Shown piece by piece: positions 1 through 64,000 of a stretch of DNA of 64,000 nucleotides (the first letter of the stretch is position 1; each line of letters starts with the position of its first letter). The position numbers and the translations under genes are program-made. Source of the DNA: Macrostomum lignano (Eukaryota). The stretch is from positions 124,001 through 188,000 of the forward strand of contig NIVC01001371.1 in assembly GCA_002269645.1 (NCBI GenBank), given 5' to 3'. The notes below the pieces were generated by a model. The model worked only from the letters and a program-made list of their open reading frames with translations, ran no database searches and was not told the origin of the DNA.

Positions 1-29
1 CCTCGTATCTCTTGATTGGTCCGGAGTGT

Positions 30-3000
30 CTATCCGCTCCGCTGACCGCGGCAGTACCCCGAGCCTTCCGTGACCGAGGAGTGCCTGTGCGCCCCGGGTC
101 GCATCTCTCCCTCTTCCCCTCGGAGTGGCCATCCGCCTCGAGGAGCGCCAGTCATTCGTCTTCTGTCCATCCCTCCGCCGCGCGCCCGGGGCAGGCCCTG
201 GCGCATCGATGGCGGCTTCAGCACAAATCCGCAGGCGCCGTTGCGCGAGAAATGGCCCCGGTCCAGGTCCAGGATGCGGCCAGTGGTCTGCCGGTTCAGG
301 CACACCAGCTGGCAGCCGCAGCACCAGGCGTCGCGCGGGTTCGGGTTGCTCGAATCCACCCTGGCGACGCTGGGTCGCACCTGGAATGATTGGCTTGCTG
401 ATGCCATTTATGATGCCTTACAGTATAGCGCTAGAAGCAGCAGTGCAGAGCTGTCCTTAACTAATTGCCTTTGTTAGTTAGTTTAGCTTTAGGCACTGGT
501 GCAAATTAAGGCACACACAGGCACACGCCCTGAGCACACACAGGCACACGCCCTGAGCACACACAGGCACACACCCTGAACACACCCTGAGCGCACACAG
601 GCACACACCCTGAACACACCCTGAGCGCACACAGGCACACACCCTGAACAGACACAGGCACACACTCTGAGAACACAGTGGCACACACCCTGAGCACACA
701 CAGGCAAACACTCTGACCACACACATGTACAAACCCTGAGCACACACAGGTACACACTCTGAGCACACAAAGGTACACAGGTACAGTATACAGGTACAGT
801 ATACAGGTACCCTGAGCACACACAGGTACACACCCTGAGCACACACAGGTACACACCCTGAGCACACACAGGTACACACCCTGAGCACACACAGGTACAC
901 ACCCTGAGCACACACAGGCATACACCCTGAGCACACACAGGCACAGATGTTCAGCGCCCATAACTTCTCCTTAACCTTGTTCTGACCCAGACTTATTAAG
1001 GATACCGTTTCAAATTATTTTACTAACCTGTACAATTCGTTGCCGGCTGATGGTTGCCAACTCGTCCACATCAGCCTGGGCCATGCGCTGGCTCTGCGAC
1101 TCGCTGATTGGCCAGACAAACGGATGGGTCGGCCCAGATGCTGCGGTCCGATCGACAGGGAGTCGGTGCGAAACGAATCTAACCTTACCGAATCTAAACC
1201 CTACCGAATCTCAACCCTACTGAATCTAAACCCTACCAAGTCTAAACCCAAACGAATCTAAACGCTACCGAATCTAAACCCCTCAAACGAATCTAAACCC
1301 CCTGCTGAATCTAAACCCTACCGAATCTAAACCCCTCAAACGAATCTAAACCCCCTGCCGAATCTAAAACCTACCGAATCTAAACCCCACTGAATCTAAA
1401 CCCTACCGAATCTAAACCCTACCCAACTAAACCTTACCGACACTAAACCCTGAAGCTATTTGTTACATTGAACAGCACAATCGCTCACCGCTAGTTGGCA
1501 GGTGAGCATCGAACTCCAGACGGCTAACTTCTGGCAAGGTGATCAGATCGGATAGCTCCCTGCTGAGCCTGATTTTCCGACCGTGACCGACCTAGCAAAA
1601 TTTATTTGCATCGATTTAGTTGAGATCCCGAAAATTATAGTTCAAATTGCCCAAGTATAGTTGTTGGGGCGCCAAGGTGTGGGTGTTGGGCGCCAAAGCA
1701 TGGGCACTGCTCACCGGGAACTCACCCGCTTCTTTGTCTGGTCCCTCCGTACGTCAATTCTCTCATCGTCCTCGCTGATGTAGCCATAGCCATTACTTTC
1801 CTCTCCGCTGTTGCCGCCCCCGTTTTCACCCGTTGCCATAGGCAACGCGCGGCCCTTAATGAGGACTCGGCCGCGCAGGCCGCTAGGGCTGGCAAAGGCG
1901 CCACTTGCCCGAGCCGGCAGCAGGCAGTCGCCCAGCTGATCGCGAAGGTGCTGAGCGAGCGCGGATTGTTGGGCCAGACCGCAGTGAGTCTCCAAGCCGA
2001 TGATTAGCGGCATGCTTGAGAGTTTAAGTTGTTTGGGAATCTTTGTGCATGTGCGTTCCAACTGTAGATCTAAGTCTAATGTAGGTTTTATTGCAGCGGA
2101 ACAGTTATGTACGTTTTATTCTAATGTCTACCTTTTAATTTGTGAAGCACGCTTCCTCATTTCAATATTTTATAAGTGTACATTCCAATCCACATCTATG
2201 CACAGTTTACTGCAATGTATCATACGAGCTACATTCCATATCTGTACATGTATAATGTACGCGTCATTCCGGTACGCATTCAAGAGTCTAATGTACTGGT
2301 AAATTTTATTCGAAAGTAAATTCGATTTGTCGGATTTCCATCCTCCAAATCCTCCAAGCTCAGTGACGCTTCGCTGTCTTCTCTATGGCTCGGCACTCCG
2401 GAAGCTTGGCGCCATCGACGCTTGCCAGCCCAACGCCTACGCCGAAGCCTGCCGCATCCTCCTGGCCAACTACGCCGATGCCCAGGAGCAGAAAAACTTC
2501 TCCTTCCAGCGCCTTTTCGCTCTCCACTGCAGCTCCGCCTCCGACCCGGACGAGCTCGAGAATTTCACCGACGCCCTCCTTCTCGCCACCGGCCAGCTAC
2601 TCCGCCTAGGTAAGCTTGCCTGCACCCTCGACAGCCACGTCTACGCACTCTGGAACCGCCACAAGCCCGCAGCACCGGCAATCGCCTATCGTCGGGCGCC
2701 GTAGTTTAGTTTCACTGCCAGCAAAGAGCCCAGGAGTTCTTGTCCCTATAGTGACGTCAGTCAGCTTCTTATCGGCCCTAACGTACCCGCACTAGCGCTT
2801 CGATCGACTCTCATAGCCTGCCTGACACCTTTCGGCGCCATCCTCAACGGCTGCCTCGGCTCCTCGCAAGTGGTCACTACGAACACTTTCCTTAACAAGA
2901 ATGGGCTTCACCTCGACCGACTCCTGTGCAGCATGTCCAACCTCGAAGCTCTCGGCATAGCAAAGGATGCTGGAAAGCCTGAACCCAAGAATGACAGACT

Positions 3001-6000
3001 TACTGAGCGCCTGCTCGACTCCATTACGCGCGATACTGACGGTCGAATCTCGGTCGACCTGCCTAAGTCTCCCGGAGCGAGAAGCCTACTACGTAGAGTT
3101 CGAAAAGTGAAAGTCGAAGTTTTAGAGCGAGTCAACCTCAGAAGAGACAGTGGGCAGATCCTTCACGTCCAACCGCACTTCCCTGTCATCATCAAAAGTG
3201 AGCCGAATTCTGTAGCTGCACCCAGACCCAGACAATAACTAATAGAAGAACAAGCGGTTAGTGGGGAAGGAATCAGAAGAGAAGTAGGGGTTGAACCTGT
3301 ATTTCATACTAAATGGCAAACAGGGTAGCTGAAATGCCTGTGGCAAATTAACGGTTGTGATAGTCTGCGGGAAAAGCGTGGTAGACGAAGGGAGTCGGCT
3401 AACTCAAAAGTACGAGGCTGTATTGGAAAACAGAAAGTACAAATATTTGGAGGATGGAAATCCGACACGAATCTATATGGAGTTTCACTTCTATGACATT
3501 AGAGTACGTTTCTAGATATATGGATTGATATTTGTGACTCATGCCTTCTCGAATCATAATTTGTTAAAATCCGTATGTCATATGGTACTTTTAGTACTTT
3601 GGTTAGTTTTTGATTACTACAAGCGTAGTAAGCTTTTCTATTTGTTCTAATAAAGACTATATGAGTAAGACAGTAAATAGGATTTACTCGTAAACGAAAA
3701 AGCCCATAAACGCAATTCGTTATTCATGCCGAAGGATAATCTATATACGCTGGTATTGGTTTTGTCAGCCTAACTGAGAATAAAGCCACCCAAAATGAGA
3801 ATCCTGCCTACGCTGACTGCGAAGGGCCTGGCTGCGTGCAGCCTTAGTCTATGGGCCATAGACTATAAAGGATAAGCAAAGTGATAAACAGCCATCTAAT
3901 GTGAGAATCCTGCCTACGCTGAATACGAAGGGCCTAGCTGCGTCCAGCCTAGTCTATGAGCCATAGACTATAAAGGATAAGCTAGGATTGGCTAGTCATA
4001 TGGCTCAGAAGCTCAGAAGGTATAAAAATAAAAGAATACGACGCATAGACCAATCGATTCTCACATTGGATGGCTTTTTATCACTTTGCTTATCCTTTAT
4101 AGTCTATGGCCCATAAACTAAGGCTGCACGCAGCCAGGCCCTTCGCAATCAGCGTAGGCAGGATTCTCACTTTGGATGGCTTTATTCTCAGTTAGGCTGA
4201 CAAAACCAATACTAATTTAAACGAATATTGAAGCAACTCGCCCAGATATATGTGATATATCTAAACCCTAGATTGCAGATATTGTTTTAAAAAAGCAAAT
4301 TGAATAGCTACAGAAATTGAAGACAATCATTCAATAGAATGAACAGATTCAGATGAGGCTCAGCAAACGAAGTCTCTTTCAATTGCAGTGAAGAATAAAT
4401 AAATTTGAATGATGAATACAGCTGGTCCATCTATTGCTCTCTTTTCTTCTTTTTAGTTCAACATTGTTACAAGTGCATTGCACCCATGGTAAAATGGAAA
4501 GTCTATACTTATATTTAAACTCTTTTGTTTAAATTTAAAGCAGCTTTTCTCACTCACGAACTTAAATAGAAAGGACTGGATATGGACTTTGTTTTTTTCT
4601 AATTGACGAAAATAAATCGCATAAGCATACACTAGCTAAGTATTTTCGATAAAGTGAATTTTCCCTATTTTTAAACAAAAAACCGGTATACTTACGTCTT
4701 AGATAGTGTATTTCTATTTGTTTATAACTTAATAGCCCTGAATAATTTGGTGTAACCTAATATAATGCATTGAAATAGAACGGTATAATAAGTATAATGT
4801 TTTTACATCATAGTATAATAATATTTAAAAGATTTATGAGCAATATAACAATCCCAAAGAATCTGAATTAATCCCAGAGATAAGAAATCATCACTCACTC
4901 TGTACCGTGGAAAGCGTACTGTCGAATAGTGCTCAGAGCATCCACAGCCAGAATCTTGCTAGTGAGCGTGCGGCCGTGATACACCACTGGCTGGCCGTCC
5001 GGTCCGTCCCAGACTTCCACTGAAGGCGGACACATGGGTGAGGGGTTGGGTGCTTGGTGATGGGTTAGCTATATAGTGTTAAAAAGGAAGTGAACTAAAC
5101 TAATGTTGGACTTTAGGCAGAAGGGTGATAAGCACTGGCGAACACATCAAGGTTATTGGAGCAGTCCCCTAGAGCGTCAAAAGAATATTTTATGGACAAC
5201 TGACGTAAGCTAGGGCGCCACACCCAATTTTCTTAGAAATCGCTAGCGCTTTTAATACTCTATCGACCGAATTTGTCTATGGCAAGACCCCATTCAGCGC
5301 TATGCGTTCTCTAGAGCATACTACAGCGGATGATCCATAATCCTCCGTGTTTGATGTTCCACACGAGTCGTTTTATTGAAGTCAGAGTGAGAGGCGAGAC
5401 AGAGTTAAAAAGGCCACGCAGCTCCTTTTGAAATTGGATAGGGGTAGCTGGAATTGAAGGATACAGCTAGAGGCTTAAAACAATGTACTTTTAGCTAATC
5501 CCAGTGCCCTCAAGGATCTAAGCACAGCACAAGACAATAAGTGCTGGAAAGTGTACATACAACTGCTCTCACTCACACTCAATATATCGAATTCGGTCTT
5601 TCAGAGCTCGCTCGTAGCACTCGCAGCTGGATTCGCTTCTCAGCTGATCGCCGGTCAGAAATCTGGAAATATTGAAACTGACTAATTTTTGTCCCCACCT
5701 GTCCAGATTCTGGTTTTTAGATGGTGTCTAGAAATAGACGTTTAGATGTGCACCGTAACAGGCAAATGTTTTCTATTTTTAGTTTCAGCTATTTCTGACA
5801 TTCCCAAATTCCCAGATGCAAAACTTGTCATATCAATTTACATGTTTGCCAATTCCAAAAGAATACCATATCGATAAAAGTAGTTAGATCGATATTCACT
5901 GGAGGGCTGTAGGCCCCCTGGTGCAACGCCTTCCAATGCACAACCAGCGCTGGCTCCTGAGCACACAAGCTCGCCAATGCTGTACTCAGGCACGCACTCA

Positions 6001-9000
6001 TACACACGCTCACACAGGGTGTACAGCGGCCCTGACTGTCTAATCGTCAGACATGTACACTCTCTGTGCCTGGAGTCGATGAGAATTCTATCTGGGTTGC
6101 TCACGTTTTGTGAGACGCGCTGATGAAGTAGTGCGCTAGAGGCTGATCCATGTCCTGGCAGACTCTGCGATGCTCGGGGTCCATGATGTCGCAGTGGTCA
6201 GACTGCAGGTAGGCAGTGAAACCTGGTGAGGTTTTTATTACTTTTTAATTAGCTAATTATGAACTAAGACATGCTTTAACAGCTTCTCTAGTAATTTTTT
6301 ACTAATTAGTCCTATCGAAATCCCACAATCGCAGATCTAGTCCCGTTGAAATCCAATAATTACAAATCCAATCCAATCAAAATCCCTTTACACCAATAAA
6401 ATCCCATAGAATCCCAGTCCTCATTGAGCACTGTTCTCACTCACCGTCGAGTCCCAGCTGACCGCAGCGCCTGCCCTCGGCAGACGGCTCAAACTGGTTG
6501 ATCAGCTCAGCGCACTGCTCCTTGGTGATTTTCGGATTCTGGGTCAAGGCAATTGGCGGCAAGTCAGGTGACTATTTGCGATGCAAGAACAACAAGTACA
6601 AAATACACCATCTAGCGTAGGGGTCGGCAAATTGTCTTACTTCAAGAGCCAGACAGAGAACCTAGCCCATGACTGCGAGAATGGGGAGGGAAGAGAGGAG
6701 AGAGATGAGAGATAGGAGAAAGGAGAGGCGAGGGGCGAGAGGTGAGGCGAAAAGAGAGGAGAGGAGATATGAAACAGGGGAAGAGAGGGGAGAGAAGGGA
6801 TAAGAGAATGGAGAGGAGAGAAGAGAGGACGAGAGGAGAGGAGAGGAGAGGCGAGTAGAGGTGAGGAGAGGAGAGGAGAGGAGAAGAGAGGAGAGGAGAG
6901 GAGAGGAGAGGAGAGAAGAGAAGAGGAGAGGAGATTAGAGGAGAGGAGAGGAGAGGAGAGGAGAGGAGAGGAGAGGAGAGGAGAGGAGAGGAGAGGAGAG
7001 GAGAGGAGAGGAGAGAGGAGAGGAGAGGAGAGGAGAGGAGAGGAGAGGAGAGGAGAGGAGAGGAGAGGAGAGGAGAGGAGAGGAGAGGAGAGGAGAGGAG
7101 AAGAGAGGAGAGTAGAGGAGAGGAGAGGAGAGAAGAGAAGAGAGGACGAGAGGAGAGGAGAGGAGAGGAGAAGAGAAGAGAGGAGAGAGAAGAGAAAAAG
7201 AGAGAGATAATATTAGAGAGAACAGAGCTGGGAAGAGACAAACCTTGAGCAGGCCGGACTGCTATTGCGAAGTTTCGAAGGACCCGAGGGCCGGACAGAG
7301 ACTTTACGGACCGCATGTGGCCCGTGGTCATTTTCTGACCTTTCTTATATTTTTTACTTTAAGTGAACACGAAGTCAGAAATTAACGTGGTGCATATTAT
7401 AACATCTAAACTTTCCTGTTCTCAAAATGGTTCGGCCCTATTGGATTCAATTTTGGGTTACAATAAACTCCTTAATCCCCATCATCGCCGTATCATCTCA
7501 CCCCCTGCTCTGCCTCGATGAAGCTGTGCAGATCGCCCACTGACAGGCAATCGCCATCTGATGAGTATCTGCGGGCAGGCAGTCGATGGATTCTGTCAGT
7601 CAGGGACGCCTAGAAAAGCTAGAAATCTGGATTAGAAACAGAGCTCTGACTTCACGTGGGTCAATTTTTTCATAATGAATTTATTTAGAAATTTGAAAAA
7701 AATACAATTCATAGAAATATTCAGTAATTATATAGAAAATTTTTTCTGAAGCCTCGAGAATATTTGATTTTTCATCACTATTATTTGAGAACTTTGTAAG
7801 GGTGCCGGTGCAGCTGACGGGAGCTAGATGATGAAGCTTATCGCAAGATGAGATCGGTGAGGCTGGAATTATCCCGCGGGAGTCCCACAATACAGATCCG
7901 GATCGAGAGATTTGGGGGTGGTTTGCGCAGCTGGGATGTGCTCAAGGCCGGTGCACAGCCCACCTGTTGATCAGGGCGCTCACGCGATGCTTAGTCAACA
8001 CAGGTGATACCTGCTGGCCGACTGCGATTTAAGAAATTCTCTTTGACAATTCTCTCTGCCGACAGGGATGTGAATTTTTATCAGTAAAAGTTCTGCTCAA
8101 ATTTTGCCATTATGAACTCAATTTCGGCCTTTAAACTGAGCTTTTGTGTGCTATGCTATGTTGCCAATATTTTTATTGTATAAACTATGGGAAAGTGCTT
8201 GTAGCTAGGGAAGTGTTTTGCAGATATGGGGGAGTGGATTGCAGATATTGGGCAGCTGATTGCAGATATTAGACAGCTGATTGCAGATATTGGGCAGCTG
8301 ATTGCAGATATGGGGGAGTGGATTGCAGATATGGGGGAGCGGATTGCAGATATTGGGCAGCTGATTGCAGATATGGGGGAGCGGATTGCAGATATTGGGC
8401 AGCTGATTGCAGATATTGGGCAGCTGATTGTAGATATTAGACAGCTGATTGCAGATATTGGGCAGCTGATTGCAGATATGGGGGAGTGGATTGCAGATAT
8501 GGGGGAGCGGATTGCAGATATTGGGCAGCTGATTGCAGATATGGGGGAGCGGATTGCAGATATTGGGCAGCTGATTGCAGATATGGGGGAGCGGATTGCA
8601 GATATGGGGGAGCGGATTGCAGATATGGGGCAGCTGATTGCAGATATGGGGGAGCGGATTGCAGATATTGGGCAGCTGATTGCAGATATTGGGCAGCTGA
8701 TTGCAGATATGGGGGAGCGGATTGCAGATATTGGGCAGCTGATTGCAGATATTGGCATCGGACTGCAGCCCAACCTGACTAGCAGGAAGTAGATCTCGGG
8801 CCTGGTGGAAATCTCCTTGAAGAGGCTCGCGAACTCGGCGCTGTTCAGCCGGCCGGGCGATGCCACGGGATTCAGCAGGTCCGCCTCCTGCAGTTTGCAT
8901 GAGAAGGGCTCGCACCGTTTTTACAATTTGAGGACAAGATTATTGTAAAGCATCCTTAACGCAATTGCAAACCTTTAGTTTTGTCCGAATTCGAATGGAG

Positions 9001-12000
9001 TTCACGCCGGAGTTGAATTTCTTCACCAGCTGGATTGCCTCCCGCTCGTCCAGGAGGCCTTCGCTGTCTGGGGAGGCCGCTGAGAACAGCTCCTCCAGCC
9101 AGCTGCGGGGGATTTACAGGTAGTTATATGAACTGACCCCTATCTTCTCTTAGAAGTCATGATTTTGTGTCTAATGCGATTAAGGGTCAACTGACTCCGG
9201 CCTTCTTACCAAAATCTGCCATAGAGTCTGACGATACTAGGGGGTCAACTGACCCCTGACTTCTATCAAGGGTTGAGGATACTACGGAGGTCAACTGACC
9301 CCTGACTTCTATGAAGGGCTGAGGATACTAGGGGGGGTCAACTGACCCCTGATTTCTATGAAGGGCTGAGGATACTAGGGGGGGGGGGTCAACTGACCCC
9401 TGATTTCTATGAAGGGCTGAGGATACTAGGGGAGGGGTCAACTAACCCCTGACTTCTATGAAGGGTTGAGGATACTAGGGGAGGGGTCAACTGACCCCTG
9501 ACTTCTATGAAGGGTTGAGGATACTACTGGGGAGTGACCCCTGACTTCTATGAAGGGCTGAGGATACTAGGGCGGGGGTCAACTGACCCCTGACTTCTAT
9601 GAAGTGTTGAGGATACTACGGGGGAGTCAACTGACCCCTGACTTCTATGAAGGGTTGGGGATACTACGGGGGAGTCAACTGACCCCTGACTTCTATGAAG
9701 GGTTGGGGATACTACGGGGGAGTCAACTGACCCCTGACTTCTATAAAGGGTTGATGATACTACGGGGGAGTGAACTGACCCCTGACTTCTATGAAGGGTT
9801 GAGGATACTACGGGGGAGTCAACTGACCCCTGACTTTTATAAAGGTCTGAGGATACTAGGGGGGTTAACTGACCTCTGACTTCTATACGAGCGTAAAAGT
9901 CTGCTTTAAAGGCTGGGGTGATCAAGTGGGGGGTCAATTGACCTCTGGATACTGTGGAAGTATCTGTATTTTGTCCTATCCCAATATACATGTACTGCAA
10001 ATCAAATACGAGCTATGTCTGCATTGGTATCTGAGAACACTAAGGAGAGGTCAATTGAACCATTATGAATACATGTAAAAGTCTATTTTAGCATTAAAGA
10101 AAACAAAGGAGGTCAACTGACCCCCTGATTTCTAGATTTCTATGAAAGGTACACCGTAGTATCTGGCGATAGTAGGGAGGTACAACTGCCTCAACTGACT
10201 CCTATGATGTCTACAGCTACATCAAAGGTCAGCGGAATCTGGAAGACCCCTTGAAACATTGTAGAAAGTTGAAGAGCTCTTACCGGTCCCGCATGAGCTG
10301 CGGCCTGTCGTGTCCCGCTTCGCCAGTAGCATCTGGGTGCAATATTAAAGATAGGTAATCATTGATTGTGCACAGAGCACTCTAAGCACATATAAGTCAT
10401 CACCCCTCAGATTACTCAAGTTATCACCCCTCAGATTACTCCCTCCAACCAACGCCTCTGACGCCCTTCCCGATCAGATCGCACCTTTCTGGCCATTGAT
10501 GAGGCAGCCCAGGCCGGTGACCCACACGCTGGCAGCGTCCACCAATGCCGTCACCAGGTCGATGCAGCGCTGCTTGGGTTTCGACGTGCCGCCGCCGATT
10601 CTGCCCGAAGTCTCAATCACGATGGTGAAGGCGCAGTCAGGCGACTGCGTGGCGGCGACGCTGCTCCCGCGAAGTGCCGCCGTAGTCCGACCACGGCGGA
10701 CTTCTTTGAGATCGGCGACTGACACTGAGTGATTCAGTGAGGGTGGGGTTGGGGGTGGACAGAAGGGGTCTGGGACTAACGAGCTTAAACTTTGATTATC
10801 GCGTGACCCCAACGATGCGAAAACCTTCAGCTCTATGGGAATTGGAAATGCACTTGAGCGTGATGCCAACTTTTTAAACCTTCTTCGCACTGGTTATCAA
10901 ATTCTTCTCAATTCTGGAATTCCTCAGGTTATTTGAATCTAAAATGTATTTGGTAAAAAAGTAGCCTTTCAAAAGTTAGGGTTTTAGACTTTTTACTGGC
11001 AGTGTCTTTTGACTGACAGTGTCTTTTGACTGGCAGTGTCTTTTGACTGGCAGTGTCTTTTGACTGGCAGTGTCTTTTGACTGGCAGTGTCTTTTGACTG
11101 GCAGTGTCTTTTGACTCCCGGTGTCTTTTGACTGGCAGTGTCTTTTGACTGGCAGTGTCTTTTGACTCCCGGTGTCTTTTGACTGGCAGTGTCTTTTGAC
11201 TGGCAGTGTCTTTTGACTGGCAGTGTCTTTTGACTGGCAGTGTCTTTTGACTGGCAGTGACTTTTGATTGCCAGTTGCGGACTGCCGACGATTTAAGGTT
11301 AGGGTTTAGGTGGGTTAGGGTTTAGGTGGGTTAGGGTTTAGGTGGGTTAGGGTTTATGTGGGTTAGGGTTTAGGTGGGTTAGGGTTTAGGTGGGTTAGGG
11401 TTTAGGTGGGTTAGGGTTTAGGTGGGTTAGGGTTTAGGTGGGTTAGGGTTTATGTGGGTTAGGGTTTAGGTGGGTTAGGGTTTAGGTGGGTTAGAGTTTA
11501 GGTGGGTTAGGGTTTAGGTGGGTTAGGGTTTAGGTGGGTTAGGGTTTAGGTGGGTTAGGGTTTAGGTGGGTTAGGGTTTAGGTGGGTTAGGGTTTAGGTT
11601 AGGGTTTAGGTGGGTTAGGGTTTAGGTGGATTAGGGTTTAGGTTAGGGTCGGCAGTCGAATTGTGTCAGTCAAAAGTCGCAGGCCTAAATAATTGATCGA
11701 TTTTGGTTTTAAGCAAAGTACAAATGGAGACTGCCAAGAGATAGATGACAACTCAATAGAAATTAAAGCTCCATTAAAACTGGTCTGGAAGATTCCATTA
11801 AGGTACAGAATTGAAAGACGAAATAAAAATAGGAAGAGTATAAAGAAGTCAAATGCAGCTCAAACACTCGGGAATTTTTTTTCTGATCGACAGCTCATAT
11901 AGCTTAGCCACTCGCTTTCTCAGATCCTCTGTCCGAGCAGTTGACATTGGGATGAAAGCGGATCAATTTAAGCCCAAAAAATCCACCCAGCCAGCCCTAA

Positions 12001-12460
12001 AGACAGCTTAACAAGCTAGAGGTAATTCTTTTACCCGAAATCCGGCTTACCTGAGCCCCAAGGATTAATTAACTTTCACCTGAAGGGAGAATATTTATAA
12101 CAAAGTCAGTGAGTGACAGGTTAAGGCAAAAGTTTCGACTAAGAAGATTAACTCAGAGGACTATTCGCTAGCCTACTAATGGTCGCTCCAGAGAAAATTA
12201 TTTGCTTTTTGCCAGGCTGTCTCGACCCTCCCGTATCGAACGGCTGCCCCCATCAGGTTGAGGAAAATATTATACTGACTATTCAACTGTAAGCATCAAA
12301 AAGAGGGAGCCGAATCAGTCCTCCGGGCTGCTCGGGTTTCTTATCGTCTTTTTGGGCGGGGTTTCCTCCACACACACACACACACACACACAAAATAGGG
12401 GATTGGGGAATAGGTATTCTGAGTTACCCAAACCCGCCACCCGCGAGTATCTACAGTGTG

Positions 12461-12519
<59 letters not shown>

Positions 12520-13584
12520 AGCGCAGCCGAGCAGAGTTTGTCCATGATGATGCGGGAAGGAGGTACTCAGACTGGCCAAGATCGGTGGCGCCTACAGGAG
12601 ACGCACGGGGCGTTGGCTGCTGGGGCGTGGCTGGCCCTGCAATATCGATTCCCATATATCTTATAGCATCCTGTTGACACCGCCACGCGGCCTCATGCAC
12701 GCTAAACTGTTTTCTATATAGCTGTTGCTGCTGGCTCCGTCAGAAAAATAAAAAGCGGTATTTTTAGAAAGAAAAACAACAAAACCGCTAAATGAGGGGA
12801 AGGGGGGTCTTCGTGCGGTTGACAAGTTCACCTGCAGCTTTGTGCGGCTTCTTAGACGATGGCCACCAACGAATTTCCATGGCCTCCAGGTCAAGGTAGA
12901 AGTGGCGCTTGTAGTGCCGGCCGTTCGACCTAATTTTGAACATCTCTGTGCCCTCTTGCATATAGTTGAGACAGTCGAGTGCTGCAAATATTTAAGGGAA
13001 TGAAGCCTTAGATTGGAACAGGATGATCCATGATTATGAGGGGTTATACCTTTATGATGAAGTTATTATTTTGACGATAGTTGTTTTTAGTTTTGATTTG
13101 TGTGTAATCCGTACGTGTGATTCAAATGGTTTGTGCACAAAGCAAGGCTACCGCTGCATCGGACTTGAACTCAATTTAAGGCTGATTTGAGACGCGAAAC
13201 TATGAAAAAATGCAGAAAATATTTTTAAGTATAATTTGTTAGATAGCGCGTAGATATAAAAGATTTTCATTGTTGCAGTGCCTAAAACACTAATAAAATG
13301 AATAAATTATGCTTGTTGACTACACTGCACTATACCAACCGATACTCACCATCGACGACCTTAATTTTTGGTTCATTCGATGTTGCTAAGAAGGACACTT
13401 CTTTCTTGCGGTGTCCAACAATGGTGCCTTCCGCTGAAAGCCGATCGCCCTGGAATATTGGCTTAGGCACACTATCCTCTGACGCTTCAGTAGTTGCTTC
13501 TTCTTCCGTATTCAATAAACTTTCACTCAAATCCTCGTCATTATTGTTTAGACTTTCACTCTTCTCATGCACTGGACTCGACAT
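30..13584 (-). CDS. PLCL: Phospholipase C-like protein (PRIP/PLCL family; PH-EF-X-Y), 15 coding exons; 3' end uncertain or outside the window
   Basis: Phase-consistent GT-AG exons: 13350-13584, 12832-12981, 10485-10724, 10284-10332, 8973-9102, 8775-8887, 7502-7568, 6445-6538, 6105-6222, 5577-5662, 4899-5019, 1726-2014, 1489-1591, 1028-1140, and 380 downward. Motifs: RKKEVSF; [37 protein letters not shown] (PH); [16 protein letters not shown] (EF); [42 protein letters not shown] (X-box); [33 protein letters not shown] (Y-box). All match vertebrate PLCL1/2 as I recall them. Confidence 0.9.
506..950. repeat. Minisatellite, 23-bp unit (CAGGTACACACCCTGAGCACACA) in a PLCL intron
   Basis: Tandem periodicity read directly; it explains the Cys/Val-rich ORFs at 478-961. 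Confidence 0.95.
1170..1450. repeat. Degenerate tandem array of CCGAATCTAAACCCT-like units (telomere-like AAACCCT core)
   Basis: Repeated GAATCTAAACCC motif at about 17-20 bp spacing. Confidence 0.85.
2327..3130 (+). mobile_element. Internally deleted BEL/Pao LTR-retrotransposon relic in a PLCL intron
   Basis: ORF 2327-2704 contains [30 protein letters not shown] (resembles Pao gag DUF1759, Y..A..LL...Y). ORF 2870-3238 contains [27 protein letters not shown] (resembles the Pao W.LE.LGI...DGRY.V.LP segment before RT). No LTRs recognised. Confidence 0.6.
3753..4212. mobile_element. Foldback/MITE-like element, 460 bp, with ~155-bp terminal inverted repeats
   Basis: 3753-~3908 (GTATTGGTTTTGTCAGCCTAACTGAGAATAAAGCC...) is the near-perfect reverse complement of ~4058-4212. 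An internal partial direct duplicate of the arm lies at ~3901-3983. No clear TSD. Confidence 0.8.
5941..6045 (-). repeat. Dispersed ~100-bp repeat; other copies at ~33347-33470 (+) and partial ones at ~29295-29335 and ~22726-22760
   Basis: Shared core GGGCCGCTGTACACCCTGTGTGAGCG..TGAGTGCG.GCCTG.GTACAGCATTGGCG.GCTTG. Confidence 0.75.
6618..7345 (+). mobile_element. hAT/Charlie-type MITE carrying an expanded (GGAGA)n microsatellite (~6690-7205)
   Basis: Starts TAGGGGTCGGCAAA and ends with CGCATGTGGCCCGTGG-type subterminal sequence, as in Charlie-like MITEs. Homologous in reverse to the copy at 60438-60766. Confidence 0.65.
8221..8755. repeat. Minisatellite, 21-bp unit (TTGCAGATATTGGGCAGCTGA / TTGCAGATATGGGGGAGCGGA)
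   Basis: Two alternating variants; the array starts ~20 bp into the intron after the EF-hand exon. Confidence 0.95.
9200..9880. repeat. Minisatellite, ~48-bp unit (GGATACTACGGGGGAGTCAACTGACCCCTGACTTCTATGAAGGGTTG)
   Basis: ATACTACGG recurs at ~48-bp spacing (for example near 9613 and 9661). Confidence 0.9.
10995..11680. mobile_element. Modular repeat element: 17-bp array, inverted repeat, telomere-like 16-bp array (TTAGGGTTTAGGTGGG)n, inverted repeat
   Basis: (GACTGGCAGTGTCTTTT)n at ~10995-11265. GACTGCCGAC (~11280) and GTCGGCAGTC (~11648) flank the array at 11305-11645. Confidence 0.7.
12369..12517. repeat. (CA)n and (GT)n microsatellites in inverted orientation, ~70 bp apart
   Basis: Read directly. 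Confidence 0.9.
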
Positions 13585-13938
13585 GATTATGAATCAATTT
13601 AAAATAGATCAGTCACCAGAAGTAGATATTAAAAAGTTTCATCCGTCATTTCTCTGAAAATAAATTTAGTGAGAGGCATATGACAGTTTTTACATGTATT
13701 TAACATCCTTTTCGACATATCCAATTTCTGATATGAAATAGCTGTAGCTGTAAACTAAACCTTGGTAGAGGAGTGAGAAAAGAGGAGAGAAAAGAGAGCA
13801 GTGAGCAGATAGAAGAGAGAGAGGAGAGAAGACGAGATGATATGATAGATTAAGATGAGAAAAGAAAGGATCGAGAGGAAAGAGAAGAGAGAAGAGAGCA
13901 AAGAGGAGAGAAGTTTCAAAGGACTTGAGGGACGTAGA

Positions 13939-14172
13939 TCAAGAGAGCTGGCGGAAGCCAGAAGCCAGCGTTTGCCAACGCATGCTTTAGAGTTAGACAG
14001 ATGCAAAAATAGCTCCATTGATTCGAATTCAGCAGTTTCAAAGTCCGCGGATTTCAACAACTATAGTATCTAAATTTTGGCGAAAACGCAATTAAAATTG
14101 GTCAAGAATTGCAATCTGTAGAGCGTCATGGACATACAAACAAACTAATATGAGAGATTTAGTATATTTAGA
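13939..14172 (+). mobile_element. Possible non-autonomous Helentron/HINE-like element
   Basis: Ends ...AATTGCAATCTGTAGAGCGTCATGGACATACAAACAAAC...GAGATTTAGTATATTTAGAT, resembling the 3' ends of invertebrate HINE/DINE-type elements (from memory, not searched). Confidence 0.35.
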
Positions 14173-14599
14173 TAAATTAGAGTTCATCATACAACTCATG
14201 ATGTTTTTTGAGAGAAAACTCACATGTTTTTATAAGGCTGACAGATCAAACGACTGTGATTGCGTTATATTATAGGTTGTTTAATGATGTTTAATTTTTA
14301 CCAGGTCTTTATCAGGGATAATGATTGAAAAGCACGCTAATCTAGAAGTCGATTCAAAAGCGCGTCAAAAATTGAAAAAACGCGGTTTTAATAATATCTT
14401 AGTTAAAACAAATCTAAAATCAATTTTTTTAAATTAGCATTTAATTGCTGCATAACTACAATAATTTTACTAAAAAACAAAAATATATTAAAACTACAAT
14501 AAATTAATTAGAGTATTTTATACAAGAAACGCCCTAAATTTTGGATTCGTAGAATCTACGTAGAAACTTTCCCAAAGCTTTAATAACGAGAAATACCTA

Positions 14600-15070
14600 G
14601 TGAAAAAGCACCTTAAGATACACAGAGAAAGAGAACTTAGCCAAAAGCTAGAGAATCAGCAACATATTAAACTCTACAAAAACGCCTATCTCTACAAAAA
14701 AATCTGCAGGCCCGACCTTTCAGATTACTTTCCATGCACTTTTAGAAACAAAAAATTCCTAACAACCCTCCTAAAACTGAAATGCGAAATTACACCCAAC
14801 ATTTTATCTCATGAAGCATGTAGACTGTGTGGAGCGAGAAATGGTTCCGATATCCTACACTACTTGACCGAATGTCCACAAACTGAAAAGATTAGAAAAA
14901 AATACTTCTGTCAGTACCTCTTAAATGACAAGCAAGTACACAAGTTAGGATATGCTACAAATGAAAAAAGAGTCAGAAAAGAGCTCACTGGTGTAGCTAA
15001 AATATATGAAGTCATGAATAGCTAAAACAGTTATGCAAACTGAAACAGATATATCAGCAGTGTAATAAAT
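14600..15070 (+). mobile_element. 5'-truncated LINE fragment (ORF2 C-terminus with CCHC zinc knuckle)
   Basis: ORF 14600-15025 contains CRLCGARNGSDILHYLTECP (C-x2-C-x8-H-x4-C), followed by a short 3' UTR with AATAAA. Confidence 0.7.
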
Positions 15071-16367
15071 CCACTTTTCATTTGTTTATTCATTTACTGT
15101 CTTTTTAATTTCCTATTTAATTAGCATTTAATTAGTATTTAATTAGTTTCCCATCTAATACCTATTTAAATCGTCGTTATTCATTTTTTATCAGCATTTA
15201 ATTAGTATTTAATTAGTTTCCTATCTAATACCTATTTAAATCGTCGTTATTCGTTAAACGTAAAGTTCTTTCAAAGTATGTTCATGTTCGTTTTTCATGC
15301 TTTGAAATATCACGCGCTTGCAAAATACTACATCTTTTTACAAAAAACACTCTTTCAAATACCTTAATAATTTTACAAATATCGTAACTTGCATCATAAC
15401 TCGTGTAAAAATTTAACCTTTTGAACAAATTTAACCTTTTGAACTTAATCGTAATTAAACAACTAATGCTAAAATATCTTAAATACACAGAAATATACTG
15501 GCCAAACAGGCTTCTTGCCTGAGCCAACTTACTACTACTACTACTACTAAACAATAAATCTTAGTGCATAGTGCCAGTATGCTATGCTTTGTCTAGTCCA
15601 GACTCTATTATATTATCTTAACAGAAAATTTTGCAAAGTGGTATAAGTTATACCATAGTTATACTATAACTATAGCCATTTCAAATTCATTTCAAAAAGT
15701 TTATTTTAAGTATAAATTTTAAGCTTTTTCTGAAGTTTCTAGTTTTAAGCTTGTAATATAGTATTTAAACTAATGTTTATCAATATTACTTTTCTAGTAA
15801 AGATAGTATTGGCAAGGAAGATGAAAAAGCAACCAAATTATCTGCCAAAAATATTTGGCAGATATATTTTATAGAAATAATATATAAGTTATAGGTAGAT
15901 ATTATAGCCTAGTGGTTAGCAAAGGCAGATCTAGAAAAAATTTATATGGGGCAAGCTAAAATAAGCACTATAACCTACTATTAGAAACTAGACCTTGCAT
16001 AGTTATAAAGGCCAACTTTTACTGCCACAAAAAACTTAAAACTATATTTTGGTTAAAACTACAACTGTGTTGCACTGTCATTTCCAATCACTTTTGTCTC
16101 TAAAATAGAAGGCACTAACTTTATATTAACTTGAAACAAGTGAAAGTAAAAATAAAATAGGAATAGGAGAATAAAATATTGAAATACGGATAGAAAGACA
16201 CAATAAAAATAGAAACCCACTTTGTTTGTGTATTCCCTAAAAATTATTTGAATTTTTTATAAGGGGATAGAAGCTAAAGGACGACTGCGAGATCAAAGAA
16301 AAGGTTAGAAATAAATAAGGCAAAGCCATACAGGGATGTAAGAGAAAATATATAATGATAAGAATGC

Positions 16368-18071
16368 TTATAATAGCCAATGTGGTTGGCCATGCCTATT
16401 CCTAAAATACTGGCTTATTCAAAGTGCTAGCATTCCTAGACAATCAGGGTACTGTTTTCAATTTGGTTCTTGTTTGATATATGGCATTGATTGTATAGCC
16501 AAACATATGTAGCATTTCAATAGAGCTTTGGTTAGCAAATGTTATACTATAAGGCCATCACCTATAGGACTAATTGCTATGGGATGGCCTACCCTGATAG
16601 TGAAATGGCACTTGCTTCTGCTAGTCTCCTCCTCCAGGATACTGATTGCTTTTCCTAGAAATGCCACAAGTCTTGGTACCTCCATGCTAATGGTAGACAA
16701 TCTAAAAATTCTAGACCAGAAGCAGCAATAAGCAAAATCCAAGTTTCTAAAACTAGCATAGCATCTTCCAACTGGCCAGGTAAGGGTTTGTTGCTGAATC
16801 CATATAGTCTATGCCATCTATGCTCTTTGAGTATATGACCATTGTCAATGGATTTAAAACCACCTACTGCTTGCCTTTCCAATAGACACATGGTAAGTTC
16901 ACATAGGCAGCCTGCCCAGCAGTGTGTAGGAGATATATAGTATTTGTCCTACTGCTCTTCTTGTCCACAAACTTATAAGCAAGCACCTTGCCATTCCTTA
17001 TAAAAGCTACTGCAGTTGTAGTTGCTGCAGCAATAGTGGGATTCTTTGATTGCTACACATAGTGCCTATGAGCCAAGTTCTATTTGCTAGCAGCCAATGC
17101 AACATTAACCAGCTGTCTATAAACACATTGTAATTAATGTTAGAGTTCACAGTATAGCTTGGCCAAATTTTGCTCATCAACAGAAAGGTTGCTACAGTTG
17201 AGTCCTAGTCCAAATTGTATATTTGCATGTTCTGTGGAGTGAATTGCAAAATTCTATAAGTAGCCAGTCTCTAACTCATATAGGTAGTAAAGTTCTGCTC
17301 TTCTTAGTTGGGATATACTGCTTGAATATCAGACACCCTTTGTACAAGACTAGAATTTTGTTAATGGAAAAGTGCTAGTGTGGCATATAGTTATTGCTGC
17401 ATACTTGCTGCAGATAGTATAAAAATGGCTAGATTTTGGCCAATGGCCTTTCCTGGACATCCATGCAGTCATAGAAACAAAGGCAATAAAGCAGCTGCTT
17501 GAATCTATCTCTTAAGAAGGCATTGGGCATGGACAGAAAGGAGTAATAGAGGGTCTTGGCTCTAGTAACTACTGATATTTGGCTTTTTGTCTATGCCTAT
17601 CAACAGAACAATCCTGAATAGCTTCCTCACCTTATTATTTGTGCAATCTTTCCAGTTCTTTGCCAGCTTTGACAACTAGTGCATTAATGCACTCCTCAAA
17701 AATCTTCCATGCCCTACAATTTGTCCAGGTCTTCATACTTGCAATAATTCCATTAGTGAGATATAGACTTAGAAACTCCTCTTTGTTTCCATTAGCTAAA
17801 GCTGGAGGCATCCAATCTAGGCAAACCCCTAGTATTCCTAGAAATTCAGCTTTATTTGGCATAGCATCTATTCTAGCCTGAACCAACTGCCACTCTGGTA
17901 CATTACCAACTTCTTTGTCTCTATGGCTTTTTCTTCTTTGCCTTCTTCTTTTATCAACTTGTCTTTCTCAATTCCATAACAACTTAAGTAAGTGTTATTA
18001 GGCAAAATTTTCTGGTATTCATTCTCAAATTCCATGGAAAAAGCAATATTGCAAGAAAGTGCAGTAGCCAT
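16368..18071 (-). mobile_element. Full-length-scale piggyBac (PGBD4-like) transposase relic, heavily C->T/G->A mutated
   Basis: Manual translation through stops gives FLSLYLTNGIIASMKTWTN; RDRFKQLL..KI*PFL; HFSINKILVLYKGCLIFKQYIPTK (=SIDE..V.YKGR..FKQYIP.K); ETGYL*NF; VFIDSW..GTMCSNQ; LAYKFVDKK; SIDGIDYMD (=MGGVD..D); WKMLC*F*KLGF (=RK..KW..KL.F); and a C-terminal CYIC..YPDC..L Cys-rich domain. TIRs and TTAA TSD not identified. Confidence 0.85.
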
Positions 18072-19936
18072 TGAGACAAGAAATATATAATTATAGTATA
18101 AGTGGCAAGAAAATAAGAGTCTATTTGATTGGAATTGAAAGAGAACAGTAAGTGTAGCACTGGGCCCAAAACAAGTATAATTATAAGACAGGGGAGTGAA
18201 AATAAAAGGAGGGGTAGAATATACAACTAAAAGAGGCAAGGTTGAAGAGCCAATTAGAAGGCAGTGAGGGAGAGAAATAAAAATAACAAGACTGAACTAG
18301 ACCAATAGGGATAAAACAAAGTAAACAGAGATAAGTGCAGATAAACTAAATAAATGACTAAGAAAGTTGCATCAGAGAGAAACTAGAGGAAAATGTGGTG
18401 CTGTAACAGCAATTGTAACAACTATCAACTAGTGTATATCCTATTAGAAATAGGGGTGATGCCAAGCTCCACCTTTTATATCAAGATTAATAATGACTTG
18501 AGCAAACTTGGCAAATTTTACTTTAATATTAGTATACTTTTTGCCTAGCTTGAATTTTTTTCTGCAGATCTAATAAGATCTGACAGGATTTTGCAAGAAA
18601 GTTATTTATTTTTTCTATGTAATTTTTATTTTATTTTATAATTTTAATAAATTTTTATTTTTCTTGTTATCTTGTAAGATATCATAAGCATTTCTTAAGA
18701 TCTTATAAGATTTTGTGAAAGATATTTTAAGTTGTTGTTTGATTTATGGCAACCTTTTAGTCTTCCTTTGGTCTGCAGATGACTGCACAGGTTGTTCCCT
18801 GCATGTCACAACTATGTTGTTTTGTATAACTGAATGGCTGCTCTTATTAGATACAAGTTAAAATATAATAGCAGCAACTAAACTTGCCTATAGACAAGTC
18901 TGTGAAGTTAAAAAAATGAAGAAATATTATTTGAAGTCATTTGTATAATTTAGACTGCTATATAATTTGTATTTAAAAATTACTACATGACAGATAAGCT
19001 TGATTTTAATGAGTATTTTAATATAAAAATAGAGTTAGACCAAAACTGAAACACAAAGAAAGCTGTGTAAAACATTGCAGTCAATAAACATATTGCTAAA
19101 TAATACTGTTAATTACTTGTTGCCTATTCTAGAAGGACAGTGCTAAAGAAAAAACAATGCAACTAATAGTATAAAACAAATTAGTTTTATTCATAATAGG
19201 CAACAAATTTATTCAAAATGTAACTAGCATAGTGTAAAGAATACAAGTAACAATGACTGCACAACAATTGTGGGAAATGTACAATAATAAACACAGTAGA
19301 AAAGGCACAATGTTCAACAAAAAGCACAGGCAGGTTGCAGATACCAGCATGACATTGCTTGTGTAAGTGTTAGCAAAACTTCCAATGTACTAAAAATGGT
19401 CTGTCAGTATCTAGGTAGGTAGGTATGTGATTGATTTTAGCAAAAACGGCTTAACTGATTTTGTTCAAACTTGATTTAACCGATTTAATCCTTTTTTCTT
19501 GTAATAAATCCACTTTTTTAATCCACAATAAATCCTTGTTTAGATCCATCATCAATAGCTTTACCATTGGATTCTGCATTTGGACTACATATTTGGTCAT
19601 ACTTGTTAGCTAAATTGATGGCACGTGGCACCATCAGTATCACAGTCAGAAATAATGCCTTCAGCCAAAACTTCCTTTAATCCTTGAACCTTTGTAATGC
19701 CACTGGTGCATAGAACAGTGACCATATGCTTTTTTGGCCTTTCGTTGACAGCAATGGTTGAGCCTTGAAATGAATAATAAGTAATGTTTTTCCTGTGTTA
19801 AATTTTGTTGCTTGGCATAAGCATCCTATAGGCTGTACTTATAACTCCAGCAGAAACCTTGACTGTGTACTTGTATAGTGCAATTAACTACATATTGCAA
19901 TATCATTCAGTTGTCAAACCTTGTCAACTTCAGAGT

Positions 19937-20972
19937 ATGCCAAGACAGCTAGTAAGCTACTATGACACACTTGTCACCCAATCTGATTATGACACATTGC
20001 ACGATGGCATGTGGCTAAATGACAACATCATCAGTTTTGCATTAGAATATATTGATCGCACCAAATGTCGCGGATCCAATAATGGAACTCAATGGATCAC
20101 TCTGTTAGATCCCACTGTGTGCCAGGCTGTTAAACTTACTGGACAGGCGGTTGAACTGCTGGCTCAGCGAGATCTTAGAGCTTGTGAGTTTCTTGCTAAT
20201 ACAAGCCTGGACTCAATGCTATCGTTTTGTATCGATTCATCTGTGTTTTTGCCTTGACATCTAGTTAATTCACTTCACATATTGTGAGTTTTAGGGGTTG
20301 GAGAAGAGTTTTGGAGGTTGTGAATTTTGGGGGTTGTGAACTTAGAGGTTTGTGAATTTACGGGTTTGTGAATTAAGGCCTTTGTGAATTTACGGGTTTG
20401 TGAAGTTTTGGGGGTTGTAAAGTTTGAGAAGTTGTGAATTTCGGAGTACCCAGCCTAGTCACTGTAAAGTATACGCGCTATTATTTAAAACAGCCGCAGG
20501 CTCGTCCAACACTAGAGGCCTCCTAGGCGTGGTTAGCGACAGCGATTCGCCCGACCAGCCAGGCGGCACTCACTGGTCTCTGCTGGCCATCCGCTACGTT
20601 GCCAATAGCAACGCCACCAACGGAGCCTGTAGAATTGTTGACGCTCTGCATTTCGACAGCCTGTCCGGCAGCAATCGGCACTCGGCTGCTGACCTGGCCG
20701 CCGCTCTGCACCCGGCCCTGTGCGACTGTCCGATCGCATTGCCGACTGTCCGAGAGGCGGCCGGCTGCGCTAGGCAGGCCAACAGCTCCGACTGCGGCGC
20801 ATTCGTTCTGCTGTACGCTGAACAGCTGGTCGACGCCGCCAGCCCGGACGATTGGCCGTTGATGTCGGCCGGCGGCGACGGTCGGGCCAGCGAGGCTGTC
20901 CGTGAGCTGCGGGCGAGATATCGGCGATTGATCGAGCAGTTGGCTGCTGATGGGCCGTTGTATAAGGATTAG
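19937..20972 (+). CDS. SENP8: Sentrin/NEDD8-specific protease SENP8 (NEDP1/DEN1), 2 exons
   Basis: Exons 19937-20183 and 20500-20972. Motifs LVSYYDTLVTQSD...WLNDNIISFALEY, GGTHWSLL (His), HFDS (Asp) and QANSSDCGAFV (Cys) show an intact Ulp1/C48 triad. Confidence 0.93.
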
Positions 20973-21049
20973 CTGGTTGGAGATTGCGATCCTGTCTGGC
21001 TTATGGTTGGGGTCATTGGCGATATTGTTATCGGAGTAGATCGATTGTT

Positions 21050-21380
21050 TATGTGTACAGATCGGCGACTCATGAGTACAGATCGGCGACTCATGGGTAC
21101 AGATCGGCGATTTATACGTACAAATAGGCTATTAATGAGTACAGATCGGCGACTCATGAGTACAGATCGGCGACTCATGGGTACAGATCGGCGATTTATA
21201 CGTACAAATAGGCTATTAATGAGTACAGATCGGCGACTCATGAGTACAGATCGGCGACTCATGGGTACAGATCGGCGATTTATACGTACAAATAGGCTAT
21301 TCATGAGTACAGATCGGCGACTCATGAGTACAGATCGGCGATTTGTGTGTACAGATCGGCGATTCATCAGTACAGATACA
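21050..21380. repeat. Minisatellite, 21-bp unit with an 84-bp higher-order period, just 3' of SENP8
   Basis: TACAGATCGGCGACTCATGAG x3 plus one variant unit, repeated. Confidence 0.9.
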
Positions 21381-21644
21381 GATACGCTTACGAGAATAAT
21401 CAATCTGTCCTTCATTGTAGAACTATTAATATCTAGTTTTTATTTAAAATGCTAGCCGGAAATTTAACTTGAAATGCATTTTCTGATTTTGTGTCAATAA
21501 AAGGATCTTTCTTAATGCTTGCTATTGTTTTTTTAAAATTGCATTGCCTTCAATACATGGCATTTTTGGCTGACATGACGTTATCATTTAAAGTGAGCCA
21601 CCTTCCTACATTCTCATAATTCTACCTGTTCTCATTTTCTTAAA

Positions 21645-21972
21645 TTCTCAGATTCCCCAGTTCCTCAGGTTCCCCATCAGATTCCCCAGTTCCTCAGGTT
21701 CCCCATCAGATTCCCCAGTTCCTCAGGTTCCCCATCAGATTCCCCAGTTCCTCAGGTTCCCAAACTCCACAGATTGCCCAGCTTCTCAGATTCCCAAGCA
21801 CCTCAGCTTCCCCAGCTCCTCAGATTCTCCAGCTCCTCAGATTCTCCAGCTCCTCAGATTCTCCAGCTCCTCAGATTCTCCAGCTCCTCAGATTCTCCAG
21901 CTCCTCAGATTCTCCAGCTCCTCAGATTCTCCAGCTCCTCAGATTCTCCAGCTCCTCAGATTCTCCAGCTCC
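21645..21972. repeat. Two adjacent related minisatellites (29-bp unit, then 17-bp CAGATTCTCCAGCTCCT)
   Basis: Read directly. Confidence 0.9.
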
Positions 21973-22268
21973 TTAGTTTCCTCAGCGCCTCTCATTCCCC
22001 AGGTTTTTAGATTTCCCATCTCCTCAGATTCCCCTCAGTATTAAATAGGTATCTTATAAAGGTATAGATAGATATGTATATATATAATAGAGGGTCAATA
22101 AGTAATGTAAATTAAGCTTACATTAAGTTTTTCGCTTTTGTTTTTCAGCCCTAAAATCCATTTTCCGAACTGCCCAGGGTTGGCTTTCGAATCCAACCGA
22201 TCTAAGTAGTAAAATACAAGCATCCTTCCGAAGCAAGGCAAAGAAATTAGGGTGATAAAATAAAATCA

Positions 22269-22546
22269 ATGACTACGACTATCGATGAGGAAGCGGAATT
22301 GATTAGCGGCAGCTGGGCTCCGCCGAAGAGCACCCGCGAGCGCCAATACGAGAGCGCCTATAGGCGCGCACTGGCCGACGCGCTAACTTGGATTGAGCGC
22401 TCAACTGGGACGCGCCTCAGTGGCAGGCCGCAGCAACCAGACGCGGCCTACCCACCTGGTCTGTTCCGCCAGTTGCTTAGCGACGGCGTGCAGCTGTGCG
22501 AGTGAGTTCGATTCGAAAAGAAATATTCGCCTAGTTATTATCAGGG

Positions 22547-22583
<37 letters not shown>

Positions 22584-25500
22584 AAGTAGCAGTAGTAGTA
22601 GTAGTATTATACTATTAGAAGTAGTAGTATTAGTAGTAGTAGTAGCAGCAGTAGTAGTAGTAGTAGTAGTGTTCGAAGTAATAATAGTAGTATTAGAAGT
22701 AGTAATAGTAGTATTAGTAGTAGTGAGAGTGCTCAGGGATCAGCGGAATGAGCATCACTGCTTGTCTCCTGGCTGCCTGCGGGCCCACTATCGCGAACGC
22801 ATCTGAGGTTAAAATGTTAAAATGTACAGTGTCACATGTACAAACAGCACGTGACCAAATAGGAGGAATATAAGATAACAAACACAAGCACGGTCAAGCG
22901 CAACATCGCACGCAAACCTCACAACTATTGGGCATTGGCTTATTTTATCCAGGCTATTGAACGCTCTACGCCCAGGCTGCGTGAAGAAGATTAATCGATC
23001 GAAAAATCGTATTGCCGACTTGGTGAGTTAACTTTTTTAACTTCCTAATCTGCAAATGGTAGCATAAGAATTAGAGCTGTTGTCTACAGAATTATTCATG
23101 TTTCAGCATGTGGATTAAATCCATTTTTCCATACTAATCCTCTCGGCCCTCTTCACCTCTGGCACCTATCACCCCCCACTTTGATTATCCAACTCCTCAG
23201 GTTCCTCAGATTTGAATTCGATTTTAATTTTTGCCACCCCCCTCTTTTTCAACACATTCTTTTTTGACCTTCTGCCGTCTGGCATCCTGACCCCTCTCTT
23301 GTTTCTAACACTTCCTTCCGACCCCTTTCACTCTGACCCCCTGACCCTTTTCTCTCCTGACCCCCTGACCCCTTTTCCCTCTGACCCCTGAGCCTTTTCT
23401 CTCCTGACCCCCTGACTGACCCCTTTTCCCTCTGACCCCTGAGCCTTTTCTCTCCTGACCCCCTGACTGACCCCTTTTCCCTCTGACCCCTGAGCCTTTT
23501 CTCTCCTGACCCCTTTGCCTCTGACCCCTGAGCCTTTTCTTTCCTGACCCCCTGATCCCTTTTCCCTCTGACCCCTGAGCCTTTTCTCTCCTGACCCCCT
23601 GACCCCTTTTCCCTCTGACCCCTGAGCCTTTTCTCTCCTGACCCCTTTGCCTCTGACCCCTGAGCCTTTTCTCTCCTGACCCCCTGACCCCTTTTCCCTC
23701 TGACCCCTGAGCCTTTTCTTTCCTGACCCCCTGACCCCTTTTCCCTCTGACCCCTGAGCCTTTTCTTTCCTGACCCCCTGACCCCTTTTCCCTCTGACCC
23801 CTGAGCCTTTTCTCTCCTGACCCCCTGACTGACCCCTTTTCCCTCTGACCCCTGAGCCTTTTCTCTCCTGACCCTTTTTCCCTCCTGAGCCTTTCTCTCT
23901 TGTGTATTTTGACAAGTTGACAAATTCATTAATTTATATTTAATAATGTTCTGCAGCAGTGCGCGGCATCAGGGTAAGAAGCTCTGTTATTGACAAAAGT
24001 CTCAGAACTGCTTTCTTTGTCAATAATGATTGATTTTTATTATTGCTGTGGCTCAATAAAAAAGTTTTAAAACAATAACTATTTAGCAAATAGGATCAGT
24101 GCTAGTACTACTGCTAACTTAGTGTACTTTATTAGTACTTAATATAAATATAGCAATAATTTTCACCGTTTTGAAAGAGTGCAATCAGTTGTTACATTAT
24201 AACTCTTTACAGTTCTTAACTGGACTTATATAACAACCAATCTAACTTTTCTTTTTGTTAATTTCTACGATTTTATAATGAGAAAATGCTTTGCTTTTTT
24301 ATTACAGAATAGTTGAGCCAAGGCATGCATTTAATTATATGCGGTACAATTTTAGATGAACTGTTGGTATCCATTCGCGACCAGAACTCTGGTCGGGTTG
24401 GATCTTCTTCCGCTCTCCGCCCCCCCTCCCGCTTGTTCCACGAAATTGAATCTCCAACGCGCTTGAATCTTAGCTCTTAAGTAAATTAGTCTCAATGACA
24501 GGTACTGGTCCCCACAGATACTAAACTATATTTAGCAAAACTACTCTGTTCAGTAGCATGAGCGTAAAAAGCAACATTTATTTATTCAACTAGCTTCACT
24601 AGTGAATTTTGAGCCACTGCAAAGTTTGGCCATAGATAAAATAAATTTTTAATTCGTCAAAGTTGACACAACCTGCTAACGATTATTTTCTCCAAATATT
24701 TTCATTTCAAGACAAAAAATAATGCAAATACGTATGCGCTTATGCCATTGGAAACAGAAGTAGCAAGTCAAATTAGCACCAAGATAGTGCTGAGTAAACC
24801 ATCTTAGGGTATTCAGTATTCCATGGTGGTCCCATCATTTTCGCCAAATTAGAAAAAAACTGACAGGGATGCCTGGCGTGTCAAATGTAATTTCAGAGTT
24901 ATGAATTTTCTATTAAGAAAGTCTTTATTTAACTGTGATAAGTAGGCGTTTATTTAGAGTCTTGAGAAGATAGCAAAAGAAGGTTAACATGGAATTTAGC
25001 TCTGGCGCAGCTCAAACAAAACTTAGCTGTACAGGTTAGGATTCGGAGACCATAGATATATAATTAAAAGTCTGTTATAGAAAATTCTAGAAAGGAAACT
25101 TGGATTCACTTACTATAAATATAGAGTTGACTATTTTAAGATAAACATTACTTATAACATCTTTAACATTTTCTTTTAGGATAATAATAATAATTGATAA
25201 CACCTGCCCATATAGGCAGATGTGCAACCGACAGCTCAGCCGCAGCTAATGTGCAGCGCATCTGAAGGCTGCGTACGGCTGTCCAGTCCAAGGGGTCTCC
25301 ATACACCCTCAGTTACCCCAGCTAATGCTGGCACCCATTTTACAGCTGGGTGAACTGAAGCAATGCAGAGTTAAATGTCTTGCTCAAGGACAAAGATTTT
25401 TTCGATTGGGTCGGGAATCGAACCCCTGACCTTCAATTCGTAAATCCGACGCTTTAACCACTAGGCTAGAACCCCTACTAGGCTACAACCCCTATTAGGC

Positions 25501-28500
25501 TACAATCCCTACTAGGCTACAACCCCTACTAGGCTACAACCCCAATTAGGCTACAATCCCTACTAGGCTACAACCCCTATTAGGCTACAACCCCTAGTAG
25601 GCTACAACCCCTATTAGGCTACAACCCCTACTAGGCTACAACCCCTATTAGGCTACAACCCCTATTAGGCTACAACCCCTATTAGGCTATAACCCCTATT
25701 AGGCTACAACCCCTATTAGGCTACAACCCCTATTAGGCTACAACCCCTATTAGGCTACAACCCCTACTAGGCAACAACCCCTTCTACGAGTTCTTCTGCG
25801 AGTATATACAAAAATGAACCTTACTATTAGTAAGGTGTGCAATTAATCCGTGGGCAAAAAATTTAGCTGCTAGGCGAAAAGCATTGACTTACTGTTTTGA
25901 GTCGGAGTCCTCTGTATTTTCTTACTGTTATGAAATTAATTACGCTACATATCGGAACGTTGATCCACCGCTGTGAGGTAGGCTAGGATTTCTAAAGCGA
26001 TTTCTGGAGCCTCAAACGGAACGTCATTTAAATCAGTTGCATTTTAATTGCATATAAATCCTAGAGCAGATAAAAATAGAAATTTAACTCAATAAATAAT
26101 GATGATTTCAGGACAACCTGGCACTGTTCATACAGACCTGCGATCAGGTGTTTAACGTGCCAAAATTGTCCATGTTCGATGTGACTGATGTTGTCGAAGA
26201 TCTGTCAGAAAAATACAATCCGTACGTGCTTGTTAAACTGCGCAACTACTTATAGTACTTTAACCGTTTTTATCTGTACCCTATTTTTGTGTTAATACTT
26301 CTTGGCACTGATGAGAGGACGCAGTCTACGAAGATGAAAGGCGCTGCAAAAAGGTGTGCATTGTATTTTGAAAATAGAAATTCCTATTATCTTAAATCCC
26401 CATTTCCTATCCTGGATCCTGAATACAATTCCGGACACAAAATCCCATTCCTGACACAGAATTACATTTCTGACACTCCAATTCCCATTCCTGACACAGA
26501 ATTCCCATTCCTGACACAGAATCCCATTCCTGACACAGAATCCCATTTCTGACCCTCGAATTCCCATTCCTGACACAGAATCCCATTCCTGACACAAAAT
26601 TCCCATCCTGACACAGAATCCCATTCCTGACACAGAATACCATTTCTGACCTTCGAATTCTCATTTCTGATACAGAATCCCATCCTGACACAGAATCCCA
26701 TTCCTGACACAAAATCCCATTCCTGACACAGAATCCCATTCCTGACACAGAATCCCATTCCTGACACAGAATCCCATTCCTGACACAAAATCCCATTCCT
26801 GACACAGAATCCCATTCCTGACACAGAATCCCATTCCTGACACAGAATCCCATTCCTGACACAAAATCCCATTCCTGACACAGAATCCCATTCCTGACAC
26901 AGAATCCCATTCCTGACACAGAATCCCATTCCTGACACAGAATCCCATTCCTGACACAGAATCCCATTCCTGACACAGAATCCCATTCCTGACACAGAAT
27001 CCCATTCCTGACACAGAATCCCATTCCTGACACAGAATCCCATTCCTGACACAGAATCCCATTCCTGACACAGAATCCCATTCCTGACACAGAATCCCAT
27101 TCCTGACACAGAATCCCATTCCTGACACAGAATCCCATTCCTGACACAGAATCCCATTCCTGACACAGAATCCCATTCCTGACACAGAATCCCATTCCTG
27201 ACACAGAATCCCATTCCTGACACAGAATCCCATTCCTGACACAGAATCCCATTCCTGACACAGAATCCCATTCCTGACACAGAATCCCATTCCTGACACA
27301 GAATCCCATTCCTGACACAGAATCCCATTTCTGACCTTCGAATTCTCATTTCTGATACAGAATCCCATCCTGACACAGATTCCCATTCCTGACACAGAAT
27401 CCCATTCCTGACACAGAATCCCATTCCTGACACAGAATCCCATTCCTGACACAGAATCCCTTTCCTGACACAGAATACCATTTCTGACCTTCGAATTCTC
27501 ATTTCTGATACAGAATCCCATCCTGACACAGAATCCCATTCCTGACACAAAATCCCATTCCTGACACAGAATCCCATTCCTGACACAGAATCCCATTCCT
27601 GACACAGAATACCATTTCTGACCTTCGAATTCTCATTTCTGATACAGAATCCCATCCTGACACAGAATCCCATTCCTGACACAAAATCCCATTCCTGACA
27701 CAGAATCCCATTCCTGACACAGAATCCCATTCCTGACACAGAATACCATTTCTGACCTTCGAATTCTCATTTCTGATACAGAATCCCATCCTGACACAGA
27801 ATCCCATTCCTGACACAAAATCCCATTCCTGACACAGAATCCCATTCCTGACACAGAATCCCATTCCTGACACAGAATCCCATTCCTGACACAGAATCCC
27901 ATTCCTGACACAGAATCCCATTCGTGACACAGAATCCCATTCCTGACACAGAATCCCATTCCTGACACAGAATCCCATTCCTGACACAGAATCCCATTCC
28001 TGACACAGAACCCCATTTTATTTGACAGATTCTCACCTGCCTGCTACGACTGCACCGGTTCGTAGACTTGCGGCCATCAACTCCGCGTCTTGAACTGTCC
28101 GCCCTCATGGCTGTGCTTGGCGGTGGCGGCGGAGGTGGAGGCAGCCGACCCTCCAGCGCGGGTTCCGGGAAAAGAGAATCCTTAACTAGCGACGCCCCTC
28201 CAGCGGTCCAACTGACCCAATCCGTCCGAACGTCAGCTGCCGCGTCTAACGCCAATCCGTTACAGTTTGTCAAGCCGGAAGGCAACAAGCTGGTCCAGAC
28301 GGCCAGGCATCAGATTCAGGCTATTCAACGGAATAAAGAGGAGTTGGCTGAGACTGCCGCGGCAAAGGCAGCCGCCGCTGAAGCTTCCAGCGATGCCGAC
28401 GGAGACGCGTGGATTTCGGTAGAAGTGTTGGGATTTTTCTTGCAATACTAGTAGAGTTGACATGCTATCAATTGCTGGTATAAATCACTAATCTTTTCTG

Positions 28501-31500
28501 CCAAAAAGCTCAATAATCGCCCCCTGAAACACACCGAGAATCGTCCCCGAAACACACCGAGAATCTCCCCTGAAACACCGAGAATCGCCCCCTGAAACAC
28601 CGAGAATCGCCCCCGAAACACACCGAGAATCTGCCCTGAAATACACCGACAATCGCCCTGAAACACACAGAGAATCTCCCCTGAAACATCGACAATCTCC
28701 CCTGAAACACACCGAAAATCTCCCCTGAAACACACCGACAATCTCCCCTGAAACACACCGACAATCTCCTCTGAAACACACCGACAATCTCCCCTGAAAC
28801 ACACCGACAATCTCCTCTGAAACACACCGAAAATCTCCCCTGAAACACACCGACAATCTCCCCTGAAACACACCGACAATCGCCCTGAAACACACGGACA
28901 ATCTCCTCTGAAACACACCGACAATCGCCCTGAAACACACCGACAATCGCCCCTGAAACACACCGAGAATCGCCCCTGAAACACACCGAGAATCGCCCCT
29001 GATACATCTCCCATGCGCTCGAACCGCAGTCGCTAAACTGCTGGAAGGAGCGGCGCCGCCAGACGCTGCAAAACTCTGGCGCACTGCAGCGCCTCGGCCT
29101 GCTAGAAGAGCAAGAGGCCGCCGAGAGCCGTCGGGAAACCCAGCAGGCAATGGAGGCGGCCAGGTCGCGCAATAAATCAATCGGGCGAGCGCTCAAGGAG
29201 AGGTGAGCCACATTAATTTGAGGGCTTCGTGTACAGACATTTTCCTGGGACCTGGTCGTGCGATTCGCGCGCGTGAAGGCCCACCCTCAAGAAAGTCAAG
29301 GTCCCTGTACACCCTGTGTGAGCGTGACTGCTTGCATCCTCGCTGGCCGCGGGTCGACTGAAGCCTCCTGCAACTGATTAACTTACAAACTTCACAACGC
29401 TGATCTGCAGAGCCAGAAGTCTGGGCCATCTGGACTCCGAAGACTACGAGAAGGAATCGAAGAGTGATGAGCAATTATCAAATCAACTTCAATCAACTGA
29501 ATCCGAGTCTGACGAGCTTCATCATCAGCATCAGCATCGTTCGGCTACGGCGGCGTTCTTTGAGCGCCAACAATCGCAGCCGGCCCCGTCTAAGACGCCG
29601 TCACCGCCGCCGAAGCGACGCAGTCCTGTGGCGGCTTCCTTTGATCTTCGCCGATCGCCGCCCCAGTCGCCGAAGCGACGCAGTCCTGTGGCGGCTTCCT
29701 TTGATATTCGCCGATCGCCGCCCCAGTCGCCGAAGCGACGCAGTCCTGTGGCGGCTTCCTTTGATATTCGCCGATCGCCGCCCCAGTCGCCGAAGCGACG
29801 CAGTCCTGTGGCGGCTTCCTTTGATATTCGCCGATCGCCGCCCCAGTCGCCGAAGCGACGCAGTCCTGTGGCGGCTTCCTTTGATATTCGCCGATCGCCG
29901 CCCCAGTCGCCGAAGCGACGCAGTCCTGTGGCGGCTTCCTTTGATCTTCGCCGATCGCCGCCCCAGTCGCCGAAGCGACGCAGTCCTGTGGCGGCTTCCT
30001 TTGATATTCGCCAATCGCCGCCCCAGTCGCCGAAGCGCCATAGTTCTGTGGCGGCTTCCTTTGATCATCGAAAATCTCAGCCGGAAAATTCTCCGCCCCA
30101 GTCGCCGAAGCGGCAAAGTCAGGCGTCGTCGGGGGTTTCAGCAGGCTTTGATCGGCAGGTATTGCAGCCGGCTCCGAGTAAGTCGCCGCCTCCGCCCGAT
30201 CAGCTCTCCTCTTCATTCTCGGGCGTCCGAGTCGCTACCGGCATCGGCTTCAATTTGAGTTCGACCTCCGCCGCCGCCGCCGCCACCCCCAGCGCGGCTG
30301 GCAACTTGCCAACCTCGCCTCGGTCTGTGCCGCTGCCCTGGGAGCGCCGGCAGGAGTTTCGGCCAGTCAGCTCCAAGTTTAACGCCGCTATCGCTGCGGC
30401 AACGCCGCGCGGTCGTTACGCGGATGTGTCCGCTTCCGTGGTAAGGATTAAAGAGTCGGGCCCGTTGCCGGGGGTGGGGGGGCATTTTATGTTCACCGAA
30501 TTCCAAATTCTCCAATCGAATATCTCTTCACAAACTTCACATCCCATAGATTTTAGACTCCTAAATTTCGTATTCCCAAATTTTTTATCCCCAAATTTCA
30601 TACCCCAAATTTCATATCCCCAAATTTCATATCCCCAAATTTCATATCCCTAAGTTTCATATCCCTAAATTTCATATTCCAAGTTTCATATCCCCAAATT
30701 TCATATCCCCAAATTTTCATATCCCCAAATTTCATATCCCTAAGTTTCATATCCCTAAATTTCATATTCCAAGTTTCATATCCCTAAATTTCATATCCCC
30801 AAATTTCATACCCCCAAATTTCATACCCCCAAATTTCATATCCCCAAATTTCATATCCCTAAGTTTCATATCCCTAAATTTCATATTCCAAGTTTCATAT
30901 CCCCAAATTTCATATCCCCAAATTTTCATATCCCCAAATTTCATATCCCTAAGTTTCATATCCCTAAATTTCATATTCCAAGTTTCATATCCCTAAATTT
31001 CATATCCCCAAATTTCATACCCCCAAATTTCATACCCCCAAATTTCATATCCCCAAATTTCATACCCCCAAATTTCATATCCTTAAGTTTCATATCCCTA
31101 AATTTCATATTCCAAATTTCATATCCCAAAGTTTCATATCCCCAAATCTCATATCCCAAAATTTCATATCCCCGAGTTTCAAATTGCTGCAACTAACAAA
31201 AAGACTGTCATCACGTTTCCTATTTCAGCCGCACTCCGTTTATCAGCTTCCAATTCGCTGACTGCTGAAGGCCACCAGGTAGGCTTGTCGATTTTGCTGT
31301 ACTTTTATATCTAATTATTCTATTATTAGTTTTTACTTTGGTTTTTAATTTTAGGTTTACAAGTTTAGTCTATTCTGACGCAATGCAATTTTTATAGTGC
31401 TTCAGTTTACTCGTCTTTTTTGTGACTGCCGCTGTCCCTTAATCTCTATGTCTATGCAACTGGGGGTCTTTGTGAAACTGCAATCGGGGTCTTTGTGAAA

Positions 31501-34500
31501 CTGCAATCGGGGTCTTTGTGAAACTGCAATCGGGGTTCGTTGTGAAACTGCAATCGGGGTCTTTGTGAAACTGCAATCGGGGTTCGTTGTGAAACTGCAA
31601 TCGGCGTCTTTGTGAAACTGCAATCGGGGTTCGTTGTGAAACTGCAATCGGGGTTCGTTGTGAAACTGCAATCGGGGTCTTTGTGAAACTGCAATCGGGG
31701 TTCGTTGTGAAACTGCAATCGGGGTCTTTGTGAAACTGCAATCGGGGTCTTTGTGAAACTGCAATCGGGGTCTTTATGAAACTGCAATCGGGGTCTTTGT
31801 GAAACTGCAATCGGGGTCTTTGTGAAACTGCAATCGGGGTTCGTTATGAAACTGCAATCTGGGTCTTTGTGAAACTGCAATCGGGGTCTTTGTGAAACTG
31901 TAATCGGGGTCTTTGTGAAACTGCAATCGGGGTCTTTGTGAAACTGCAATCGGGGTCTTTGTGAAACTGTAATCGGGGTCTTTGTGAAACTGCAATCGGG
32001 GTCTTTGTGAAACTGCAATCGGGGTCTTTGTGAAACTGTAATCGGGGTCGTTGTGAAACTGCAATCGGGGTCTCTGTGAAACTGCAATCGGGGTCTTTGT
32101 GAAACTGCAATCGGGGTCTTTGTAAAACTGTAATCGGGGTCTTTGGAAAACTGAAACCGGGGGCTTTGTGAAACTGCAATCGGGGTCTTTGTGAAACTGC
32201 AATAGGGGTCGTTGTGAAACTGCAATCGGGGTCTTTGTGAAACTGCAATCGGGGTCTTTGTGAAACTGCAATAGGGGTCGTTGTGAAACTGCAATCGGGG
32301 TCTTTGTGAAACTGCAATCGGGGTCTTTGTAAAACTGTAATCGGGTCTTTGTGAAACTGCAATAGGGGTCTTTGTTCAATAAATCTTTGCATAGAGGTAC
32401 TATACAGTTCTCAGAAATTTTCAGTCAATGCCTTATTCAGTTTTTACTGTTTCTATTATTACATACTCATTTTTCGCGCAGTCATTCTGGTCAGGAAGGT
32501 GAGACAGCTGTGTCTTGGACAGTAACTGCTTAATCAGTACCAGAGAGCCCGGACTGCCGTAGCTTTCCAAGAATCGTCAGGGTAGCTTTCGAATTCCCGC
32601 GCTTTGTTGAAAATTGCATGTGTTTGTTTTTCTAACCATGCTACTCATAGCTCGTATGAGTAGGATGTTTTGTAAAATTGAGCGAAATTTTTCCCCCGCT
32701 TTTTCTGCTTTCTATTAGAAAGTTCAGCTCAATAGTGCAGCATACATAAATCTCGCATTGATGATTGCTGTGAAGATACTTTATAGATAGAAACCTGAGC
32801 TACTACTAGTAGTATGCGTGTGCAATACGCTCCAACTAATCGGTGATCTGCTTAGACTGCTGAGGAAAATTGGCATGCCGAATGTTGCTTATGAGTTTCA
32901 ATTGCTATAGGAGAATGCAACCGTGTTGTAAAATTACAATTATAATTTTTTGATAATTTTTTATAACAAATTAATTCAGAGAGAGCCGTCGCCACGTCGT
33001 CAGCTGGTGCAGCATCCGTCATCTGCAACGCAGCTGTTGCGTCAGTCGATGCCAGACAATGCTATTACTGGCAAGGACCCGCTTAAGGTTTGCTTGCCGC
33101 AATTTTTTCTCATCGTCCTACTTAACTAGTAGTATAATTAGAGCAAATTTAATTCTTTTTTATTTTCTTCTCAGAATCTAACAAACGGCGACGGCTCGTC
33201 GCAGCAGAAGCAGAGTCTGCAGCAATCGCCGCAGAAATTGCTGCAGAATCAAACAATAATGGAACAGCATCAGGATCAGAGATTGTCACGATTGGCGTGA
33301 GTGAATGATTGTCAAACTTTATTGATTTTAAGGTGTTCTTTTAAAGTCGGGGCCGCTGTACACCCTGTGTGAGCGAGTGCATGAGTGCGGGCCTGCGTAC
33401 AGCATTGGCGCGCTTGCATGTGCTTAGGAGTCAGCGGAATGGGCAGAATGGCCTCAGCGCCAGTTGTGTGGGTTATGATGTCGCCGTTTTCTACTCAATA
33501 ATAATAATAATAATTGATTACACCTGCCCTTATGGGCCAGATGTGCAACCGACAGCTCAGCCGCAGCTATTGCGCAGTCGTGATTCCGACGCTCTGACCA
33601 CTAGGCTACAATCCCCTACTCAACTTCTGCTCAAATTCCTCCAACAGACGCCGAGGCGAGCAGCTGAAGCACCGAAGTCAGTCAAGCGACAGCGGCCGAC
33701 TCAGCCGTCAGGAGCCAGGAGATGATGAAGCTCCGTCAGCTGTTGTTGCTGACCAGCGAGATTTCGACACCGAGTCACCGATCTCACCTCCGCAGCAACA
33801 GCCGCCGCCGCCGCCGCTGCCGCCCAGAATTAGCAGTGGCAGCATTGGCAATCTTCTACTACAGTCAGCGGCGCCAGCGCCCGCGCTAGTGGCGCCTCGG
33901 TCAACAGGCGCCAAGCAGCAGCGGGAGCGCCCGCTGTCAGTTAGCGGCAAGAAGCGCTGCTCGCATTGCTTCACGGAGCTGGGTAGGAGCCACTGTGTTA
34001 TGTTCTTTGAACTGCTGGGTTCAGCCTTGTAAAGACTGGGTTCGGTCTTGTAATGAATGGATTAGATATTGTAATGAATGGATTAGATATTGTAATGAAT
34101 GGATTAGATATTGTAATGAATGGATTAGATCTTGTAATGAATGGATTAGATCTTGTAATGAATGGATTAGATCTTGTAATGAATGGATTAGATATTGTAA
34201 TGAATGGATTAGATATTGTAATGAATGGATTAGATATTGTAATGAATGGATTAGATCTTGTAATGAATGGATTAGATATTGTAATGAATGGGTTAGATAT
34301 TGTAATGAATGGGTTAGATATTGTTATGAATGGATTAGATATTGTAATGAATGGATTAGATATTGTAATGAATGGATTAGATCTTGTAATGAATGGATTA
34401 GATCTTGTAATGAATGGATTAGATATTGTAATGAATGGATTAGATATTGTAATGAATGGATTAGATCTTGTAATGAATGGATTAGATCTTGTAATGAATG

Positions 34501-35604
34501 GATTAGATATTGTTATGAATGGATTAGATATTGTAATGAATGGATTAGATCTTGTAATGAATGGATTAGATCTTGTAATGAATGGATTAGATATTGTAAT
34601 GAATGGATTAGATCTTGTAATGAATGGATTAGATCTTGTAATGAATGGATTAGATCTTGTAATGAATGGATTAGATCTTGTAATGAATGGATTAGATCTT
34701 GTAATGAATGGATTAGATCTTGTAATGAATGGATTAGATATTGTAATGAATGGATTAGATCTTGTAATGAATGGATTAGATATTGTAATGAATGGATTAG
34801 ATCTTGTAATGAATGGATTAGATATTGTAATAAATGGATTAGATCTTGTAATGAATGGATAAGATCTTGTAATGAATGGATTAGATCTTGTAATGAATAG
34901 ATTAGATATTGTAATGAATAGATTAGATATTATAATGAATGGATTAGATCTTGTAATGAATGGATTAGATCTTGTAATGAATGGATTAGATATTGTAATG
35001 AATAGATTAGATATTATAATGAATGGATTAGATCTTGTAATGAATGGATTAGATCTTGTAATGAATAGATTAGATCTTGTAATGAATGGGTTAGATATTG
35101 TAATGAATGGGTTAGATATTGTAATGAATGGGTTAGATATTGTAATGAATGGGTTAGATATTATAATGAATGGGTTAGATATTGTAATGAATGGGTTAGA
35201 TATTGTAATGAATTGAATTCAGTCTTGTAATGAATGCATTCGATATTGCAGTAAACTTAAAATTAATAAGATTCAGTCAATATAATACTGTAATAAACCG
35301 GTAAGAATGGGTATCCTATTTATATAAGTATAAGCCTAAAATCGCTATATTTAGAAGGCTGCTTAGTTATCCATCACCTCCATCCCGCTGGCTGTCAATC
35401 ACCGCAGGCTCTGGCGGCGCCATGGCCATTGAGTCGCTTGGCCTGTACTATCACATCAAATGCTTCAAGTGTTGCGTGTGCAGCCTCCCGCTTGGCAACG
35501 GCACCACCGGAGCTGATGTCCGAGTTAGACGGGACCGACTGCACTGTCCGGCCTGTTTCAGCTCGGACGAAGGTATAATGAGCTCCGTGCTAGGCGTTGT
35601 TTAA
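22269..35604 (+). CDS. LMO7: LMO7/LIMCH1 (smallish-like) protein: N-terminal calponin-homology domain, low-complexity middle, C-terminal LIM domain; last exon uncertain
   Basis: Exons 22269-22501, 22953-23022, 26112-26221, a probable short exon near 26320-26353, 28029-28418, 29030-29202, 29411-30440, probable small exons near 31230, 32980 and 33175, then 33648-33982 and 35408-35572. Motifs: LTWIERSTG..LSDGVQLCELLNALRPGCVKKINR..DNLALFIQTC (CH); NPLQFVKP..WISSLNCWKERRR; PLSVSGKKRCSHC..LGSGGAMAIESLGLYYHIKCFKCCVC..LG.G..GADVRVRRDRLHCPAC (LIM). Confidence 0.88.
22545..22725. repeat. (AGT)n trinucleotide microsatellite
   Basis: Read directly. Confidence 0.95.
23310..23890. repeat. Pyrimidine-rich minisatellite, ~47-bp unit
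   Basis: CTCTGACCCCTGAGCCTTTTCTCTCCTGACCCCCTGACCCCTTTTCC repeated. Confidence 0.9.
25186..25480 (-). mobile_element. tRNA-derived CORE-type SINE, near full length
   Basis: Reverse strand reads TAGCCTAGTGGTT (A box) ... GGTTCGATTCCC (B box) ... TGTCCTTGAGCAAGACATTTAACTCTGCATTGCTTCAGTTCACCCAGCTGTAAAATGGG (similar to the MIR CORE domain) ... (ATT)n tail. Confidence 0.85.
25460..25780. repeat. 17-bp minisatellite (ATTAGGCTACAACCCCT) made from the SINE 5' end
   Basis: Contiguous with the SINE head; the unit matches CTAGGCTACAATCCCCTACT seen once at the end of the 33.6 kb SINE copy. Confidence 0.9.
26400..28015. repeat. 1.6-kb minisatellite, 19-bp unit (CCTGACACAGAATCCCATT) with interspersed variant cassettes
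   Basis: Read directly; explains the overlapping SGMGFCVRNG ORFs. Confidence 0.95.
28520..29000. repeat. Minisatellite, ~23-bp unit (CCCTGAAACACACCGACAATCTC)
   Basis: Read directly. Confidence 0.9.
30585..31175. repeat. Minisatellite, 15-bp unit (CCCCAAATTTCATAT)
   Basis: Read directly. Confidence 0.92.
31455..32375. repeat. Minisatellite, 23-bp unit (CTGCAATCGGGGTCTTTGTGAAA)
   Basis: Read directly. Confidence 0.95.
33497..33622 (-). mobile_element. Internally deleted SINE copy (tRNA head fused to 3' tail, CORE missing)
   Basis: The tail segment GATGTGCAACCGACAGCTCAGCCGCAGCTATTGCGCA joins directly to the head segment GTCGTGATTCCGACGCTCTGACCACTAGGCTA. Confidence 0.75.
34050..35215. repeat. 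Minisatellite, 21-bp unit (GTAATGAATGGATTAGAT[A/C]TT) in the intron splitting the LIM domain
   Basis: Read directly. Confidence 0.95.
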
Positions 35605-35764
35605 TAATGCGGTGACTTTTGTGGCCTTTCTTTGTGTGCTTTTCTGCATGCTTTCTTCTTTAGCAATTTCCTCTTGCTTGGTGGTGTAAAAATAGTCCAG
35701 TCCCGCGTTTTTTAGTTTGCTAATTATTATCTATTCAAATTTGAGACGCTTTGAGAGGGTTGTT

Positions 35765-36075
35765 ACATGCTTAATGAGAGGCCTGTTATATGCTTAGTGA
35801 GAGGGTTGTTATGTGCTTAGTGAGTGGGTTGTTATGTGCTTAGTGAGTGGGTTGTTATGTGCTTAGTGAGTGGGTTGTTATGTGCTTAGTGAGTGGGTTG
35901 TTATGTGCTTAGTGAGTGGGTTGTTATGTGCTTAGTGAGTGGGTTGTTATGTGCTTAGTGAGTGGGTTGTTATGTGCTTAGTGAGTGGGTTGTTATGTGC
36001 TTAGTGAGAGGGTTGCTATGTGCTTAGTGAGAGGGTTGCTATGTGCTTAGTGAGTGGGTTGTTATGTGCTTAGTG
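35765..36075. repeat. Minisatellite, 23-bp unit (GAGTGGGTTGTTATGTGCTTAGT)
   Basis: Read directly. Confidence 0.92.
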
Positions 36076-37097
36076 AGGTGGTGGTTTGGTGATAAAGGTC
36101 ATTCAGACCCCACCTTTGCAGCCTCATATACCATCAAGCTTGGTGTTTGTTTCGCTTTTTATACCTTTAACTGAACCTGCAGCTTTCTAACCGCTATTTT
36201 TTTACTCTGGCCTTTTATAACCGCTTGCTCGCTTCCTGCCTACCTTTGCTGCATAGATACTACTGCTATCCCACTGAAATTTCCGTTTGTATTTTGTGTT
36301 TTCATTGTTGTTCATAAACCAAAAAGCATTAATACCTATAATTATTAAGTTTTCAGAACACGTGGGATTATTAATAGACGGTTTGCATGACGCTTGCGTT
36401 CTACTTTGAATTGTTGTTAATTGCACTTTTAGTTTATATTCTTACTAATAACAGTAGTGCCGCAGTAAAATTTAGCACTTTTTGTACCCCATGTAAGCCT
36501 GATACTGCGCCCCACACGATGCATCTGTTTTAGCGGGCCCGTGATTGGCCCAGCCGAGTCTGTCTGTTCATCAGCTGGTCCGGTTCTGATTGGCTGCGGC
36601 TTCGCCACCAACCTAGCCTTGCCTCGCACAGCTGTAACGGCTTGGATTTTTGTCCTGCCCAATTGCATGCCCGCACGCCTTGCGTGACCGCAGCTTTGTA
36701 CTTTTAGGGAGCGTTTTCGATGGACTTTTTACCTATTTGTTTACCTTGGTTACTGGGCGCGAGTCCCACCGTTTGCATCTAATGCGTTAAGTCTATTTTA
36801 ACTAATTACTTTTTTCCTACTTTTGTCTTTTTTGCACCGATTTTACTCGTATATGTCAAAGAGTTCCGGGCGAAACGATGTTTTAGTCTGAATAATTTTA
36901 TTTGCGAATGCACAAGCAGGTTGAATTCGTATTAGTTTATTAACTTGTTATCTTCACCTCTCATTGCGTTAATTATTTCATTCACGACATATTTGGTCAC
37001 AGGGTTTAAGGAATAATTGTTCCTTTGGTGAAAGAAGATTCCTGACAACATCTTTCTTCGAACTCCAACGATAAATCTATCCGAATCTATCGACGAT

Positions 37098-38510
37098 AGA
37101 TCCTTCAGCTGGACCAGCCGCCCTCCCAGATCCTTCAGCTGGACCAGCCGCCCTCCCAGATCCTTCAGCTGGACCAGCCGCCCTCCCAGATCCTTCAGCT
37201 GGACCAGCCGCCCTCCCAGATCCTTCAGCTGGACCAGCCGCCCTCCCAGATCCTTCAGCTGGACCAGCCGCCCTCCCAGATCCTTCAGCTGGACCAGCCG
37301 CCCTCCCAGATCCTTCAGCTGGATCAGCCGCCCTCCCAGATCCTTCAGCTGGATCAGCCGCCCTCCCAGATCCTTCAGCTGGATCAGCCGCCCTCCCAGA
37401 TCCTTCAGCTGGATCAGCCGCCCTCCCAGATCCTTCAGCTGGACCAGCCGCCCTCCCAGATCCTTCAGCTGGACCAGCCGCCCTCCCAGATCCTTCAGCT
37501 GGACCAGCCGCCCTCCCAGATCCTTCAGCTGGATCAGCCGCCCTCCCAGATCCTTCAGCTGGACCAGCCGCCCTCCCAGATCCTTCAGCTGGATCAGCCG
37601 CCCTCCCAGATCCTTCAGCTGGACCAGCCGCCCTCCCAGATCCTTCAGCTGGACCAGCCGCCCTCCCAGATCCTTCAGCTGGACCAGCCGCCCTCCCAGA
37701 TCCTTCAGCTGGATCAGCCGCCCTCCCAGATCCTTCAGCTGGATCAGCCGCCCTCCCAGATCCTTCAGCTGGACCAGCCGCCCTCCCAGATCCTTCAGCT
37801 GGACCAGCCGCCCTCCCAGATCCTTCAGCTGGACCAGCCGCCCTCCCAGATCCTTCAGCTGGATCAGCCGCCCTCCCAGATCCTTCAGCTGGACCAGCCG
37901 CCCTCCCAGATCCTTCAGCTGGATCAGCCGCCCTCCCAGATCCTTCAGCTGGACCAGCCGCCCTCCCAGATCCTTCAGCTGGACCAGCCGCCCTCCCAGA
38001 TCCTTCAGCTGGACCAGCCGCCCTCCCAGATCCTTCAGCTGGATCAGCCGCCCTCCCAGATCCTTCAGCTGGACCAGCCGCCCTCCCAGATCCTTCAGCT
38101 GGACCAGCCGCCCTCCCAGATCCTTCAGCTGGATCAGCTGCCCTCCCAGATCCTTCAGCTGGATCAGCCGCCCTCCCAGATCCTTCAGCTGGACCAGCCG
38201 CCCTCCCAGATCCTTCAGCTGGATCAGCCGCCCTCCCAGATCCTTCAGCTGGATCAGCCGCCCTCCCAGATCCTTCAGCTGGATCAGCCGCCCTCCCAGA
38301 TCCTTCAGCTGGACCAGCCGCCCTCCCAGATCCTTCAGCTGGATCAGCCGCCCTCCCAGATCCTTCAGCTGGACCAGCCGCCCTCCCAGATCCTTCAGCT
38401 GGATCAGCCGCCCTCCCAGATCCTTCAGCTGGATCAGCCGTCCTCCCAGAAACTTCAGCTGGATCAGCCGCCCTCCCAGAAACTTCAGCTGGATCAGCCG
38501 TCCTCCTAGA
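37098..38510. repeat. Highly homogeneous 30-bp tandem array, 47 units (AGATCCTTCAGCTGGA[C/T]CAGCCGCCCTCCC)
   Basis: AGA starts at 37098 and at 38508, giving 47 x 30 bp; essentially one polymorphic site. Confidence 0.97.
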
Positions 38511-39439
38511 TCGTTTCAATAGCAAAATGAAAGCGTGTTTAGTTTTTCAAGGATGTTTGTATATATTCTCAGTTATTAAAGCTTCTTCAAGAATGTGATA
38601 CCTAGCTGTACCAATTAATTTTTTTTGAAATTTTACCTAGATACGGGATCTCCATAAATCTTATCTACATATAAATAAATATGTGTATGCTATTATTGTC
38701 TCTGCACCTGCATGCGATGTAGCTAATTCCGTTATTAATTTGGCAGAGGTCGTACCTGCTTTACAATTGCACAATGCTAGTCTGAATTTTATTATTGTTA
38801 TTGTTGCATCCGCAGTGAAATATGATGCATTGCCAGTAGCCAGTCAAAACCAGATTACTTGTCAGCTTGGCCTGTGCTATGACTTATATTAGCCGTGCTA
38901 CTGTATGGAGAAAACCTTGTCCACTATATACGTGCTAGCCATCAACTGTGATTGTGTCATAACTGGCTAAACCATTATGCACGCTTGCAGAATTGTTTGC
39001 TACTAATTAATATTAGCCTTCTGTCATGTGTTTGGCCATTGTTAATATATATATACATAGTGTTACAAATATATAGCTCGTAGCGCACACAGGCTTGTGG
39101 CTTTAAATATAGCGCAAAAAAATCTATTCGGTAGCCTGCGTTTTACTTATTTAATTTGATTTTGAGCTGGGTTTTTTAGCTAGGCTATACAGATTTCAGT
39201 TATCGTTTAAATTGATAAACGGCATTCAGAATAGCGGGCGCGGGCCCGCTTTGCCTTTATGTCGAATGGGCCACACCCTTTGGCTCTCCTCGCCATGGCC
39301 TCATTGATCTGTATCTGGTTGTTTCCTATGCTTGCTTGCTCTTATCATCATCTTCGCTTTGCCGCTCCTTGGTCTGAGTCGTCTCGATCGACTGGAAAAT
39401 AAGGATCAGTCCATTAGCGACAACGGCGCTTTCGGGGTG

Positions 39440-39446
39440 TATAAAA
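39440..39446 (+). promoter_or_regulatory. TATA box of the neuropeptide gene
   Basis: TATAAAA 49 nt upstream of the ATG at 39489. Confidence 0.65.
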
Positions 39447-39488
39447 CTGGCTAAATGGTAAAGCTTTAAGAGTCTGCCTTTTTTCAAA

Positions 39489-40097
39489 ATGTCTGTCTGC
39501 AAGATTTTGTTGGCTTTATCGCTAGTCGCTACTGCAGGCTTCGGCTTGTGCGCGAGCGGCCACTTTGTTTCAACCGGCGGCGGAATCGAGATCGTGCCGT
39601 CTGAGGATTGTCAGCTATCGAAGGTTGCTAATGGTCCGATATCGAATGACGGTGATAACTTAGACAGAACTGACGACGGATGGACTGAGGCATTCGCTAA
39701 AAGGCAGATGTTCCGGTACGGCAAGAGGCAGATGTTCCGGTACGGCAAGAGGCAGATGTTCCGGTACGGCAAGAGGCAGATGTTCCGGTACGGCAAGAGG
39801 CAGATGTTCCGGTATGGCAAGAGGCAGATGTTCCGGTACGGCAAGAGGCAGATGTTCCGGTATGGCAAGAGGCAGATGTTCCGGTATGGCAAGAGGCAGA
39901 TGTTCCGGTACGGCAAGAGACACATGTTTCGGTACGGCAAGAGACACATGTTCCGGTACGGCAAGAGGCAGATGTTCCGGTACGGCAAGAGACACGTGTT
40001 CCGGTACGGCAAGAGACACATGTTCCGGTACGGCAAGAGGCAGATGTTCCGGTACGGCAAGAGGCACATGTTCCGGTACGGATTGGAAAAAAAGTAG
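39489..40097 (+). CDS. Intronless FRYamide (RYamide-type) neuropeptide precursor
   Basis: Signal-peptide-like hydrophobic N-terminus (MSVCKILLALSLVATAGFGLCA), an acidic spacer, then 15 x [Q/H]-[M/V]-FRY-G-KR (11 QMFRY, 3 HMFRY, 1 HVFRY) and a terminal HMFRYGLEKK. TATA upstream; AATAAA at 40174-40179. Confidence 0.95.
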   Translation: MSVCKILLALSLVATAGFGLCASGHFVSTGGGIEIVPSEDCQLSKVANGPISNDGDNLDRTDDGWTEAFAKRQMFRYGKRQMFRYGKRQMFRYGKRQMFRYGKRQMFRYGKRQMFRYGKRQMFRYGKRQMFRYGKRQMFRYGKRHMFRYGKRHMFRYGKRQMFRYGKRHVFRYGKRHMFRYGKRQMFRYGKRHMFRYGLEKK

Positions 40098-42257
40098 TAG
40101 CTACACTATCTTGTATGGTGTGGTGTAAAGAACTTGTGGCTATCCTAAAGTCGTCTCTACGTGTTGTAGCTAAAATAAACATTTACTTCGCTATAACATG
40201 TACATGCAGATGCATTGCAACGTAATGGTTAATCTTTTTGAGCGAAATACATCTGCAATAGTACGGCAGTTTATCGCCGATTGTGTTGGCCGTGTACGGG
40301 GTGTGTCGCGAGTTATAAATTCAGTTAAAAAATTGCGTATCCTACTTAAAGTAGCGACACGTAAAAGCTAGCATGGTTTGTCACTTTTCAAACGTTTGGT
40401 TGCGATAAATGGTCCATGAATTTTTCGTGCACGCACAAATGTACTATATAATTCCTTGCCCCTTTATTTCCATGGCTTATCATAAGAACCAACCAGGTTA
40501 TGACTAACTGCAGTGGAAGCTTTGTCAATCTTTGGATGTACTTTTACTACAGCTAGGCAAGATATTCGAGCTAGTCTGCTGGGGAAAAGGTAGAATCAGA
40601 GGCAGCTGAAGAGCAGGAACAGCCACGCACAAGAGAAAAATTGAACCATTTTGTATCTAGTGCCGGCAGCACACTACGGATGAGGAAAGCTGCACAAACT
40701 GCCACAACCACAAATATCAAATAGGACGGGTACCGGACACTAAAAAGTACAAATAGATATTATGAAGTTTTGGAAAAACAATTATAGACGAGAATTTGAA
40801 CGATTCGTAACAGTGAGAGGGAATGATTATAGTTTAACGTAGGGGTCTATGAGGATTTCTCGCAGAGGTTTGCCCGCGCGAGGTTTTCCCGCAGGGATAC
40901 AAAATGGTCAATTTGATGTTTCAATAGGGAAAGGAAAAGATTATAAAAAATTAAACTCTCATTTTCAGCCATCATCCACCTGTAACAAAGAGCGGTGCAG
41001 TAATTAGCACAACTAATAATAAAATGAAGGAAAACAGCAAGAAACGCAAACTCCTTTACCAAAGGTTTGTGACAGGAAAGCTGAATACCAACAACATTAA
41101 TAATATAATTACCAGCAGCGTTATGTCATAATCTGTGGCGAAACACAATTTTAATAAGCAGTGGGTCACAGTCTGTCACACGCAAGTACTTTAAAAAACT
41201 AAGTGAAAAATAGAAACGTTATATTCATCAAAAGAAAACAAACGGCAAGGCGAGCGGACAAAGTGAAAACTGTTAAACTTTAAATCCGCAGCAGCGCTCG
41301 AACGAAAAAAATAATTTTTTTGCAATCGTTCGGTTAGACCGACTAAAGAGGCTTATTAGCCTGAGCTGCATCATTTACCCCTTAAACTGGCCCTCTAGGC
41401 CATGCGAACTCGAAATAATCCGAAGAGCACCTCTAATTAAAAAGAGGCAATTCAAGCAAGAATTGCTGAAGTTCGCACCGAAATACGAATGTTTATTAAC
41501 TACAGCGAAAGGAATCGGACAGGCAGCAGAGGCGCAAACACATGGTCGGGCGAAAATTATTGTCGGTACAATAACTACCTGCTAATTATAGCACAAAATA
41601 CTACTTATTGAATCATGAAGCAAGGGGTTTTGGGGCAAGATCTAAAAAAAATATGCTAAACATAATAAACAAATTGACTGAAGGCCAGACAATGCTAGTA
41701 CACAGTTTAGTAGAAAAATTTATCCCTGGGTGCATGCAGTGCGATAAATGGTTTATATTCCCCATTTATACCCAAATAAAGCATTTTTGCCCTAGACACT
41801 TGGTATTAACGGGGAATATGTGATGTATCCACCACTTAAGGTAGAAGCAGCGTAACAGGGAAAGCGTTAATTACATTAAGACAATTTTTAAAAAATGATT
41901 TGATGTCTATGGTCTATAGCAGAATTTCTATACCATATTCTGCAGATTCAGACATGCGGTGAATGTTTCAGACAATTCTATCTATGTAGCCAAGTGAGCA
42001 GTTAGAAACAACGTTTTAATATTGTCTTTGGGCGAGTGAAATAAACCGTTTATTTGCACCGATGCAAATAAATGAAATTTACACTGAGACCATAGATAGA
42101 CGTTCGTCCGGGGCAAGTGCGGGATAAATAGCTTTATAAACGCACATAAAACATCAAGACTCAAGTTCATTGTTATATTTTATAACTTCAAAGATACAAC
42201 AAACTCCAAACACAAAATGCACCCAGACATATCGGTTATACACTGCACACAAGGATC

Positions 42258-43784
42258 CTACAGCAGCATGCCATTAGAACGGAAGAAATGCAGTACACCC
42301 TCATAGGTGGTTAGCACTATACAGGTGTTAGGAATCTGGCGAACAAAATGAGTCAGCAGGCCTTTGTACATGGCGCGGAAGCCTTCCTCTTTGACAACGA
42401 GGCGCACAGTCTGGACAAGGCCGGTGTACTTTGAGCCCTCCTGGCGTAGGCGGGTTCGCAGAACTTCTGCAATTTGTATTTTTTAATATAATCACCCTAT
42501 TAACTGAGGCTCAAATGGCAAATGACAAACCTTGACCTGATATGAAGGTCGGATAGGGAGGCTTTGCGGGCCGCTTATTAAACTAAAAAACTATATAGAC
42601 CAACTGATAGATGATTGACTTCAATTGTCATACTTGCTTTGTAATCAGACGAACTTATGTCTGTCAGAGGATTAGTGTTATAATTATACTTTCGTATGAT
42701 GGTCAAAAAACGTTGTCCATCCCACTTTTATGGTTATTGCCAGGATTTTTCTATTGTATGAAGATCCGCCTCCGTTATTTTCCCAAATTTTTCATGATTT
42801 CCTCAGCAGGTATTCAAATAAGAGCAAAATATACAAACACGCCAACTAGCCAGTTAACCGAGATTCAACACAATCTTGTTGCATTGGCCATGCTGTGCTG
42901 GACCGCACCGCGCGCGCACGCATTCGGCAAGCGAGTGCGCGTGACGCCCCACCTCCCGCTGTGCTGCACTATTTTACAACTGGCCCAGCCTGGAAAGCCT
43001 AAGCTTGGAAAGAACGGGGAGCTTTCCGCTTTGGTGTAGAGAGTAGAAATGGAGGTGGAGGGTTGTACGAGTGAGAGAACAACTCAGACGCAAGAGCTTG
43101 CCAGTGGGAGGGCAGAGGCGCAAAAGTGCAAACAAAAAAACAAACTATGAATGCTTTATTTAGTCCAAATGAATCAGAAATGATAATGATAAGTTTAGAA
43201 GAATTTGACTGGACTGAACAGGCAGGCCTCACCGTGCGGATAGCAGGCCACGGTCACGGTTGACTTGGACAGCATGCTGGCAATTGTGCAGAACACCATC
43301 TCGTCAGCCCTGCTGACTCCGCCGTGATCCGGCAATTCCATACCGTCAGCCGCGGCGCCTTGGCGAGACCATTCGATTAGCCTGCGCTTCAGGTGCTCGT
43401 ACATCACAAAGTGTAGCGAAGTCTCCGCTATGCCCAGATAGGACGCCTGGATGCCCCTGTAGAATCCTAATAGCCCGCTCGTAGACCACACTTCGCGGGC
43501 GCAGCGCCACACGGACAGCGGGTTGGCGGACGGCCTGGCGCGGGTTTTGAGAATAAATGAATAGTATAGAGCTTGTCTGCCTGCCTATCCGCCATAGCTA
43601 TCTATCTCTCTCTTTATCTATCTATCTGTCTGTCTATCTATCTATCTATCTCTCTATCTATCTATCTATCTGTATATCTATCTATCAATCTATCTGTATA
43701 TCTATCTATCTGTATATCTATCTGTCTATCTATCTATCTGTCTATCTATCTAGCTATCTATCTCTCCGTCTATCTATCTGTCTG

Positions 43785-43835
<51 letters not shown>

Positions 43836-43876
43836 GTCTATCTATCTATCTATCTCTCTATCTATCTATCTGTCTG

Positions 43877-43907
<31 letters not shown>

Positions 43908-46900
43908 CTCTATCTATCTATCTCTCTATCTATCTCTCTATCTATCTATCTACGAGTAATTTCCAGCCCCATAAAGACAAACTTATAACAATGAGTTCGT
44001 ACACTTGAGTGCAATTTAGCTTAGTAAATAATTATCTAATACCAGTTAGCTTGCCTATTAGCTTCAAATAGAGCCGACAACAACATCTAAGACAGAGAGA
44101 AACATTTTTTAGAACTTTTCAAGCTAATGTAAGATAATAGACTAAAAGCTCCGGAGCAAGCACACTAAATGCACTTGATAGCTAAACTGCGGCGCGTGAC
44201 CTCAGCTTATAGTTGGAGTGTGCTCAACTGAGAGCCGAGCTTAAAATATGCACTCCCAACTGGCAAGCAACTTAACAGTTTACTACCTGAGTTACGAACG
44301 GATGAGTACAATAAATAAGACTGCTAAGCCTTTAATTAATTATTCATTATTTACAGTCATTCAATCCAGATTCTGGCTTAGTAAAGAAGTTCTTATGGCA
44401 AGAAATTTTGATTTGGTCACCGAAAACTAAAAGTTAGTTTTGTAACTATCTAGTCGCGATCGAGAATGTCGCTAGCCATCATTATAGCTGAAAGTTAGCA
44501 GAGCCGGCAGCGGTTAGTACGCAACTGAATAGGCTGCTTGCTCAAGGGAGTCGCAGTGAGCATTAGAGTTTTTTGACGATATGAATATGAAGTTTCGAGA
44601 TTACAAAAAACTTTAGACTAATTAGAGATGAGAAATAGTTATATGGATTGGGGTCCCACCCCAGCTCTAAGGCTGAATAAAATTTCGAGAACCCACGATT
44701 GGTCCAGCTGCAATCTTGTCTTCACAAACCAAATCGGATTGGTGACAGTCGAGGATACAAAGCTGGAGAATGCGGCCGCTAAGACAATATTGCTGTGCGA
44801 GCCTTTGGAGAAAAATTGCGAGAACATCTCCTGGCCGTTAAAATAGGCGCTAAAGTAGATCGCTCTGGATGGCAGCACGCCCAGTACCGTCATGCTGAGC
44901 CCTTTAAATAAGGCTCGGAATCCTTCGGTGTGTTGAATATAACGCAGGCACTGATAGATTGACATGCTCTGCTGGGTAGCAACTACCGGCTGCGGCTTGC
45001 TAATCTGCACATGATGATGATGGTGCTGGTGAGAGCCCACAACAGTGGAGGCTGCGCCAGTCCTGAATAGCTTCATCAAAGCTGGCGTTGCGCCGCCGAA
45101 ACGGGCTGGCGATTGGGACAAGATTCTGTTGTCATGCCACGAGTTAACTGAGCCTTGCAGGCGAGTCTTCACTACTTCAAGCGGCGAGGTGACGATGGCA
45201 CCGACTGTCCCAGCGAATCTAAAATTGACCATATTGTTGGAGTAAATAAATTAAAACATAATGGAAATTCTACCAAAATTTATAAGACATAACTAACACA
45301 AGCTGGAAAGCAATTGCCCTGCCCTAACACTTTGTATTGGTACCAAATAAGCTAAAAATACTGTGTTTGTGTATGAGATTTTACTTCAACTCCTATTGTT
45401 AAAACTTATTGTTTATTCACTAGCTTTTTCTAATTCTTTGCTATGTACGAGCTATATATATATATAGAATACATATATTAACAATATAATATTGATATTA
45501 CATGTAGAATAAAGACATCTATAGAATAATTGATATAATACATTCAATTAATAAAACAAAATCATCTTGTTTATTAAATATTTTATGATTTTATACCAAA
45601 GTAGGATTATGATTCCAATGTTTGCTAGGATCTTGGGATCTTAAGATCATGGGATAAGATAGGAAGAACCAAACAAGATCAATTTAATAAGATCCTAAAT
45701 TTTAAAATTTTAATTAAATAGCAGCTACAGTTTTATAGTTATTAGGATTGGGATCTATAGGATTATATGACTTATCAGTTGTCAAATTTGAGTGTTATAC
45801 TTTATATAATAGGCCTTAACTATTTTACAACATATATAAGCTAGAGGCTTAGAGTTTCAAAGATATTAATTTACAGTTTATTTTGAACTTTTTGACTAAT
45901 GTTAATTGAGATCCTGATTATCAATTAGGCATCATAAATTTAGAGCTAAGGTGCCAAATGACACTATAATTCTGATGCTTAAAAACCTGGGTGAATACTC
46001 AATGATAATGTTTTATTTAACTTTTAATTCTAAAGACATTTTGATAAAAACATAATTGATAAGCTATTTATATAATTTTATCTTCATGCATATGAGTACC
46101 AACAAATTTGTTAATATCTTACATCTAGTTTGTCAACTCTATTAACAAATTTGGTTATTTGACTATTTGTTATTGATTATTACTATATATTAAAATTAAA
46201 AAGAAAGCCTATTATTTATATAGAGTTAATATAATGAAAGCTAATCATTTATATTTGGTATGTATTTTTTAAAAGCTGTTGAAACTTAAGGATTTTAAAC
46301 CTGCTAAATTATAATCCTAGAATTATTTTTGTATATATTTTGAAATCTAAATGCTTCCAATGGTGCTCTGCGTGTACAACGTGCTTAAGCAGCTGATCTC
46401 TGCCATCATGGCAATGTACCGTGATACGACAGCTGCTGTGACAACACCAGATGGACTCCTTTGAGACATCCTCCGGAGTACTGCAGGGAGATACGCTGGC
46501 GCCATTCCTGTTCGTCCTGGTGCTTGACTGGGTGCTGCGGACTGCTCTTCCAATGATACTGACGAGGACGGTTTTCTGCTGCGGTGACGCGTGGGTCAAT
46601 GTCAACCGGAGAAGTGGCTCAGCATGCTTGGCTACGCCGACAACCTCGCCCTGCTGTCCTTGACTGTTGAGGGCGCCCAACGGCAGCTGGACAGGCTAGT
46701 TGCCGTTGTGGCGAGTGTTGGCCTGGTGGTCAACATGCAGAAGACCGTTGTGCTCTGCGTGCCAGACGACATTGGCACTGATGGGCAGGCGACTGAACTC
46801 CCGCGATGTCAGCAGTTTGTCTACCTTGGCGGTCTGGTTCCAGACGCTTGCGAGGACCTGCGAGGCTGCCGCAGGCTTGCCTGGGCTGCCTTTTGTTCTG

Positions 46901-47955
46901 TGAGGGCAGTCCTGCAGTTCGAGGCCCTACTGGACTGCCAGAGGGCGGTGCTGTTCCAGGCAATAATCGAGACTGTCCTTCTCTACAATGCCGAGACCTG
47001 GACACTGACGGACTCACTCGAACAGCAAGTCGATGCAGCGCATGCTGGCCTGCTGCACGCCGCCTTCAACATTGGCATTGAGCAAGTCACCAATGCGTCA
47101 CTCTATCGTCGCACTGGCCTGCCACATCCAAGTGATCTACTGTGCCGTCGGCAACTCCAGCTTGCAGGCCATCTCATCTGCGCCAAGTTGTACTACCCAA
47201 AGCCGGTGCAGGAGGTGCTGCTGCTCACGCTGCAGGCACCCTACTGGCAAGGTCAAGCGCAAACTTGGCGTTATGATGACTATCTGCTGGCTGATGCTGG
47301 TGCCCTGGACACTGCCGGTGGCGCGGCCTTTGTTTGTGCCCAAGCCATGAAGCATGCCCTGTGACGCTGACTTTTGCCATCCTGATAGTGTATTTTGTTG
47401 TTGTTGTTGTTGTCTGAAATCTGAAGTAATATTTCAACAAAAAATAGCTAATAGTTAAGATAAGCTTAGGAGATAATAGATTCATATATATATATGAATA
47501 TGTATATTTGTATATTTATGTGTATATTTATAAGGTAATGACACATTAAAGTCTTTAATAACTTTTTGCTCATTAAATTAAAAATAGGCCTATATATTGC
47601 TTTAAACAATAGGCTTACCATTATATAGGCCTAGTATTAGGCAAGTCTGCCTTGACAAATTAATTAGCCTATAGCATATAATAAGGCCTAGGCCTTTTGC
47701 AAATTAAATTTTGGAACTGCAGATAACATCTGGGTCTAGCATAAAACATGCAATTATTATTCTTGGACTTGGTATTTGGTATTTTTAGACTCAGATTAAC
47801 ATTACTATTAGTAGCATATTTAACTCTAATATCAATTATAAAAATGCTAATATAAGCTTAGGTATATATTATAATCCAATAGTCAGAGTAATAGATTAAT
47901 AGGTAACTTACCCTCCAGCAATAAGATGAGCAGCACTTCCATCCAGAACTACCAT
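42258..47955 (-). CDS. SLC25A36: Mitochondrial pyrimidine nucleotide carrier, SLC25A33/SLC25A36 (Rim2) family, 4 exons
   Basis: Exons 47912-47955, 44697-45218, 43233-43534 and 42258-42466, phase-consistent. Sequence [36 protein letters not shown] with three carrier signatures: [24 protein letters not shown]. Confidence 0.92.
43600..43952. repeat. (TATC)n / GATA-type microsatellite
   Basis: Read directly. Confidence 0.95.
46335..47415 (+). mobile_element. 5'-truncated RTE-like LINE in SLC25 intron 1 (antisense to host), partly CpG-decayed
   Basis: [38 protein letters not shown] (YADD->YADN), [25 protein letters not shown]; (TTG)n tail at ~47395-47412; frameshifts and a TGA at a CGA-like site. 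Confidence 0.88.
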
Positions 47956-50900
47956 GTTTCATAGCTTTGTTCTCAAAATAAAAACCTTTTTTCATAGATT
48001 ATGTTTACCTAATGTAAAATTGAAAGCAAAGCAATTTAAATTCTTATTAATAAACTAGCCTGAAGTTTGGGTCTAGCTACAGCTGTGATTGTGTTAGTTA
48101 AAAAAACAAGTTAAGTAGGCCTACTATGCCTAGGCCTAGATATAGGCCTATAAATAAAATAAAAGTTGTATTTGAACACTATACAAAACTAGGCCCTATA
48201 GTGTTTGATATGAATTCAGATGCAGTAGATGGCTAACAATTTCTAAATGTAGCTATGGGACACCTAAAAACGTTGGCCTATTCTTAGGCTTTTAAAGGTA
48301 GAGCCGCGGAATCAAAGATCTTTCTTTTCGACTAAATATCTTGGGGTAACGTCACAAACCATAAATCACGCAGTTGGCAGCTGATATCGGTCGCGATTGG
48401 ACATTGCTCTACGGGTCGTTCGCAAATTCTAGAAGGAGCAAAAATTTTAACAATTTTCCGAACATTTACTATTGTTACTGCCATATTCAAAATAATAGGA
48501 CACTTTTATCTGTGAATAAAGATAATTTTTGGGTTGAACTTTATCATGCAAAAGTGTTTTTAATCATCTGGCGGTATTAAGCGATAATTAGCGATGAAAA
48601 AATTCAAATTCAATCATTTCACCGATGTTAATTTTTGATACTACAAGATGTCTGTAGCTAAAACAAGTTGTTGTTGTGTTGAAACCTTGCTATATTACAT
48701 TTAAAATGAAAGCTTATATAAATTTAATTTAAGAATTTTTTAAAGCACAATAAACTGCACTATAAATGATTTTATAGACGCTTAACTGGACGCCTAGCAT
48801 TTCCGGTGGGATAGCCTCTTTGCGTCTCACAAAATGTATTTTTCAGCTGACGTCTAGAATGTGCGCTTAAAATGATACATTTTGATGCAGATAATTAGAA
48901 AAACATGTCTTATTATCTTTTTGTAAAAAATTGTTATGAAATAGAGCACTATTATTGATAAAAATAATTAAAAGCAACCATGCATCGCAATTAACTCCTA
49001 CTTTGAAGCACAAAATAAATATCCTGTAACCACACTAGCATTCTCCATGGAGCACCTTTTGAGCTGAAATTTTACACAGATATCCAGTAAAGTAAACTGA
49101 GCAAATGATTTTTTTTGTTTTTGAAAATACTTCAATTTGGCTATGTATCAGTTAGTTCATTGGACATATTTATTATATTTTTATTAAAATCCTTGTAACC
49201 AAGCTACAGAGAAACATGTGCAAAACTGGACCTTGAAATTTGACCTGAATGATCAGCAAATGTGTATCTCGAAATGATTTTTTTTGTTTTCATCAAGTCA
49301 TTCTATGCTAATTTTTTCTGAAGGGAAAGATACCATATATTTAGAGTCAATAGGGGAAGCATTTAAACTTATTCAATAGTCATTAAAATTGCAACTATAT
49401 TATTATAATATAGTAATACTATTATACCTGTATTATATAGTAATATTAACTTCTAAGATGCCCTTATAAATTTAAGTAAAGACAACAGGCCTTAATTAAT
49501 TAATCAGCATTTTGAAGAAACTGACCTTATACAGATGGGCCCCAAGCTAAGAAATGAATGTAGAGCTTATTTCGTGTAAGGTATAAAAATCAATTTATTA
49601 TAATAATAAATACTCCTAATAAATTGGTTAAATTAGTTATTTACCTTGAATTAATTTAATTTAATAATTAAATATATAAATTTGTTTCACTTCTTACTGC
49701 ATTTAAATAGAGTACCTCTCTACTATACTATAGAAGTATAGTAAAAGTATGGTAAAAAAGTATAGTAAAAAATTTTCTTTAGTTTAATCCCAGCTTGCCT
49801 CAGTTTTTTAGTCTTAATACGAGCTAGATAGTAAGTGTTGATTAATTTGCTCCATCACCTTTTGCCACGGAAACAGCACATGTCGGACATGCAACACTCT
49901 TCCTGATCCCTGGATCCAAGATGACTGCTTCTGCTTCTTCAATGCTTGAAAACTGAGCTCATGGAGCTTTAGGTTATGCTGTCAGAGTGCTGCTGCCGGT
50001 GCTGTGTGTGTATGTGTGTGTCTTCTGTGGGTAGGTTCCCTGTCCCTCAGTTTAGCCACTGTTGTGGGCTAACTGGAGGAATTGCCGTTGTCGGTGCTGC
50101 AGGTGGCACTGCATGGTAGTATTGACGCTGTCAGTGACGCTGGCAAAGGCTTGGACGAAGCTAGGTGCCGTCATTGTCAGAAGGACATGCGTGTGCTGCT
50201 TAGACCAGTGCGCACATTCGACTGGACTCGTATCTGGTGCAGTCTGGTGTATTCACTGAGATTGTGTGGATCTGCCTCCTCGCATCACCTCAACCAGGCT
50301 CAATTTCTTTTGTAGAATTTTCGTGCGCTGCTTAACTGCATCTTGTGCCTGCTGAGTGATGCCAAGAATTGTGCCACACAATAATTTGGCCCATAAACTA
50401 CTCGTATATTATACATATGTATGCACAGCACACACACACGCTGTTCATTCATATTAAATGTACTAGTTAATGGAATTCTCATCTCATGAGCTCTAGTCTA
50501 TGGACAAACCTGAAATTACTAGAATATCTAGATAGATCTAAACTTCTTTGAGCAGCGCGCTGCGCTGCGATCAAAATACATGTAGATTCTTTAGCGCAAC
50601 TAATTAATAATGTAGTACAGTCTACAGCCTGAAGTAGCCTGTGTAAGATGCGGAGGGATGATTTTTGCATAGGAAGCCACTACGGTAAGGTTGATGGAAC
50701 TATGGGGAGGTGAGAGATTCAAAGCGAGGGACGGAAGCCATGCATAGTTCGATCATAAGTTTAATTTTTGCATGAGTCTGGGGATGCATTAACGAGAGGC
50801 GGACGAGAGCATAGAAATAAAGCGGGCTAAAAAATATTAATACACAAAATTACATGTGCTAGCTAGTAATTTCAGAATGGTCAGCGACTCCTCCGATTTG

Positions 50901-53456
50901 TATCCGCGACCGCGTGCCCACAAATCCCCCGGCAGACCCTGTCGCAGTTGGTGGTTGTGCACAGAATACAATGTTAATTTTCGAGCTTCTCTGCAAAAAA
51001 TGCGTGATGCACTCAATATGCGTGCTATAGTCTACTTCTTTGATTAGATGGCTGGGTTTTGCCTTTTCACTTGTGATCATCAAAAGCTTGGGCGTCATTG
51101 CTACTGGTGTTTCAGTGTGCGCATTATGTCTGGTTATCATATTATGTGCATGTGCAGTGTCTTTTACCTACATTTTTGTTTGTCTCTGTTTCCTGCATGC
51201 TCTTTCGCATTTTTACACCTCGCACATCCTCATTTTTCTCAATTAACAAGTGAAATCTTTTCTTAAAGACTAATTGCTATTTTAGTTAAGCTAGTAGGTT
51301 TTTGGTAATTAAATAATTCAATTTTGTCTATTTTCCAAAAAGTTTCAAAAAATGAATTAATTAAAATAAATTTGAATTATTTTAAGTTAATTGGAGTAAA
51401 ATGTCTAATAAGTAACTATAATTTTTTATTTTAAGTACATGTAGCTTTGGTATAAGTATTAATGTAATAAGTACTTAAAGTAAAATCAAGCAAGTTATAG
51501 TTTTCAGAAATTATGCTACAAATAATCAAATATATACTAGTATCCGAATTCCTTTATTAAGGAACATGCAGTCGATATTAAATTCACAATGTGCTTTTTG
51601 GTGTTCAAGGATAGTTCCCTGACTTTTTCTATTATTAGTTAGATTTTATTATATTTAATGTAAAAATGAAAACAATTCTATTAACCATAAAAATGAACAT
51701 TCTTTATTTGTCGAATCATCTTAACTTTGAAAAGATACATAGTGAAAACTTGATTTTTAATTCAACCTTTCAAGACTTATTTAGACTTCTTAATTCAGTG
51801 ATTAGTTAAACTGATCGAAGTCCTTTCGAGTGCATGCTATAATAATTTCGCACTTTTTCGCACACGATAATTTTAAATGTCTGGGATTTAGAGCAGAGTA
51901 ACAAAATGCTGTGCTCAAAAACATTTCCTTTGTCAATTTCTTGTTCTTTTATTTTTGCAAAAGAAATTTAACTGCATATTTAAAATAAAAATAGAAGAAA
52001 ATTTTATTTTCTCTTTAATATTTTTGTCGTTTATTTTCCGCAACAAAGAATAACAAATAGCCTTGATTTCTTGTCAATTTCAAGTTTTCTTGTGGTTTTA
52101 GTAGCAGCTTCTTACAGAAATTGTCGAAAGAATTTTTTTTGTACGATTATTGGTCGATGTATAAACTTTTTTTGCAATAACAAAAAGTTGTGACCTAGCT
52201 TTGAGAACGACCCCTACAGGCGTGCTGCTGACCTTGAGAGATTTAAATATAGAACTGATGTTGTATTGTGCAAACAAAGTTTGTTTAAAAACAAATATTA
52301 TTTTCTTTCTGCTCTACTTATCATTTTAGTAATAAATTAACAGAGAGTTTTTCGTTCAACTTTTATGTAAAAAATTTGTTTAGTTTTACACAGACACCGG
52401 CATAAAAAAGCACTTTATTTATAAGCAATAAATTTATTTTAAAGTCACCAGGTTACAGGGGTTGGCGTCCTTGGAAAATTCAGGGGTCAATGGGGTTGGC
52501 TTCCCCCTCCCCACCCCCGTGAAAATTACCCCCAGATCATTACTTCCCCAGGATTTCAGGAAACATAAAAAATGAGCTATAATTCAGCACATGCAATTCA
52601 AATCGTTATTATCCATGCAAGTTCTTCAAATCTGTTTGTATCGAACTTTTGTAGTCCAGAAAGTTATTTTGTTAAAATCTTTATATTCATGCAAACTTAA
52701 AAGCAAAAGTTTCATATTGTCTCTACAATTAAATCACTGTAAGAACACTGCAGCCTTGTAACAATCGTTTTGCGGCATCGAAAAAAACTACATAGACAGT
52801 TACAGCCCAATATCGATTCATCGATTCATCTGTTCTTTGTAATATTATACGTATACATGGGGGATATACATATGATATGACCCCCGCTAGAGCCCAATGT
52901 AAATACATGTAAATGAAAATGGCACTAAATGAGCTGGAAAATTTTTGAAGGTTTGATTTTTATTTGCATAAAGTAGTGAATTACTGTTGTACATGCACAT
53001 TTAAGCAAATATAATTGTAGTGTAATATCTAAGTAGCACCAAGATTTTCACTATAAATCCGCAGCATTTTATTTAAATTGGCACTTCGAGACAATATTTA
53101 GAAGTTCGTGTAGCTGATTTAATCTATCGCACATGTATATAATTTGCATGCTTTGCATGATTTTCATTACAGAAGCTTCCGTTTGTCCAGTGTAGTAGAT
53201 TTTACACACACGATAAGGCTCTAATCACAGTTTAGAATCACTTTATCACGGTAAAATTGTACGTGAGTGTGGATACCAAATAATCGTACATGTAGCTGCG
53301 AAAGCTGCAGTTTTTCTTTGCTCCAGCCTGAAAAAAGTAGGTGGCTTTGTAGTAAAGGCAGGCAAGTTTTAGCTTTCACTACTAAAAGCCTTAATTACTA
53401 AAATAAAATTCACTTATTACATATTTTTACTTGTAAAAGAGAAAGGTACACGCAAT

Positions 53457-56177
53457 ATGACATCCTCACGGCGATCAGGCTGCTCAGGTGCGACTGGCGA
53501 ATCCTCACCTTCAGGACGACAGACACGATGTGCTGTACCACATCGGGCTGGACAGCAGAAAGCAGGACTTCAAGGCCATGTTCGGTGATACAAAGGTAGG
53601 CAGCAGTCATCTAGTCATCTTTAAGTTCAGATTCTTCAAAACTCGCACTCATTTCCCATCTACCACTCATTTCCCATCTCCTAACGCAACTCCGCAGGTG
53701 GTCTGCATGGGCGGCAGCTCGAACAGGATGAAGCGGCTGGCCGAGGACCTGGTTGCTGAGCTGGGCATCCGCCTGCCTACAGGCCAGGGCCTGGTGAACG
53801 TCATCCCGAACACTGACCGATACGTGATGTACAAGGCTGGCCCGATTGTCTGCGTGAATGTAAGTCGCTGACGATGCTGAGCTGCTTGAGCTGTTTGAGT
53901 TGATCTGCTTGCCGCAGAGCCTCCCCGCCCGCGCCCCCAGCACGGCATGGGCATCCCGTCCATCTCGATTCTGCTGCACGAGCTGGCGAAGCTCATGAGC
54001 CTGGCCGGCGCAACTGGAGTCACCTTCATCCGCCTGGGCACCTGCGGCGGCCTAGGAATCGAACCTGGTACCATCTGCATCTCGACTCGTGCCTTGAGCT
54101 GTCAGCTACAGCCATACTTTGAGCAGGTAGTGACTTCACTACTTTTAACAAAAAAATTCTACACTTTTCTTCTTTGCCAGTCTCCTGTAGCATTTCCGGG
54201 AAAAATGCTTCAATGACAAAGTACAAAATTGCTTCGCAAGCTCTAAAGATTGCAAGGTGATCAGGTACTGTCAATTTAGTCTCTATACTGTTATTAGCCA
54301 TGCAGCAAAGATTTGCTGAAGTTTCGCATAAAATGAGCACATTGGATATTATATTAGAGCATCGTGTCATCATTGAAAGCAGATGTACCAATCAGTGTTT
54401 TTGCTGTCAAACTTCGATTGCTTTCTTGGAGAAATCTTCCATGGTTCCATAAGTGTCTACCGTTATTTGCAAGCCGTACACCCTTGGCCTGGATGTTTTT
54501 TTACCCTATTTTGTATACCAGCCATGATGTCTATCATACCGCGTCAGCCAGGCGTACTTGTTGCAATTTAAAGCTTAAAAAACCAGGGCTGACTCCGCCG
54601 CTCCCTGCAGTTCATCCTCGGCCAGCCGGTACAGCGGGAGGCCGTGTTCGACCCGGACTTGGCTCAGTAGCTGCTGCAGCTGGCCAGCGGCCTCAACATC
54701 GAGACCGTCTCTGCCGTCACTCTGTGCACCAGCGACTTCTACGAAGGTAAAGAATGACTGGCTGATTGTTGACCTCATGGACCATTTGCTCAGATTATTT
54801 AGTAGTGTGCTCACTCAGTGGCGATTTAGAGAAAACATGAAGGTAGCCGGTGGTAAACTATTGACTGCGTCATGGAGAGGGGAGCGGCGCTCCATCTGCA
54901 AGCGTTAGCCCTGGGGGAAGGCAGCGGCACTTGATAGAAATCCTGAAAAAAGCACACAAAAAAGATACTATGGATGCTATGGCCACGGTGCCATGTGCCC
55001 GCCAGACCCAAGGCCTCAATGTGAGCCTCGTTGCCGCTCTCGCACCTGCAGAGCAGGGTCGCACAGACGGCGCCGTCTGCGAGTTCAGCATGGAGCAGCG
55101 GAACGAATTTCTGCAGCGAGCATTCGAAGCCGGGGTTCGCAACATCGAGATGGAGTCGCTGGCGCTGGCGGCCATCACGCACCGGCTGGGCATCCGTGGT
55201 GAAACATCTTGGTGGACGCTAGGGCGAGATGGGGGAGAAAGGACGACATGATTCTGAGGGATCAGTAGACAGGCCGCTGAGCATTGATTATACAGGACTC
55301 TGAGCACTGATTAGACAGGACTCTGAGCATTGATCAGACAGGACTCTGAGCATTGATTAGACAGGACTCTGAGCATTGATTAGACAGGACTCTGAGCATT
55401 GATTAGACAGGACTCTGAGCATTGATTAGACAGGACTCTGAGCATTGATTAGATAGGACTCTGAGCACTGATTAAACAGGAATATGACTATCTGAGTACT
55501 GATTTAGACAGGACTCTGAGGGCTCATTAGACAGAACTCTGCGCATTGATTAGACAGGACTCTGAGGGCACATCAGACAGGAATCTGAGAACTCATTAGA
55601 CAGGAATCTGAAGGCTCATTAGACAAGACTCTGAGGGCTCATTAGACAGGACTCTGAGGGCACATCAGACAGGAATCTGAGAACTCATTAGACAGGAATC
55701 TGAAGGCTCATTAGACAGGACTCTGAGGGCACATTAGACAGGACTCTGAGCACTAATCAGACAGGACTCTGCATGAGGGCACATTAGACAGGAATCTGAG
55801 AGCTCATTAGACAGGACTCTGACAGCTCATTAGACAGGACTCTGAGGGCTCATTAGACAGGACTCTGAGGGCTCATTAGACAGGACTCTGAGCACTAATT
55901 AGACAGGACTCTGAGGGCTCATTAGACAGGACTCTGAGGGCTCATTAGACAGGAATTAGCAAAATGAACCAGAATGCCCAATTACCTGTAGCCTGATTTT
56001 CTTGTTGTGACTCAAAATGACTCAACAACACTTTCAGCTGCCTGCATAGCAGTCAGCATGCTGGACAGACTCAAGCATGACCGTCTGGAGCACGAGCCAA
56101 GCCTGCTGGCCGATTTCCAGAACCGAATGCTTCGAATTCTGGCCGCCTTCATCAAAAGCAGAAACATCTGCGGCTAA
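53457..56177 (+). pseudogene. UPP: Uridine phosphorylase paralog 1, disrupted
   Basis: Exons ~53457-53596, 53698-53859, 53941-54126, 54611-54746, 55052-55198 and 56038-56177. The ATG at 53457 is 1 nt out of frame compared with paralog 2, and there is an in-frame TAG at 54668-54670 (GAG in paralog 2). Confidence 0.8.
55290..55955. repeat. Minisatellite, 23-bp unit (GCATTGATTAGACAGGACTCTGA) in UPP-1 intron 5
   Basis: Read directly; absent from the same intron of paralog 2. Confidence 0.92.
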
Positions 56178-56374
56178 TCTTCTTGTGCGTGTGGCTAATT
56201 GATGTTTAAAGCCGTTCGGTGTGCAATTACTCACAAAACTCTATCTTTACTGTCAGATCAAAACACATGTCCAGAACTGATTCAAAAATTAAATGTGTCG
56301 TTTTGAATAACGGTGATTTATAGCCAATAAAGTTTTCAAAAATATCAATATATATCTTATATCTGAGGGGTTGT

Positions 56375-56690
56375 AAGTTAGTGTGGGACTCATGACTGAA
56401 AGGTCGGGGGTTCGATTCTCGACCTACTCGGAACAATTTGTGTCTGTGTCCTTGAGCAAGACACTTAATTCTGCATTGCTTCAGTTCACCCAGCTGTAAA
56501 ATGGGTGCCAGCATTAGCTGGGGTAATTGAGGCTTGTGTGTGTGGCGACCCCCCCCCCAGTCCTTGGACTGAACAGCCGTACGCAGCCTTCAGATGCGCC
56601 GCGCAATCGCTGCGGCTGAGCTGTCGGTTGCCCATCTGCCGATTATTGTAATCGATTAATAATAGTAATAGCGACATAATATTATAGTAA
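56375..56690 (+). mobile_element. CORE-type SINE copy
   Basis: B box GGTTCGATTCTCG near 56408, CORE TGTCCTTGAGCAAGACACTTAA...CCCAGCTGTAAAATGGG, and a tail matching the 25.2 kb copy. Confidence 0.85.
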
Positions 56691-57119
56691 CACTAATAGT
56701 AATATTTAATAATAATTAGTAATTATTCATATTATATATAAAAATTATACTAGCTGACTAATACTGCCGCTAGTTTTTATGATACCATATTCACCAGGAC
56801 ATCCAGTACTTTCAAATACACGTATCATTGAACGTTCGTTCTAAATACTCGTAAACAAAAATTTCAATTCGACAAGTGTTTTGTTTGTCATTTTTGTTGT
56901 TTAAAATTAAATACGCTGAATATTCTAGGAGGTGCAAAGTTTCTGCTTAAAGATCGAAGCACCTCACTTCATCATTAGCTCGCACTTCAGTCAGCTCTTT
57001 AATTGGCAGTGAGTATGAGTAAACTGAACGCGAGTCTAATAACCGGCTTTGACTGGTATCAGTCCGTGAAGGAAGACCCGTCCTTGAAAGAATTGGACGC
57101 TTCTTACCGCATATTAATC

Positions 57120-57290
57120 TTAGTAATAATAATAATAATAATAGATTACACCAACCCTAATGTGCAGATGTGCAACCGACAGCTCAGCCGCAGCTATTGC
57201 GCGGCGCATCTGAAGGCTGCGTACGGCTGTTCAGTCCAAGGACTGGGGGGTCGCCACACACCCTCAGTTACCCCAGCTAATGCTGGCCAC
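57120..57290 (-). mobile_element. SINE 3' fragment
   Basis: (AAT)n plus GATGTGCAACCGACAGCTCAGCCGCAGC...CCCTCAGTTACCCCAGCTAATGCTGG, matching the other copies. Confidence 0.8.
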
Positions 57291-57598
57291 AGATACTATA
57301 AACACTGTGTTTATAGTATCTGTGGGCTAGAGTTTATTCGTCACGTGACTGATAAATAGAATGAATGGCAGTCAGGCCCATACAGATAAGAGAGGACAGT
57401 TCGCTGATAAGACAGGGCCGGGGGCTCCATTTAAACCCTGGTTAGACTTCACTAGCCAGCCCTGATCTTCCTTCGCACACTGGTTCAGGCTGGACTCTGT
57501 GTCAGGCATATACTAATCTTCAGTTAACAAGTCGCTTAAACGCTTTATTTGATTCAAAAAAGACTAAAGAAAGACATCAATCATTTAGCTAACTGAAC

Positions 57599-60500
57599 AT
57601 GGCCTCCACACGGGATCAGGCTGCTCAGGTGCGACTGGCGAATCCTCACCTTCAGGACGACAGACACGACGTGCTGTACCACATCGGGCTGGACAGCAGA
57701 AAGCACGACTTCAAGGCCATGTTCGGTGATACAAAAGTAGGCAGCAGTGTAATAATAATTTCAAAAATAAAAAATATCAACTGTTATATGAGTCATGAGT
57801 CATCTAGTCTTAGACTCTCATGGTCAATAACATCTCTATTTTCTTAGAAATCTATTAGTTGGAGGTCGGTAAGGAATGGACATTTGTCGTATCGCCAAAT
57901 TCGATCAAAAGCACACTGGATGCTCTGGCGATACGACAAATACGCGTTCCTCACCGGCCTCCAGCTCATCTCTAAGAGACTCAAGTGCAGCGTCCTTCTA
58001 CTTCAGTTGTACATGGTCAGTGAGTCAGCGATTGTCGGTTAAATTTTATCATGACATGTCAAGATTGTTGATACAATATCTATGGTGCCCATTTAAGAAA
58101 TGTGACGTAATCTGGGCTGCATAAGAATACTTGTGCAAACCCTATGCAAAAGTCCTCGATTCCAGCACTGACTGTCCTTGTATGCCTCGCATAGAGTCTT
58201 TTAATCGGCCATTTCTAACACAGTTGGGGTCGAAAACCTTCGTCTGCTACAGACCAGGAGTCCCGTCTCGTTAGTGGGAGTTTTCACCGGGTGTGCTTCT
58301 GCACAGGTGACTAGTGGAGGCCGTGTACTTTCAAACAATGTCATCATCCAGAGGCGGACAATGTCTATGGGACCTGTACCTTTCAGCGCCAGAGCCCGGT
58401 GGGACTTACTTGGACATACTGTTACTGCTATCATTTTTGGTTGGATTTGGCTCATACGAGTACTAAGGGATTCCGCACTCTGATCCTCAGCTTCTATTCC
58501 ATGCCCTGCAACAGGCGCACTCACTACTCACATCTCATGCCACGATTCACGGTAAATGAGTAAATAGGCAGAAGCAGACAAAGATTTGAATGGCTAATGC
58601 CCTGGACTTTCTGGCCCGGAATTGAAGCAATAGGGGTGGAGACCTGGCTGACAATACCCAATTGGACAGCGCAAAGGAGGAAAATACCTTAACAGACACG
58701 GCTGAGGGCTGCTTGGCGTGGTGGTTTTCGGATGGTCATGGTGGCGGCTGCAGTCATGGATGAATCCAAGTGACTCAACGTGCTGACCAGAAGTCTCGGA
58801 TTGCAGGGGTGTCGTTAGGAGAGGTCGCAAAAAGATTGGGAAGGGGAATATAGTTAGCGGATTTGTATTGGAAAGTTCCTGAGGATCTAGGAGCAAACAG
58901 AGTGTTCAGGGGAAATTAACTTGGTACTTGAGGGAGATCGCCGGTTCGGGTACTGAGTCCCCCGGAAAAGAGTGGTTTCGATCTCGCGGGAAAAACCAAC
59001 AGGTCGAAACAACCGGAAGCCAATTAACAAGCTGCTGCTCAGAGCTCAAAACAGGCTCTTATTTATAGCCCTGATGAGCGTGATGCGTGATATTGAAGAC
59101 CGTGACCTGTCCTTGACCTCCGTTACCATGCAAGCAACCCTAATGACGTCACCCGCCAGCCACCCTGTCATTGGACAAGAAATTGGGGTGGGGCGCCAGT
59201 GCAGGGAAAAATGATTTATGATGGGGGATTACATAACAGGCGGGAAAAAGCTTGGGGAGATAGGGGGGGAGTCATAAAACTGTCACACGCATGAATGATT
59301 TCAAACAAAAGAAAGGTGGGGTTGGTGCATGGGAGAGTAGGGGAAGGTGATAAGCAGGAGTCGTCGTTCATGGAGCACAGGGATCACAGGGATCACAGGG
59401 ATCACGAGCCTACATCAAATAAATAATACTTCGAGCTATAAACCGAGCTCTCCTAACGCAACTCCGCAGGTGGTCTGCATGGGCGGCAGCTCGAACAGGA
59501 TGAAGCGGCTGGCCGAGGACCTGGTTGCTGAGCTGGGCATCCGCCTGCCTACAGGCCAGGGCCTGGTGAACGTCATCCCGAACACTGACCGATACGTGAT
59601 GTACAAGGCTGGCCCGATTGTCTGCGTGAATGTAAGTCGCTGACGATGCTGAGCTGCTTGAGCTGTTTGAGTTGATCTGCTTGCCGCAGAGCCTCCCCGC
59701 CCGCGCCCCCAGCACGGCATGGGCATCCCGTCCATCTCGATTCTGCTGCACGAGCTGGCGAAGCTCATGAGCCTGGCCGGCGCAACCGGAGTCACCTTCA
59801 TCCGCCTGGGCACCTGCGGCGGCCTAGGCCTTGAGCCGGGCACCGTGTGCATCTCCAGTCGCTCTCTGAACAGCCAGCTGCAGTCGCACCTGTCGCAGGT
59901 GCGGTTGCACTTTTCTTTTGCAAAAAATTTTGGCCGGCGTAATATTTGAATTTCAAACTTTTTAAATTAGGAATTCAGAATAATATTGGACCGCAATGGC
60001 GCCTCTCACTGCAGCGTCTGTGTGTCAATAGAGGGAAATAGGGATATTACATGTAATTATGCCGAAAAAGGCCAAACCATTTTCCCTATAGAACTTGACA
60101 AAAGCTTAAAAAACCAGGGCTGACTCCGCCGCTCCCTGCAGTTCATCCTCGGCCAGCCGGTACAGCGGGAGGCCGTGTTCGACTCGGACTTGGCTCGGGA
60201 GCTGCTCCAGCTGGCCAGCGGCCTCAACATCGAGGCCGTCTCTGCCGCCACTCTGTGCACCAGCGACTTCTACGAAGGTAACAAATGAATGGCTGATTGT
60301 TGACCTCAGGGACCATTTGCTCAGATTATTTGGTAGTGTGCTCACTCAGTGGCCATTTAGAGAAAATATCAAAGTAGCGGGTGGTAAACTATTGACTGCG
60401 TCATGGAGAGGGGAGCGGCTAAGGGCAATCTAAGCCAGGTGTCGGCAGAAATGCCGCTCGCGAGGCCTCTCTCTCTCCGGCCCTCGGGTCCTTTGAATCT

Positions 60501-61879
60501 ATAAAATAGCAATCTGGCCTGCTCAAGGTTTATTTCTCTTCTCAGCGCTCTTCTCTCCCCCTCTTCCCTCTCGTCTCTTCTCTCTCCCCTCTCTCCTTCT
60601 TCTCTTTCCTCTCCCCTCTTCTCTCCTATTTTCTTATCCCGAGTCTCGCCTGTCTCTTCTCTCATATCTCATCTTCTATTCTCTCTCCTTTCCACTCTGA
60701 TCTGGCCTGCAGTCATTAGCTGGATTCTTTATCTGGCTTTGATGTAAAAGAGTTGCCGACTTCAGAGCTAAGTACCGGGGAAGACTACAGCCCTCACCCC
60801 TAGATCTGCCATGTGCCCGCCAGACCCAATGCTTCAATGTGAGCCTCGTTGCCGCTCCCGCACCTGCAGAGCAGGGTCGCACAGACGGCGCCATCTGCGA
60901 GTTCAGCATGGAGCAGCGGAACGAATTTCTGCAGCGAGCATTCGAAGCCGGGGTTCGCAACATCGAGATGGAGTCGCTGGCGCTGGCGGCCATCACGCAC
61001 CGGCTGGGCATCCGTGGTGAGAGGGCAGATTGTCACGGACTACTAAATTAATGGTCTATGTAGGCGGATTTCTGCTTCGAAATCCATCAGGGACAAGTTC
61101 TACTTCAATTAAATCTATAGCAACTAGCTGTTAATATTAATGCACTCATATTTGAGCATATGGCATTTCTTAAGAGGTCGGAAAGTTTTGATAGTTGAAT
61201 TCTTTTAACTTTCTCATCTGAAATTCAAATTAATTCTCAGAAATTTTAATTGCAGTTATCTTACAGGGTTTCGAAATTAGCAAAATATTCTCGATTTTCG
61301 ACAATGGGAAATGTCGTACAGAACGAATGCAGTCTACAAAGAGCATTCATGGAACCCATGGTAGGAGTTGCATCACAAGCTTGAAAAAATCAAATCGTCG
61401 AAAACTTTTTTCCAGGCATTTTTATAATGATATAAAAAAGTAAACTTCCACTACTATGGTTTGTTAGGGTTAGGGTCAGGGTTAGGGTTAGGCTGCTAAA
61501 TGAGTTTTCGGCGATGTGACTTTTCGAGCTTGTGATGGCGACCCTCAAGGAATACACAAGGAGACGGAGTATACATGGAGATGGTAATGAAATATATATA
61601 GAGAATATTACATAAAACATACATACGAGCTAGAATATACAGAGAATACACAGGAAGTTTGTAGGGAGTTTCACGGGTCGCCAATAGTATCATATTTTTT
61701 TTAAATTAACCTTAAAATCCCTACAAAAAACGCCCGCAGCCGCCTGCATGGCAGTCACCCTGCTGGACAGGTTCAAGCAGGACCAGGTGCAGCTGGATCA
61801 CAGCCTGATTGCTCAGTTCGAAGGGCGAATGCTGCGGATTCTGGCCGCCTTCATCAGGAGTAGAAACATTTGTGGCTGA
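57599..61879 (+). CDS. UPP: Uridine phosphorylase (UPP1/UPP2 family), 6 exons, 302 aa, intact
   Basis: Exons 57599-57736, 59470-59631, 59713-59898, 60142-60277, 60870-61016 and 61740-61879 total 909 nt. Motifs VRLANPHL..DVLYHIG..FGDTKVVCMGGS..RM; HGMGIPSISILLHEL; FIRLGTCGGLG; DFYEEQGRTDGA; RNIEMES. Confidence 0.93.
58101..59287 (-). mobile_element. LTR-like insertion in UPP-2 intron 1
   Basis: TGTGAC...GTCACA termini. The minus strand carries CCAAT (~59165), TGACGTCA (~59145) and TATAAATA (~59065) in promoter order. The intron is 1733 nt versus 101 nt in paralog 1. No TSD found. Confidence 0.45.
60438..60766 (-). mobile_element. Second hAT-type MITE copy with a CT-rich core, in UPP-2 intron 4
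   Basis: CCGGCCCTCGGGTCCTT..AATAGCA.TC.GGCCTGCTCAAGGTTT matches the reverse complement of 7235-7300. Imperfect TIR CAGGTGTCGGCA / TGCCGACTTCAG; possible degraded 8-bp TSD ATCTAAGC / AGCTAAGT. Confidence 0.65.
61365..61545. repeat. Inverted repeat (~35 bp) flanking a short TTAGGG run
   Basis: CATCACAAGCTTGAAAAAATCAAATCGTCGAAAACT ... TTAGGGTTAGGGTCAGGGTTAGGGTTAGG ... AGTTTTCGGCGATGTGACTTTTCGAGCTTGTGATG. Confidence 0.75.
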
Positions 61880-62040
61880 GCTAATCTGCTAATTGCTTTT
61901 AACTGGGTTTGTTACACCCGAACATTGTCGTTTGCCGCTTTCAACTAATGTCCATCAGGGCTATGCAGACAGCTCTAATTATTCTAGTGACAATCTTTTA
62001 TTGACTACTTTTTGCAAATTATTAACTGACTACTCACGCC

Positions 62041-63802
62041 TCCCCTGAAGAGAGAATTCGGTCGATACAATATGCCCTGAAAACTACTGATTTCCCATGA
62101 ATCCATGACCCAGCAGAAGTCCAAAAAAGCAATCCTAGAAATCCTATCGCATTGTCTGCACAGTGTACAAGTATGCAAAATATTACAGTGACTTTAGTTG
62201 ATATCGGTATAGAATGAAACTAATCCATTCTGCCAGAGCCTCAGAAGTTGGCCTTTCATGGCTGAGTATCGCCTCAGGCCAATCGCACGGAATCGAACCA
62301 ACTATACATGCATACATTTTTCGCAAGAGGCAGCTGCTCAGCCTCTCAATTGCTTCATCAGTTGTTTATTATTAAAGTGCAGCCGAGCTCTGGCAGCCCG
62401 TCTCTGTTCTGTCCAGCTCTCGGCCTGCCCAGGACAGTGCGGGACTCACATATAGGCTGATTTTGGATTTTATACGGTTTATCTGTGCACTGCGGCTGCC
62501 TGGCTTTTTTATTGTATTTTGCACTTGGTGACCGGCAATTTAGCATTTCACTGCTGAGATTTGTCAACTCGAAAGCTCAGCTTCTCTACTCTCCATAAGA
62601 TCCCAGCTCAGCTTCTTTGTTCTCTATCAGATCCCAGCTCAGATCATGCAGACTCCGCTCAATAAACGCTTGTTTTCTCATGCTTCGAGAAAGCGCTAAA
62701 CTATCAAAAAAATGCAGCTGGCTGGCAGCCCAGCCTCCGCCCGTCATCTCTGAGCACAGAAGCGAAGGTGCAGTGAGGGGGCAGGCAGGGTGCTAAAGCA
62801 CAATGCAGAGTCTCCATTGTGCAAGGCTGGGGCTGCAACTCTTTCGGGAGCAGCTGCCACTGCAGCCTCAGACAGCTCAGCTTTGCGCTGGTCATCTCGG
62901 CAGCCTCATCGCTAAATGAATCTCCAAGCTTCATCTGGAACGGCCCCACCCAGCTCAGCACTCGCAGTGCGACAGTCTGGCGTCATAAAAGCCCGCAAAG
63001 AGAAAACTACTCGAGTTCGCAATCACCCCATACTGGCCTCTCGAACCACCCAACCCCCGCAACTCCTGCCTGAGATAATAAATAAGTCTAGCTAGAATGC
63101 AGCTTCATTCAGCTCACTACTCAAAACAGACCGAGTACAGCACTGCTGGTTGCCCCCGGAGTCTGCCAAACTGCAGGGAGGCTGACAGAGCGGTGAGCTG
63201 GCCTGAGAATAGCGAGCGAGCAGAGATACAGAGAGGTTAAGCTGGCCTCTCTAACCACCCGCTGCCTACAGCTCGACTGCGTTTTGTCTTAAAAAGCCAT
63301 TGTGACCATGCTCGCATATCATAATTCGATGGCTCTCAGGCCATTCAGTGCGTGCTCAAGCCTGTCTGTTGCTGCTGGCTGCAGGTGGCAGGAATGCAAA
63401 ATGCAGCGAATTGCTGCGGCCGAGAGCTGGACAGAGTGGAGACGGGCTGCCGGAGCTCGGCTGCACTTTAATAGTAAACAACTGATGAAGCAATTGAGAG
63501 GCTGAGCAGCTGCCTCTTGCGAAAAATGTATGCATGTATAGTTGGTTCGATTCCGTGCGATTGGCCTGAGGCGATACTCAGCCATGAAAGGCCAACTTCT
63601 GAGGCTCTGGCAGAATGGATTAGTTTCATTCTATACCGATATCAACTAAAGTCACTGTAATATTTTGCATACCTGTACACTGTGCAGACAATGCGATAGG
63701 ATTTCTAGGATTGCTTTTTTAGACTTCTGCTGGGTCATAGATTCATGGGAAATCAGTAGTTTTCAGGGCATATTGTATCGACCGAATTCTCTCTTCTGGG
63801 GA
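62041..63802. mobile_element. Long-TIR foldback DNA transposon (non-autonomous, Mutator-like), ~385-bp TIRs
   Basis: 62041-~62424 is the reverse complement of ~63418-63802. TCACGCC is duplicated at 62034-62040 and 63803-63809. No transposase ORF. Confidence 0.85.
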
Positions 63803-63809
63803 TCACGCC

Positions 63810-64000
63810 TCCCCTGAAGAGAGAATTCGGTCGATACAATATGCCCTGAAAACTACTGATTTCCCATGAATCTATGACCCAGCAGAAGTCTAAAAAAGCA
63901 ATCCTAGAAATCCTATCGCATTGTCTGCACAGTGTACAGGCATGCAATTAGTACAGTGACTTTAGTTTATATCGGTGTAGAATGAAACTAATCCATTCTG
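63810..64000. mobile_element. Start of a second copy of the same long-TIR element (truncated by the window edge)
   Basis: TCCCCTGAAGAGAGAATTCGGTCGATACAATATG... is nearly identical to the sequence from 62041 onward. Confidence 0.85.

Follow-up and report, generated by a model that had tools for sequence, protein, structure and literature searches.

Which process could have removed nearly all CpG dinucleotides from a bounded domain of a flatworm genome, and did it act on other cytosines as well? The domain lies in a 64-kb window (64,000 nucleotides of Macrostomum lignano contig NIVC01001371.1, the whole stretch analysed here), and the initial annotation had described it as a piggyBac relic with complete CpG loss and RIP-like damage at CpA.

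A dead piggyBac copy in a CpG-erased domain

Counting confirms the CpG void. The run from 16289 to 19446 (3159 nt, the longest CG gap of the 64-kb window) contains no CG, and the three CG of the domain (16187, 16282 and 16288) all fall within 15452–16290 (Table 1). Base composition predicts ~111 CG for the domain and the background o/e of the window (0.73) predicts ~81 (P(≤3) ~7e-31); a vertebrate-like o/e of 0.22 would still leave ~24 (P ~7e-8), against an o/e here of 0.03.

Table 1. Features of the CpG-erased domain, its surroundings and the other patches (window positions)
Feature	Positions	Strand	Remarks
CpG-normal stretch with LINE 3'-end look (by eye)	14564–15450	+	open 153-aa frame; 70-nt and 18-nt tandem tails
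CpG-erased AT-rich domain	15452–19446	.	3 CG in 3995 nt; GC 0.33
Left CpG-free flank beyond piggyBac homology	15452–16011	.	0 CG versus 10.9 expected
piggyBac relic	16012–18470	-	homologous to a whole intact M. lignano element (L001, ~4590–7075); 72% DNA identity
Transposase frame remnant	16377–18035	-	ATG kept (18035–18033); 13 aligned stops, 11 deletions, 1 insertion
Right CpG-free flank beyond piggyBac homology	18471–19446	.	0 CG versus 18.9 expected
Right shoulder, partly CpG-depleted	19447–19999	.	4 CG versus ~21 expected; reaches first Ulp1/SENP-like exon
Second CpG-free AT-rich patch, left half	45449–46371	.	0 CG versus 12.6 expected
RT (non-LTR type) fragment	46351–47361	+	5'-truncated, GC-rich, inserted in second patch
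Second CpG-free AT-rich patch, right half	47366–48271	.	0 CG versus 19.6 expected
Third CpG-poor AT-rich patch	49000–49800	.	2 CG versus 14.4 expected

The relic within this domain is a dead piggyBac copy, as had been proposed, and lies on the minus strand. One of its frames matches DDE_Tnp_1_7 (PF13843, E = 3.3e-10, Pfam), its PDB matches are piggyBat and T. ni piggyBac, and its stitched translation shows 65% identity over 97% to the intact 576-aa transposase P0001 (PF13843 plus PF13842). The element encoding P0001, on L001, is the sole relative found and is CpG-rich (o/e 0.91); GC is 0.56 in its CDS versus 0.37 in the relic. Eleven of the 13 aligned stops are CAG>TAG/TAA or TGG>TAG changes, and at 17365–17357 INK stands in place of the catalytic VDE (the triplet already noted from the relic itself), with Asn for the first catalytic Asp. 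The 27-nt inverted repeats of the intact relative (L001 4613–4639 and 7076–7102) are partly deleted in the relic, which has neither intact ends nor a discernible TTAA duplication nor intact catalytic residues. Searches with blastn and tblastn gave no other copy of the piggyBac or the RT element within the 64-kb window.

Erasure continues beyond the piggyBac homology on both sides. Neither the window nor L001 has a second copy of the left flank (TpA o/e 1.24, TG/CA 0.87, GpC 2.2), the right flank has no Pfam match in six frames, and translations of the left flank and of the second and third patches, inspected by eye, held nothing recognisable. The left edge is abrupt, adjoins the CpG-normal stretch with the LINE-like 153-aa ORF (no Pfam match) and is probably an insertion junction. 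A 20-nt inverted repeat, 75% complementary, lies near both edges (15467–15486 and 19423–19442) and could mark an outer element. The window also carries a conserved SLC25A33/36-like exon, whose best matches are only 40–46% identical and come from outside the flatworms, and the ORF of a neuropeptide-like precursor, for which no exact protein match is on record. Across the relic and ~1.5 kb around it all original CpG are gone and about a quarter of the other cytosines have become T, a combination that suggests methylation or deamination confined to small transposon patches.

Substitution spectrum of the relic

The spectrum was read against one intact copy (P0001/L001) rather than a family consensus. 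C:G>T:A changes make up 373 of the 569 differences, the lesion class that the initial annotation had assigned to nearly all damage, and the reverse change makes up 48. None of the 136 aligned CpGs survives, and the outcomes are symmetric (TG 45, CA 43, TA 27). Direction is secured in two ways, by codon positions 1 and 2 of the intact ORF and by residues common with the distant outgroup P0002. At the former, C>T per cytosine is 0.49 for CpG, 0.37 for CpA, 0.19 for CpT and 0.10 for CpC, with T>C at 0.02; at P0002-shared residues the same series reads 0.57, 0.45, 0.15 and 0.09, with T>C at 2/172. The claimed excess of CpA/TpG>TpA over other non-CpG transitions thus holds against the intact relative (codon positions 1 and 2: CpA 52/139 versus CpT 28/149 and CpC 14/136; p = 6e-4 and 1e-7), and C>T at CpA is there ~18 times commoner than T>C (11/539). 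Codons give the same picture: Gln CAR>TAR in 8 of 24, Trp TGG>TAG in 4 of 12 (third G 0/12) and Met ATG>ATA in 4 of 10.

Most ancestral codons guessed from conserved motifs were right. The intact copy lacks the residues of the relic and carries the expected codons at KGR>KGC (CGT>TGT), DR>DY (CGT>TAT), the Trp TGG>TAG at 16755–16753, the Met ATG>ATA in MGGVD at 16821–16819 and Cys TGC>TAC/TAT. The reading of KIRP>KI-stop-P as a double CpG change has to be given up: the intact copy has Gln here, and the lesion is CAG>TAG, a CpA>TpA change. The CpA excess, together with an intact copy free of the relic's residues, supports a regional cytosine-directed process that would have hit both CpG and CpA in the domain.

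Could the choice of reference have produced this spectrum? With a single reference copy, the relic might come from a subfamily that was already AT-rich and poor in CpG, or its M. lignano counterpart might itself have turned GC-rich, so that lineage differences pass for mutations. Against this, the frequency of changes is the same for all three codon positions and for the non-coding ends, and the changes destroy the catalytic Asp and make 13 stops; the pattern persists at residues common to the distant outgroup, and the non-homologous flanks are CpG-free too. We consider such an artefact extremely unlikely.

It is the 3' neighbour that governs how often C turns to T (G>A>T>C); the 5' effect is weak (A/T>C>G) and at CpGs runs TCG 0.75 > ACG 0.60 > CCG 0.51 > GCG 0.38. 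Symmetric CWG targeting, as in plant-like CHG, is rejected (CAG 0.41, CTG 0.21), as is a damage gradient along the relic, where the C>T load is 24–36% of G/C sites everywhere. C>T (174) and G>A (199) are interspersed, and a runs test gives no strand-coordinated runs in the relic (183 versus 185 ± 9.6 expected). Dependence on the 3' neighbour with interspersed strands fits a methyltransferase-type process, not APOBEC. Deaminases of the AID/APOBEC type do occur in invertebrates and give C>T clusters, and editing of single-stranded DNA by such an enzyme might be imagined here. The rate does not follow a 5' T, C or WR, however, the two strands are hit equally, and the damage fell on a cut-and-paste DNA transposon, which has no cDNA stage, together with its flanking DNA; such editing is hardly credible as the source.

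The divergence of the relic in T>C and transversions is low (2–3%), so that apart from its C>T load it looks young; the non-CpG C>T:T>C ratio is ~11–17. New CpGs number 3, versus 10.6 expected had the process stopped early (P = 0.0065).

Other patches and a younger insertion

The other long CG gaps of the window are tandem repeats, except for the second and third patches, which are non-repetitive. The second is interrupted by the RT fragment, in which decay is half finished: 35 of its 80 consensus CpGs are kept, 27 are TG, 16 CA and 2 other (~56% lost). C>T amounts to 33/122 per CpG cytosine and 8/199 (4%) at non-CpG cytosines, with T>C at 1/135, and CpA is not preferred in this fragment (2/59 versus 5/83 for CpC). 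Three related copies from elsewhere served as outgroups and show no CpG excess; the RT relatives are all ≤77% identical and mostly 1-kb metagenome contigs. Relic and RT fragment share a preference for W-CG over S-CG. The remark that nearby transposable elements are CpG-rich is accordingly true of the LINE-like fragment at 14.5–15.45 kb, which is CpG-normal, and fails for the RT fragment at 46.4–47.4 kb.

Other AT-rich DNA of the window is near-normal in CpG (o/e 0.78; controls overall 0.78–0.85), and strong CpG hypermutability is absent from duplicates of 95% identity (transitions 6/171 versus 20/940). CpG-free patches outside the relic have a TpA o/e of 1.04 (0.96–1.13) versus 0.80 (0.75–0.86) in AT-rich controls, and a GpC of 1.83 versus 1.45. 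Strand-symmetric loss of CpG to TpG/CpA, the signature of 5mC decay, is thus found in the marked regions (relic and RT fragment), with controls spared. A younger fragment that is half-decayed, CpG-led and inside the second patch points to a gradual, recurrent, CpG-led process. Its lack of CpA preference means that the CpA component may be a separate process, or an effect of time and chromatin state rather than of one shared enzyme.

A simpler account would confine methylation decay to CpG and attribute the rest to age, non-CpG C>T coming from a strongly AT-biased background mutation whose neighbour effects happen to favour CpA; the patch would be CpG-methylated as vertebrate repeats are. Scaling the RT rates (CpG:non-CpG = 7.7) by non-CpG C>T makes the relic 6.1 times older, an age at which ~2.9 of 136 CpGs survive, so that the observed zero is borderline compatible (P(0) = 0.054). 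The CpA:CpG rate ratios also overlap (relic ≤0.24; RT fragment 0.11, from 2 events), and C>T is higher beside A/T than beside G/C, as local DNA melting would give. Yet CpA, whose neighbour forms as weak a pair as that of CpT, is hit twice as often (p = 6e-4), and the RT fragment of the same genome is without the preference (CA:CC odds ratio 5.2 in the relic versus 0.84, z ~3.6). The T>C clock puts the relic only 2.8 times older, and ~24 CpGs should then survive where none does. A C>T:T>C ratio of 11–17 acting genome-wide would push neutral DNA below 15% GC, whereas unmarked AT-rich DNA stands at 27–35%, and TpA enrichment is limited to the CpG-free patches. We regard CpG-only decay as unlikely.

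Probable methylation decay compared with RIP

Fungal RIP works premeiotically through a RID/Masc1-type methyltransferase and mutates every copy beyond a threshold of length and identity; it favours CpA, which gives a high TpA/ApT and brings (CpA+TpG)/(ApC+GpT) below 1.03. A true RIP-like defence here would mean a RID/Masc1-like methyltransferase or a deaminase acting in a few germline episodes and leaking into the flanks. The relic resembles Neurospora and other ascomycete cases in that C:G>T:A changes dominate in a repeat (373/569), and in strong AT enrichment, nonsense from CAG>TAG and TGG>TAG, damage 0.5–1 kb past the repeat and a 3'-neighbour dependence as for the DNMT-like RID; overwhelming C>T beside 2–3% of T>C and transversions also suits a burst. 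It differs in preferring CpG over CpA, in undepleted CpA/TpG (composite index 1.47–1.50, with 1.24 in the other patches; TpA/ApT 1.05–1.09 versus 0.94–0.96 in controls) and in having no strand-biased runs. The one relative found, in an M. lignano assembly that may be of another species, is an intact, CpG-rich copy; the host belongs to the animals, and we know of no RIP machinery outside fungi. The deficit of new CpGs and the half-finished, CpG-only decay of the younger element argue against a burst and for something slow and lasting, for instance the deamination of methylated cytosines. The strict label RIP-like, as first applied, therefore does not suit the locus, and RIP proper is very unlikely. 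A closer parallel in some respects is the RIP-like TpCpG hypermutation of transposable elements in Pucciniomycotina basidiomycetes (PMC3318451), likewise CpG-centred with a preferred 5' T, a resemblance that would also favour a RIP-like defence; in the relic, though, which sits in an animal, ACG is hit nearly as often and CpA is a clear second target.

Methylation-driven CpG decay of transposable elements is described in vertebrates, plants and some invertebrates (for example, PMC7431005). The patches share with it CpG>TpG/CpA on both strands, confinement to DNA derived from transposable elements, grading by insertion age and faster loss in A/T-flanked CpGs. They depart from it in that erasure is total (o/e 0.03 versus ~0.2–0.25 in vertebrates), in the sharp bounds of kilobase patches within an otherwise CpG-normal genome (o/e 0.7–1.0) and in the large non-CpG C>T excess (CpA>CpT>CpC). 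Two of these features tell against a methylation-decay reading: the erasure exceeds that of heavily methylated vertebrate genomes, and spontaneous 5mC decay would seldom give such a non-CpG C>T:T>C ratio without heavy non-CpG methylation.

We nevertheless hold the probable explanation to be that cytosines in transposon patches were densely and locally methylated in the germline and then deaminated, with a CpA component that is real in the oldest patch. The genome would be mostly unmethylated, with small transposon-derived patches kept densely methylated in the germline; methylated C would turn to T by deamination, CpG going first and completely, and the longest- or most heavily marked patch would also lose CpA > CpT > CpC. 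The piggyBac copy would have been inactivated in this way (GC from 56% to 37%, catalytic Asp to Asn, 11 stops from CAG/TGG), the mark covering 0.5–1 kb of neighbouring DNA too. We infer that the agent would be 5-methylcytosine set by DNMT1/DNMT3 in the germline, and the CpA part non-CpG methylation. The preference of DNMT3-type non-CpG methylation in mammalian oocytes, neurons and ES cells (CG >> CA > CT > CC) equals the mutational order of the relic, although here the link is drawn from the spectrum. We know of no case in animals where non-CpG methylation has left a heritable footprint of mutations this large. The primary report of 5mC in M. lignano is said to be that of Wasik et al. in 2015. 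M. lignano retains DNMT1 and DNMT3 with low bulk 5mC (PMC11292947, PMC9246332 and PMC10658182); the second of these calls the methylation pattern along the genomes of free-living flatworms undescribed. Quite unlikely, though worth stating, is a Macrostomum-type germline defence in which silenced repeats are actively hypermutated, CpG and CpA cytosines being turned to T across patches and flanks by a deaminase or a DNMT-family enzyme; such a system would be the counterpart of fungal RIP in animals and not passive decay.

The locus reads as a mutational fossil of the flatworm methylation pattern. From it one would expect sparse marks of kilobase size, centred on transposons and strong enough for total CpG loss, while the remaining genome keeps a normal CpG content. 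We know of no heritable CpA-biased C>T footprint from other animals, and M. lignano is a tractable model in which RNAi and transgenesis work. If the footprint is that of non-CpG methylation or of active deamination, mutagenic RIP-like transposon defence in animals would become a testable question, as would the weight of such a defence on AT-rich 'junk' DNA and on neighbouring promoters; at this locus the depleted shoulder extends to the first exon of the Ulp1/SENP-like gene.

CpG-free patches and the borders of the piggyBac domain

The window as a whole has a GC content of 0.44 and a CpG observed/expected ratio (o/e) of 0.71. The initial annotation claimed CpG erasure in 15452–19446, and the counts bear this out: 3 CG remain against ~111 expected by base composition or ~81 at background o/e (P(≤3) ~7e-31; ~7e-8 even at a vertebrate-like o/e of 0.22). 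All three lie in 15452–16290, and the 3159 nt from 16288 to 19447 form the longest CG-free gap in the window. The remaining long gaps are minisatellites, with two exceptions: a second patch (45449–46371 plus 47366–48271; 0 CG versus 32 expected) and a third (49000–49800; 2 versus 14). AT-rich DNA elsewhere in the window retains a CpG o/e of 0.6–1.2.

The domain contains a minus-strand piggyBac remnant (Pfam DDE_Tnp_1_7; matches to piggyBat and T. ni piggyBac), whose stitched translation has one close protein, the intact 576-aa M. lignano BOX15_Mlig002331g1 (P0001; 65% identity, 97% coverage). DNA homology (72% identity) pairs window ~18470–16012 with ~4590–7075 of L001, the locus of this intact copy, where 27-nt inverted repeats delimit it. 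Because the homology ends inside the CpG-free domain, the domain reaches 560 nt left and 976 nt right of the element. No further copies of these flanks were found in the data searched, nor any protein signal in the right one. The left edge is abrupt and adjoins a CpG-normal stretch resembling a LINE 3′ end, and is therefore probably an insertion junction. To the right, CpG depletion fades out gradually (19447–19999 has 4 CG versus ~21 expected); this partly depleted shoulder spans the putative promoter of a Ulp1/SENP-like gene and the first ~140 nt of its first exon.

Two repeats lie near these edges. A perfect 18-nt direct repeat, TGTAATAAATCCACTTTT, flanks the domain at 15061–15078 and 19500–19517, 4439 nt apart; chance origin in 6 kb is unlikely, and a long duplication or pieces of one LINE tail are candidate sources. 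A 20-nt inverted repeat (15467–15486/19423–19442) lies just within the domain, 15 nt from its left edge and 4 nt from its right; its arms are 75% complementary and include a perfect 9-mer, TGCTAAAAT/ATTTTAGCA. The piggyBac could be nested in an outer element that spans the entire domain.

The window is unusually minisatellite-rich, with >30 arrays, several of 1–1.6 kb (26428–28017, 34027–35248, 37098–38512), and includes interstitial arrays of 16-nt units with telomere-like TTAGGG/CCCTAA motifs (11297–11643 and 1174–1451). A 24-nt repeat at 39702–40081 encodes the KR-QMFRYG copies of an open reading frame that looks like a neuropeptide precursor yielding amidated (Q/H)MFRY peptides; it has no Pfam match, and the exact protein has no database record. 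For the SLC25A33/36-like exon, a search of the protein collection gave no match above 46% identity.

Features of the window and the intact piggyBac gene
Feature	Position	Strand	Remarks
Ulp1/SENP-type cysteine protease exons (Peptidase_C48)	19859–20257, 20424–20972	+	directly right of domain
LIM-domain exon	35305–35601	+	host gene, CpG-normal
Putative neuropeptide-precursor ORF	39489–40097	+	signal-peptide-like start, then ~16 tandem KR-QMFRYG copies
Mitochondrial carrier exon (SLC25A33/36-like)	44639–45232	-	host gene, Mito_carr E 9e-26, CpG-normal
Segmental duplication, ~95% identity	53454–55202 and 57596–61020		phosphorylase-superfamily (PNP_UDP_1) coding pieces
P0001 gene	L001:5001–6731, assembly GCA_002269645.1		GC 0.557, 121 CpG, o/e 0.91

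Substitution spectrum of the relic

Measured against the single intact reference copy (L001; 2357 aligned positions), the relic carries 569 mismatches, 373 of them C>T/G>A from intact to relic and 48 the reverse. All 136 aligned CpGs are lost, becoming TG (45), CA (43), TA (27) or other dinucleotides. C>T per cytosine depends on the 3′ neighbour (CpG 0.56, CpA 0.32, CpT 0.21, CpC 0.13), with a weaker effect of the 5′ neighbour (at CpG: TCG 0.75, ACG 0.60, CCG 0.51, GCG 0.38), and damage is uniform along the element. Three lines of evidence fix the direction of change. Codon positions 1 and 2 of the intact ORF give C>T of 0.49 at CpG, 52/139 at CpA, 28/149 at CpT and 14/136 at CpC, with T>C at 11/539 and transversions at ~3%. 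Residues identical in P0001 and the distant outgroup protein P0002 give 0.57, 13/29, 7/47 and 4/47, respectively, and T>C of 2/172. Codons irreversible in a working gene have changed in 8 of 24 cases for Gln CAR>TAR and 4 of 10 for Met ATG>ATA; Trp TGG has become TAG in 4/12, its third G being affected in 0/12. Eleven of the 13 aligned stops derive from CAG or TGG, and the catalytic VDE reads INK. CpA exceeds both CpT (p=6e-4) and CpC (p=1e-7), and the local cytosine-directed process on CpG and CpA suggested by the initial annotation is supported by the test proposed there.

Composition independently backs a TG/CA>TA flux within the patches: in CpG-free segments outside the relic, TpA o/e is 1.04 (0.96–1.13) versus 0.80 (0.75–0.86) in AT-rich controls, and TG/CA is not elevated, though it is the recipient of all former CpGs. 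GpC is 1.83 versus 1.45. Ordinary DNA of the window behaves unlike these patches; the ~95%-identical duplicates, our control for ordinary CpG mutability, show transitions at 6/171 CpG-involved sites versus 20/940 elsewhere.

A younger element and the timing of decay

The second patch is split by a GC-rich, 5′-truncated non-LTR reverse transcriptase (RT) fragment (46351–47361), which, like the piggyBac relic, has M. lignano as its sole named relative. Three related copies from metagenomes were used as outgroups, and only sites at which all three agree were counted. C>T affects 33/122 CpG cytosines, 2/59 at CpA, 1/57 at CpT and 5/83 at CpC, with T>C at 1/135; 35 of the 80 consensus CpGs are kept, 27 are TG, 16 CA and none TA. 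Since an equal test found no CpG excess in the three outgroup copies, CpG-specific decay reaches this younger element too, with the W-CG preference also seen in the relic and without the CpA preference (CA:CC odds ratio 0.84 versus 5.2 in the relic; z ~3.6, computed from counts). The outgroups (L002, L003 and L004, on metagenome contigs ERZ2272135, JGI 3300037309 and ERZ28573561) come from three unrelated environmental assemblies, are CpG-rich (o/e 1.0–1.16) and share 76–83% DNA identity with the element, suggesting that the samples contain either Macrostomum-like animals or elements that have spread horizontally.

Scaled by non-CpG C>T, the relic is 6.1x the age of the RT fragment, and ~3 of its 136 CpGs are predicted to survive (0 observed; P=0.054); scaled by T>C, on small counts, it is 2.8x, predicting ~24. 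The three CG now in the domain sit in an insertion or poorly aligned stretch and, judged from the alignment, are new sequence. Had removal ended early, T>C at TG/CA should have created ~10.6 new CpGs rather than 3 (P=0.0065). This deficit and the half-decayed RT fragment favour a continuing process over a single burst.

Candidate agents of cytosine loss

C>T (174) and G>A (196) changes in the relic are balanced and interspersed (183 runs versus 185 ± 9.6 expected), which is evidence against a processive single-strand deaminase. The 3′ neighbour sets the specificity, as in DNA methyltransferase-type recognition, whereas AID/APOBEC enzymes discriminate by the 5′ neighbour. CAG (0.41) and CTG (0.21) are unequal, ruling out symmetric CHG targeting. 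The relic is similar in outcome to fungal RIP; the strict analogy is not supported by the RIP features examined, since CpG outranks CpA as a target and the composite index stands at 1.47–1.50. Its 5′ preference is similar to that of Pucciniomycotina TpCpG hypermutation (PMC3318451). Methylation-driven transposon decay (PMC7431005) shares symmetry, age grading and confinement, but here erasure is complete, patches are sharp and kilobase-scale in a CpG-normal genome, and a CpA>CpT>CpC tail is present.

Earlier reports describe M. lignano as retaining both DNMT1 and DNMT3 at a low bulk level of 5mC, and the methylation pattern of free-living flatworms as unknown (PMC11292947, PMC9246332, PMC10658182); our literature search found no newer flatworm methylome report. 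The data do contain a real non-CpG component, of uncertain cause. From one reference copy, one locus and one partial second case, the leading explanation, which we hold with moderate confidence, is that cytosines at transposon patches would be densely and locally methylated in the germline, and that deamination would follow.
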